A stretch of 61,086 nt of DNA from Craspedostauros australis (Eukaryota), in NCBI GenBank assembly GCA_030167865.1, contig JALAGF010005890.1:1-61086 (forward strand). Direction: 5' to 3'. Positions within the stretch are counted from its first letter, which is position 1. Each line of letters starts with the position of its first letter. The notes under the pieces are model-generated. The model was not told the origin of the DNA and ran no database searches. It saw only the letters and a list, made by a program, of their open reading frames with translations. A program made the position numbers and the translations under genes. Of this stretch, positions 1 to 61,086 are shown piece after piece.

Positions 1-237
1 TCAGGACATTTAATTTTGGCGTTTGACTGGCTGGAACACGTATCCACGACACAAATTATGAGTGTCACAACAATTCATCGTGTTGTGGCTGGTGTCATTT
101 GCTCCGTTCTTCCGTGTGTGCCTGTTCCGGGCATTGGTGGACCTCCACTTGCAACATGGTACTTGCTTGTTCTGGTTTTGTCTCCTGCTGCGTCAACACA
201 ATCATGTTATTGTTTCTACTGTCCAACAAGCTTGGTT
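1..237 (+). repeat. Left terminal inverted repeat (partial)
   Basis: Reverse-complement match to 5962-6255. The transposase stop (260) lies just inside it. Confidence 0.85.
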
Positions 238-259
238 ACGTCTATTTTACAGTCTTTTC

Positions 260-3200
260 TCAGCGGATGCGTTTGCGTTTGCTTTTGACTTGTCTTCCAC
301 TGTGACTATGTTCCACCACGTTTGCAAGTCTTTCGTTCATTCGAGCTTCCGCCGCATCTCTTCGCGACGCTGCCAATGCCGATTCCCAATGTATCTCTCT
401 TTCTTTCGGGGTGGCTGTTTTGTTCAGACCTTTTCTTTTCTTGTTGATTGTTGTGGTTGCTGTATCCGTTCCTTGGTCTTCGTCACTGTTGCCATCATGT
501 TTGTCTGACTCTATGCTCGCAAACAATTCGGTGGACTCCGTTCTTGTGACATTGGGAGGATGTTCATCATAGTTGCCGTGGTCTTCCCTGTCGGTGCACT
601 CTGCATTTTGTTGGGAGACGATGATTGCGGAATCGCTGTCACTGCCAGTTTCGCTGCTGTTTTGATTGGCTCCATCATCAGTCTTGGGATCCTCCATTTC
701 ATCGGTGCTGCTATTTGACGCAACATGTTTGTCTGTGGACTTTGATTTGCTCCCACACTTGATCCGAGGCTTCGTTTTGCCCTTGCTGCTGCTCCTTCCT
801 AGGTGTCTATCGCTATTGCGATTCTTGTTCTTGTCCTTGCCTTTGCCTTGCGTCTTCTGTGCCATCATTCTTTTCTTCTCCTCTGCATGCACCAGAGCTT
901 TGGTTAGCCATGTTTTGTCAGGTAGATGTGCAATCCGATGGCAACAGTTGTGAATCTCCACAGCTTGCTTTCGCTTTGGCACCTTCTTCAACGCTACCAT
1001 AGAGGGGATGCCAAATTTCCTGATGATCTCCTCGGTCTTTGGTGTGAGATTTGCGCATACAGAAATTCCACAGCCAGCACACAACCACTGGGTGCGAGAG
1101 AGGCACACCAAACAAGTGCCTTTGAACTTCTGACAGTATCTGGGGGTATGCTGCCCCTTCTTCATCCTTTGCGTCAGCTCCAGCACTTGCTTGTCTACCG
1201 CTGTGCGCGAGCTGTTCAGAATTGACTGTAGCTTGGATGGACGTTGTGGGGATCCCTCGGGTTGTATGTTGCCATCATCCACTCCAGTGACACCTTCTGG
1301 CACCAAGGCCACTGGGTGACGCTCGGTATGCTGGCCATTGTCGTTTCTTGGTGATTTAGTCTCTTCATTCAGCAGATCTACCACCTTCTTTGCAAAGCGG
1401 CCAATGATGGTTGTCATGGATGTGTTGAAACTCCATGCATGATTCGCTCGATTGCGGTAGTGCTCGATGGACTCATTAGGTTGGAAGAGGCTGCCATCTT
1501 CGTCCTCCCGCTTTGTTGTGTGTTGGAACATTCGGTGAAGGCCAACAAAGACGGTCTGGAGAAGTCGACCGCTCGCCACAGCATTGAGATTTCCCTGTGG
1601 GGGTGGGGCCTCATGTTGGCGAATGAGCCGTGTTGTGATGTCAGATCCGCCCTTGAGTCCATTCCACCATGCACAGCCATAGGGTAGAAATGTCTTCACT
1701 GGCGGTACGGGAAACTCAATCTGTTGTTGGCAGCTTTGCCACAACTTGAGATGATGAAAGAGATCATCACTTCGTAGGTGCCATAGAGTTTTGCTGGCTC
1801 CTCGGAACTTGTTCGTCTGTGGATCGGTATCGAGAAAGTTCGACATGAGATGGCGTGACGATCGTTGTATCTCGTTATCGCAGTCTTCTGGATACGCAAA
1901 CCCCAGCACCAGCCGGAAAATGTCATCCATAACATTCCCATAGTGTTGAAGCAATGTGTCTGGAAATCTGATGGCGATACTGCGGATGATTTCACCATGC
2001 CTGTCTCCTGTCATGTTGGATTGAGAGAACAGGGATCAATGCAAGGAAAGTGTGAGTATTCAGAGCGAATCGTGTTGCAAAATGAGAGAGCGAAATCGCA
2101 GGTCTGTGTGTGATACGTACCAATCACAAGGTGTGCCCCATTCACACCGAACACATACGCGTGGTGCAGCAACTGAATCATCTCAGCATCCGACGCAACG
2201 ACTGCACGAAATCGATCATCTGGTTCTTCGAAGTAAATGTGAGTGGACGAAGGCAAGCGATGAGTTGCATTTGCATGCTTCTGATGATTCTCCTCTGTTC
2301 TCTTCTTCCCTGCAGTAGCCCGTGTTTTCATTTCCACAACAAACACTTCATCGCTTGTGTCATTTGCTGTGCTTCCAACAATAGAAAGAAAGTCAATGGA
2401 AGAGCGCGCGTACAGCTTGTCATCCTTTGCAACCAAACCTGCACGGAATGCGGCCTTGATGCTTGTGTGTTGTCCGCTGATGTCATTGAGATCCAGCGCC
2501 TTCCTCATGAGAGGCTCTTCATTGGTGTGACCAAGTTTGGTGTAGGCATTTGCGTCACCTTTGCAAGGCTTCATGAACCAGGTGATGAGCGCCGATTTCG
2601 CCATGGATTCCAACATCTTCACAAGTTTTGGCGAAGCAGTGCTGGTACCTACCAGAGAGGATTGATCATCGCCCGATGACTCTGGCAACGCAACAATGTT
2701 GTGATCGGTGGTTGTTGCTTCAGTGGCTCTCCCATCCCGATCAGGGATCGTCTGGCGCACGGATGCTGTGGCAGTATCGATCTCTGCCCGTGCCAGGTCT
2801 TGGCTACACGCTCCACTCCTTCGCGCAACAGATCTCGACACGGTTTGTTGGGGATCTCTTTTGTTGTTGGAAGTTGAGCCGTCGGAAGAAGATCGGGTGG
2901 ACTTGTCGGAAGCGTCCATGGAAGAGTCCACACTTAGTGATCCCCTAGATCCAGATGCAGCATGGTCCAGTGCATCAGATGTATCTGATGCACTGACGTC
3001 TGTTTCGGCAAGGTGGAGCTGGTTTGAAGAGTGTTGTTTTGGGAGAACACACTTCGACCGAGTTGATGACGTCTTTGCTGCAGCGCCTGCAGGTGGCACT
3101 TCTCTTGCCTTTGTGCATGCTCGTGTACGTTGCGAACAGGTGGTTGGCGAAGAAGCTTTGGATGCGGACGGGACCTCCGCTGCAGCACGAATACTCGAAC

Positions 3201-5885
3201 GAGTGGATCTTGTTCCAGACTCACGTGTGGATGCTTTCTTGGCGGAAGATGCAGGTGGGTCCAATGTAGCCTTTGGATCCTCGACTTGCTTTCTCCTGGT
3301 GGCCCTTCTGCATTTCCCTGTGCCGCGCTTTCCTTTTCTTGAGTGAGAGGATGTTGCAGTGCGATCAGAAGTGGATGGATTGCGAGGCTTGCCTTCTGCG
3401 GTGGGCTGCTTCTTCTTTGAGGGTGAAGAAGTTGGTGAAGGGATCTTGTTTGGACGATCTGCAGAGACGAGGGTGGAGATCATGGCAGATTTCTGCTTAA
3501 CATCAAAATCCTCAGATAGTCGATCTTTGCAAAGCCTTTGCAGTGTCGAAGGCGTCATCCCATTGTATCTACGATGAAGTCTGTTGCTCGTTTTGACGAG
3601 GGATTTCAGCTTGTTCTTCATTGTTGGAATGGTTCTTTTGTTGTTATCTGCACAGTAGAGTTGTGACAGAGCAGCAAGGAAGAGATGCATCGATTGATCC
3701 GAATCATCTGTCCATCCCTCTACCTTGCGCAACAACTCAGATTCAAATGACAGCTCTGCACACATAGACGAGTCTTTGGCCATGCTGTTGGTTAGCCGAT
3801 GGTAGCACACTTTGGCTTCCACCAGGGCCTGTTCCGATGCAAGTTCATCTGACAGTTGCTGCTCCATAGATTCAGGATTGATCCCAAGGTATCGAGCAAC
3901 AGCCATCCATGACTGCTTGCGGAAATGCTGACTGTTCTCAGGTTTGCACCACTCTGTGCAATCAAGGACAGTCTTGAGTAACTTGTAGGTCGTCGAACTT
4001 GTCAGTGCAAACTTGCGAAGGAAGAACCAAAGTGTATCTCCTTGACAACAGGTCAACCCTTTCACTCGGAGAGCGTGAATGCAGCCCTTCCAGTTGTTCA
4101 CAACCTCTTGCTCCTTTTTCTTTGCTTCAGAAGCAGCCTCTCTGGCCTCCGCCGACTCTTCATCGCTAGATTGTCCTCCTTGAGTCTCGCCAATGATGCT
4201 TTCATCCATCAGGTCAGCTACAGCGTAGGCTCCAGACACCACTGCTGATTTCCGTGGGCAGTGATATAGGAGATGGAAGAACTGTGGCAGTGTGTCACTC
4301 TGACGGTCGACACCAGCCTCACACTGAAGCATCTCGTTGTATCGCTTTTCGTCAGCAGGGTTGCGAAGTGTCAGATCCCAGGAGAAATGCTGTGGCTGTG
4401 AAGATACGGTTAACACCACTTTCCCGTTGTCACGGTAGGCCACACATTCAAACTCCTTTCCGTTCAGCATGCTGGAAACAGCCACCCAAATACGTTTGGG
4501 TCCCCTCTGTTGGACGAAGATTTGCTTCCCATTGATGGTTCCATGGGCTCCATAACCAAATGGAATAGATCCGGTTCGCTTGTGGGTTCCCTGTATCCCG
4601 GCACCAAGTTCAAGCAACTGCTTCATAAGCTTGAGATCGATGAACCCACGATCCATCATTAGGGTCATGTCATCCAGAAGCTTGTCATGGTTGAGAAACT
4701 GTTGGTTGACCAATTCCATCGTCGCTTCGAAGTTGTCATCATGTCGTTCACAGATGAAGCCGATTCCACATGGCATGGCTGATGCAGTGCGGACTCCGGC
4801 AATTGCAACCGGACTGTGACAAACAGTTGGACAGTGGATGAGAGGCATGGTGAAATGGTTAGACATGATCCATGAAGGTACAGACAAACAGGAGAACACT
4901 CCAGATGACCTGTGAAAACTTACCCTGGTCTGTTGCATTGGACATGGCGTTTGATAGTCAGTCCGCTGGTGTTTCCCTTGCTGTGTGAATGGACCTTGTC
5001 ATCATCCAAGGTGACCACACATTCCGTTTCCATGTCTCTCAGAGCTACCTTGTCGAAAAGTTGGTTGGAAGCCTGCTGCAGGTCGCTCCAGAAGTGCCTC
5101 CTTCGCTTATTACCAGATTGTGCCTCTTTGTTGATCCGCTTCCAAAAGTTGCGGTACTCCTTGTTGGTTGGGAAACCAGGGATGCCATCGACCGACTCAA
5201 TATCGAACAGTTCCTTGACAGTGCAAGCACGCTTGACCTGGTAAGCAAATGCCCACATGAATTGATAGTACTCTTTGGGCGTGAATTTGACTGGAGACAA
5301 AGCAAAGGCATTGCGGTAGATCTCAGATTTCTCATCAAAGAAAAGATCAATCAATCTTGCAACATCTGGTTGTGGCATCTCGCACAGATCCACGGCATTT
5401 GCACGAAGCTGTCCAACCTCTTCTTTCAAGAGATTGTAGGCTGCAGTGCGTGCACGGCCGACTGTGACCTTGAATTCTTCCTTTGTGGGGTCGAGGAGCC
5501 TCCATTCAAGATCCATGGATGCCAATCGCTCTGTTTCTGTCATGGATTCTTCCTCTGTGGCCACAGGTGATGGCTGATCCCATCCTTCTGTGTTTGGAGT
5601 ATTTGTATTGTTGGTTGTTGGCCGGAGAGGACAAGCCAAATCTGGTAAGAGCTCAGCTGGAGTTGTCCCAGCTCCAACATGGGCGTCAGCTTGATTGTAG
5701 ACATCCTTGTTGATGTTGTTGGCAGCAATGGAAGCCATGTTGGTGGGAGCATCCTCGTCATCATCACTGTCATGATCGCTGGGTGGATCCACAATCCAAT
5801 CATCTTCCACATCAGAGTCGTCACTGTCGTTGACTGTGTTCACAGCGGTGGTCTTGACAATCAGTGGTCGAGAACAGGACACCAT
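260..5885 (-). CDS. piggyBac-type DDD transposase with internal YqaJ/lambda-exonuclease-like domain and C-terminal cysteine-rich domain; exons 5885-4924, 4813-2121, 2007-260 (~1,800 aa)
   Basis: Introns 4923-4814 (GTAAGT..CTAAC..CAG) and 2120-2008 (GTACGT..CAG) join three ORFs in frame. Transposase motifs: TLDDDK, MMDRGF..GTHKR, WWNGLKGGSD and C-terminal CLVC..T.WLCAGC..C..CCH..H. YqaJ motifs: QGDTLWFFLRKFALTSS, LGHTNEE, GLV..SSIDF, EMKT, QLLHHAYV. Start codon uncertain. Confidence 0.85.
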
Positions 5886-5961
5886 CTTGAAGGGTGTGTG
5901 AAGTGGTGAAATGAAAAGGGGACGAAGGAGGTTGTGTTTGCTGTTGTGACAACGAGAAATC

Positions 5962-6255
5962 AACCAAGCTTTTTGAACAGTGGACGCACAGCAGCATGGC
6001 CCTGCGGACGAAAGAGGAAACCGAGCCAGAACAAGCAAGTTCCATGAGACAAGTAGCGATCCGCCTACACCCACAACTGACGCACGTGGAGACAGATGTT
6101 GCAGCAATGGACAGATTGACATTATGGATGTGCAGATGGCAAGAAAGAACAGAGCAGATGGCACCAGCCACAACACGATGAATTGTTGTGGCACTCAAAA
6201 TTTGTGTCGTGGATACGTGTTCCAGCCAGTCAAATGCAAAAATTAAATGTCCTCA
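5962..6255 (-). repeat. Right terminal inverted repeat (the part with a mate in the window)
   Basis: Reverse-complement match to 1-237. The inner part is degenerate and carries an indel. Confidence 0.85.
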
Positions 6256-6357
6256 GGAGGACAGATAAGTTTTCTGTCTTCCTGAGGACAGTTACGATGC
6301 ATGTCAAAAATAAATGTCCTCAGGAGGACAGATAGTGCTATCTGTCCTCCTGAGGAC
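6238..6357. repeat. Two tandem ~67-bp subterminal units, each a hairpin
   Basis: 6316-6335/6338-6357 is a perfect 20-bp inverted repeat (GTCCTCAGGAGGACAGATAG-TG-CTATCTGTCCTCCTGAGGAC). 6248-6265/6273-6290 is an 18-bp inverted repeat with one mismatch. Confidence 0.9.
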
Positions 6358-6375
6358 CGAAACTTTCCTTACGGA

Positions 6376-6507
6376 TATGCTTTGTATGAATGGTTGATGG
6401 AAAGGGTGATGAAGTATGATTGGGAGCAGAGGGTGTCAATCCAAGCCTCCTTCTTCAAATCGTTTCTGAGAAGTGGCGAGAAGAACACCGAGTCCTCCGC
6501 AGAATAG
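6376..6507 (+). pseudogene. Possible 3' fragment of a host gene interrupted by the transposon (resembles a kinase C-terminus)
   Basis: The open frame YALYEWLMERVMKYDWEQRVSIQASFFKSFLRSGEKNTESSAE* starts at the inferred element end and loosely resembles kinase subdomain XI (L..ML.YDP..R.S). Confidence 0.3.
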
Positions 6508-9400
6508 AATAATGTCCAGAAACAAGGAATGTACCATTCGACTATCGCATTCTGCTTCTAAACGTTCTCCCGATATACTCTGGTGGTGTTCTCTACTCAC
6601 GTCGTAGTCGCTTTCTTCTCGTATCATATCCATACTATAATCGCACCATACTATATTCGCACCATACTATATTCGTACTATACTCGCAGCTCCATACTCG
6701 TGAACTCGTCGTGTGACATGGTCGTCATCCGATCTCGCTACAACACTCCATTCTCCATGTGTGCACTGCTGGAACAGGGAACAGGGAACAGGAAACAGGC
6801 ACGAATCACGAGCGTCTTCATGGCATACCACATCGCCTCCGCCATCGCAAAGACAGTCGGTTGTATCCACATTCACATCCATATCTAGATCACTTCTGCG
6901 CATAACAGATATTGCGGTGGCGCCGCCCATAGCATTCAAGAGAGGTACGCTCTTCTCGCCTTGCTTCCGACACTACACTGATACTCTCTGCGCGTGCAAG
7001 CAGCGACTCATCGTAAACATTGTCGAATCAACTTCATGATGGATGATCGGTGCAGACGTCGACGACAGCATGATGCTGTCTGGCATCCGCTCGCGACCTT
7101 CGCAATACGCAAAGCTTGGATCCGTGCCTCCAAACAAACGAGAAGAAGATCCTGGACTCGGCCACCTTCGCGTGCTGCTTCCTCAGTGGAGGATTCCATG
7201 ATGGTGGCAGCCGATGTGTCGCCTGATGTGCGGCTGAGATATTCGTGGAGGCATGTTGACTACCTTTTCAGCATCGTTGTTGTTGTGATCCTCGTTGTTT
7301 GTTGTGGTGCGTGTGTTTATGTTGATTTGCGCAGCCTGTTCCTCCCTCCGCCGTGCGCGTTTGTGTTCTTGTGCCTTGTCCGATGGCTGCGCTTTGCATG
7401 TCCACCATTTGGTGATGAATGTCGTTTGTTGCCGATAGACAGACTTGACGCCATCGATACGACATGACTCATTCATGAATGCGATCACAAAGTGAGTAGC
7501 AGAACAAGCACACCACAACGACAGAGGTAACGACGACAATGTCGGATCATGTATGCATGCGAACCAAGTTGTTTCTGATATGTGATAAGTGTTCATGGTT
7601 GCTGTTGCGTTGTTCACAAGCGGCCGCTGTGACATGCGTGATGCAAGAATGACAGTTGTACTTCCTTCACGTGACCACAAATACAGAGATTTCTCCGAAG
7701 TGGTGAACACAACACACACACAACACACACCGCAACCATTGCCCATCTTCTCTGCCGATCAACCACGACGCAGACAATCAGGCATGGAACGCAGGGACGA
7801 TGACAGAATTCGCTATCGCACACAAATTGCTTGCAGCTATTGTATTCTTATAGTACTGCACTATTGTACGGTGATAATCGCCTCTGCTCCACTGTACTCC
7901 ACTCTACTATTTTGGCTCCATTCTCAAGCTGGCAGCTCGCGACGATCGTCAGCCTATCCCTCTCACTGATTGTATTCCGTGTGGAAGGCAAGGATGGCAA
8001 CACTCGAGCAAAACTGTCACATTCAACGCGCCCACCCCACAGATCAACAGATGCAAGAAAGGTCCAGGGGACCACCCGATGTGATCGCGGCGGCCAAAAA
8101 GTTGTTGCGGCTAGCAGTTGTCCGCCCCTGACTTTACCTCCCGTGCAAAAGTAGGCACGAAAAAAAAAACTGCAACTGATTTGCGCCAGCACTGGTCGTT
8201 CGAGTCTCGGCGGAATGGTTCGGCAGTGGAGCCCACTCTCGTGTTGTTTGTCTCTGCTCAATCCCTCAAAATGACAAATTCAACGTCTGTCTCACCACCA
8301 GGATCGGAATCTCGAAAACGTGCTCTGACGCCAGATCATGCAAACGGAACCAAGGAATTGGAAAAANTGTGGTCATTTGGTTCCTTNTTCCCTGCCAAAA
8401 TCGTGTTGCGATTTGCACAATGATGGCTGCCACAACAGGAAAGGTCAAAATCAACCGACAACGACACGAAACACAACACGAGAAACAACAATGGAAACGG
8501 CGCTGCCGCCACCAGTCTCTTTCCGCGTCGTGCCATCAGCTCAGCAAGGGGAGACATGCAGATTGCGCAGGACTTTGTGTTACAAACTAAGCTTAACATT
8601 AAATAGTAGTATACAATATTTTGTATACCACAGGAAAAGCCACTGTGCTCCATTACATTATATATTACTGTGTTGTGTGGTATTCGCAAGTGTTGCTGTT
8701 GCAGCTGATGCGCAGGGATGCCGCCGACGCTGTGCTGTTTGGCACGACACGCCCAAAGGAGGAAACCCCAAACCGAGCCAAATCACCAACAACGCGAGGA
8801 ATCAACGTGTCACCAAATCTGCCGCAACGTCACCATCCACACCGTTGGGTGTCATCGCCGTCTGATATCGACCGTCAATAACGTCATCATTTTCGTCCGC
8901 GGCGAAGACAAGTCGGCCAGGTATTTATGTCGTAGAAGCTAGCTAAATATATCTAAGCCTATTCTACAAGACGCGGCATCGCTTGCTAAGAAAGTAATGT
9001 TGTCCGATAAAAAATCGGCAGGAACGTACGATCGTACCCTGAATGGGGTCCTATGTTCTGCTGTGTTTTGGAGTATTACTACGTACATTCTATGTGATGT
9101 CATGATCGTCATCTGTGCTGTGGCCGAGCAGTAGTGAAGTGTTGCTGTTGGAAGGTCTTCAAGGCGCAAAATAGCCCTTTTGGATATGTCTGCATGCGTC
9201 CATGCATGCTTAGGATAAGGATGGATGCTCTCAAGCTCATATTCCATGCTGTGCGATACGATGTTCGCGAGCATGTGGCAGAGAGTGGCAACACGAGATG
9301 ACTCCGTCACTCTGCCATTCGGAAGCGACAGCAGCATGATCCAACTCGTACACTACCACGCCACGCTCCCCTGTCTTGAGGAAACGCAGAGAGTCGCCGA

Positions 9401-9979
9401 TCAACCGGAACGCAGACCTCCGAGGAATCCAGCTGCGAATCCACCGCCGCCTGGAAGACCGAACTCCAAGACTTCCAGCGCTTGCTCGTAGCCGAGCTTG
9501 GCATCTTCCGCGTCGATCTGGCCGTCCTTGTTGAGATCCATGAGGGTGTCGAAGTCTTCCTTGATGCGGCCGTGATCGACCTGGATGTATCCCATGTAGC
9601 TGAGGGATTGCAAGCACACGAAACCCATTCCCAGCACCCCGGCCGCGACACGTCCGGCCTTCTTGAGGGCGTATCCCGAGCAGAATCCCGACACGAAGCC
9701 GTACGAGACCTGCGTGGGGATGCCGGAATCCACCGCAACCTGCAGCCGTTCTCCGGCCGTGGCGGCGAACTGATCACCGTAGGCCTGCAGGGTCTTGATC
9801 CAATCCTCGCCGTCGTCGCCGCTGCTGCTGGCTTCGCACATGGACGTGACGATGAAGTTGGCGGATGAAGGTGCGGTGGCCACGACCATGCTGAAGGCGG
9901 TCGTCATGGCGGATTGTCGCGTGAACACGACTCTGCACTTGGAGGCCAGCTTGGCGGATGAGGCGGCGAAGAACGACAT
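9401..9979 (-). CDS. FUN14 family (FUNDC-like) mitochondrial outer membrane protein
   Basis: QVSYGFVSGFCSGYALKKAGRVAAGVLGMGFVCLQSLSYMGYIQVDH and C-terminal GGGFAAGFLGGL; EF-hand-like loop DLNKDGQIDAED. Confidence 0.85.
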   Translation of the reverse strand: MSFFAASSAKLASKCRVVFTRQSAMTTAFSMVVATAPSSANFIVTSMCEASSSGDDGEDWIKTLQAYGDQFAATAGERLQVAVDSGIPTQVSYGFVSGFCSGYALKKAGRVAAGVLGMGFVCLQSLSYMGYIQVDHGRIKEDFDTLMDLNKDGQIDAEDAKLGYEQALEVLEFGLPGGGGFAAGFLGGLRSG

Positions 9980-10553
9980 GTTGGGCGTGGTGTGGTGTGC
10001 GGAAGGGTTGATTGGAGTTGCGGGTGTGGGAAGAGATGCAGCAGGCTGACCTCTCTTGTCTTCTTCCTTTCGTGCTTGTTTCGATTTGTGGCTGTTTGAT
10101 CTCTCTCTCTCTCTTCTCTTTGATCCCTCGGGTTTGGGGTCGTCGCGATGGTGGGCGTTGTTGCGTCGTTTCGCAAAGATCCAAAAGCGGTTTCGGGTTC
10201 GTCTCTTGTTCTGGCGAAAAAGAACGCAAATGTTCGCAAGTTTAGTCCAATCGGTCATACGATATTGACTCAAAGGACTCATATGGCTACGACTCAACCG
10301 ATCCAACACATCACAGCTGAACAACTTGATGATGACAAAAAGTCATCGTTGTCCCTTCTTCGGACATGGGCAGCAGGCGAATTTTGTGGTGATTGTGTGG
10401 GGTTTGCAAAATGGCAACGACTTGGCCTCTCCAAGGATCGTTGCCAGTGCGCTGGTGCAGACGGGAGAGGATCAAACCAACACTGAGGACAAGGATCGAC
10501 ACAAGATCGGTCGGAGCTTGATCGACGCTTGCAGTCTATGATACGATCCTGCA

Positions 10554-10579
10554 AGAGAGAAAGAGAGAGAGAGAGAGAG
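10554..10579 (+). repeat. (GA)n microsatellite in the divergent intergenic region between FUN14 and SAC3
   Basis: Directly visible. A (CT)n tract also lies at ~10100-10119. Confidence 0.9.
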
Positions 10580-10646
10580 GTATGGAAGAAGCTCAGCAGC
10601 AATCACATAATCGATACTATAGCTAGAGAGGAAGGAAGAGACGACC

Positions 10647-13600
10647 ATGTCAGGAGGTTTTGCACCGTTCGGGAGCCAACCGGCGCAAGGCGGTGGCTTT
10701 GGCAGCGCTGCTTCAGCTTTCGGGCAAGGTCAGGCACCGGCTCCTTCACCTGCATCCAATCCTTTTGGTGGTGGAAGTAGCAGCGGCTTCGGCGGAGGTG
10801 GATTTGGAAGCGGTGGTTTTGGTGGTGGCGGTGGCTTCGGCGGAGGCAATCCGCAGCAGCCATCACAGCCACAGCAACAGCAGCATCCAACCGGAGGAAC
10901 CACAACAATGTTTGGGACATCCAGCAACATTGTAGCTGGAAGTACGTCCGCTGCACCTGCGATGGGAGGAGGCGGCGGATTCAGTGGTGCTAGCAGCAGC
11001 AGTGGTGGTGGCGGAAATCCACGATCGTGGGGATCGTCAGACCCATCGCGAGAGCAGCAGCAGTTTCCAGGCCCCAGCACGAGCTCGGGGTTTGGAGGTC
11101 AGGCGCAGGCTGGAGGTGGCTTTGCTGGAGGATTCGGCCAAAGCTCGCGACCAACGCAAGCCAAATCAACAAGTGCCCCGCCGAACAATCCATTCGGTTC
11201 CAGCAGCAGCAGCAGCAAGCCATCCAACCAACCTAGCAGCAGCGATGGCGGCCCATTTGGAGGTGGTAGCGGCGGCGGTGGATTTGGCACTTCGAGTGGC
11301 GGGGGTGTAAGCAGTGGTGGAGGTGGAATGGGAGCAGGGGCACCATCGTCCATGGCATTTGGCGCCAGCTCCAATATTGTCCAAGGTTCTGCCGGGGGTG
11401 CGCAGACAGCGGGATCGTCGTCATGGGGGCAGCCATCCGCAGGAGGGTTTGGTGCCAGTGAAGCCGGAACGAACAGTAGCACCGCCGGTGGCGGCGGTTT
11501 CGCAACACCATTCGGTCAGCCCCAGCCAAAGTCGGCGTCGCCATCAAGGCCATCTTCGTTTCCACCAGCAGCCAATTCATCACCCTTTGCATCTGCGTCA
11601 TCCAGCAGTCAAAACAACGGTCATTCGAATCAGTCAGGCCACCACGGCAATTTGGAGTGGACGAAGGGCAGCTCGAGCAGCAGGAACAACGATGCAAGCA
11701 GACGGTCCAATCGAAGTCCCACACCAGGCGGATCGCAGGACCACAGACTCACGGAGATCAACACAGACCTTGAGGGACTCAAACGCAAGCTCAAAGAGAA
11801 GCAGAGGAAGAAGATGGAAAGAGAAAGGCAGAGACAGCAAGGTGGGAATGTCTCATCTCCGAATTCCAGATCGACCTCGCCTGTCCCTCAGCCAGCAGCA
11901 TTCACTGGCGGAAACGCCAAGGGCCGCGACAAGGGACGGCATGTGCACTTCGACAACTCGGCTGCCGCATTGAACGCGCGGAGTGCTAGATTCTCTTCCT
12001 CCGCAATGCCGCAGCCGGCGAGCACCAATGGATCATCCTCCGGGAGATCCGCAGCATCCAAGTCGCAACCTGAACAAGGGGGAATCCCGGGGGCCATGGG
12101 TGGGACTCGCACCAAGCGTGAAGAGTTGGGAAGTGCGACAGCGTTGGTCGGCACATGCATGGAGATGTGCCCCGATGATGAACTCGATCGAAGGCAGCGA
12201 GAGAATGACATTCAGCAGCTGGAGATTCCGATGCCAGGCCAATTGCACCCGAAACATTGGACGATCCGAAACACCATCGTCAAGCGTTTCCGAAGATCAG
12301 CTGCGGATTACAAGCTCGATGTGCCGGAATGGGTTCGTCCACCGGATGTGCTGGAGAAGACATGCTGCTACCTCGAGGAATGGGTGATGGTATGTTCTTG
12401 GTGGACAATTGCAATCACCAAGGCTCGCGCGCATGTTACATTGTGTTTTTTATTTCGTGTCAGGACGGCGTTGCCGCATCTCATTGCATGCGCTCAACTC
12501 AAGTGCTCTTGAGTGTGCGACTGTCTCAGCAAACGTGCTCGTATGTTTGAATGCCCTACCATCACAATACTGTAACGTTCCACCTCTTTCTTTTCCTTGT
12601 TTTGTATCCCATTCTTCTTTGACTTCCACTTTCTACCTTGCTCTTCCTTCGCAACATTTCTACGGTACCACACAACCATCATCAATTACTGATCACACAC
12701 GCGTGAAAGGAGCGGGACAGACAAGGTCCAGATCCCCGCGTTCCCAGCGGGCAGGCTCCGGCATCGCTGGACGTATATCAGTTTATTTGGGATCGAACCA
12801 GAATGATCCGCAAGGATTTCACTTTGCAAAACTACATCGGCACCGGAGGCCAATGCGATGCTCGGGCAGTTCGATGCCACGAGAGAATCGCCCGCTGGCA
12901 TATCATGTGCGAGCATCAACTCAGTCACCTCGATGACTTCGTCACCATGCAGAGCCAACAAAACATCCAGGAACTTGGACAGACCATGAAAACACTGAAT
13001 CAGTTTTATGACGACACGATGAAGCGATGCACTGTGGAAGTACCAGATAAGGCTGGCAACGAAACGCGCAAGCAATCCGACTGGTCCTTCCAGTGCTCGT
13101 CCGACATCGTCAACGGCAACAACCCGGTCGACTACGACGGTTCATCGCTGAACAACACCATCGATGCCTCACAAGCATCCGGCAAGAACAAATGGATCTG
13201 GAAAGGTGCAGTGAATGCCGACACGCACGGCATCGCGGAGGCAGAGATGCGTGGTCTGTACATCCTCCTCACCATGAACAACGAGGGTGGCATGGAGGTG
13301 CTGAAGTACGCATCTCGTTTGTATCGTGAGCAACCACACATCTACAACTCCCGACCCATCCAGCTTGCCCTCAAGATCTTCAAGGTACGTTGTTCGTGTG
13401 GCTGATACTGCGATCATTCTGCTGTTGCTGTCATTGTGTTATTATTGGCGATAGTTTTAGGCCATGTGCATGGGCATGCGCATGTGCAGCATAGCAGAAC
13501 GAGAGAGTGAGAGAGCGAGATGAAAATTCCACATACAGCCATGCAGATAAGCAAACATACACTCACGTATTGGCATGGTATTGCCATTTGAACGACACAT

Positions 13601-16600
13601 CAACACAACGTCAAACAATGCAGGCCAAGAAAGAATTCAACTACGCGAGGTTCTTTGCATACCTGCGATCGTCGAGAACGCCGTATCTATTCGCGTGCAT
13701 CATGTACAAGCATGTCGAGTCCATGCGCAAGGTAGCATTTCGGATCATGGCTAAAACATTTGGCGCGAAAAAGAAGGACACAGGCGAGAACATCTACGAC
13801 GCGTACCCTCTGTCGAGGCTGACAGCCTTGCTCTGTTTCGAGGGGTTGGAAGAAGCGAGGCAGGCATGCCAGCACTTCAACATTTCGGTGCGACTGGTGG
13901 AGGTGTCATCTCAGAGCAGAGAGCAACGCAAGGGCAAGCTCGACGTTATCTTTTGGCGGCAGAACGAGTTCCGAGAACCGAAAGACCCAAAGAAGGGCAG
14001 CATCATGCCGCTGCGGCCGTGGAAGATGGTCAAGACCATCGAAGGCAAGCTGGGCGGCGCAACAAGGTTGGCCGTTTGTCGAGGCAGTGCAGGATTCGAG
14101 GCCGTCTCCATGACACGATCGAGCAGTTCATCCAAAACAACACCAACGAAAACAAATGTAGCGAACGCCGCGGATGACATGAAAATGCAAGAGCTGCTTC
14201 AGAAGCAACGGTTGGAGCTCAGGCGGCTCAGCTCCATCCCAGATGCTGCAATGCAGGTACCAACGAATACGGCTACTTTTGGTGGCAGTGGTGGCAACAT
14301 CAACCTCGTATCTGCCAGTGCGCCATCCCAAATGGTGATGAAGTCACCAGCCAACTCTGCACCGGCGGGTTCGCCTGCACCTGTTGCGCACCAACAACGG
14401 CAGGTCGCCATTCCGTCAGTTGCTATGAAGAATCCAACCGTAGCAAGGAACTCCACAACAGCCGCGACCCAACAAGGTTCTCCATGTCCTCCACCCCCAG
14501 GTGCATTGCAAAAGCAACAGAGCGGATTCATCGCGACTCAGCTTCCCTCAGTTCGCCAGCCGCCGCAACAGCAGGCGCCACCGAAAAAGGCTAATCGTAA
14601 ACCCCCACCAGCAGCAGCCGCAACAGTAGCAGCGACTCCTCCCAAACCAGCTGCGCCACCACAGCCATCACCGCAAGAAATAGCCCGTCGCAAGCGTATG
14701 GAGCAGGAAGCATTGAGGAAACAGGCCGAAGAGCGAGCCAAGGCACTTGAATTGCAACGACAGATGGAGAAGAAGAGGAAAGAGGAGGAGCTCCGCTTGA
14801 AACGCGAGAGAGCCAAGGCAGCTGCCATCGCTCGGCAACAGGAGGCTGAACGAAAAGAGAAAGAGAGGCTGCGTTTGGAAGCGCTCCGCAAAGAACGAGA
14901 ACAAGAGGAACGCTTCCTTCGTGGCGAAATGGAACGCAAGCAGACTGAACAGATGGAGATTGACAAGGAGCGCGAATGTACCACCGTGGCAGCGCGTCGC
15001 TTGTTGGCGTGGCGTCAATGGAAGCATCATGTTGCTGCTTTGACCGACCATCAGGATCTCCCGCAAGACATGGATATATCGACGGGGATGGAGTCTCCCA
15101 CGAAGTTGGCATCGCCCCGGTTGAATTCCTACTTGCACACGACATTCCAGGAGTCACGAAAGCATGGAAGCGGTCGCAACGAGCTCGTTGGAGGCAGAAA
15201 TAACAGCAGCCACAGCCAAGCCATTGTGCCAAGATCTCCAACAGTCCAGAGCGTCCTGGAGGAGCTGGTGAAGCAGGATCCGCACGAGATCGATCCAACG
15301 AGCGGCTGGTTGTACCACTTCGCGTCGAACCACTTCGGCGGGCGCAAATCGACGTTTCTGGTCAAGTTGGGACTCGTGCTTCCGCGGCCACAGAATCATG
15401 TCCAGGAGAGCATGCTGAGCTTGACTAGGATGTGGCTGGAGTCCCGATTCCAGCCCGAGATGATACAGTCGCGAGTGGCATCGAACGTTGAGATTCGATC
15501 TCACGTGGTGATCTGCGACGAGTCAAACGTGGATGAGGATTGCAATATCCTGGTGGTCATCGTGCTACCTCCATGTGACGACTCTTCCTCAGACCAATTC
15601 CGTGTCAGCAAACGCATTGCCAGCTTGCCTTCGATGGTGGCATTGCGGTACCTGATGCTGACAGAAGATATCCTGCCGAGGGAGGGTGCCGCAGCTGCAG
15701 CCGAAGTCACGCGCAATGCAGGCCTCACACCAAGCTATTTCGACGAGGCTCTGTCGGACGCAGCATCCATGCTGTTTCGGGAATACATGACGAACCCGCA
15801 TCAGGTGGAAGTACGACGGTGCAGCGAGATCGTGGCCGCGTCTCTTCGCGGCATCACATGGAAGTATTCCTCCAGCAAGGACATGAATGAAGATCAGGCT
15901 CTTCTCGGCACGGTCCGAAAGGTGCTGGACAAGCTCTCTACGCAAATCAAACAGGTGGCTGCCGTGCAGCAGCGCACCTACGTGGCGTGGCCAGCTCGTG
16001 CATTCATGTCCAACAACAACCAAGTGGAGGATTATTTTGGGAACGACAAGCATCTGCCTTCGGCATGGATGGAGACGACGAGATATGAAACCTTGGAGGT
16101 GGATGTGCGGCAGATGATGGAAGTGTTCAAATTGCCCTTCTGCAAGGTGGTGTTGAAGTTGCTGGAGACGTCGGGGATGTACTTCAAGATTCAATGTGAC
16201 GATCTCTTGCGCTTCGGGAACTACCGCAAGTGCCTCGACACTGCTCTGGCGGGGTATCTGCAGGGCGGGCACGTCCAGAAATCGAACCATGGTGTGGCAT
16301 ACTTGCCAACCTCGCAGTTCCGGCACCTGATCGACTCCGCAGTGTCGCAAGTCGTTGCTGAAGATTCGGCGATGCAGAGCAAAGCCATCGGGTTTGGAGG
16401 AGATCTGCCAAAACCAGCACCACGCATGGGAACGTACTATGGGCTGCGTGACGACGACGACGACGACGATGATGACGACGACAGAGAAGCTGAAAACAAT
16501 GACGAGAAGAAGAACAAGCCAGACGACAGATCAGCTGTGGCTACAACTGCAATCAACGGCCAAAGCACTGCAGCAACTATTGAGTCCAAGAAAAGATCCG

Positions 16601-16782
16601 CAACATCGGCGTACGACTCCGAATATTCAAATGAGCAACGGCAACCCAACGGAGACCAATCCAAGCGCTTCAAGCAACCCAGGGTCGACCCGTACTCGGA
16701 ACGATGCATCTCGGAGAGCGCGCAATTCACCCTGCAGCTCAAGAAGTACTTGGAAGGAGAAGGCTCGACCCCAATGTTCTAG
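10647..16782 (+). CDS. SAC3/GANP family mRNA-export factor; exons 10647-12389, 12710-13384, 13624-16782
   Basis: LVGTCMEMCP, VKRFRRSAA, VRPPDVLEKT, YQFIWDRTRMIRKDFTLQ, HERIARWHI, EAEMRGLYILL, NYARFF; FG-rich N-terminus; in-frame GT-AG introns 12390-12709 and 13385-13623. Confidence 0.9.
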
Positions 16783-17028
16783 AGATTCCGGAGCCAACCG
16801 GCTTTGGGTTCGAGAGCAGCCAAGCAGAGCAAATTGAGGCGAATAGCGCTCCCAAAGTAAGCATAACGCAACATAAAGTAACCAAAACGCAAGACGAGGA
16901 GAGATCGGGATGGCAGAGCATTCAGACAACTGCCACAAAGCACGGAATGACGTTGCACTAGTGGGCGTGGATCAAAGAAAAGTTTCCGATTCTTTAGCAC
17001 GTTGCTTCAAGTGCTCTGCTCTCCTCTG

Positions 17029-17556
17029 CTACTGATCCACCCTCGGACGCTTCATCGGATTCTCCTCTGCCGACGCCGTCGTCTTCTTGAGCTTCTCGTC
17101 CTCGATCAGCTTGGTCAGCAGCTGATCGCTCTCCTTCTTGAACGTCCCCATGCACGAAATCAACGCCTTCATGTCGTTGGCATCTTCGATCGGCGGAATC
17201 AGGTCGCCATGATCATGAACTCCGGAGTACTTGTACTCGCCGGCTTGTGGCTGCGAAAGGAATGGGATGAAATGGATACGCGCGAAACATGGCAGTGAGC
17301 AACGCAATACAGTAGGGTGGACGCAGCAGCACACCAATGCAACTGAAAGCATCCATACACGGCAGATACTGTTGGAATTAGACACCGCAGCCACTCCAAT
17401 CGCTGCAATCACTGAACCGGAATTCACCTTGGTGGCAGGCGTATTGTCTGGCAACCCAACCGGCTGGATCTCCACATTGGATGCATCCAGTTGAAACTGG
17501 TGCGTCTGCGGCTCTCCCGTATCGTTCGCTATCGTGTACGTGGCCTTGATGAACAT
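17029..17556 (-). CDS. Small (~116 aa) hypothetical protein, possibly Gon7-like; exons 17556-17428, 17250-17029
   Basis: Coding-like segments flank a 177-nt in-frame GT-AG intron. N-terminal MFIKATYTI..THQF and C-terminal amphipathic helix KKESDQLLTKLIEDEK. Confidence 0.55.
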   Translation of the reverse strand: MFIKATYTIANDTGEPQTHQFQLDASNVEIQPVGLPDNTPATKVNSGSVIAAIGVAAVSNSNSICRVWMLSVALVCCCVHPTVLRCSLPCFARIHFIPFLSQPQAGEYKYSGVHDHGDLIPPIEDANDMKALISCMGTFKKESDQLLTKLIEDEKLKKTTASAEENPMKRPRVDQ

Positions 17557-18180
17557 GACTGCTGCAGTGTCGTTTGGAGTATGGTGGACGGTGAACGGAG
17601 ATGACCTTGTGGCTCTTCGGAGGAGAGAGGGCAATCGAAATCGTCTTGATCAATGTGTCACAAATGCTCCTGTTTGTGGATTCATTTCGCTTGTTTCGTT
17701 GATTCGGGAGTTCGTGGGAATACACTATTTCTATAGAAGGAAATGAATCCAGGCTAACTGCTGAACATAGTCTCATGAATGCAAACTGATTTCAGGTATC
17801 GTCAAGCCCAACCGCATGCACGTCCTTCCTCTCCAAGTCTCCACGCCGTTCCTTTCATACTTGCAGGACACATAGCCGTACGTACGTATAATAGTACTCT
17901 ACTGATATTCCTATTACTTTCACATGCACTGTGTCTCCTGCTTTTGCGCAGGCTTCTCCTCTAAATGGGTGTGGTGTCCGTCCATGCTTCTGCGGCATCC
18001 CTTCACTCCTTGCTTGTTCAAGAATCTGTCGGTTCCCATCAATTTCCTTGGGTTTCATGTCCATTCTACTCGCACATAACTGCAAGTGCAACCACACCTA
18101 CATCATCAATTCCGCGGGGGAAGGTTTCCTCTGCCGTTCCTTAAGTTCATTGATGTTCGTGTGCTCATCCATCGCTGCCT

Positions 18181-19050
18181 TCATTCCGCCACGACCTCCA
18201 GATCACCGTTCGAATACAGCGTGCACGGAATGGGCTGCGCATTGACAGGCCGGACGGATGATGAGCTGAGCAGGCTCCGAATGACGTTGAAGTGACAGAC
18301 GATGGCGATCTTCGTTTCGGTTCGATCATAATATAGCCAGCGCAGAACCCGCTTGGTGCGTTCCCGCTTCACGACGTTGGGCGACACATCGCGTGGCCAT
18401 TGGTCCGGCTTCAACGATTCCGTATCGACTGTACGGGGCTTGTCATCTTGGATGACAATGGACTCCCGCAGGTCATCGAGCACGGCCTCCGTATCGCGCG
18501 GGGTGTTCTCCGGCACGCGCGATCCGATTTCGCGCAGATCGTAGTGCAGAAGGATATCGTCGTGAGGAAATCCCAGCAAGGCAGTGTGCAAAGCGCGCGT
18601 CAGCGGGGACGAGATTACGAGATCGGGTCCCAATTCCGGAATGTGCTGCGCCTGTTCGATGCCCAACGCGGTCAATCCGCAATCGCGCAGGTTGGGATCG
18701 GTCCTGCGGTTGTGTTTGGTGACCTGCCCCTTCGATTGTCCATGGCGGATGAGCCAAACGGTCTTCGTGCTGGCGTTGGGATCGCGCGGGATGATGGGGG
18801 AACCATCGACGCGTCGTCGTTGCTTTTTGGTGGGCGTGGACAACGACGACGATGAGGATTCTGTGCTGGCAGTGCGGAGGATCATGTCGGATGTGATTTG
18901 TGTCATAACGAGGCAGGCGACGGCTGACGCCCACCACAGGCAACGAACACTGCAGCGTCGTTCTTGGATACTTTTTTGTTGTGATGTTCTTCTGCTGTGG
19001 TCTGTTGTTCGTGCGTTGACACCGATGTGCGTGTACTTCAACATGGCCAT
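18181..19050 (-). CDS. Histidine phosphatase / phosphoglycerate mutase superfamily protein
   Basis: LIRHGQS, LTALGIEQA, SSPLTRALHTA, LRE, IAIVCH. Start uncertain. Confidence 0.85.
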   Translation of the reverse strand: MAMLKYTHIGVNARTTDHSRRTSQQKSIQERRCSVRCLWWASAVACLVMTQITSDMILRTASTESSSSSLSTPTKKQRRRVDGSPIIPRDPNASTKTVWLIRHGQSKGQVTKHNRRTDPNLRDCGLTALGIEQAQHIPELGPDLVISSPLTRALHTALLGFPHDDILLHYDLREIGSRVPENTPRDTEAVLDDLRESIVIQDDKPRTVDTESLKPDQWPRDVSPNVVKRERTKRVLRWLYYDRTETKIAIVCHFNVIRSLLSSSSVRPVNAQPIPCTLYSNGDLEVVAE

Positions 19051-19394
19051 CGTGGTATCATTCACACTGACTCTATCAATACGCGTAGCGAGTAGCGAGT
19101 AGCGAGTCGAGGTCTATCCTTGTTGTGTGTATGGTATTATACTTTTAGGACACGCCTCTTGTGATTGCTGCATCCACTCTCTCGAACGAATGAACTGTGT
19201 AAGAGCATAGAGCAGGGTCAGTGTGGCCCTCCTCTGCGAGTACGGGTGCGAGTACAAGATGGGAACAGTGTAGTCGTTTCCCTGTTTCGACAACTCGTGC
19301 GAGCGAGAAATTCACAAGCTCTGGTCTGCTCTGTGGGCCAGAACCCGTACATACGAGCTACTCGTGCACATGTAGAATGCTGTAACTGGAATTT

Positions 19395-22300
19395 TTATAT
19401 GTGCGCCATCGATTCTGTTTCTTGCCCCTTCTTCCGCCTGCTGCTGGACTTCTTGGAGTTGCCCTTGCGTCCGTCGACAGCGTCGCCATCGATATTCAAC
19501 TTCTTCACATCGACAGGTCGGCTGATCACGGCGGGCGGCGGGGTCGTGCTGTCGGAGACGCCGTGGAAGGTCTCCCAAGTTTCATGCTCTTCCTCGAGCG
19601 CTTGCAGCACTTCGACCATGGCGGTGAAGTGCATGGTCTTGGGGATTAGATGCAAGACCTTCATGAGCGTCAATCGCACGTTGCTGACGCGGTCGTCCTT
19701 GTATTCCAGAGCCATCAGCAGCATGTCTTTGATCAGTATCTGTTTGAGGTGCTTGACTTCGGCGCTCGAGAGACTTTGGTACGGTATGGAGGTGGTCTGC
19801 GATGACTTTTTGCCGCTGCCGGATGTGGTCAGCATGGATTGGAATTTGTTGGTCAAGTCGCTGACGAGGTCGTTCGGCTTCACGCTGCCTTCGCCGAAAC
19901 GGATGGCCAATGCCACCGTGCCGCAAATCTGAATGTACAGCTGCCGATCATTGAAGTTGGTCTTACCGCTGCGCGTGGGTGTGATGTTGAGCAGCTTCTC
20001 CTTGAGCCATGCAATGACCTCTTGGCACGCCGATGCCGTCCACTTGGGATCGACCTTGCCGCTGTCCGACACCTTTTCGAATGCCTTCACCGTGTGGCTG
20101 CAGAAGGACCGCAGGAGCATGGGGATGGCCCAGATGGCATCCTCGCGCACCACGCTGATGGAGTCGGACAGCAACGACTTGACCAGCGGCCACAGATGCG
20201 TGTACACGAACAAGGGGTCCACCATGCCGATGAGCCCCGGCATACTTCTGGAGACGTAATCGCGCTGTCTCCAATTTAGCACGAACGGGTTTGTCGCACT
20301 TCGTTTCACCGCGCCGAGAATCTCATCACCCTTGAGCGTCTCGCACCATTTGAGCAGGTACTGACTCCGGTAGGAGTGCTTCAGGAGCGACAACAGCGTC
20401 GGGAAGTTGCGGATCATGTTGAGCCTGACGGATTCATCCGTGTCCTTCAGGAAGTGACCGAGGAAGATCGGCATGACATCTGCTGCGGCGATTTCCGGAC
20501 CAAGGACATGCGCCACGGTGTGCAAACTGGAGGCCAAACAACGCTTGACGGGGAGCGGCGGGACAGCAGCTTCCTTCTCATTCTCCGTCCCGTGGTTGGG
20601 ATTGAGCAATCGGATGAAGCAGTCCTTTAGATCGCCCTCCCAATTTTCTGGTCCCAGCAGCAAGACCACCGCAGGGTAAGAGTATGCGCAGTACACTCTC
20701 ATCTCGGCATCGGTGTTGTTGTCCCCCGTGCTGACACGCGCTAGCCCCACGAAATGGCCCAGCAACGAGGCCTTGATCGCTTCGATGTCCCGCGGATCCG
20801 GCGCGTGCTTTCTGCGATGCGCGACCACCGCCTCCAGCGAGACGGTCGAGGCGCGGTTGGTGGTGATGAACAATGGCAAGGCCTGACGCAGCCTGTCCTC
20901 TTCCGAAATCTCCGGCTCCTGCTGTCCGTTGGTGGCGATGGTTGGGGTTGGCGAACTGGTGGTGGCTGCAGCGGACGAATTTAACCTGCTGACCATGCTG
21001 CTTGCGTGCGGGAAGAACTGCGCCACGATGCCGCTGTGGTTGCTCCCGTCGGACTCCGAGTCTGCGGGAAGGATGTGATGCAGCGCCGAATCCACATAGG
21101 GGTAGAAGGACGCCAGGAATGGTCCCAAAAACTGCATCATACCATGACGAACGAATTTGTTGGAGTCGCCCAGCAGACTTTCGGCGATTGGCAGCAGGGC
21201 CTCGCGCCTGAGCTGGTTGACCGCGTTGAGCTTGTCTCCGTCCGTTTCCTTACCTGCCAGGATCATGAGCGAGCGGCTCATATCCACGAGACATTCGCCT
21301 GTGCTTTTGCGCACTCTGTAAACTTCGTCCTTGCTGAGCTTGATGAAGGCGGGAACGATTCTCGTCCTTGCATCCTCCAAGGTTGTGCCTCCCAGTACAC
21401 GCGGCAACGCCTGCGCGGCGGCGCGTCTGACCCTGAGACCTGGATCCTGGCATAGGGAAAGGACTGTAGGGAGAATGGAGTCGCGGACAACGTTGGTGGT
21501 GATGGCGCCGCTCTCCCCGGCCCCTCCGAGTTCCGCAAGCAGATTCGCGGCTGTGATTTTGAGCTCCTCGATGAGGGCATCCTGGTTGTGGTTCGAATTG
21601 GCGAGCCTCAGCGGTATGGGGAGGATGGCATGACCGACATCCTCCCGGCGGATGTGCAGGGCGAGGCCGGCCAGGGATTCCGATGCCGATCGTCGGACAT
21701 CGACATCTGCATCCGTGATGAGCGCATTGAGGAAGGAGACGACGTCGCTGGTAACGACAGCATATCCCTGCGGATCGTATTCCTTTCGTATGGATGGCTT
21801 TGCCTGCATCTGCTCCACCTTGTGAGGCTTGCCATGTCCCACGTTCGTGACCATGGCGACGATGCTGAGCGGCAAGAGCTGGGCCGCCAAATGCTGGCGA
21901 ATGACTGACTCTGGATCGGCCACCAGCGGTCCCAGCAACGGGACCAATGTTGCCAGTGTCGCTCGTGTTCTGCAGTGTTGTGATGCGTGATGAGGATGAA
22001 TGGGTGAGATGGAGTGGAAACTTCAAAAAATGAGGTGGTTGCATACTGCGTTGCGAACTGCGTGTGTGTGTGTGTGGATGTCTCAATGATAAGTGTCATC
22101 ATTTCAATGTGATTGTGATTCATAGCTTTGCACATCGCATTGCACATTGTATTGCACATTGCATTGTGTTCGATATGATAAGATGCAGCGGCTGTTGCAC
22201 AAACTGTTGGCAGTTCCCCATCCATCGTTCCATGTCATTGGATGCCAGTCCATCAAACAACAAGCCAACCAATGCGATAGGTGCTTTGCACGCAGCGATT

Positions 22301-22523
22301 GCCTCAGACGATGCATAACAACCAGAAATGCAACGTCGCTTGCTTACCCCACAACCTCCGCAGTCTCCGCCATCATCTTGACATGCACAAGACGCTGCAG
22401 GGCAATGCCAGAACGGCAGTACCGCACGATGCGATCGAGGAGCGGCAGATCATCGTCCACAGTCAGATCCTCGAAGCGCAGGGCGTAATCCTGATTGTCC
22501 GCTATCGCCTCGTTGGCTTCCAT
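19395..22523 (-). CDS. HEAT-repeat phosphatase scaffold, PP4 regulatory subunit 1 (PP4R1)-like; exons 22523-22348, 21969-19395
   Basis: HEAT repeats (LCQDPGLRVRRAAA, LSKDEVYRVRKS, DDRVSNVR). Motifs CAYSYPAVVLLLGPENW, VKRCLASSLHTVAHVLG and NWRQR, plus an N-terminal LPLLDRIVRYC exon, fit PP4R1. Intron 22347-21970 (GTAAGC..CAG) keeps frame. Confidence 0.8.
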
Positions 22524-23398
22524 GTTGATGCCTTGGATTCGCGATGCCTCTTCTTGTCTGTTGCTTGCTGTCTCTGATTCAGAATGCTCTGCTTCGTTCG
22601 GACTGTTGGCAAATGGTGGTGGCTTGGGGCGGCGTTGCTTGGGTTTCTATTGCCTCTTGAGGATGGCAGTGTTGGCCAAAACGGTTTGGTCTGGTTGTGT
22701 TGGTGCGAGTATTCTCCACCACCTCTACTCGTTGTTGCGTGAAGTTGTTGGGTGGGTTGTTGTTGTCGTTTTCGTGCTTTTGTGTGTGAGACTTCCGATT
22801 TTGTTTTTGAATTTTTGAGCGGCATTGGGGATCATTCGGCGCTATTTCAGTACTCTAGTAGGGTCGTAGCTCGCTAGACCACACGGTGGTAGACTTGCAG
22901 CTCTGGCTACTATTTACAACTCAGTGCACAAGTACGAGTACAGGCACTCCGTGTTTGGTTGCTATGATCATACTGCATTCCAACCCTTCTCCTCAATCTG
23001 CAAGCTGAGCATGAGCAAAGATCAACACTCAAGAGTACACGCGCGGTCACAGCGTGATGCTCTTTCTAGAATCTTGTCTCTCTCTGTCTCTCTTCGCAAA
23101 TCGTATTGTAGGTAGCTTCAATCGGTCTGTTGTCTTTAGAGGGTGATTGTTTCATTGTTTCATCCTTCTGTGTGGCCGAGTTCCTCTGCGATTGCTTACA
23201 TTTGTTTGTCGACGTGACTGTGTGGATGGTGTGGCATCAGACAAACACCATGCGCGAATTGCCGCCGCCAAACAACCAGCACACGTGCCACACACTTCGT
23301 GTGGTGTCTGGAGGAGGAGCAGAGCTCTCCAGTTGTCTTTCATGCCCATCTAACTTTGTTTGCGTGGAAACAAGCAAGCACGAAGACAAGCAAGCAGC

Positions 23399-24238
23399 TT
23401 ATTGGTATGGATTGCCAAATTCCTTGTCCATGTTTGGACTCTGTTGGAAGGCGATTTCGGCAATCAGACTTTGGTAACTGCGCGGGACATCAAATGGTGC
23501 GAGGGCGTACGAATGGTTGAATGAACGAATAGATGGGAGATAGAATGCAACGCAATCCAAATGCAATGGGATCAACAAGGGCAATTAGAAACGTGGTGGT
23601 CAACGCGACCCAATAGCACATGTGCAACTCATCCACTTCCACAGCCGAAACAAGTGTCACGAGTGCCATCAACATCACCATCACCATCAGCAACAGTGCT
23701 ATCCAAGACAAGACAAGCCTATACGACAGAGTACAGCACGATGAACTCACGCAACCTCAACCTCAGTCGGCCAAAATCCCTTGGCCTTCTTGCTTCGGAT
23801 GATCTTCACCATGTCATCCTTCTTGATGCCCAGAGGAAGCCCGCCGGTCTTGGCGACCAACGCCTTGAGCATCTTGAGATCGTCCACCAGAGCTTCGGCG
23901 TTGTTGGGCTCTGCTGTGAGCTTCTCCAGCGCGGCGGCGAATTCCCTCTTGACCATCAGCTGCTGTCGCTTGAACTCCATGGCCTTGGCTTCGTTGGCCT
24001 TGAATTCATCGGTGGGTTCGGTCAGGTACATGGGACGCGGTTCTGCGTTGGCGGCCAGCGGCGTCAGGAATGCAGCGGCCGCACCGATCGATTCCAAGAA
24101 CACGCGTCTGTCGGAGGTTGCCATCAGCTGGGTGTTGCTCGTGGTGGCAACAGTTGCCTTTGTGCTTGGCTGGAAGGCCGTGACGGATGGCGATGCCACG
24201 GCCATCATGGCGAGGGAAATGTTGATGCCGATCTTCAT
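23399..24238 (-). CDS. Nucleus-encoded thylakoid lumen protein of unknown function; exons 24238-23751, 23477-23399
   Basis: Signal peptide ending VTA-F, transit peptide, then twin-arginine signal DRRVFL..AANA. Intron 23750-23478 (GTGAGT..CAG) gives ..VEVAYQSLIAEIAFQQSPN.. Confidence 0.75.
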
Positions 24239-24812
24239 GATGTTGCGTCTTTGGTTGCTTTTCTTGTTCTTTGGTTGGTCGATTCCGTTCGATCGAATGC
24301 GGTTGCACAACTGAAGAGTATGCCTATTCTCACTTGTGCGTGTGTGTCTTGCAATACCTGCGATGTGTGCGTCGTACGTCGCTCACAGAGAGCAGAGTCG
24401 TCTGTTCGGTTCGGCCTCTGGTCGATTTCGGTGGTGCCAAAGAGAGCAATCAAGTGCCAGCGATCATCGTCATCGGATCCATCCTGTTCTGAATCATCAT
24501 CTGGAAGTGCGATTCGGTTGATGCCAAAAAGATACGCTGGTGCGCCACGTTGTTGTTGTGGTTGAGAATGTCTAGTTGAGACTGTATCTGTACTTCACAG
24601 CAAATCTGGCGACTGCCAAGACCAATGAGTGTAGAGTAGACAACTTGCAAACTTGAGAAACATGATACGAGGACGACTATTGGGAGAGGAGCAACATCAT
24701 AAAATATAGTATGTGTATAATATTATACCTTGTTGAATATACGGTACACCGCTTGAAAGCTGCATCGTGTTCGATGTGGTACCATGCAATCCAAAGTTAT
24801 GCTCCTTGATTA

Positions 24813-26597
24813 TTATTGCTGCATACCAAGACGCTTCGCAACTTCTGTGAGATACAGATCCATCTGATAGGGTTGTCGATGATCAAATAGCGGCTGGTAG
24901 GCTTCGACCAATGCAGCTTTGCGCTGGTATTCGGAATCCGGTTGGCTGAGGATGTATTCGATCGATTTGATGAAGGTTTGTTGATTCGTCATGTTGGCGA
25001 AATAGGACAGCTCCTTCCACGGCACGAAGGGCGGCATGATGTCGTACTGTTGGGGCGCAGTGAAGATGGGCACCGTACCCGACATGACAGTGTCCATGAG
25101 CCGATTGGCGCCCCAAGTATCGCCGCGGACGTGAAAGCCGTACTTTGATTTGGCCAGGGTTGGGCACTGGATCCCTTTTCCACACGCACCTACCGAATAG
25201 TTTCCCTGTCGCAGCCAGTCGCACAAATGCATTCGATCGTGGAAGTTCGGATCGTCCACGTTGATCGACGCGATCATGGAGAAGTCGTAGATCTTGTTGC
25301 CGAGCGGTTCATGTTCGCACGCGGTGCCAATGTAGAACGAGGGGATCCTAAGTCGATCGTCATCAGACAAGGTGCATCCATGCGATGTGGAATCGACAGC
25401 GTTCGGTGGATGATTTCGTCGTTTGACAGGTGCATCCTGCCATTGCAGCGACTGCTGCAGCTGCCGCAGTTGCAGATGTCCATGTTCATGCAGAGGCTCA
25501 TGTTGATGCTCATTTGTATGCCCATGTTGGTGTTGATGCATGTACTCAGTTGTCTCATCCGCAATGGCCATGCTCGATTCGAACGCAATGTGATGGCAGT
25601 GGAGCAGGTTGGACAGCGTCTCGTACCTCCACTCTTGCCTGTAGCATGGTGATGATTCATCTCCGTAGTAGGGGCCTAGAGCCGAAGCAATGGCTTTGAA
25701 CAGACTCGGGAATTGACGGTAGATCCAGTACTTCTCCCGTCTTTCCTTTAGGCGCTGCGCCTTCGTCCGACGTGTCGGCTTGAGCAAGGGTTCGATCTTC
25801 GAATACGCATTCGGATGCGAGGCCACGAGGACATGATCCTTGCCACCGTTCCGTTGAAACCACGGTGACCGCCCCAGTGCCTCGTCAGCACGATTCAGCA
25901 GTCGCAGTAGGCCCTGCCTTCGATTCATCTCAAACACGTCCGAGCTTGTCAAATTGACACAGAACGCATCGTTGTATTCGGTGTAGTTGGAGATCTGAGG
26001 CAGAGGGGATTTTGGATCGTACGTCGTCGTGCAGACTGTTTTGTTCGGAAAGGTCACCACCCAGTTCCAAAGCATCGGCACGAAGAAGAGCTGGGCCTCG
26101 GAGGGTTCCAAGGTGCGCATGGGGTGGTTCTGCGCCGCGAAATAGAACCAGTAATCATCGTGATGCTTGAAGTCCAACTCGCCTGGCATCTCCCGAAATG
26201 GCACGCCGTCGAAAGTCATGTTCGACCAATCGAAATCAATGTCATCGTAGATGTAGAACGGGACCTGAAGTGCATTCGGTGATCCATGAAATGGTGGCAA
26301 CGACATCGATGGTTGTTGCTGGGCCAATTCTTGATGCAATTCTTGATGCAATGCTTGATGCTGCGTGTGCCAGCGAGGCATGACATCGCGGACTACGGAA
26401 GGGTCATCATCATGTGGCAGGAGGACATGAATATACACGCCCGGCATCAGCGCAACTATCATGAGTGCGACTGCCAAGGCAATGATCATCCTGCTTTGCT
26501 TGCACTTTGCATGATGATTACTGGTACGTTTCAAAGTACCCATACGAGCACGAGGTATTGTTTTGCCATCACCATTCATTGCCCGACCATTTGGCAC
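24813..26597 (-). CDS. Exostosin family glycosyltransferase (GT47), type II membrane protein
   Basis: N-terminal TM, FYIYD, HPMRTLEPSEAQLFFVP, WFQRNGGKDHV, GDTWGANRLMDTVMSGTVPIF. Confidence 0.85.
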   Translation of the reverse strand: MPNGRAMNGDGKTIPRARMGTLKRTSNHHAKCKQSRMIIALAVALMIVALMPGVYIHVLLPHDDDPSVVRDVMPRWHTQHQALHQELHQELAQQQPSMSLPPFHGSPNALQVPFYIYDDIDFDWSNMTFDGVPFREMPGELDFKHHDDYWFYFAAQNHPMRTLEPSEAQLFFVPMLWNWVVTFPNKTVCTTTYDPKSPLPQISNYTEYNDAFCVNLTSSDVFEMNRRQGLLRLLNRADEALGRSPWFQRNGGKDHVLVASHPNAYSKIEPLLKPTRRTKAQRLKERREKYWIYRQFPSLFKAIASALGPYYGDESSPCYRQEWRYETLSNLLHCHHIAFESSMAIADETTEYMHQHQHGHTNEHQHEPLHEHGHLQLRQLQQSLQWQDAPVKRRNHPPNAVDSTSHGCTLSDDDRLRIPSFYIGTACEHEPLGNKIYDFSMIASINVDDPNFHDRMHLCDWLRQGNYSVGACGKGIQCPTLAKSKYGFHVRGDTWGANRLMDTVMSGTVPIFTAPQQYDIMPPFVPWKELSYFANMTNQQTFIKSIEYILSQPDSEYQRKAALVEAYQPLFDHRQPYQMDLYLTEVAKRLGMQQ

Positions 26598-27707
26598 CCT
26601 TCGATCCTTCTATCTTGAGCCGGTGTATGGTAGCGTACTGCGTCATGCGTCATGCAATGCGCAATGAGAGATGTGTGGTGCGTTGTGGCGTATAGGAGTG
26701 TGGGTTGGCGCAATGACAGTGCAACCCTTCAATTGTTGGCATACCAATACCATGCACTACCTATACAGCGAGGATGGCCAATGCGGGCGCACCAATGGTT
26801 GCTGCAGTGAGGTGATGGGTGTGTCTCCGTCGTTGGTGTTGGCTTGACTCTGTGTCGTGTCTCCCCATTCGTTGTTGGTGAATGGCGACGTTGAGTCGTG
26901 GATAGCAATTTCATGAACAATCGCATCGACCGCTTTGACTAAAACATTATTCAACCGTATTATAACGTCTTGTGAACAATCAAACGGAACGTCTTCCACG
27001 CTTCTGATTGGCTCCACGTACATCTCAGTACCATCGGCTCGTGACACAACAAAGCCGATTTTTCGGTGTCGGAGACAGACACAAGTGCACAGAGAAACAC
27101 ACTGCAAACTTCACTCCAGTGCGGAACTTGATGCCGTTGTTGGTGGTGTGCTTTTTTGCGCTCGCCCTCGCCTCTTCCGTGCGCGCAGCCATGCTGGTCA
27201 CTCGTGGTTTTTGGTGGCAACCGTCGCTGTTGGCAGCAGGTTCTTGTGGGTGTTGCCTCTGTCGCGGTACAAAAAGCTACTGATCATGCCGTACGAAATC
27301 CGAAACGAAGGGGAAAATCACGTGGAGGAGCAGCAAAAGAGATCCCACCCGAATGCCACCACGCAGATGTGATCCTCTTCTCAACAAGGAATGAAGAGAA
27401 AGGAACAAACGAACAAGGAGAGACAACGCAACAAACTTCCATCCCAAACTTCACTTACCGCGGCACAATCGCGACCAACAGCTCTCAATCTCAATCATCC
27501 CTCCGACAACACCATCCACAACAACTGCGCAAAATAGCACGACCCAATCCACACGAAGAGAGCGAACGAGTAACCGCCCGCCCAAGAGAAAGAGCCATCT
27601 CCCTCCTCTTCCAACCAACCAGGTGACTGCCCAACCATCGCTCACTCACCAACCAACCAACCAACCAACCATTGCAATAACTTCACACCATCAGGCAGAC
27701 ACAAAGC

Positions 27708-30441
27708 ATGGCCAACGCAAAGTTCATCCTGAAGAGGACCAACGCGGGCAGCACACGCAACGGGAAAGAGGGAAGCGAAACGGAAACGTCCGAAGACACG
27801 GCATCACCATCCGCATCGCCAAAGCGTGGCAATAGCAACAGCCACACCAACAGTAACAGTAACAGTAACAATAACACACTGCAACGAACCCCAACAAAGG
27901 CAGGATCCCAAGCCGAGGCAGAAGTGGCGGCAACACTCGCGGGAGCAATTATGAGCATCGAGAAGATCAATGGAAGTCCCAGGGCCAAAATCGCACAAGC
28001 TGGTGAGGCGAACAACGCAAGGCCGAAGGTGAACGTCCAGGTGAACGTCAAGGTGGAGGCAGAAAACAGCTCCCAAAGCAACAACAGCAACCAAAGCAAC
28101 GAGGAGAAGGGAAAGCCACCAGCCACCATCATCGCCGAAGATCCCTCACCGTCTTCGCCGACAAAGCCGAAGCTGGAGGAGAACACCACACCGAGCACAG
28201 CCTGCACAGAGCCGACAACGTCATCCCCCGTCTCCGACGATTCGGACGACGACCCGCAATCCCAGTCTCAGCAACGGCAGCAGCAGCAGCACAGCGGCCT
28301 GCTCTCCATCAGCCAAGGCTTCAGCCAATCCGATGAGCACATCCGGCAGCTGGACAACGAGGGCGCCTTGAAGCAGGTCATCGGATCGCAGTCCATCCTG
28401 TCTCAGGAGCTCCTGGGCAACTCGCAACGCACCATGGAGGACGATTCGAGGCAGGGCGGCATCGCCCTGGGCTACTCCGCCAGCCAGTCGCAGGCCATGT
28501 CGATGTCCATGTCCATGTCTGTGGGTCGCCGCCTGGATCTGCTGTCGCAGCAGAGCGTTGGTCTTGCGCCGCTGTCGCAGGACAGCAGGGCGGGGATGGG
28601 GCTCATGCAGGAAACACCAGGACTGGGGCTCATGTCGCAAGAGAGCAAGATCGCCCAGCTGGACAGCTACAAGATCGGGGCCTCGCAGACCGAGTCCCAG
28701 CTGCGTCGCAACATCGAGAGGGAGTTTGCTGAGTCCCAATTCACCAACAGGAGCAGCGCCAAGCGCGGGTTGGACGGCATGGACTCGCAGAACGTCTCCC
28801 CGTCCAGGCAGCTCGCCCGCGCCGCATCAAGGCTGCCGGGCCTCAATCTGTCCCAGAGCAGCCAGAACACGCCCTTGCGCAGTGATGAGAACTTCGGTTC
28901 CCTGCTCGACGCCGTCCAGGTCATCACGGAGCAGGAGGAGATCAACAGCAAGCTCCATGACTTCGTCCACAACTCCAACAAACGCAGCACGGACATCTTC
29001 GAGAACGAGCTGCGGGCAGGCTCTCCGACAAGCCCCATGACATCGCGTGCCAAGAAGGACGCCGACACCGTCGCCTTCTCGTTGAAGCGCAGTCCCAAAA
29101 AGCCAAAACCCAAAGCACCATCGCCAAAACCCAAAGCACAAAGCAAGGCGAAGGCAGGCGCGGCTGCGACCCCAAAGATCACTCCGACAAAGAAGCGAAA
29201 GGCGGGTGCTGACAAAGCCGGATCCGCTGAGAAGCCAAAGACGCCGCGCTCACTGTCTCCGACCAGGAAATCCGTGAAAAAGAACGAGCTGCAGAAAGCG
29301 CAGGAGATCGCCAAACGAGCAGCAGCCTTGGCAGAGCGCACAGCCAAAGACCCGGACATGACCAAGAAACTCCTGTTGAGTATGGCGTTGGTGCGCATCA
29401 ATCCAAGAACGGCACCGTCCGTCTGGCCCGCCAAGGGTTCCGTCATTCCAGAGGGCTTCTTCTGGGCCCATTATCCGCCGCTCGAGGGAGGTACGTTGTG
29501 CTCCAGGAGTGTTGTGAGACATGTCGCAACACCATCTGGTAATCCCATGCGTCGTTGCCTTCGTCGTCATCTTCGCGAAATGAAACGAAACAAAACTGTG
29601 TCCACTCACTGAATGATGAATCTCCGTGCTGTTTGCATCTTCTCATGTTCACACGGCTCGTGTGATGACCACGTCGCACACTCTTGTCGTCGCCGTCTTC
29701 TTCTTTCGCTCGTGCCAAACGCAATTCGCAGTGCTGAAAGATCGCATGGCAGAGTATTACGAACTGTCCACAACCAAGTGCCAGTCCGCTCACCAGCAAG
29801 CATTCAACAACGAGCTGGTTGTGCTGGTGCGCAAGGAGGCCACAGAACAAGGCTGGGAGTTCGACGACTCGTTCAGCGACAAGGTGCTGCGAGATCGCAT
29901 CCGGTGCTACTACAAGACGCACATTCAGAACGCCAAGAAGCGTCTGCGAACGATGGTGCGCAACCCGACCAAGAAGGCCAACGCGAGGCACCTGTGCGCC
30001 CATCTCGATCTGATCGAGAAGCACCAGGCTGAGGAGTCGCAAAAGAACAAGGCAGCAGCAGACGCTGCCGCCGCAGCCAAGGCCTTGGAGGCAGAGACCA
30101 GCAAGCTGCCCTCGCCAACGACTGCTACTACAACGGTGATGGCTACGCCTCCTGTGGCGGTAGCGACTGCGGTGGCAGCGCCAATGGTGACGGTCACGGC
30201 CACCGTGGCCGCCATGCCGGAGCCCACGGTATCTCCGAAGAGAAAGATGAACCAGGAGGACTCCGCGGTTGCCGATGCTGCCAATACCCCTGCGCCCGTC
30301 GCCAAGAAGGCCAGAACATGTGGCGACAGTGAAATGAGCAAACCTTCAGCACCCGCACCTGTCAAGGTGGAGCAGCAGAACGTCATAACCATCACTCCCG
30401 GCATTTCTCTGTCACAAACCAAGGAGGTTGCTTCTGTCTGA
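27708..30441 (+). CDS. Hypothetical nuclear protein with SQ-cluster region and C-terminal helical domain; exons 27708-29490, 29732-30441
   Basis: Intron 29491-29731 (GTACGT..CAG) joins [41 protein letters not shown]; basic NLS-like stretches. Confidence 0.8.
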
Positions 30442-31065
30442 CGATAACACTTGATCGTTGCCACAACCCAACTTCGGCTGCGAGCACGAGTGTGAGCAAA
30501 GTGCTGTGCGCAGGCACAGGGATGAGGCGCATGCGTCGTGGCCATTGGTAAGCAGCAGCACACACTTACTCGCACTATACTTTTTGTTGGGGAGAGAGTA
30601 TTCCACAAATTTTAGCATGAATCTAAACAAATTTAAACACAAAAACCAAAGTGTGATGAAGAGGGATGGAATGGGGCTCTAGCCGACAGCATGTTATGGG
30701 ATGATCTATTGCTTTCATGGAATGGTATGTTTACAAGAACCACACAGCGGTGCGTTCGATCCTATGTTGCGTGTTGATCCTTCCGGTGCTCGTAGACTTC
30801 CAAATGAAGTTAGGCATGTGATCGTGGATCGTTCCATTGCATTGACGTCAGCATGAATGATCGCTCTTCCATCCGACAATTGTGCGATGATTTTAGCTTT
30901 CTCTGCAGCCAAAGTGACGAATCGGATCCATCACACAGAACAGCGATCAGAACACACACAAACACAGAAGACACACAAAAACTTCACCGTGTTGCGGGAA
31001 GTGTTGGCGAGTGGACCACGAGCTATTCGTAAACAGAAATCAACAAGAAAGCAAAGAAGATGGGA

Positions 31066-31120
31066 ACAGCACAGCACGACACAACACGACACAACACGAC
31101 ACAACACAACGCAACACAAC
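31066..31120 (+). repeat. Imperfect pentanucleotide microsatellite (ACAAC/ACGAC)
   Basis: Directly visible tandem array. Confidence 0.85.
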
Positions 31121-31490
31121 AAAGAACATCCAAACACTCATCTCTCGCGTTCACAATCCATCCACCTGCACACTTCGTTGCCAACCCTTATTGGTCGTAA
31201 TTCATCCCCTCCATCCATTCATTGACCAATCTGTGGATTCAGAGTGTCACAGGTTTGACTTGACTTGGCTTGACTTGAGTTGATCCAAGTGGTACGAAGA
31301 AGTACCAGACATAGCTCGTACCGCAGCGATCACACAGAGCAACAACACAAGTGAGAAAACAACTCAAGGAGGCGGAAAGGATCGCAAAAGAGCAAGAAAG
31401 CAACAGAGCAGCAGAGAGGGCAACCAGCGAGACGCCGACCACCGCAGCAGCAGCAGCAGAAGTAGCAGCCGAAGACATTAAAACAGAATC

Positions 31491-33670
31491 ATGGCAGCCT
31501 TCAACCGCCCCACAGAGGCGACGTACGAGATCCATGAGAACGTAAAGGTGGATACATTAGGTGCGTACTATTCTATAATAATATAGTATGGAACTACGCT
31601 TTGATGTCGGGAACGGCTGCATGCTGTTCTTTGGCTGCTGTTGATGATAATGGGCGACCTGTGTTGGACCATTCTGGGGGAGATGCAACATTGCCGACCA
31701 CTCAATCATTCAACCACTCGCTCACTCACACCATTCCCTCGTTGCTTTCTTTCTTTGGTGATGCGGCGCCGATGTATTCAACCTTCACAGACAATGAGGA
31801 TCACACCTTCTGGTGAGTGCGACGGCGGCGCGATCGCTCATGTCAGACGATTGGCTCCAATTCAACAGAGCTATCATTTGGGAAATTCCGTTCGGACCGA
31901 TGCTTCTCGTGGCACACAGCTACACAGCCACACGAGCAATCTGCCGTGCTCGACAATCATTCTCGTTTCTCACTCTCTTGTGTTTTTCCTGTACCCCACT
32001 CTCCGATTCCAATCGCAATACATGCCACACCGTACCACACCATCTCATCATCGGCCTATTGATTGGCCTGTTGTGGTGCCATACGCGTACTCTCACCACG
32101 TTCATGGTGCACATCATCTCCTCCCACTGCGCGACATCATTCATCGCTCTGCCTTTGCAGCGGGATCATGTTCCCCATCAAATGCAAGGACCTCCTGCCG
32201 CTGGATCATCTGGTCATCAAGAGCATCGCGGTGCGTGGCTACTTGGGTCCACTCACTGTCTGGGTCAGCAAGGAGATCATCGAGGAGGGCCGCCAGCATC
32301 AGCACCAAACCAGCGACCAACTGGAGTTGCGAAGGAATACCTCGCACAAGTTCAAGTTGAAGGCAAAGCACTGGGACAAGCTCTACGAGAAAACCCACAG
32401 TCCATCCGTTCGCACCTACTGCAGCTTGGAACTCGACAAGCCCATCGTCCTCAAACCAGGCCAAGTGCGCGCCATTTACATACACTCCACCCTGCCTGGT
32501 GATCAGGCCATCGTCTACGACAACAGTCATTACCACGGCAGCAAGAAGCGCTATCAGGATGACAAGCTCGTCATCCACTCCGGCCGGGCTCACGTCTCGA
32601 CGGAGGTCTTCGGACGACGGCCCATCTGGGGATGGGGCAATGCCTGGAGAGAGCGCCGCGAGTTCGTCGGCAAGCTGGAGTACGGCGCCGTCTACAAGCT
32701 GTGGAATCCGCACATGCACCTCAAGTTCGGCGGAAACTTCCAGGAGGGCGCCCGCGCCTTGATGATGTGCCAGCGAAGGTGGGAATCGCCCTGGAGCAGA
32801 CTCCCGGATGAATGCATCTACTACATCCTCAACATGTGCCGCTGGGACTGGTTCGAGGATAACAGCAAGGGCATGAAGTTGCGCAGGAAGAAGGAAAAGT
32901 CCAAGCTCAAGGCCATCCTTCAGCAGAAGCAGGAAGAGGATAAGAAGGAGAAAGCAGCGGCGGCAGAGGCGGCAGTTCAGCAAGAAGAAAAAGAGGACGA
33001 CGGTGACAAGAAAGTATCCGCCAAACCCGCTGGAGTGGCAGGCATGATTACTGCGGCCGTGCACGCGGCAGGTACTGTTGCTGCGGTTGCTACCGCAAAA
33101 CCTGCCATGTCAGCCATGTCTGGAATGCCCCACAGGACGCCATGTAGTAAGAAGCGAAGTGCGGATGATATGATCGTTGCCGACAACCAAAAGCCATCCT
33201 CACAAAGCAGTGATGACGACGACGACGATGGTCAGGGAGGAGAAGATTCTGATGACGACATCGATGATGAATGCTTTGAAAGTGCGGATGAAAGATTTTT
33301 CATTGATGTGGAACAGGGCGAAGAAGAAGATCACGAGGATCAAGTAATTGTCGCTGCCAACGCCGATGACTCTTCATCCGACGACGACGATTGGTCGGCC
33401 GACGATGGATACCACAGGGCCAACATCCGAGCGTTCGACTTTGATGACGTCGATTCCGACGTCAGCGACGATGAGCAAGACGACGAGGGACCTCAGAGCG
33501 CTCGGTCGCAGCGTCAGGATTGGTTGCGACGCCAGTTCGCCCGCATTCATGTGCTGCGGGCGCTGGGCAACATGGACGACGACGATGTGAGGGTCGTCTT
33601 CCAGCACTTGGATGACAACGACGAGTACGGAGAAGACGACGATGATGAAGACGAAGACGAGGGATACTAG
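31491..33670 (+). CDS. Hypothetical protein with acidic C-terminus; exons 31491-31560, 31791-31812, 32161-33670
   Basis: Two GT-AG introns and a 22-nt exon restore MAAFNRP..VDTLDNEDHTFCGIMFPIKCK..; strong GC3 codon bias. Confidence 0.75.
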
Positions 33671-34024
33671 ACAAGGCGACCACAGCTACAACAGTGACTT
33701 AACAACAAACATGCGAGCACATACTCGTGGTTTGGCAACTCTGCTGAAAAAAGAATGTAAAATAATATCATAGTTTAGTTGAACAAGTAAGTGAACATGA
33801 CAAATATTATACGAGACAGTTGCAGAGATGTATATTCAAATGGAAGACAAGGATCAGTTGAACGAATTCCTCCTTGAGGTTACACTTTCCAACACGAGCT
33901 AGAGTCCTCCTCCGCAGAGTCTCACTGAGTCGCTCAACGAGTATGAAGAGTTGTTGCTAGATTATTGTTGGTATTGTTGTGGTTGCTGCGGTTGTTGTTG
34001 CTATGGTGCGAGTACGCAGCTGCT

Positions 34025-37000
34025 TCACATTATGTGTTCAGGTTGCTGATGGTACTGCTGATGATCTGCTACTTCTTCCTCTGGATCGTCGTCATGATTC
34101 TTCTTCCACAGACCTTCCGACAGCACCCATCGGAATGGTTTGGAGGGATTGTGCTGGTTGCCCCATTCATGACGCGGGACGGGGTTGTGGATGCTGGCAC
34201 GCACCTGCTTGGCCCATTGGTCGACGAGCAGCACGCTGTCGCCGCTGTTGTACGAGGTGCGGTTGCGGAAGAACTTACCCAAGCGCTCGTCCTCGTACTC
34301 GTGAAGGTCCTGCTCCTTGCCTTCCTTGTACTCCTCCTGGAAGGCATGCAGGTTGGCCATGGAGTGTCGCACGGCATCGCGCACATGCAGGTAGGCGACG
34401 CGCGCCAAGTACATGCGGAAGACGGCGTTGAGCTTGTTGGCCGACTTCAATTGCTCCTGGCTGCGGATGCGCTCCAGCACCTCGAAGGCCTTATGGCGCA
34501 GGAAGACCTTCGACTTGCCGAGCTGAATTCCAGTCTTTGCCCAATCGGCGCTCGCGTTGGAGCTGGATCCGCGGTTGGATGTCTTGCCAGCAGGCGCAGG
34601 ACTGGAGGGTGGCTTGGTGAAGGTCGTCTGCGGCTTCTCCCACGGCGTGAGGCGCTTCGACGACTTGGGTGTGTTGGTCGTGCTGTTGTTGACCGAGTAC
34701 GGCACGGGCGGCAGACCGGACTTGGTGCCAGGCGCAGCGCGCTTGGACCATGCCGGTGGCGGCGTCGCGGCTTGGTACGAGTAGCTCTTGGCCTTGGCGG
34801 CCGGCGGGGTCATCGGCGCATCCTGCGTCTGGCTGTTCTCGCTGTCGTCGTCGCGATTCTCCTCGAGCTCCACCTGCTGCAGCTTGCGGCACAGGATCTT
34901 GATGAGCTCCTTGCACAATGGCCGTGGATCGACCTTGGGCTGCTCCTCAAGCCTGTTCTTCTCCGCCGTGTGCGGCTTCTGCTGCATGTAGACACCGCGG
35001 AAGCCAGAGTTCTTGGTCGACGACCGCTGCGGGCTGCTGTTCCACGCGCCGGCAAAACCGCCGCCGTAGCTGGAGCGCGCCCCCATGCCGTACGACTTGT
35101 TCTTCAGCTCCTTCCACGCCAGGCATCGGTACCGTCGCATGAAGTCCTCGTGCTGGTAGTGGTTGGAGAATCCGGCCCGGGCCACACGGACAGCCTCCAG
35201 GATACCGCCGCACCGCAGCTGCTCCGCCACGGCGGCCTGATCGAAGTGATCCGGCACGAGCTCGTCGTTGGGCTTGAGGCAGCGGATGTAGTGGGGCGAC
35301 ATGTGATCCACCTTGTCACGAAGGAGCTTGAGCTGACGGCGGAACTGCCCGCCTACGGTCGTGCGACCGACCGAGGAGTCCTGTCGGCGCGCCTTGTGCG
35401 GCGTGTCGATGAGCTTGGCCGCCTCCTCGTTGCGTCCGTTTTCAATGACGTCGGCAAGCAGACGGATGAAGGGGTTGAGACTGTGCTGCAGCAGCTCCGC
35501 CGTTTCCTTGGGCAGCTCGTCGCGGTTCTTCTCCACAAAGCCGTCCGTCGTGTACTCAACTGGACCGGCGTAGTGATGCACGGAGAATTTGAGCAACGCC
35601 GTCTGCTTGCGCGAGGCGCTGAATCGGTTCTGGTCCTTGCACTTCTTGTACACGCTGAGGGCGAAGGACTTGTCGGATGGACCCGGCGCACGGCACGTGT
35701 CGTCGAGGGTGCTGAGGATGCCCGTGCCGCGCTTCGAGATGAGGTCGAGGACGTCCTGGTTCTCCGGGAACTCCACGAAGCTCCAGTCGATGCCTTCGCG
35801 TTCGTACTCCGCCTGCTCGTTCTTGAGAACGAAGGCGTTGAACTGCTGCTGCAGGGTTTCGTTGCAGTAGTTGATGCAAAGCTGCTCGAAGGAGTTGACG
35901 ACGAAGGACTCGAATCCGAAGATGTCCAGGACTCCGATGCACGCCTGCGGCGACATCTCCTGCGGCACGGGCACCGGCTCGCCATTCTCATCGAGCTGGT
36001 ACTGCTGGAAGGCGATCGAATCGTTGATGCGTCCCACGAGGTAATCGAACAGCGCGCCGTAGGTCGCCTTGAGCAAGGCCTCGAGACCCTTCTCGGCCTG
36101 ATCGGCGTTGAGGGACCGGCGCACGTGCGTGTCGCGGCCGGCCGTGATGCAGAAGTGACACAGCGATTGGTTGAGGTCATCGGGCGTGACGCCGAGGAGA
36201 TGGCACACGGGCTCGAGGTGTATGTTCTGCTCGTCGAGGGCGCACTCCTGATCCATGTCGTGGAAGGTGAGGTTGGAGGCGTGGAGGAGGATGGCGGCGA
36301 TGGAGAAGACGTCGCTCTGCTCTTCCGCGGTGAACTTCATCATGTTGAGGGCGGTCTTGAGCGAGCCGAAGGTGTCGCGGTCGCACACGCCGTCGCGTCG
36401 GTCGTAGGTGCCGTTGGCCGTGATGCGGAAGTCGTCGACGTTGGCCGTGGAGGCGATGAAGAATTTGCGCAGCTCGGCCGCGCCCATGGCGCCGGACAGA
36501 ATCTCGTAGAAGATGTGGTAGTTGCGCTCGCCCGAGGCCTGCGTGACGAGACGGACCTTCTCGAGGAGGTAGACGTCGATCTTGGCACCGACGAGACGTC
36601 CGGTGCGGGTGAATTGGATTTCGATGAACTTTCCGAATCGGCTGGAGTTGTCGTTGCGGACGGTTCTGGCGTTTCCGAAACTCTCCAGGATGGGATTGCT
36701 CTGCAGGACCTTGGCCTCGATGGAGTTGAGGGATCCCGGACCGCCCAGGCAGGTGACGCTGGACAAGCCGAGGTCGTTTTCGCGGGAGGACGTCTTGCGC
36801 AGGGTGCCGGACCAACCGGTCTTCCATCCGCCGCCGACCCCGGACGTCCGTGGCGGCGTCATGGTGCGCTGCTCCTTGACCTTGAGGTAGGCGCGCTTCT
36901 CCGATGGCTGGTTGCCGGCACGTTGCGACAAGGCCGCGAGGTACTTCATGACGAATTTGGTGGTGACCGTCTTGCCTGCGCCGGACTCGCCGCTGACCAG

Positions 37001-37777
37001 AATGGCCTGGTTGCAGCACTTGGGATGCTCGACGCCCAACGACTCGTCGAGACAGCGCATCATGCTGCGGAATGAATTGTCGGCGATGGCGTAGACGTGC
37101 GGCGGGAGGTTCTCCTTGGTGTTCTTCTCCGCCTTGTCCCAGTAGCGCTTCATGTTGGTCTCGCTGTAGAGACCGCGCACGGCCTGGAAGGGGTTGAGGG
37201 CCAGCAGGACGGGCCCCGTGAAGGTGTAGATCTTGTCATCGTTGTAGCGGCTCTGCAGACACTCGACGACGGCCGGCTCGTGCAGATGCGTGAGGGAGAT
37301 GAGGTCGTTGGGGCAGATGGGGTTGCCCTCCTGCGATAGCTCGTAGTCGTTGGCGAGCACAACGTCGCCGTCGGACATGGCGCTGGCCGGGAGGGTGGTT
37401 GGCGTGCTGCCGTTGTCATCGATGCGCACGATGATGTTGCCCTTGGAGGATTCGATCATGGAGCCCATCTTCCACCCCCACTGCTGGTTGCGTCCCTCGT
37501 GGCATGCCGGGATTCCGATGGAGCCGATGTCGCTGTCGTTGTCGGAGTAGTCTCTGTGCGATGAGAACGATGCCACGGAGGCGTTGGTGTTCATGGAGAT
37601 GGTGGTGGTGGTCGAGGAGCCGCGGTACGAATGCTGGCCCAGGGAGCTGAAGGACCCCTGCCTGCTGAGCTTCTCCTTGATGGAAATCCGAGGCGCCGCC
37701 GATGTGATGGCGGATGCCTTCACCCACACTCTGGTGCCATTGTTGGCATTCGAACTTGGTGGGAGTGGAGGCGGCAT
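34025..37777 (-). CDS. Myosin heavy chain (motor domain, one IQ-like motif, short tail)
   Basis: GESGAGKT P-loop, LESFGNARTVRNDNSSRFGK, DIFGFE, NSFEQLCINYCNE, HYIRCLKPN, GKSKVFLR, and IQ-like LNAVFRMYLAR. Confidence 0.95.
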   Translation of the reverse strand: MPPPLPPSSNANNGTRVWVKASAITSAAPRISIKEKLSRQGSFSSLGQHSYRGSSTTTTISMNTNASVASFSSHRDYSDNDSDIGSIGIPACHEGRNQQWGWKMGSMIESSKGNIIVRIDDNGSTPTTLPASAMSDGDVVLANDYELSQEGNPICPNDLISLTHLHEPAVVECLQSRYNDDKIYTFTGPVLLALNPFQAVRGLYSETNMKRYWDKAEKNTKENLPPHVYAIADNSFRSMMRCLDESLGVEHPKCCNQAILVSGESGAGKTVTTKFVMKYLAALSQRAGNQPSEKRAYLKVKEQRTMTPPRTSGVGGGWKTGWSGTLRKTSSRENDLGLSSVTCLGGPGSLNSIEAKVLQSNPILESFGNARTVRNDNSSRFGKFIEIQFTRTGRLVGAKIDVYLLEKVRLVTQASGERNYHIFYEILSGAMGAAELRKFFIASTANVDDFRITANGTYDRRDGVCDRDTFGSLKTALNMMKFTAEEQSDVFSIAAILLHASNLTFHDMDQECALDEQNIHLEPVCHLLGVTPDDLNQSLCHFCITAGRDTHVRRSLNADQAEKGLEALLKATYGALFDYLVGRINDSIAFQQYQLDENGEPVPVPQEMSPQACIGVLDIFGFESFVVNSFEQLCINYCNETLQQQFNAFVLKNEQAEYEREGIDWSFVEFPENQDVLDLISKRGTGILSTLDDTCRAPGPSDKSFALSVYKKCKDQNRFSASRKQTALLKFSVHHYAGPVEYTTDGFVEKNRDELPKETAELLQHSLNPFIRLLADVIENGRNEEAAKLIDTPHKARRQDSSVGRTTVGGQFRRQLKLLRDKVDHMSPHYIRCLKPNDELVPDHFDQAAVAEQLRCGGILEAVRVARAGFSNHYQHEDFMRRYRCLAWKELKNKSYGMGARSSYGGGFAGAWNSSPQRSSTKNSGFRGVYMQQKPHTAEKNRLEEQPKVDPRPLCKELIKILCRKLQQVELEENRDDDSENSQTQDAPMTPPAAKAKSYSYQAATPPPAWSKRAAPGTKSGLPPVPYSVNNSTTNTPKSSKRLTPWEKPQTTFTKPPSSPAPAGKTSNRGSSSNASADWAKTGIQLGKSKVFLRHKAFEVLERIRSQEQLKSANKLNAVFRMYLARVAYLHVRDAVRHSMANLHAFQEEYKEGKEQDLHEYEDERLGKFFRNRTSYNSGDSVLLVDQWAKQVRASIHNPVPRHEWGNQHNPSKPFRWVLSEGLWKKNHDDDPEEEVADHQQYHQQPEHIM

Positions 37778-40102
37778 GTTGTGCGTATTAGAATGTGTGT
37801 GGGTGTGTGTGGGTGTAGAAGCCTTCTTTCCTTGCTTTGACTTGATGAGAGATGCAAAGGCCGATGAGATTATGTCCTCATGCGTCTCCTGGATCTCCTG
37901 AGTCTCCTGGATGATGACAACGGCTGCAGATGGGGGAAAGATGGGACGAATCGTGTGATGCAATATGCACTCGTCTCACTTTCTCGTTGCGCCTGGAGTG
38001 CAGTGCTGTCGTTGCTCTCCTTGTTGTCAATGTCAATGTTGCTGATGACGGCGTTGACAGGAATGATGGCTGCGCAAGTCCGAGGATTGTGGAGTTCCTT
38101 GTTGGAGTTGCAAGTTGCTGCTTTGTGGTGTGTGGAAAGTCGGTTTGATTTGTTGTTCTGTTGTTCTGTTGTTCTGTGTTGTGATAGATGATGATGGACG
38201 TCAACTCGGCTTATTTCAACTCCACTGAGCTCTATGTATGCAATTGTATGCAATTGTATGCTGCTGTATGGGATGCTATTGTAATGTATGGGACGGTATT
38301 GTATGTATTAATGTATGGTGCGGGATGATACGATTGCTCGTTCGGTGATGTTGGACTATGTGAGTTGCTGTCTTTCCCTCTGCTCCATCTATCTCTTCTG
38401 TCTTTCTGCCCTTCTTCCTTTCTTTCTCCTTCGTTGCCTTCTTTCGTTGCCTGTCTCCCTTGATGCCTTTGGTCGCCAATTGGCTACTCCAATCAATCAA
38501 ACCAAACCTCACCAAACCAAACCAAACAACAGACAGAGACGGTATCCACGCAAACCACAATTGGTCGACTGCCTCGCATCGCACCGTCGCCAAGGGTGGA
38601 CCGGCCAAGGGAAGGAATCGGTTCCACAACGAAGAGCCTCAAGGATCGCATTGCGCGGCGCACTTTCCTGATCGCCACAAAGATGCACGTGTTGCGTCGC
38701 GTATTGCCACTGTGTTGCCGCTTCCACACAACAACCTTCACGTCCTCGTCGTTGCGGATTTCAAAAACGTCAACCGAAAAAGATGAGATCAGCACGTCGC
38801 CAAAGTCGAGAACAAGACACGCCAATTATATATTTATTCAGATCTGAAGTAATTTATTTCCACCATTTCATCATAACGGCTCATGGGAACAACGGCATGT
38901 GACACAAAATAGTCGTTAGTGACGTTAAAATAGATGTGCAATTTCCATACTGATGGGACATCCCCTGACAATCAACCGACATCGGACCTTCGCGCCACGA
39001 AAGAAAACCGACCTGCAAGACTTGAAGTCTCATCCCCACCATAATTCCGCCGCGTTTGTACGTGTACAAAACGATCCGAACAGCAGCGCATCACGCTGTC
39101 AAAAGATGTTAGAGTGCGAGGATAGACCAAAGACTCGCACTTGCGCGAGCATGAGTGTATGTAATGGCACATGGGTGCAGGCAGATCTGCCTCCATTCTT
39201 TATCATCCTATTGGTAGGAGTAGTCGTCGGTCCCTGATGCATCGATGCACGGGCTCCTTTCCACGATCTGAACACTCCGCTATTCTTCCACTGAACTGCA
39301 TCGCCTTTCGCTGTCTGGCATTCGTGGAGCAGCAGAGCATCTGCACCTCTTCTCAACGGAGCTGTCGATTCGTGATGCGTCGGTACCATACATCGTGAGA
39401 AGAATCGATGTCAAACATGGCAGCTCCTCCGTCTTCTCTGTTTTGAATTGACGTCTTTGTCTCTTGACGTTTGATTGTTTTGGATTGCCTACACTCCCAA
39501 CATACATTCTCCTCAATACTTCGTTCGTGAAATGGCATGTCCGTTTACATCTTGTCTGCAATATTCGAACACCATCCAGTTCATCTCTCGAACACAATTC
39601 CACGTCATCATCTTCCATGTATGATACCACAAACGAACAACTCAGAACGAATCTCGTTGATTCACTCATCAATCCGCACCGAAGCGCGTTGGTGGCAGAG
39701 GATCTGGACGTCTTGAACGCATCCTTCTGGACACTTCCGGCAAAAACACCGCAACACAAACAACTCACAGCCATCCAAAACGCACGTCAAAGCTGTACCG
39801 AAGTTCTCCACCAACTCATGCAGTCCGCAGGTGTGTTCGTCGACGTCAACACCGTTCGCATCAGATACACAACTGCAACAGCTCCAATCTTTACCACCTC
39901 AATTGCCGCCTCAATCGCCACCTGTGACCAGCTGTAACTCGGCAACAACCGGAGCACAACAATCACAATAGTGTCACACACACCAACACAATTCACAATT
40001 CACGCTTCACACAATCAACAAACAACGAACCACAAACAACAAACAACAAACAACAAAAGCAAGACCCTATCTCTATCTTTTCCCCCTTGCTCTCTCGATA
40101 CG

Positions 40103-41158
40103 ATGGTGAAGTGCGCAGTGAATGGATTTGGCCGCATCGGCCGCCTGATGTTCAGGTATGCCTGGGAGGATCCAACCCTGGAGATCGTCCACGTCAACGA
40201 CCTGTGCTCCTGCGAGAGCGCTGCCTACCTCGCCCAGTACGACTCCGTGCACGGAACCTGGAAGAAGGACGTGGAGGCCAACGAGGATGGCAAGAGCTTC
40301 ACCGTCGATGGCACCGTCGTCACGTTCTCGCAGGAGAAGGACTTCACCAACATCGACTTCGCTGCCATGGGCGTCGAGATGGTCATGGAATGCACCGGCA
40401 AGTTCCTCAAGATCGCCACTCTCTCGCCATACTTTGACAAGTGCGGCATCAAGCAGGTCGTCGTCTCCGCCCCAGTCAAGGAGGAGGGCGCCCTCAACGT
40501 CGTCCTCGGCTGCAACCACGAGAAGCTCACCAAGGAGTCCAAGCTCGTCACCAACGCATCCTGCACCACCAACTGCCTCGCGCCTGTCGTGCGGGTCATC
40601 AACGAGAACTTCGGCATCAAGCACGGTTGCATCACCACCATCCACGACGTCACGGGAACGCAGACCCTCGTCGACATGCCCAACACCAAGAAGAGCGACC
40701 TGCGAAGAGCCAGATCCGGCATGGTCAACCTCTGCCCCACCTCCACAGGCTCCGCCACGGCCATCGTTGAGATCTACCCAGAATTGAAGGGCAAGCTCAA
40801 CGGCCTCGCCGTGCGCGTCCCCCTCACCAACGCCAGTCTCACGGACTGCGTCTTCGAGGTCAAGCGCGAGGTCACCCGCGAGGAGGTCAACGCCGCCCTC
40901 AAGGCCGCCTCGGAGAGCGGCCCCCTCAAGGGAATTTTGGGATTCGAGACCAAGCCCCTCGTGTCCACCGACTACACCAACGACACGCGCAGCTCCATCA
41001 TCGATGCGCAATCGACGCAGGTCATCGACGGCACCCTCATCAAGATCTACGCCTGGTACGACAACGAGGCCGGCTACTCCAAGCGCATGGCGGAATTGTG
41101 CAACATCGTGGCTGCGCAGAATATCACCGGAACCGAACCGACCTTCAAGTACGAGTAG
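40103..41158 (+). CDS. Glyceraldehyde-3-phosphate dehydrogenase, bacterial Gap3/ArsJ-associated-like subtype
   Basis: [24 protein letters not shown]; subtype-like signatures [40 protein letters not shown]. Intronless, no targeting peptide. Confidence 0.9.
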
Positions 41159-42325
41159 GCAGGCAACCGACCAGGCATCTCGGCAACATGCTGGAGAAAA
41201 GCCATGCTGTCCCGTCCATCTACTATCCTACACATTCAAACCACGCAGCGATGCATTCCACATCGCAACAATAATACAAGAGCAATCACAAACCCAATTT
41301 CATGACAACAACAACAACGAGGAAAATGATGAGCTATTTTAACCGTAACAGAACCAATTCAAATCCACGCAGGTCCACATGGTTACAGAACTGAAGATGT
41401 GCAATCGACGTAGGCTGTGGCTGTGTGGAGGACGACGACTTGCCATACGCGCGTGGTACCATGCAAAGCATTAATGCAACAGCAACAACGATCAATTGCG
41501 TATGGAGACGCATCAGCGTTTTCGTCACCGTTCCGTGCAACTTGTCTCCCCTTTGCAGTTTGGACTTTCCGACGCCGTTTCGCCCCATGATGCCCATGCC
41601 GATCTCGATGGCGAGAAAATGGGAGAGGTCGCAGGCTTGACGCAATGCAAGAACAGGATTTACTACGATGCAGAGCAGAGTCCTCCAGAGAGGATCTTGG
41701 ATTGCGAGCGCATGGTGAGAAGCAGTTGCGAGGCGATCGCCATCACCACGATCTCATTCGAAGACAGGAACAGCAAACACTGTCACCGGATTTGCGGCTC
41801 TCGCGACCATCCAAAGTCCGTCACGCCCACGAAGCCTTCCTCTCGTTGTTGCTGTTGGCTCATCATCCACTCCGCCATTCTCCATTTCATGGGTGCTCGT
41901 ACGTGTGGGCACAAATGATGGCGCGTGTGTGTGGGTGTGGATCGACAGTTCCCCGCCTGGCGTCTCCTTGCATTGATGTTCTTGGAATTGTGAATTGTGA
42001 GACCAAAGATACCTTTTGATTGGATCGTGTGGTGGAACACGTCGGATCACGAGAACAAGGCCAAAACCACTCGCGCTGCAGTCAGGGAGAATCCACGGCG
42101 CGGCATCGCACGACATCACATGAGATGATCGTGCAACAAGGCCTTTGCACCAAGAATCGCGGCAGTACACAGCTTTAGTACTGTGTGTGAAGTGTCCGTT
42201 CGAATGTATTGTATTTACTGATATGTTAGCTTGTTCACGCAGAAATGGAAGCAACGTTTACGGCAATGGCCACCACAACCACAACCATGATCGCGATCAC
42301 GATCACGACGACCACACTATGCCCG

Positions 42326-44983
42326 CTACTGCAGCACGGGTCGGAACGGACCCAGCTCCTGGAATCGGAGCTCATCTTGCATCATGCGTCGCTCGCGTTC
42401 CTTTCGCATCTGCTTAAGACGGCCCGCCATATCGATCGGCTGGACAGTGACCGTGTGCTGCCGATCGCCGCGAAGGACGACAATCGGCAATTCCTCGTTG
42501 ATTGAAGCCATGTCAATGAGACGCCGGGCCTCATCGGACGTTTTGACAACTTGGGAGCCGATTTGGAGAATGACGTCGCCTTCGCGCAATCCTCCCTGGT
42601 CAGCAGGAGTGTTGGGGAAGACCTTGTTGATGAAGGCGCCTTGGACTTCTGGGATCGGGCGTTGGGTGTTGCGCTGCATGTTGGCATTGTTTTGGTGGGC
42701 CCATTCGGGGGTGCAAGTGGTCAAACCAAGGCCAAGGTAGCCATGATGGATGGGCTTGCCCGCGGCCAGATCGTTCATGATCTCCTTCACCCGATTGATG
42801 GGAATGGCAAAGCTCGTGCCTTCCATGTGTGCGCGGATGGCCGCGTTGATCCCGATGACCCTTCCGCTTTCCACATCGACCAGCGGGCCGCCGGAGTTGC
42901 CAGGGTTGATGGCGGCGTCCGTTTGGATGTAATCCACCTTCTTGTGCGGAATGCCAACGACGGTCGACGACCGCCCGAGGCCGGAGATGATTCCCATAGT
43001 CACCGTGTTGTCCAAACCGCCTGGGCTCCCAACGGCGATCACCAGCTTCCCTACATTCAACGAATCGCTGTCACCCAGCTGCGCCACGGGGAGGCCGGCA
43101 ACACTGGCGTACGGTGGCAACGCAGACGTCTCATGCAGAGGTTGATTCTGGTTGGGGCTGCCCCCGTTGCCGTTGGCGCCACCGGTGCTGCCAGTGCTCA
43201 CGGTGGAAAGGATCTTGAGCACAGCGACATCCACAATCTCATCGGCGCCCATGACCTTGCATTGGTAGACGCGGCCATCCGTCAAGGTTACAGTCACGCT
43301 GGATGCATCTTCGATGACGTGCGCGTTGGTCAACACGAACCCATCCTTTGAGAAGATCACCCCCGATCCCTGTCCCTGCTGCACCCACCCGGAGGCTTGG
43401 CCAAAGCGCATGCTGTCATCTCCATTGCCGACCGCTGTCTCCGTATCCACTCGAACAACTGATGGGCCGACCTTGTGCACGGCATCCGTGACGAACGAAA
43501 GTGCCATATGTCGCCTTTCCTCAGCAGAGAGTCCGATCTTGCGTTTGAGAAGTAGATTGCCCTGATCGTTGGGAGGGGTCGTTGGCAACGAGGTAGGCGA
43601 TTCTGGGTCCTGCCTTGCACTTTGCGATTCGTTGATCTGCTCATCTAAAGGTGACGTTGGCGTTGACAGGATTTTCTCATCATCGATGATCGTGCCACCG
43701 TTGTTGCCTTCTGTGTCGCTCTTGATAATGGATAACGATTCTTCTCCTGCCCTGCCTTCGTCCTCTTTCGCCATCTTGCTAAAATCAGGTTCTGCCACAT
43801 CCTCCTCATGTTGCTGGTGTCGCCGATGCTGCTGTTGATGCGACGGCGACACAGTCATGCGTCCGGTCTGCATCTCGTCGGATAGGAAGGGTACGATCAC
43901 CGTGGCAGCAAAGATCACGACGACGAATTGAACGACTCTGAACAGCACGGGCTTTTTGCGTTTGTTGGGTTGTTGTTGCCCTTCCTTCGGATGGGATGGG
44001 GTTTCAGAAGATGCCATTGATGCTGCTGCTGATGCTACTGCTGATGGTGGTGATGCATCGGCTTCAGTTAGCGCGGATGTCGTTTCTTCGCTGACAACAG
44101 TGCTGCTGCTGTTGGTGTTGTCGAGATCGAGAGCTTTCTCTTTGTTCCTTGCAAAGACTGCCGAAAACCATCGTTTCTTTCTTGCAGGCGGATCATTGAT
44201 ATCAACGACATCGCCACCACCATCACCATCACCGCCACCAACAACGCCAACATCAGTATCACCATCGTCACCGCTGTCGTCACCATCACCACCCGTAGCA
44301 ACAGAATTCATCACCTTTGTCTGGTTGGCAGATGACGTGAAATTGCTCGTTGCCAATGCTGGCTTCGCGGAGGTCGTTGTGTGATTTGCTGCCGCCCCAG
44401 CAGACGTTTCATTGTCATCGTTCGTCCCTTCCGCTCCTTCAACGTCTACTTCAGATCTATCTTCCTCAGCAGCGACGGCATCGGCAACGAGATCCGCCGT
44501 ATCCATTGTCTCCCTATCGCTGCTGCTTGTGCGGTTGGACGAGGCCCCATTGCTCAATTCATCATCAATATCCTCGTCGTCATAGCTACTGGATGCTGCA
44601 TCAACATCCGTTTCACTCCCATCCAGTTGGGATTCGATGCCGATGGGTTGGATCATGGACTCTGGCTTGCGATTTCTCCATCGTTGTAAAGGGTTCCTGT
44701 TCTTGCGTCCTTGCGACTTGTTGTCGTTGTTGTTGTTGGCTGCTGCGAACATGCAAAGCGGGATGCCTGCTTCGTATCTTTGATTGGTAGAGAGAAAGGT
44801 CATCCCCTGCTTTCGCAAATCCCATTCCCTGCATCCTCGTCTGGGCAACCAGTTGGATGGCACCGTGAACGCAGTGATGCAGCATAACCCGAAGCTTCCG
44901 CAGCAGCAGGAGCACCACCACCAGCAGCAACAGCAACTCAGAAAGGCCACGTCCATGAATCGCAGGCTCACCATGTTCATCAT
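42326..44983 (-). CDS. HtrA/DegP serine protease (trypsin-like + PDZ), likely plastid-targeted, with internal TM
   Basis: QGSGVI..LTNAHV, DVAVLKI, IQTDAAINPGNSGGPL, PDZ (GYLGL..TPADQGGLREGDVI); ITA-F-TVP targeting-like motif. Start uncertain. Confidence 0.9.
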   Translation of the reverse strand: MMNMVSLRFMDVAFLSCCCCWWWCSCCCGSFGLCCITAFTVPSNWLPRRGCREWDLRKQGMTFLSTNQRYEAGIPLCMFAAANNNNDNKSQGRKNRNPLQRWRNRKPESMIQPIGIESQLDGSETDVDAASSSYDDEDIDDELSNGASSNRTSSSDRETMDTADLVADAVAAEEDRSEVDVEGAEGTNDDNETSAGAAANHTTTSAKPALATSNFTSSANQTKVMNSVATGGDGDDSGDDGDTDVGVVGGGDGDGGGDVVDINDPPARKKRWFSAVFARNKEKALDLDNTNSSSTVVSEETTSALTEADASPPSAVASAAASMASSETPSHPKEGQQQPNKRKKPVLFRVVQFVVVIFAATVIVPFLSDEMQTGRMTVSPSHQQQHRRHQQHEEDVAEPDFSKMAKEDEGRAGEESLSIIKSDTEGNNGGTIIDDEKILSTPTSPLDEQINESQSARQDPESPTSLPTTPPNDQGNLLLKRKIGLSAEERRHMALSFVTDAVHKVGPSVVRVDTETAVGNGDDSMRFGQASGWVQQGQGSGVIFSKDGFVLTNAHVIEDASSVTVTLTDGRVYQCKVMGADEIVDVAVLKILSTVSTGSTGGANGNGGSPNQNQPLHETSALPPYASVAGLPVAQLGDSDSLNVGKLVIAVGSPGGLDNTVTMGIISGLGRSSTVVGIPHKKVDYIQTDAAINPGNSGGPLVDVESGRVIGINAAIRAHMEGTSFAIPINRVKEIMNDLAAGKPIHHGYLGLGLTTCTPEWAHQNNANMQRNTQRPIPEVQGAFINKVFPNTPADQGGLREGDVILQIGSQVVKTSDEARRLIDMASINEELPIVVLRGDRQHTVTVQPIDMAGRLKQMRKERERRMMQDELRFQELGPFRPVLQ

Positions 44984-45414
44984 TAAGAACGATCCACTAT
45001 ACTCAAACTCGAATGAGGTGTGACGTGACGTGATGTGATGTGATGTTGGCACTTCGTCTGGCGTCACATCACATCATGTATCTTTGGGATTGCCCTCTCT
45101 GAGCGCTGTCACCAAGCGCGATGATTCGGCGGTTGCCATCAGCCTGATTCGTGACTCATGAGTCCTGTGTAAATCTCGGCGAACTGATTTGCCTACCCAA
45201 CCCTTCGCACCTGCTACACTGTGGAGAGATAACACATTCTCTAGCGCCAGGACCTTACACACGTCGCCATAGTTGCATGTGCATAGTCCTTCCATCCCAG
45301 CTATTCAGCACAGTGAACTGTTCATCCTCTACCATTACTAGTGCTCCTCTACAATTGGTTCGATAGCATTCCAATGCCTCTTCCAACCCATTTGCTGCAG
45401 CTGGATACCTCTAA

Positions 45415-46761
45415 TCACACTTCAGAAACCGAGCCTGGAAAGCGCTCGTTCAGCATGGAACTGACGAAGCTCGCCGTCTCCTCAACAGCACGACCTGTGA
45501 CATCGATCAAGGTGTACTTGTTCTCGGTGGCAATCTGCTTGGCGTGCGCAATATCCCGCTCCAGGTACGCCCGATCTGCGTAGGTCGAGCGCCGTGATAG
45601 GCGGCGGTCAATCTTTCGCATCTCCTTGCGAAGTCGGTTGCGCCGGATCCTCATCAAATCGTTGATGTCCAGCGTGAGGCAGAAGACGCGCTTTGGATCG
45701 ATGCGATCGGAATCGAAAAGCTGCGCCGGCGGGGAGAGATCAACCACGAGCGGGATATTGGCGACCTTGAGTCCCATGGTCTGCGCCAGCACGACGGACA
45801 ACGGCGTCTTGCCCGTTCGGCTCACCCCCAGCAGTATGACGTCTGCCTCCGACAGCAGCTGCGGCGACCGACCGTCATCGCATTTGAGCGTGAACTCCAC
45901 AGCCTCGATGCGACGGTAGTACGAATCCGACAGCGCTCGGCGGCTGCTGGGTGGTGCACCGAGCACGGACCTGCCCAGGGGTTCACGTTCGAAGAACATC
46001 GACATGCTCTCGAACATGGGACCGATCAGGTCGACGTATTTGATTTGCGACAGTTCGCACATCCTCGCGGTCTTCCCGCGCAGTTCCGGACCCGCGAAAG
46101 TGAAGACGAGCAGGGCATTGAAGTCCTCTGCCTCCTTGATGATGGCTGCCACTTCGGATTCGGATTGCAGGAAGGGGTACACCTTCGTGGCCATGGAAAC
46201 GCAAATCTCATCATCGTCGTCGTCATCATCATCATAGAAGTCTTCTTCATCGCTCGTCTGCGACGTCAACGTCGAAAGAGAAGTTGGCAGACGCACATTG
46301 AAGAAACGCTGATCGCAACCGTTGAATTGGGTCGTGATGGTCTTTTCGATGACCGACTTCGCTGTGACTGCTGTGCCATCGGACAGAACAAAGATGGCCT
46401 TGGGTTTGACCCTTGGTCGGTCCATACCCAGCGGACCACGGATGAGCTGAAGGAGCTCCTCGTCGCTAGGATTGGCATCGCTGTCGCTGTCGCCCTCGCT
46501 GGATGCTGCAAACGTGACCAACGAGTGACGGCGGAGGTGGTCGAAAGCGTGTTCTCTGCCAATGCCACGGCAGTTGGCGAATGGAGAAGTGCTCGCTGCG
46601 CTGTGGCAGCGAAACGAGTTGGGATGCTGCTGATGCCATCCACCCTGCAAGCCGTTGACGCCGATGCACGCGCAAACGCCGACGAAGGCGATCAGCAGTG
46701 CCTCGCACCTGGCGGAAAACAATGCCGGTACCATCGTAGTTGTCGTCATTGTCACTGTCAT
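45415..46761 (-). CDS. Pyruvate,phosphate dikinase regulatory protein (PDRP, DUF299 kinase/pyrophosphorylase)
   Basis: IFVLSDGT, YYRRIEAVEFTLKCDDG, ADVILLGVSRTGKTPLS, KVANIPLV, IDVTGRAVEETA; signal-like N-terminal extension. Start uncertain. Confidence 0.9.
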   Translation of the reverse strand: MTVTMTTTTMVPALFSARCEALLIAFVGVCACIGVNGLQGGWHQQHPNSFRCHSAASTSPFANCRGIGREHAFDHLRRHSLVTFAASSEGDSDSDANPSDEELLQLIRGPLGMDRPRVKPKAIFVLSDGTAVTAKSVIEKTITTQFNGCDQRFFNVRLPTSLSTLTSQTSDEEDFYDDDDDDDDEICVSMATKVYPFLQSESEVAAIIKEAEDFNALLVFTFAGPELRGKTARMCELSQIKYVDLIGPMFESMSMFFEREPLGRSVLGAPPSSRRALSDSYYRRIEAVEFTLKCDDGRSPQLLSEADVILLGVSRTGKTPLSVVLAQTMGLKVANIPLVVDLSPPAQLFDSDRIDPKRVFCLTLDINDLMRIRRNRLRKEMRKIDRRLSRRSTYADRAYLERDIAHAKQIATENKYTLIDVTGRAVEETASFVSSMLNERFPGSVSEV

Positions 46762-47387
46762 TGCGCTTTCCAAATCTGTCTTCCACCTTGATACGCGCGC
46801 TTCTGTTGGTTGTGAGGATAGGTCGCGCTGCTCCAGCATGCTCGCAACGGCATGTGCACGAGTGAGTGTCGGCGCGCGCAGGGTTTGGCGTGGGTGGAGA
46901 TGATGTCTTTCCGCGCTCGATTTGGGGTTCCGTTTCGCTTTTGTAGGTAGTGGGGGGAATTTGTTCTGTCTTGTTTCCCGAACTTCGTATCTTCCATTGG
47001 AACGTGACTCGAAGTTGTCAACGAATTCGTGACTGGTACAAGACGACTGACGTTGATCGGCGACGATCTTTCGCGCCCGCCTTCGCCCTTGCACTTGCGA
47101 CTTCTTCCGAAGATGAGATTCGAAGACGGATGAGTGGCGGCAGGCGATGACCATCACCCATCCGATTCCCAACCACAACGCAAATCATCGGCAGTGAAGC
47201 TCCAAGAGCGCATCCAGATTCACTGCGATTTGCTTCATTCATTGGTCACACACCGGTACATGCTTCCACATAACGTACATCTCACATCTCATACTTCCGC
47301 TGTTGCTCACTCGTGCTGGCACCCCAAACTGAACTCCAACTCTGACGAGAGTACCATTCTACTCGTGCAACTCTTGTATTTGAAAGA

Positions 47388-48956
47388 ATGATGAGACGAG
47401 TCCAAGCCGTGGCGTTCGCGGCACTATTGCTGTCATTGTCAGCCGTTGGCGGTGACGCAGCCACGAGCACCAAGGCATCCTCCGTCACCTCATCACCGGC
47501 GAAGAACCAGCAGCGATCGATCCGCAGCATCGAAAGCACAAGCGCTGTGCCGTCGCGTTTGGCGACGCTATCAGACCTACGCGGTGGTGCCCGTGTGAGA
47601 TTCGGACGTGCAGGATCGGCGGAACCCGTCGCCAAGGTGGAAGCAGCAGCGACGAATGCCGGTCAGAAGAAGGACGATGGCATCAAGAAGGCATCCATCC
47701 CGACGTCCGTCTTCAACCTGGCCAACAACGTCGCCGGAGCTGGCATCTTGACCCTCTCCGGTGCAAAGGCGAGCGGCACGGGATGGATCCCATCCATCCT
47801 CATGAGCGTGTCGCTGTCCATGTGCGCGGCACACACCTTCATGCTCATTGCCAAGGCATGCGACTTGACGGATGAAGATTCCTTCAAGGGTTTGTGGACC
47901 AAGGCCTTCGGTCCAAAAACTGCCTTCATCGTCGATTCCATGGTCTTCGTGCAGTGCTTCTGCGTCTCCGTCATCTACACCGGGCTGCTGGGAGATGTCG
48001 TCTCCGCCTTGCTTGATTCCGCCACCTTCAACGTGCCATCGGTGCTGGCGAGCCGGGCTGGTATCATCGTGGCTGCCGCCATCTCCGTGCTGTATCCATT
48101 GAACCTCATTCGCGATCTGTCCGCGCTGGGATTCACCTCCATCCTGGGTCTCTGCGCCGTGCTGTACACCGTCTTCTTCATCATCGTTCGGTCGTTGGAC
48201 GGCACGTACGCACTGGGAGGCGCCGGCAAGGCAGTCGGAAAGTTCGTCGCCGACAGCGTAATTGCCAAGCCCGATTTCACCAAGTCCACCATGTGGAACA
48301 TTGACTTCAACGTGCTCGTGCTCATGGCGAATTTAGGCTTGTCCTACATTGCGCATTACAACGGCCCGTCCTACTGGCAGGCGTTGGACCAAGCCACCGT
48401 CCCGCGATTCCGTCGCGTCTCGGTCTGCGCCTATGCGATCCTCGCCATCCTGTACACGGCCACGATGGTCGCCGGATACGCCACCTTCGGCGACACCTGC
48501 CAGGGAACCATCCTGCTCAACTACCATCCATCCGACATGCTGTCGACGTTGGGCAAGACGGCCACGGCCGCGAGTCTCACATTCGGCTTTCCGTTGATAT
48601 CGCGCGGAGCCCGCGAAGGTTTCAAGAACGCCATGTCGGCGCTGGGAATGCCGGCCGTCGCGGATCCAAAGAATCACGTCCCGCTGGTCACCATCATGCT
48701 GTGCTGCACCACGTTCCTCGCCATCACGGCCAGCGACATCAAGTTGATCGCAGGATTGACGGGCGCCATCATGGGAAGTTCGCTCGTCTACATCTGCCCG
48801 ACCCTGATCTACTCCCGCATCGTCATGAAGCTCAAGGGCAAGGACAGCCCGGAGTACCGCAAGGCGCGTTTGAACTTGCTCTTCGTTCCATTTGGCCTCT
48901 TCGTCGCTGCCATGGGTGTCACCATGACACTCAAGAACACGATACTCAAGAACTAA
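47388..48956 (+). CDS. Amino acid transporter, AAAP/SLC38-like family, with N-terminal signal peptide
   Basis: SVFNLANNVAGAGILTL, LRFTS-like LGFTS, SYIAHYN, GYATFG..ILLNY; many TM segments. Confidence 0.85.
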   Translation: MMRRVQAVAFAALLLSLSAVGGDAATSTKASSVTSSPAKNQQRSIRSIESTSAVPSRLATLSDLRGGARVRFGRAGSAEPVAKVEAAATNAGQKKDDGIKKASIPTSVFNLANNVAGAGILTLSGAKASGTGWIPSILMSVSLSMCAAHTFMLIAKACDLTDEDSFKGLWTKAFGPKTAFIVDSMVFVQCFCVSVIYTGLLGDVVSALLDSATFNVPSVLASRAGIIVAAAISVLYPLNLIRDLSALGFTSILGLCAVLYTVFFIIVRSLDGTYALGGAGKAVGKFVADSVIAKPDFTKSTMWNIDFNVLVLMANLGLSYIAHYNGPSYWQALDQATVPRFRRVSVCAYAILAILYTATMVAGYATFGDTCQGTILLNYHPSDMLSTLGKTATAASLTFGFPLISRGAREGFKNAMSALGMPAVADPKNHVPLVTIMLCCTTFLAITASDIKLIAGLTGAIMGSSLVYICPTLIYSRIVMKLKGKDSPEYRKARLNLLFVPFGLFVAAMGVTMTLKNTILKN

Positions 48957-49913
48957 TACTAACGATTCCCAACTGCAACGCTGCTGTATGCTAATGTTCT
49001 ACGAGAAAAGAAGAGAATAGTATAGTACTCCAATCAGAACCGTCTACTCTATTCCAATTGTCTTACTATACTCCGCCGTTCGGCATGGCTGTAAATCGTT
49101 GGCACATAGTAGTCGCTTCATTGCAGCTTCTTCTCTTGCATTGTCGAATCTGGAACGGACATCGACGAGGATCTTGGTTTCCGCACGAAGAAACACCAAA
49201 CCAAGCACGGAAGGTAAGGCGCCAAAATGATCCACTGCCGGCTGGTTGATTCCTCTCTCAACTCCCAAAGGCAAACGCCGACGCACGCGACGCTGCAGAC
49301 GAGGTAAAACGCCATCACGGCATCGTAGTTCACATCCTCATTCGGTGTCAGCAGCGACCCGGCCATTTTCGCTGTCTCTCTACTCTACGGGCGCCAAGTA
49401 TTATTTTATTCGTGGAGATTCTGGTAGGCTTCGAATGCAGACTGCGATGGCTGCTCGATGGCAAAGTATTCTTCAACGATGCAATTCCTCAGCTATGCCT
49501 GTTTGTTTGGTTCTTCCTCATCGAGGCAGCTTGTTGTGGAGGATAATTGTGCGTACTCGTACGTAAGTTGGCGCCAAACAGTGTGGATGCGTTTGGATTT
49601 GTTTGGTGCTTTCTTGGTTTGTCTTTGGGAACGGACGAGTCGAGACGGGTCAAACGGCAGAATACACGTAATTTGGGAACTGGAGTGGAGCACCATACGC
49701 GTCGTCTACTTCATGCTGTTACAATGCGCGCATCTCTCGACCTACCCTCTTTCGAAAAGACGTCAGGTGCGTCCTTAATGATTATGATAATATGCGCATG
49801 GAGGGCGATGGCCATGAACGCGATTCTGTGCCATACTCGTACAATATGTTGGACAAAATCAACTAGAGTGGAAGATGATGTCATCATGTCTTAAATCCCC
49901 TCGATGGTGCACT

Positions 49914-51620
49914 TCACAAACTTCCTCGACTGCTTGATGATGAGAGAATGGCCGTTCTCTTGCATCTTGTGCTGGTGCTGCCATTCAAGGCGGGGAGCGC
50001 TTTCCCCAGTGCTTTGCCTTTGGTCTCAGGCAGCTGCGTCGGTACGAAGGCCGTGACGAGGCTCACGCTGAACATGATGAGGCCGATGGTTTGTGGAGCG
50101 ACGCCAGGCGTGACGATATACGGAGCAAAGAATCCACCGATTCGTGCTGCTGTGGTGGCAACACAGTGCCCTGTGGCCCGGATATCCGTCGCGAGCAGCT
50201 CGGATGTGAAGACCCACGTGATGCATGTCGCACCCATCATGCAGAATCGCACGAGGAGGGCCAATACAATCATCGTCGCTCTTGACGTGGCATCTGCGTC
50301 GTCGAGAAGTCCCATCATCAGAAGCGCTGCTCCACCCAGCAAATAGAGCACACACTGCGATGTCACTCTTCCCCAATCGTCGATGACGAGAATGGCGGCC
50401 GCCAGTCCCACCGCTTCCGCCGAGCCGCTGATGAAGATAGCATTGTAGTCGAAACTGTATGATTTTTCTGCGCTGCCGTCGTCGGTTGCGCTATCGTTGT
50501 GCTCGTCGTGCATGCCTGAAAACAGGGAAGAGATCAGCAAGACGGCACCGAAGTAAAGGACAGCAAGTCCGAACCACATGATGCAGAGCTGCATTGTGAG
50601 TTTGATCCGCTTTGGCGACAGGAGTTCTGCCCAAGAGTTGTCGCTGGTTGATGTAGCTTCGTCGTAGGTGATGATGATATTGGTGGGGAACACCTCCATC
50701 CCATCTTTTCCATTCTTCTCGGCACCGTGTCGCAAAATCGCCACCGCTTCGTCATGGCGACCCTTGGTCAGCAACCAACGAGGCGATTCGGGTACGAACC
50801 AAAATCCAAGGATCATGGACAGCACGCACGGAATGGCACAGTAGACGACGAACCACCGCCAAGCTTGGCCATCGCCACCCCCGATCGTCCACTGAGCAAG
50901 AAGCGTGGTCAGCAACGTCCCAGCTGTCCAGAAAAAGTGGATGGGGAGGAGATGCTTGCCACGCCGCGATGTTGGGACGAACTCTGCAAACACATCGAAT
51001 GGAATCGCCAGTCCCCCAACGCCGAATCCAACGATGAAGCGGATGGCGTAAAACCATTCGATTGTGGGAGCCAGGGCGGTGGCGATCCCAAACACAGAAA
51101 TTATCATCGCAGTTGCCAGATATACGGGCTTTCGGCCAATGCGATCTGCCAAAGGTCCCAGAACCAATGTCCCTGCCGTAGCACCGGCAAACACGATGGA
51201 TACTACGGCATCCATCTGGCGTTCGCTGAGGTCCCAATCTGCGTTGAGCACTACAGCCAAAAACGAAAGCATCAAGATCTCGATGGCATCGGACGCGAAG
51301 CACAGCCCAGCAGCGCACATGATCTCGAATTGAAAATGCCCCATGCCAATCAGCTCTATCGCATCGTCAATGTCGATCTGGATTGATCCGTTCACAGAAC
51401 CGCTACCGCCATCCCGCTCAGTTTTGCCGTTGGTGTTTGTGGTGTCATCGGTCCCGCTGATGGTGCTGTTGCTCCGTTCACCATGTGGAGGCCATCGATC
51501 AGCAGACAAACTGGCATCGAAGTTATCAAGCTCTGTGTTGACGTCTTCATTTCGAGGTGTGCAGGAATCGTACGTCCGGAGGGGCGCCTGCCACAGCCGG
51601 GTTGTGTCGGAGCTGCGCAT
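49914..51620 (-). CDS. MFS transporter, SV2-related (SVOP-like)
   Basis: IDDAIELIGMGHFQ, GLCFASDAIEI, LADRIGRK, AEFVPTSRRG, VPESPRWLL, SELLATDIRATG, LPETKGKAL. Confidence 0.9.
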   Translation of the reverse strand: MRSSDTTRLWQAPLRTYDSCTPRNEDVNTELDNFDASLSADRWPPHGERSNSTISGTDDTTNTNGKTERDGGSGSVNGSIQIDIDDAIELIGMGHFQFEIMCAAGLCFASDAIEILMLSFLAVVLNADWDLSERQMDAVVSIVFAGATAGTLVLGPLADRIGRKPVYLATAMIISVFGIATALAPTIEWFYAIRFIVGFGVGGLAIPFDVFAEFVPTSRRGKHLLPIHFFWTAGTLLTTLLAQWTIGGGDGQAWRWFVVYCAIPCVLSMILGFWFVPESPRWLLTKGRHDEAVAILRHGAEKNGKDGMEVFPTNIIITYDEATSTSDNSWAELLSPKRIKLTMQLCIMWFGLAVLYFGAVLLISSLFSGMHDEHNDSATDDGSAEKSYSFDYNAIFISGSAEAVGLAAAILVIDDWGRVTSQCVLYLLGGAALLMMGLLDDADATSRATMIVLALLVRFCMMGATCITWVFTSELLATDIRATGHCVATTAARIGGFFAPYIVTPGVAPQTIGLIMFSVSLVTAFVPTQLPETKGKALGKALPALNGSTSTRCKRTAILSSSSSRGSL

Positions 51621-52058
51621 GTAGCGCTGGGTGTTGTGTTTGTGTGTGTGCTGAACGGCCGGCGCATCCCTGGATCGCTGACCAATTGAGCAGCTCAAGG
51701 AACCAAGGGGAGGGATCGCGGCGCTTGGTGTTGTGTGCTGCCGACATCTCCTCGAGGGTGCGACGAGTCATGCATCGTTCGGCACATTCAGACTTCGTGA
51801 TCAAATGAGAATTTCAATTCGTGACTAAAATGGATGACTGAGTTGTGAAAACACTGACTTGCATCCACCGTGCTGTTCCACCTGGAATCCGTTTCTGGTG
51901 CGTTTTCCACCAACCAACAAGGAACAACGGCAAACACTGGTCATGTTCGTACTTACCTCTGCATCGTCAGAATCACAGCTTCAGACAGGAGGATCGCCGT
52001 CGCCATCATTGTCGTTGTTGTCAACGTCGCCAACGCCGCCATCATCAACAACAGTGCC

Positions 52059-53906
52059 ATGATATCACGGCACATCATCTTCATTGCTGCATGCGTGTCA
52101 GTCGCGTTGCTCATCACGAGCACACCATCTGCCGCCTTTTGTGCGCGATGGAAGTCCACACGTGATTGTCGGGGATTGGCACGGTGGGGACAACCGCACC
52201 AGGGCAACTGCGCTCCAGCTTCAACCCTGCTGCTGGCATCGTCTTCATCTTCATCTCCATCATCGGCGAGCGCGAAATCAAGAGGGCGACCGAAGTCAAA
52301 AGCAAAGCCAAGAACAACACAAACAAAAACAGAGAGAAGGGCACCAGCAATATCAACTGGAAATACAGATGCATCGACAAGTGCTGCTCCAATACGAACA
52401 AAACCAAACATGCCTGTGCGCAGTTTGATGCACACTATTCGATCCCATTTCGGGGATACGAACAACCGTGGTGTCTCGTCCACCAAAGCCTGGGAAAGAA
52501 CAAGGTCATACCTGTACTCCACAGCGGATGCCTTATCCCTCAAGCAAGCTCAAGAAGTCCTTGACTTCCTTTCATCCATCTGTCCTGCATCGACCGCAAA
52601 GAAAGTCGTTCAGGTAGCACCCCAAGTACTAACACAGGATGTGTCCAAGTTCCTTGCACCAGCATCGGAGCATTTCATCAATGTACTAGGAAATGAGGCA
52701 TTCCAGAAAGAGATCGATGATGATCCTCAGCGCTGGCTGTCGAATGTGAAATCCTACCACTCCGAGGTGGCCTGGAACAAACTGGTGAGATATCTCTGCG
52801 ATGACTGGGGCATATCTTCGAGAGCCATCAATAAGCTCAAAGCTTCGACGGTGGTCATACCAACCGAATCGACAGCTAGAATCAACGCATCTCTGACCTA
52901 CTTGGATTCAGTGATGGATACAGAATGGTTGGAGAAACGAAAGAAGACGATATCCACTATCGCCGAACAGCTGATCATCCGTCGGCCAACTACAATCTTG
53001 TTGGACACCAAGACTGTGTTGAAGCCACGCGTTGAGTATCTGATGCGAAGAGTGAACATGACTGAAACNNNNNNNNNNNNNNNNNNNNNNNNNNNNNNNN
53101 NNNNNNNNNNNNNNNNNNTTGAGTATCTGATGCGAAGAGTGAACATGACTGAAACAGATTTCACGGTGTTCATGAACCGAGGTGGTGGAGGGACATTGAC
53201 TTTTTCGTCGGAAGACAAGATCAGACCAATGTTGGAATACCTGCGAACCATGTTGAATCAGCAGGAACTGAAGAAGTGTGTGATGAGAATGCCACTCTTA
53301 CTGAATTTGGCGATAGAGACTTTGCAATCCAAGGTTGAGTTCTTCGATGACATCGAACGACGCCACGTCGCACGTTGGTCTTCTCACACGCTGAACGCAC
53401 AACAAGGAGTGGAAGAGCGATCGCTATCAGTGTGCATACTCACCATTGCACCAGGTGTCTTTTCCCTCGACTTCTCAACAACTGTTCAGCCCAAAATCGA
53501 TTTCATCAGCAAAGTGTGGGGTGAAGCCTCATTGATTCAGAACTTGCGCCGGTTTCCCAGACTTATCGGGCTGAATGTAGAAAGCAACCTCAAACCAACG
53601 CTCGACTTTTACAATCGAACTGGCTACGTGCTGCTGTCGGACGATTGGGAAATATGCCAACAAGAGACGGCACTGTCGGTTTCGTATGTGGCTACATCGC
53701 TGAAAACTCGGTTATTGCCACGATGGCACTTCGTCCGATCGCAGAACCCTTCGTATTGCCTATCACTGAGTTCCATTTGCACATACACAGATGTTCGCTT
53801 TTGTAAGCACGCAGGTCTTGATCTGGAACAGTATTTGGAGTTCAAGAAGGAGCATGGACCAGCCCTTGAGCTCCCAGATCCGTCAGATCTTCAATTCGAT
53901 GAGTAG
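52059..53906 (+). CDS. Plastid-targeted mTERF-repeat protein, copy 1 (~586 aa after removing the gap artefact)
   Basis: Signal peptide ending SAA-F. mTERF-like repeats: RRPTTILLDTKTVLKPRVEYL, MPLLLNLAIETLQSKVEFF, FPRLIGLNVESNLKPTLDFY, SLKTRLLPRW, TYTDVRFCK. Confidence 0.8.
   Translation: MISRHIIFIAACVSVALLITSTPSAAFCARWKSTRDCRGLARWGQPHQGNCAPASTLLLASSSSSSPSSASAKSRGRPKSKAKPRTTQTKTERRAPAISTGNTDASTSAAPIRTKPNMPVRSLMHTIRSHFGDTNNRGVSSTKAWERTRSYLYSTADALSLKQAQEVLDFLSSICPASTAKKVVQVAPQVLTQDVSKFLAPASEHFINVLGNEAFQKEIDDDPQRWLSNVKSYHSEVAWNKLVRYLCDDWGISSRAINKLKASTVVIPTESTARINASLTYLDSVMDTEWLEKRKKTISTIAEQLIIRRPTTILLDTKTVLKPRVEYLMRRVNMTEXXXXXXXXXXXXXXXXXXEYLMRRVNMTETDFTVFMNRGGGGTLTFSSEDKIRPMLEYLRTMLNQQELKKCVMRMPLLLNLAIETLQSKVEFFDDIERRHVARWSSHTLNAQQGVEERSLSVCILTIAPGVFSLDFSTTVQPKIDFISKVWGEASLIQNLRRFPRLIGLNVESNLKPTLDFYNRTGYVLLSDDWEICQQETALSVSYVATSLKTRLLPRWHFVRSQNPSYCLSLSSICTYTDVRFCKHAGLDLEQYLEFKKEHGPALELPDPSDLQFDE
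53069..53118. other. Assembly gap (50 N) flanked by an identical 37-nt sequence
   Basis: 53032-53068 equals 53119-53155, and the paralog has this sequence only once. Confidence 0.85.
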
Positions 53907-54124
53907 AAAGAGCATTCACTGCGATATCTCCCCCTACCAATATGAAGGCTATATCTCATAATGTAACGCCATTCGACGAGTGCGAGTACGAGAATGACAA
54001 CCATCCGAGTGTTGTGCTGCATGAGTAGACTGCGTCGTCCAACGTTTCGTCGCTCTCTGACTATCAGATGCACACTCTATTGTTTATTACTACGTGCTAG
54101 TTCACCGTAGAGAGCAATGGTGCT

Positions 54125-55080
54125 TGTTAGAACGAAATCAAAGAGGGGATTCTGCACCGAAATGTAGAGTGATCAGATCGTTGTTGAGGTGAGGATGAGT
54201 GAGTGTTATTGAGTTATTCGTATGGGTACGACTAGGTAGAATGCTGTCAAGCTCCAAAGATTGAGATCTTGGAACTGTGAGCATGAGTGTTGAGATGTAC
54301 ATGTGAGTATATGTCGAGATGTACGTGTATATGTGCATCGTTCACCCGTTATTCTCTCATACGCACTTGGACGGTATAACTAAATTCGTGTCAATAGTAT
54401 GCTGTGATTTGTCAGAATTACAGTGGAAATGGAACACACGAAAAGGGGCAAGACTTCTGGAGGAAATTTGCAAATGATGATTTCTGAGAGAATTGGAAGA
54501 TCGTCCGTCCATCCATCAATGGTACCAAGGGAATCTCAAGGTGCTTCCCAACTAAACCTCAGATGACGATATCATCTGACAGACTCCTGCATCACCAATG
54601 GAACATGACATCTGGAGAGCAGAAGGACGCCTACTGACGTCGACAGGATGTCATCGTGTCACCACGTCGACATCTGTCTCCAGGTCAGAACAGGAGGCAA
54701 AGATCCGATGACCCATGAAGATCATGGATACTGAAGGTGAACTTCAAATGGTAAGTACTCATGGAGTAGGAACCAGTACTGAATGAACGGAGTGTCAAAT
54801 GCGGAGTATGCGTCGAACACGGAGTATCGTGTAACACGAGCACACAATATTGAGAGAGAGAGAGAGAGAGTACAGAGAGGAGCGAGAGAGCATCTTGCAC
54901 ACCGACTCATAGTCGGAAACCGAATCTACAAAACAGATTGAAGCACCGAGAGCATCGGGCAAGAGAACAAATGGACACCAAGAGGATCAGAGTGCCAATG
55001 TAATGAAACAGCAAACAACCAACTATCAGCCAACACCATCTTCCATGATCGTAGGTTACCAATCATGGAACTTGCCAACA
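54125..55080. mobile_element. Solo-LTR-like element, family A
   Basis: TGTTAG...CCAACA termini. Its right half is an inverted, diverged copy of 60617-61086. No ORF and no TSD; left boundary inferred from the TGTT motif only. Confidence 0.65.
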
Positions 55081-55118
55081 CATGAGGGGCAACTTGCAGG
55101 TCTTATGCAAGTGTAGGT

Positions 55119-55869
55119 TGTTGGAAATCCGGGGTTATAGTATGAATCTAGTCTGGCATTAGACCATACTGTTATAGAACTGTGAGAACAATCTCCTTGA
55201 CTCTCTTCAATTCCAATTCAATAGCAAGCATGATCCGTAGCAGTTCACCATAGTCATACACTTGTCCATGGTTGCTTTCATCTGCATCATCATCTTGCTC
55301 TCATGCTCTCCCCTGTAGATTCGTCATGCATTTCAGTAGTGTCATGCCTCTTCTGCATTCAGGCAGTAGTTCTTGTACCCATACAGGCACCTCAGCATGC
55401 GTCTCAGACTGATCGATCCCACATTGTCTTTGATTCCTCAGTATTCTTCCTACGCCACCACAATGGTCTCAGCGATCATGTTTTTCTGATGTCACATCAT
55501 CATTCGTGCTCTGGGGTGAAGAAGGGATTGCCTCCGTTTCTCCCATTGGGGTGACTCTTGTCCGTCGATGTGCGTCGACATACTTGGGATTTATCAACAG
55601 TATTGCACATAGTCTTGGTTCATGTGCAAATACATCCCTAGTGGTCGAATCATAGGTTCTCCTTCATTTTAATGGTGGTTCATGAATAGACTCCATTGTG
55701 GGACATGACCGTGTTTGGTCTCAGTTGCAGAGGGAGGAGTGAGGAGGGACAAGCTACAAGGTGATCCGAGTGTGGTCAACAGAGTTGAATCCATCGAGTC
55801 ATGAAAACGTTATTGGGAGGTGCGTCAATAATGGGTATCTTGATAAAGTCGTGCCTCGGATTCCTGACA
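55119..55869 (+). mobile_element. Solo-LTR-like element, family B (copy 1)
   Basis: Starts TGTTGGAAATCCGGGGTTATAG and ends GATTCCTGACA, like 56966-57743. No TSD. Confidence 0.75.
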
Positions 55870-56162
55870 AAGAGTACTCCACCAATACATCCTTCGATTC
55901 CACGTGGAACTTCGTGAGACCAACGACCATGTTGTGACACTTGTTCTCAATTTTTCGTTTCGCGATCTGCGACAAAACCCAGATGCGCCAACCAACAAGG
56001 AACAGCCACAGACACTGTTCATGTTCACGCTTGTGCATCGTCAGGATCACAGCTTCGGACAGGAGGATCACCATCACCATCATTGCCATTGTTGCCAACG
56101 TCGCTACTACCATCAATATTACCACAGCTATCGCCAACGCCGCCATCATCAACAACAGTGCC

Positions 56163-58707
56163 ATGATATCACGGCACATCATCTTCATGGCTGCGTGCGT
56201 GTCAGTCGCGTTGCTCATCACGAGCACACCATCTGCTGCCTTTTGTGCGCGATGGAAGTCCACACGTGATTGTCGGGGATTGGCACGGTGGGGACAACCG
56301 CATCATGGCAACTGCGCTCCAGCTTCAACCCTGCTGCTGGCATCGTCTTCATCTTCATCTCCATCATCGGCGAGCGCGAAATCAAGAGGGCGACCGAAGT
56401 CAAAAGCAAAGCCAAGAACAACACAAACAAAAACAGAGAGAAGGGCACCAGCAATATCAACTGGAAATACAGATGCATCGACAAGTGCTGCTCCAATACA
56501 AACAAAACCAAACATGCATGTGCACAGTTTGATGCACACTATTCAGTCACATTTCGGGGATACGAACAACCGTGGTGTCTCGTCCACCAAAGCCTGGGCA
56601 AGAACAAGGACATACGTGCACTTCGCAGCGCATACCTTATCCCTCAAGCAAGCTCAAGAAGTCCTTGACTTGCTTTCATCCATCTGTCCTGCATCGACCG
56701 CAAAGAAAGTCGTTCAGGTAGCACCCTCAGTTCTAACAAAGGATGTGTCCAAGTTCCTTGCACCAGCATCGGAGCATTTCATCAATGTATTAGGAAATGA
56801 GGCATTCCAGAAAGAGATCGATGATGATCCTCGGCGCTGGCTGTCGAATGTGAAATCCTACAACTCCGAGTTGGCCTGGAACAAACTGGTGAGATATCTC
56901 CGCGATGACTGGGGCATATCTTCGAGAGCCATCAACAAGCTCAAAGCTTCGAGGGTGGTCATGTCTGTTGGAAATCCGGGGTTATAGTAGTAGACTAATC
57001 TGTTATCAGTCTGTACCGTTTTAGAACTGTGAGCACAACATGCTCATCTCCTTTTGATTCCAATTCACAACAAGCATGATCTGCAGTAGCCACCCGAGGT
57101 TACACCCTTTAGCTTGGCTCCTTTCGTCTGCATCTTCATCTTGCTTTCATCGTGGTTCATCGTTTGCTTGGCTGAGGATTGGAGAGCACCTACATTCGTC
57201 AAGTTCATACTTGTAGACCTGTAGGTACCTCTCCTTCGGTCTCCTGTCACCTCACTGGTCCCACTTCATTTCAGTTCCTCCCTCTGGTCATCTCGATGGT
57301 TGCCTTTGGATACTTGGAACTTATTGTCATCTGGATCGTGGTCTTGGGTGAATAGGGATCGCCTCTGTTACGCTTTCTCACATTAGGTTCTCAGAGACGC
57401 GTCGACTTGTTCAGATATATTGGTTGTCGCGCTCACTCGATTCACTCATGGGCTGGTGTGTTGCCATCCTCATAGATCTCTCNNNNNNNNNNNNNNNNNN
57501 NNNNNNNNNNNNNNNNNNNNNNNNNNNNNNNNNNNNNNNNNNNNNNNNNNNNNNNNNNNNNNNNNNNNNNNNNNNNNNNNNNNNNNNNNNNNNNNNNNNN
57601 NNNNNNNNNNNNNNAGATGCTATTGGGGGTTGCGGCAATCATGGGTATCTTTGCACTTAATACCATTCCGGTTCTAGTCAGTCCTCATGGGAGCTGCGGT
57701 AGAATAGGGTATCTTTGCAAAGTCGTACCCCCGATTCCTGACACATGTCAACCGAATCGATAGCTAGAATCAACGCATCTCTGACCTACTTGGATTCAGT
57801 GATGGATACAGAATGGTTGGAGAAACGAAAGAAGACGACATCCACTATCGCCGAACAGCTGATCATGCGTTCGCCAACTACAATCTTGTTGGACACCAAG
57901 ACTGTGTTGAAGCCACGCGTTGAGTATCTGATGCGAAGAGTGAACATGACTGAAACAGATTTCATGGTGTTCATGAACCGACGTGGTGGAGGCACATTGG
58001 CTTATTCGTCGGAAGACAAGATCAGACCAATGTTGGAATACCTGCGAACCATGTTGAATGAGCAGGAACTGAAGAAGTGTGTGATGCAGATGCCACTCTT
58101 ACTGAATTTGGCTGTAGAGACTTTGCAATCCAAGGTTGAGTTCTTCGATGACATCGAACGACGCCACTTTGAACGTTGGTCTTCTCACACGCCGAACGTG
58201 CAACAAGGAGTGGAAGAGCGATCGCTAGCAGTGTGCATACTCACCACTGGACCACCTGTCTTTTGTCTCGACTTCTCAACAACTGTTCAGCCCAAAATCG
58301 ATTTCATCAGCAAAGTGTGGGGTGAAGCCTCATTGATTCAGAACTTGCGCCAGTTTCCCAGACTTATCGGGCTGAATGTAGAAAGCAACCTCAAGCCTAC
58401 GCTCGACTTTTACAACCGAACTGGCTACGTGCTGGTGTCGGACGATTGGGAAATATGCCAACAAGAGACGGCACTGTCGGTTTCGTATGTGGCTACATCG
58501 CTGAAAACTCGGTTATTGCCACGATGGTACTTCGTCCGATCGCAGAACCCTTCGTATCGCCCATCACTGAATTCCATTTGCACATACACAGATGCTGACT
58601 TTTGTAAGCACGCAGGTCTTGATCTGGAACAGTATTTGGAGTTCAAGAAGAAGCATGGGCCAGCCCTTGAACTCCCAGATCCGTCAGATCTTCAACTCGA
58701 CGAGTAG
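56163..58707 (+). pseudogene. mTERF copy 2, interrupted by an LTR-like insertion (5' part 56163-56965, 3' ORF 57745-58707)
   Basis: Removing 56966-57743 and one TSD copy restores a frame collinear with copy 1. No other stop or frameshift seen. Confidence 0.85.
56966..57743 (+). mobile_element. Solo-LTR-like element, family B (copy 2), with 6-bp TSD CATGTC
   Basis: TG...CA ends with imperfect inverted termini. CATGTC at 56960-56965 and 57744-57749. Contains an N gap (57483-57614), so true length is unknown. Confidence 0.85.
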
Positions 58708-58888
58708 AAAGAGCATTCACTGCGATGCCTCTCCTTATCAATATGACGGTGATATCTCATAATGTAACGCCATTCGACGAGTGCGAGTACGCTTATGACA
58801 ACCATCCGAGTGTTGTGCTGCATGAGTAGACTGCGTCGTCCAACGTTTCGTCGCTCTCTGACTATCAGATGCACACTCTATTGTTTAT

Positions 58889-60616
58889 TGTTGTACCACA
58901 CTGACTATAGATTATTATCTATGCGCCGGGGGCGCTTTTGAACCGCCTCGTTTATTCTGCATGAGTCATACAGCGGGAACGGAAGTGCATACTTGTGCGT
59001 GGTAGTACTGTCTTGTGTGGTGAGGCCGGGGATGATGACCTAGATGGTCGTCAGTCGCGTGGGGGCAGGGTGGCCGCACTGGGATTAGCTGGGCCGCGTA
59101 CTTGATGGTGGCGCTCCTACTGGGGCCTCTCCCGGTCCGGTGGTTCCGAAACCTTGCGCTTCATCCATGCTATTTGTGCGGCCGGGACGGTGGCGGCAAT
59201 GTGAGGCATGGCGTGGAGGAGGGTGAGCAGCCACTTCGCCTGTCGGGGGGTCGTCGTCGGCGCCTGTCGGGCGAGCTGGCGCAGATGGATGGGCATGAAC
59301 TGCTCTGGCAGCTCACGGAGGGCTTGACAATAAAACAACATACGCTGCGTCATCGAGTCGCGCTCGGCAACCTCATGAAGCTGCTGGTTCCGGCTTGTCC
59401 ATTGCTGCAGAACCATGAGCCACAGCTCGTGAGTCACGTCTGCCTGCCAGAAGACCGGCCGGCGCCTGCGTGAGGATGGCGGGGGATTGGGGCTGAACTT
59501 CTCCCATTCCGTGGACCACCCTCCCCAGATCAGGGCATCCCATCCAACACCGTGCTGGGCCATCTCGACGTCCTGGGTGGCCGTGCGGCGAATGCCTTGA
59601 GGGGGGTTGCCGCCGCGCTGTAGGACGCGAAGAGCTTTGACCAACAGCTGGGCAGCCTCGCGTCGGACTCTGGGAGGCTGTATGATGGCGCGAATGCGTT
59701 GGATGCATGCCGCCCATATCTCCGTGCTGGCCTCGCTCGTGCACCGTACCACATGATGGTTGTCCTCGGCCTGGCCACATCTTGGGCATGTGCCTGAGTC
59801 AGACTGACCTTGTCGGCACATATTGCGGCCGGAAGCTGCGTTGCCTGAGGCCAGCTTGAGAATGGCACGCTGCTGCCCCCCGGCCCACCTGCCTATCGCG
59901 CGCATCATTGGTCTCCAATCCACCGTGTAACGGGCGACGGACCCCCAGCGCTGCCGCCACTTATTTTGGATGCTGGCTGTTGTTGCCTCTTGTGCCACCG
60001 CTTCGTAGCTGGCCTCCGACAGGAAACCGTTGGAGCTGGCAACTGCCCAGCCTGAAGACTGTGGGTTCCCAGACACCTCGCCCCACGATTGGGCATGGTT
60101 GATGGTGCGCCAGTGCTCACCCGCTTCATGATCTGCGACCACGTTAAGGACCTCCCAGTCGGACATCTGAGGGTTGGACTTGGCATTGGCATGCCCTTTT
60201 ACATGCTGGACCTTGAACTGAACCGGACTCGTTCGCAGTTGGCGCTGGATTTCCTGCCTGAGGTCAAAGTCGGCGTCGTCGGCCGAAATGAGCGAATGCG
60301 ACTCGCTCGCCCGGACTGCTTGCATGTTATCGCACGCAATGGTGATCGACCCTACCACCCCGGCCCACGACGCAAACGTGCTCAGGAATTGCATGCCGAA
60401 CAGCAGGCCCGCCGTCTCTGCCCGATTGGATGTCATGGTTTGCGACCCGCTCGGAACCTCGGACCGAATGACGACGCCTGCCGTCGGTGCCGTCAGACTG
60501 TTTTGGATCACCATCGCCGCTGTGCCCACACCATCTTTCACGGAGGCGTCGCAACAGGCCACACATCGGCCGCTGGCGATGGCAGCCGTCAGGGAGCTCT
60601 GGGACCCTTGAATCCT
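58889..60616 (-). mobile_element. 3' part of a non-LTR retrotransposon (RNase H + CCHC zinc knuckle), possibly Ambal-like
   Basis: ORF ending at 59117 with RNase H motifs (ACCDAS, SNRAE, ACDN..AV, HVKGH, NVVADHEA) and CPRCGQAEDNHHVVRC. GC-rich. The 3' UTR ends where mTERF duplicate similarity stops. Confidence 0.8.
59117..60616 (-). CDS. Non-LTR retrotransposon polyprotein C-terminal fragment (RNase H, zinc knuckle), truncated by LTR insertion
   Basis: ~500-codon open frame whose upstream end abuts the LTR-like terminus at 60617. Confidence 0.75.
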   Translation of the reverse strand, partial: RIQGSQSSLTAAIASGRCVACCDASVKDGVGTAAMVIQNSLTAPTAGVVIRSEVPSGSQTMTSNRAETAGLLFGMQFLSTFASWAGVVGSITIACDNMQAVRASESHSLISADDADFDLRQEIQRQLRTSPVQFKVQHVKGHANAKSNPQMSDWEVLNVVADHEAGEHWRTINHAQSWGEVSGNPQSSGWAVASSNGFLSEASYEAVAQEATTASIQNKWRQRWGSVARYTVDWRPMMRAIGRWAGGQQRAILKLASGNAASGRNMCRQGQSDSGTCPRCGQAEDNHHVVRCTSEASTEIWAACIQRIRAIIQPPRVRREAAQLLVKALRVLQRGGNPPQGIRRTATQDVEMAQHGVGWDALIWGGWSTEWEKFSPNPPPSSRRRRPVFWQADVTHELWLMVLQQWTSRNQQLHEVAERDSMTQRMLFYCQALRELPEQFMPIHLRQLARQAPTTTPRQAKWLLTLLHAMPHIAATVPAAQIAWMKRKVSEPPDRERPQ

Positions 60617-61086
60617 TGTTGGCAAGTTCCGCTCACGGTAACCTACGATCGTGGAAGATGGTGTTGGTTGATAGTCGTTCGTTGCTATTTCATTACTTGG
60701 CTACTCCAATGCTCTCGGTGTACGCCCGTTCTCTTGCCCGATGCTCTCGGTGCTTCAATCTGTTTTGTAGATTCAGTCTCCGACTATGAGTCGGTACGCG
60801 AGATGCTCTCTCGCTCCTCTCTGTTTACTCTCTCTCTCTCTCAATATTGTGTGCTCATGCTACACGATACTCCGTGTTCGATGCATACTCCGCACTCGAC
60901 ACTCCGTTCATTCAGTACTGGTTCCTACTCCATGAGTACTTACCATTTGAAGTTCACCTTCTGTATCCATGATGCTGATCCTCTTCGGTCATCGGATCTT
61001 CACCTCCTGCTCTGACTTGGAGACAGCTGTCGACGTGGTGACATGTTGACATCCTGTCGACGTCAGTAGGTGTCCTTCTGCTCTCC
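60617..61086. mobile_element. LTR-like element, family A (partial, runs off the window), inserted into the non-LTR element
   Basis: Starts TGTTGGCAAGTTCC; inverted homolog of ~54613-55080. Confidence 0.75.

Follow-up and report, generated by a model that had tools for sequence, protein, structure and literature searches.

At the start of a 61,086-nt stretch of Craspedostauros australis DNA (assembly GCA_030167865.1, contig JALAGF010005890.1, forward-strand positions 1-61,086; hereafter the window), three minus-strand ORFs at 4920-6194, 2011-4998 and 260-2035 raise the questions of whether they make up a single transposase gene, to what kind of transposon such a gene would belong, and what a nuclease would be doing inside its product. 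The ORFs are pieces of a transposase gene, and joining exons 1-3 yields a spliced frame that is free of internal stops and has 5,400 coding nt for 1,800 aa. Exon 1 (4924-5885), which encodes aa 1-320 and contributes two bases to codon 321, is followed by a phase 2 intron of 110 nt (4814-4923, GTAAGT...CAG), exon 2 (2121-4813), a phase 1 intron of 113 nt (2008-2120, GTACGT...CAG) and exon 3 (260-2007, coding from 2007 to 263, with the stop codon at 262-260); these and all features of the gene given below lie on the minus strand. The intron-free protein is aligned gaplessly over both splice junctions by 16 of 16 full-length relatives. The first-pass annotation had proposed that three apparently frameshifted ORFs are joined by two introns of about 110 nt into about 1,800 aa; judging from the frame and these alignments, they are indeed best read as one gene with two GT..AG introns.

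Exon 1 encodes an acidic N-terminus, a helical region resembling DNA-binding or dimerisation domains, and the first catalytic strand, where the DDDK motif (aa 294-297; 5006-4995) provides the first catalytic Asp (D294-D296; 4998-5006). Exon 2 encodes the second Asp, D375 of DRGF (4651-4653), a beta-rich insertion domain (exon-2 residues ~72-147; 4372-4599), the N-terminal motif of the nuclease, a linker of helices, an insert that is disordered, and the larger part of the nuclease core. Exon 3 contributes the end of the nuclease, the third catalytic Asp in W1333-N-x2-K-G-G-S-D1341 (1640-1666, with the D1341 codon at 1642), a second helical region, a domain rich in Cys and His, and a charged tail of 221 aa that is absent from the relatives. 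The core columns D294-D296, K297, D375, R376, W1333, N1334, K1337 and D1341 are identical in all 17 aligned sequences, and in the model of a relative the DDD triad sits on the expected elements, with D1 in a beta-strand, D2 where a strand ends and D3 where a helix begins. The D1-D2 and D2-D3 spacings are 81 and 966 aa in the window protein and 83-94 and 627-719 aa in 14 relatives. The RNase-H-like DDD core is broken after the beta-rich insertion domain, just before the helix of the third Asp. The D2-D3 insert is kept in these 14 relatives, so it is not peculiar to the window copy, whose extra ~300 aa are due to a disordered Ser/Ala/Thr-rich stretch. In the Cys/His-rich C-terminal domain (926-1114), C1517, C1520, C1528, C1531, C1536, C1574 and H1579 are each identical in 17/17 sequences; PF13842 (zf-Tnp_2) matches this domain in one of 20 relatives at a sub-threshold E of 0.017, and the family profile gives weak PHD and B-box matches in the PDB (best E 0.052).

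The nuclease signature starts with Q-x4-W-x3-R-x4-T-S-S (3994-4044), whose spacing is identical to that of Q19...W24...R28...T33-A-S35 in the 5'-phosphate pocket of lambda exonuclease. This 17-residue motif occurs a single time in the six-frame translation of the window; 14 of 20 relatives have the form Q-x4-W-x3-R-x4-[TS][AS]S, and all 20 have a looser one. The part of the nuclease core encoded by exon 2 (2121-2631) carries G1082/E1086 (G...E, 2532-2518), S1126/D1128 (S.D, 2400-2392), E1148/K1150 (E.K, 2334-2326) followed by R1152, and Q1201/H1204/H1205 (Q..HH, 2175-2161) with E1198 nearby, while the C-terminal part of the domain (1733-2007, exon 3) runs until about aa 1310 when aligned with the relative that was modelled. 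W583, R587, S593, G1082, E1086, D1128, E1148 and Q1201 are identical in 17/17 aligned sequences, K1150 is kept in 16 and S1126 in 15 of them, and Asn replaces the E.K lysine in relative P0008. In the relative's model, the nuclease Asp adjoins a strand and E.K lies inside the following strand. The published passages on lambda exonuclease place Glu85, Asp119 and Lys131 in the active site, and Trp24/Arg28 and Arg28/Ser35/Ser117/Gln157 in the 5'-phosphate pocket (PMC7496540, PMC3239189). The catalytic Glu, Asp and Glu-x-Lys of this type are present here as E1086, D1128, E1148 and K1150, and motif spacing and alignment ranges indicate an equivalent 5'-phosphate pocket. As modelled, a complete PD-(D/E)xK nuclease of the lambda-exonuclease/YqaJ type interrupts the DDD core. 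The motifs agree with the first-pass annotation, which had read TLDDDK at about 5006, DRGF at about 4653 and KGGSD at about 1642, spacings of about 80 and 965 aa with an ordered set of YqaJ motifs (all recovered in that order) between D2 and D3, and a piggyBac-like Cys-rich tail at about 1135-925, where the Cys/His cluster spans 1114-926.

Lambda exonuclease and LHK-Exo (YqaJ, PF09588) are free proteins, whereas the domain described here is nested in another enzyme. It is also split after the N-terminal motif by a helical/disordered insert of 240-490 aa, its Asp-to-Glu hairpin is 10 residues longer, and the partner annealing protein is absent from the element. The nuclease is split by a helical linker that can be recognised as SAP-like in some of the relatives, and in the window copy it is split further by a disordered stretch of ~280 aa (2647-3498, exon-2 residues 439-722, pLDDT below 50), which is Ser/Ala/Thr/Arg-rich and largely without counterpart in the relatives. 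Lambda exonuclease is a toroidal trimer, which gives it processivity; such a trimer may not form for a domain nested in a transposase.

Sequence profiles detected neither domain. Pfam DDE_Tnp_1_7 (PF13843) had no match in the three window ORFs (E<=1), in 24 relatives (E<=0.01) or in 20 relatives (E<=10), and neither the window pieces nor any of 44 relatives matched YqaJ (PF09588), for which lambda exonuclease as a positive control scored 2.7e-30. Neither piggyBac nor lambda exonuclease came up when the PDB was searched, be it with individual sequences or with the profile of the family, hhalign gave no match between the nuclease-core alignment and the lambda exonuclease sequence, and the best sequence hint for the nuclease was sub-threshold (PDDEXK_4, E 0.18). 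Both Pfam matches had been expected, and because they are absent the lineage is more divergent than was assumed. By contrast with the profiles, structure recovers both folds. With the AF2 model of relative P0049 (pLDDT 86.8, pTM 0.76), Foldseek finds piggyBac at E 4.9e-4 and lambda exonuclease with a probability of 1.00, and the window's own exon 2 model gives the same two folds in a search against 48,161 chains. The best 50 structural matches of the P0049 model are piggyBac, Tn5, other IS4-type transposases and integrases. These predicted models bear out the initial reading of a piggyBac-type transposase with a YqaJ nuclease inside its catalytic core, and support a piggyBac-type core and a lambda-exonuclease-type fold that are recognised by structure with no sequence-profile match; on the same models, we consider the nested arrangement of the nuclease within the DDD core very probable.

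At E<=1e-3 the protein family comprises 130 representatives, of which 13 reach E<=1e-10; its named members come from diatoms, and the family also occurs in marine sequence collections. The order of motifs is the same in the full-length relatives, and the architecture is common to the whole unannotated family, with the DDD triad, the nuclease residues and the 5'-phosphate pocket nearly invariant. Our literature search found no published description of a piggyBac-type core with a nested nuclease.

The gene is flanked by long terminal inverted repeats at 1-238 and 5960-6256. Their core arms, 3-116 and 6140-6253 (114 nt), are 92% complementary and similarity extends to ~240 nt; in the left repeat it is weaker beyond the core arm, with one 55-nt indel, and reaches about 238. 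The first nucleotide of the stretch already falls within the left repeat, which puts the true left terminus out of view; an assembly that broke off at a repetitive element would look like this. On the right, three copies of a 34-nt unit around the palindrome GTCCTCAGGAGGAC (6234-6357) form subterminal repeats, among which lies a perfect 20-nt hairpin (6316-6335/6338-6357); they are candidate transposase-binding sites, and the outer end of the element is at or beyond about 6357. The interval between the inverted repeats holds the transposase gene only, and other genes would not fit. No second copy of the element was found within the 61-kb window, and no related locus turned up when metagenome and viral contigs were scanned. 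Taken together, the locus probably represents one copy of a DNA transposon that belongs to the piggyBac structural type; its frame is intact, long inverted repeats bound it, and the nuclear genome around it is eukaryotic and diatom-like.

In such an element, the DDD core would carry out piggyBac-type chemistry on the inverted repeats, with a 3' nick, a hairpin and strand transfer. Because the Trp/Arg/Ser/Ser/Gln 5'-phosphate pocket is kept, the nuclease most likely digests 5'-phosphorylated strands in the 5'->3' direction. It would act at the double-strand ends left by excision, and we favour the donor flanks as its substrate; resection of these flanks would destroy ligatable overhangs and leave 3' tails, which would lead to homologous recombination and to the element being copied back from the sister chromatid. 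We offer this role, donor-flank resection favouring homologous repair, as a tentative proposal. The nuclease could instead act on the transposon ends, as part of the excision chemistry, cutting or degrading the 5' (non-transferred) strand or a 5' flap after hairpin opening, in the manner of TnsA beside TnsB, a possibility that we regard as fairly doubtful. In Tn7, a DDE transposase does work on the transposon ends with a nuclease of the PD-(D/E)xK fold, but TnsA and TnsB are two separate proteins, and TnsA is a cutter that resembles restriction endonucleases, not a lambda-exonuclease type with a 5'-phosphate pocket. That pocket is better suited to an exonuclease starting at an end already present than to an endonuclease making one, and degrading the non-transferred strand would bring no obvious gain for integration. 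It is the location of the nuclease that speaks for a substrate at the transposon ends. The structural passages on piggyBac describe Y439 and N440 as holding the hairpin loop, with the flap leaving the active site from that segment (PMC7351741). The insertion point adjoins these residues, the nuclease lying between the insertion domain and the third-Asp helix, in the segment that, in piggyBac, contacts the hairpin loop (PMC7351741). Nesting, as against the separate protein of ISL2EU, likewise speaks for a nuclease acting in cis within the transpososome. ISL2EU is, like the element here, a eukaryotic DDE transposon with a YqaJ-type exonuclease, which, as had been correctly noted, is a separate protein there; the passages on ISL2EU place it in a second ORF beside a PIF/Harbinger-like transposase with a THAP domain and state the function of this extra ORF as unknown (PMC4482050, PMC4122938).

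As to the transposase itself, comparison with piggyBac (6x67) and piggyBat (9c0f) shows a D2-D3 spacing of 101 aa in piggyBac versus 966 aa here, the extra length being the whole nuclease domain; the inverted repeats here are much longer and the DDE_Tnp_1_7 match is absent. Neither the window protein nor the 14 relatives have the D2-D3 spacing of about 100 aa that characterises piggyBac. The lineage might be a separate, unnamed superfamily in the IS4/Tn5-piggyBac structural class, with a likeness to piggyBac that reflects the shared class only. We judge this unlikely. The protein has a piggyBac-fold RNase-H-like core with an insertion domain and flanking helical domains, and exon-2 residues 1-147 align with residues 293-429 of piggyBac 6x67_C. 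For the diatoms Phaeodactylum and Thalassiosira, passages on piggyBac-like elements describe these as transposase-bearing and weakly related to piggyBac (PMC2806351), and the Phatr3 repeat table has 65 PiggyBac entries (PMC5859163). The passages on these elements mention no nuclease domain (PMC2806351, PMC5859163); compared by description only, these elements may belong to the same family as the window element.

A domesticated host gene or an immobile relic, whose nuclease would be a structural remnant, could account for the single copy in the 61-kb window, for the divergence of the inverted-repeat arms (8% of positions and the 55-nt indel), and for the long disordered insert and 221-aa tail, both absent from relatives. 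Such an origin is nevertheless quite improbable, as the flanking inverted repeats are kept, the frame is intact across 1,800 codons, the catalytic residues of both domains are all preserved, and the stretch begins in the left repeat, as might be expected of an assembly interrupted at a repetitive element.

KolobokE resembles the element in joining a lambda-exonuclease-like PD-D/ExK nuclease and a DDD/E transposase in one polypeptide, and the same source reports Kolobok from the diatom Fragilariopsis cylindrus (PMC9587614). Kolobok also makes TTAA duplications, but membership of the KolobokE lineage is extremely improbable, since the passages on these elements place the nuclease on the downstream side of the transposase domain, not between the second and third catalytic residues, and give Kolobok a C/DxxH signature, as in hAT, P and MuDR, and a terminal Glu (PMC9587614), whereas the invariant D2-D3 columns of the window family contain no C/DxxH, the third residue is Asp, and the 50 best structural matches are those listed above.

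Returning to donor-flank resection, chewing back of the ligatable donor overhangs after excision would leave homologous recombination with the sister copy as the way to repair the break, and the element would thereby be restored. That a cut-and-paste element is in this way made effectively replicative by its own 5'-phosphate-dependent exonuclease seems to us somewhat unlikely. If true, this solution would have been reached on three occasions, nested in the piggyBac-type element, appended in KolobokE and as a separate ORF in ISL2EU, which would point to a general, so far unexplained end-resection requirement of some DNA transposons.

Three long ORFs in differing frames occupy the minus strand of the window between 260 and 6194 (4920-6194, 2011-4998 and 260-2035). 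Each frame change falls on a GT..AG segment of the same strand, 4923..4814 (110 nt, starting GTAAGT and ending CAG) and 2120..2008 (113 nt, GTACGT to CAG). Translation from the ATG at 5885 with both segments removed runs through 1,800 codons (5,400 coding bases) to a stop, as proposed in the first-pass annotation, which had joined the ORFs through two introns of about 110 nt into about 1,800 aa. When the predicted product is aligned with 16 full-length relatives, none of them shows a gap at either junction and joining at the second junction rebuilds a conserved motif, which makes the three-exon gene model very likely correct. A frameshifted pseudogene is ruled out, since both frame changes are such segments and the alignment is gapless once they are removed.

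Exon 2 served as the query of a full HMMER scan against 1.84 billion representatives, which yielded 130 proteins at E≤1e-3; 13 of these reach E≤1e-10, but none E≤1e-30. Many of these proteins measure 1,150-1,380 aa and align to exon 2 in three separate places. Members with a species name belong to the diatoms Seminavis robusta and Mediolabrus comicus and are recorded as "unknown" or "hypothetical" proteins, and the others come from environmental contigs of 4-7.5 kb. A word-based search with the family profile recovered only 4 proteins, and with exon 3 and the nuclease core as queries it found no homologues. Full-length matches share one order of motifs: DDDK, DRG[YF] about 85 aa further on, [ED]W...R....TSS, a helical stretch, GH.LE, DS[IV]D, E.K.R, Q..HH, WN..KGGSD and a Cys-rich tail. 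Among 20 full-length members with about 24% identity, the invariant columns correspond almost exactly to these motif residues. In the alignment including the window protein, D294-296, K297, D375, R376, W583, R587, S593, G1082, E1086, D1128, E1148, Q1201, W1333, N1334, K1337, D1341 and seven Cys/His are identical in 17/17 sequences, while K1150 (16/17) and S1126 (15/17) are nearly so. The first two catalytic Asp positions of the transposase core (D1 and D2) are 81 aa apart in the window protein and 83-94 aa apart in 14 relatives; D2 and the third (D3) are separated by 966 aa and by 627-719 aa, respectively. The window values agree with the roughly 80 and 965 aa estimated at first pass.

Recurrent Pfam matches in the relatives are confined to two regions. 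The helical stretch inside the nuclease has a SAP or Rho_N match in three proteins (P0012, P0081 and P0059, residues ~590-710), the best among 44 relatives having an E-value of 1.4e-8; the similar-looking stretch of the window copy has no SAP/Rho_N match in Pfam. The tail of the relatives matches weak zinc-finger models, with the piggyBac-type zf-Tnp_2 in 1/20 (E 0.017). In P0008, a full-length member, the Lys of the nuclease-core E.K is replaced by Asn and the DDD residues are kept; judged from this substitution, its nuclease may be inactive.

Lambda exonuclease is a clear member of the YqaJ family PF09588 (2.7e-30), and its residues 19-35 read Q-G-D-x-x-W-x-x-L-R-x-x-x-x-T-A-S. At 4044, the window protein has this pattern with equal spacing, sharing the Q, G, D, W, L, R, T and S. 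In all six frames of the window the pattern is found a single time, and among the relatives it is present in 14/20 in a strict form and in 20/20 in a looser one. In the window protein, G-x3-E, S-x-D, E-x-K and M-x-Q come in the order in which lambda exonuclease has G81/E85, S117/D119, E129/K131 and M155/Q157, in line with the ordered set of YqaJ motifs initially read between D2 and D3. According to the published descriptions, lambda exonuclease holds the 5' phosphate with Trp24 and Arg28 and has its active site at Glu85, Asp119 and Lys131 (PMC7496540); the phosphate pocket comprises Arg28, Ser35, Ser117 and Gln157, highly conserved in the family, and Arg28 corresponds to Arg12 in LHK-Exo (PMC3239189). 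In the structural alignment of the relative P0049 with LHK-Exo, the model from residue 446 onward is placed on the chain from residue 5 onward. Provided that the first aligned residues are ungapped, W449 and R453 of P0049 would thus fall on LHK-Exo Trp8 and Arg12, all residue equivalences to the two exonucleases being derived from motif spacing and alignment ranges and not from residue-level superposition. The family differs from lambda exonuclease in three respects: 240 aa of helical sequence are inserted behind the N-terminal motif (more, and in part disordered, in the window copy), the hairpin from the Asp to Glu-x-Lys is 10 residues longer, and the nuclease has no Pfam match.

The first-pass annotation had expected both piggyBac and YqaJ matches at the profile or structure level; these were obtained with predicted structures, whereas the Pfam and PDB sequence profiles gave none. 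In Pfam, no transposase or nuclease family matched the three window ORFs, and no such model matched any of the 44 relatives (24 + 20). Searching the PDB with the three exon products using phmmer gave chance matches only, and the family profile (A1) found neither piggyBac nor lambda exonuclease among PDB sequences, only weak zinc-finger matches. The hhalign comparison of the nuclease-core alignment (A4) with the single lambda exonuclease sequence gave a meaningless E-value of 0.32. The protein atlas provided no usable match, and a genome search for PF09588 returned lambda itself as the sole match. A composite regular expression for the C-terminal nuclease motifs, with ill-chosen spacing limits, recovered the window protein and 3/20 relatives and missed lambda exonuclease itself.

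We modelled P0049 (1,196 aa) with a 72-sequence alignment, and the resulting structure has a mean pLDDT of 86.8 and a pTM of 0.76. A Foldseek search of the PDB, a check of the kind suggested at first pass, placed the Tn5 (E 1.9e-4) and piggyBac (E 4.9e-4) transposases on top, followed by lambda exonuclease with a probability of 1.00; Mimivirus R354, herpesvirus SOX, Dna2, Cas4 and MGME1 appear lower in the structural list. The transposase matches cover most of the model: piggyBac 6x67_C (match values 24.4 and 4.1; 370/478 residues, model range 68..1036), piggyBat 9c0f_C (22.9 and 3.9; 355/466, 68..1026) and Tn5 3ecp_A (17.4 and 5.1; 305/458, 87..1011). The nuclease matches lie within these ranges, with lambda exonuclease 1avq_A at 435..914 (14.4 and 3.6; 209/228) and LHK-Exo 3syy at 446..884 (13.2 and 3.3; 181/194). 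Since residues 68-434 of P0049 number only 367, the 370-residue piggyBac match must span both sides of the nuclease, and its being drawn from both flanks places the nuclease inside the transposase. The model places these proteins' conserved acidic residues at the positions that both folds require: D219-221 in a strand, D302 at a strand end and D945 at a helix start for the DDD sites, and D751 beside a strand with E770/K772 in the following strand for the nuclease. Two separate genes or a chimeric gene model are ruled out by the motif order, conserved in single ORFs of the relatives, and also by the P0049 model, in which the DDD core closes round the insert.

Exon 2 of the window protein, modelled with 89 sequences, has a mean pLDDT of 65.7, a value that reflects the disorder of residues 439-722, with ordered parts at 80-95. 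In the structural match, its residues 1..147 align to piggyBac chain residues 293..429. The Trichoplusia ni piggyBac has its catalytic domain at 263-457, an insertion domain at 372-433 and the triad D268/D346/D447, and its Y439 and N440 hold the hairpin loop in the segment that matches the nuclease insertion point (PMC7351741). From the alignment range and these domain limits, the nuclease enters directly after the insertion domain and directly before D3. The two models thus support the architecture first proposed, a YqaJ-type nuclease within a piggyBac catalytic core. The result is a striking triple nesting, in which the transposase core encloses a nuclease that in turn encloses a linker.

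The gene lies between inverted repeats, with core arms at 3-116 and 6140-6253 (114 nt, 92% complementary). In pairwise alignment a weaker inverted similarity with one 55-nt indel continues as far as ~238 at the left end and 5960 at the right one. A 34-nt unit built round the palindrome GTCCTCAGGAGGAC lies just beyond the core right repeat in three copies (6234-6357), one pair of which forms a perfect 20-nt hairpin. The first 13 bases of the window already belong to such a unit; the left terminus is therefore outside the window, and the left end probably carries 34-nt GTCCTCAGGAGGAC units too. Self-BLAST found no second copy of the element in the remaining 55 kb of the window, and no related loci were found with P0012 and P0002 in metagenome contigs or with P0138 in viral contigs.

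Around the element lie ordinary nuclear genes of a eukaryote, compactly arranged and with few introns, which encode SAC3/GANP, a PP2A-type HEAT protein, FUN14, myosin, transporters and mTERF. The SAC3/GANP domain is split over two long plus-strand ORFs ~1 kb apart, 10623-12512 and 13495-16782, covering profile positions 1-71 (N-terminal) and 203-287 (C-terminal), which suggests either a single gene containing an intron or, between the ORFs, an insertion or a fault of the assembly. Opposite the minus-strand myosin motor gene (33947-37975, a 1,316-aa ORF) runs a 1,042-aa plus-strand open frame at 61% GC that is probably a compositional artefact. Assembly gaps are marked by N runs at 53069-53118 (50 bases) and 57483-57614 (132 bases) and by single Ns at 8367 and 8387, the larger runs falling where the window has its lowest GC (0.455-0.476, 52-58 kb). 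The ORFs 55938-56987, 59117-60700, 27681-29612 and 32063-33670 are long and have no Pfam match at E≤1e-5, and 57742-58707 is another of the window's long ORFs (a group of 321-643 aa). Those at 55.9-60.7 kb, flanking an assembly gap, could be part of a further repeat or mobile element.

Nucleases of the lambda-exonuclease type have been linked before to two further DDE superfamilies of eukaryotes. In ISL2EU the nuclease is a separate protein, as noted at first pass, encoded by a second ORF whose role is stated to be unknown (PMC4482050, PMC4122938), and in KolobokE it lies downstream of the transposase domain (PMC9587614). Kolobok itself is ruled out for the present family, which lacks the C/DxxH signature, has Asp as the last catalytic residue and structurally resembles piggyBac and Tn5. 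The piggyBac Pfam model failed and the D2-D3 spacing is not the usual one; with the fold and triad of piggyBac, and a tail that may be of the same type, the element is best classed as a variant, a lineage of piggyBac-type transposases whose core encloses a nuclease of the lambda-exonuclease type. Phaeodactylum and Thalassiosira have elements described as "weakly related to piggyBac" (PMC2806351), and diatom piggyBac-like elements are counted in the Phatr3 repeat table (PMC5859163); these may well be the present family, but a nuclease is not mentioned in the relevant passages. Among the titles and abstracts listed in full-text searches of the non-subscription literature, we found no description of a nuclease inside a piggyBac-type core.

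From this architecture and the conservation of both active sites, we infer how the protein might work. The DDD core presumably performs piggyBac-type chemistry on the inverted repeats. In piggyBac a palindromic internal repeat is bound by the CRD (PMC7351741); by analogy, the Cys-rich and helical domains here would bind the subterminal palindromic repeats. With its 5'-phosphate pocket intact, the nuclease would most simply be a 5'->3' exonuclease starting from an existing end, and excision would expose 5'-phosphorylated ends of two sorts, at the donor flanks and at the opened ends of the transposon. We tentatively consider that it may act on the donor flanks, where resection would remove the complementary overhangs behind seamless piggyBac excision, leave 3' tails and direct the break to homologous repair, so that recombination with the sister chromatid would restore the element. 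P elements offer a comparable case: the long 3' overhangs left by their excision probably favour template-directed gap repair. With a slightly lower probability, the nuclease may instead work on the transposon ends, processing the 5' strand or a flap as TnsA does beside TnsB; in favour of this, the insertion adjoins the hairpin-binding segment.

The nesting is unusual. The family, common in diatoms and represented more than 100 times in the database, is widespread but lacks annotation: all Pfam models miss it and it is recognisable by structure only. piggyBac is valued for its seamless excision, an outcome that would probably be changed in a natural relative with an end-resecting nuclease beside the hairpin-handling site. 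The element provides a direct test of how a transposase may dictate the repair pathway at the donor site, and a single polypeptide with clear catalytic residues in both domains is convenient for separating the two activities by mutation. The family offers a tractable route to the question of why a nuclease that resects ends was taken up by several lineages of DNA transposons.
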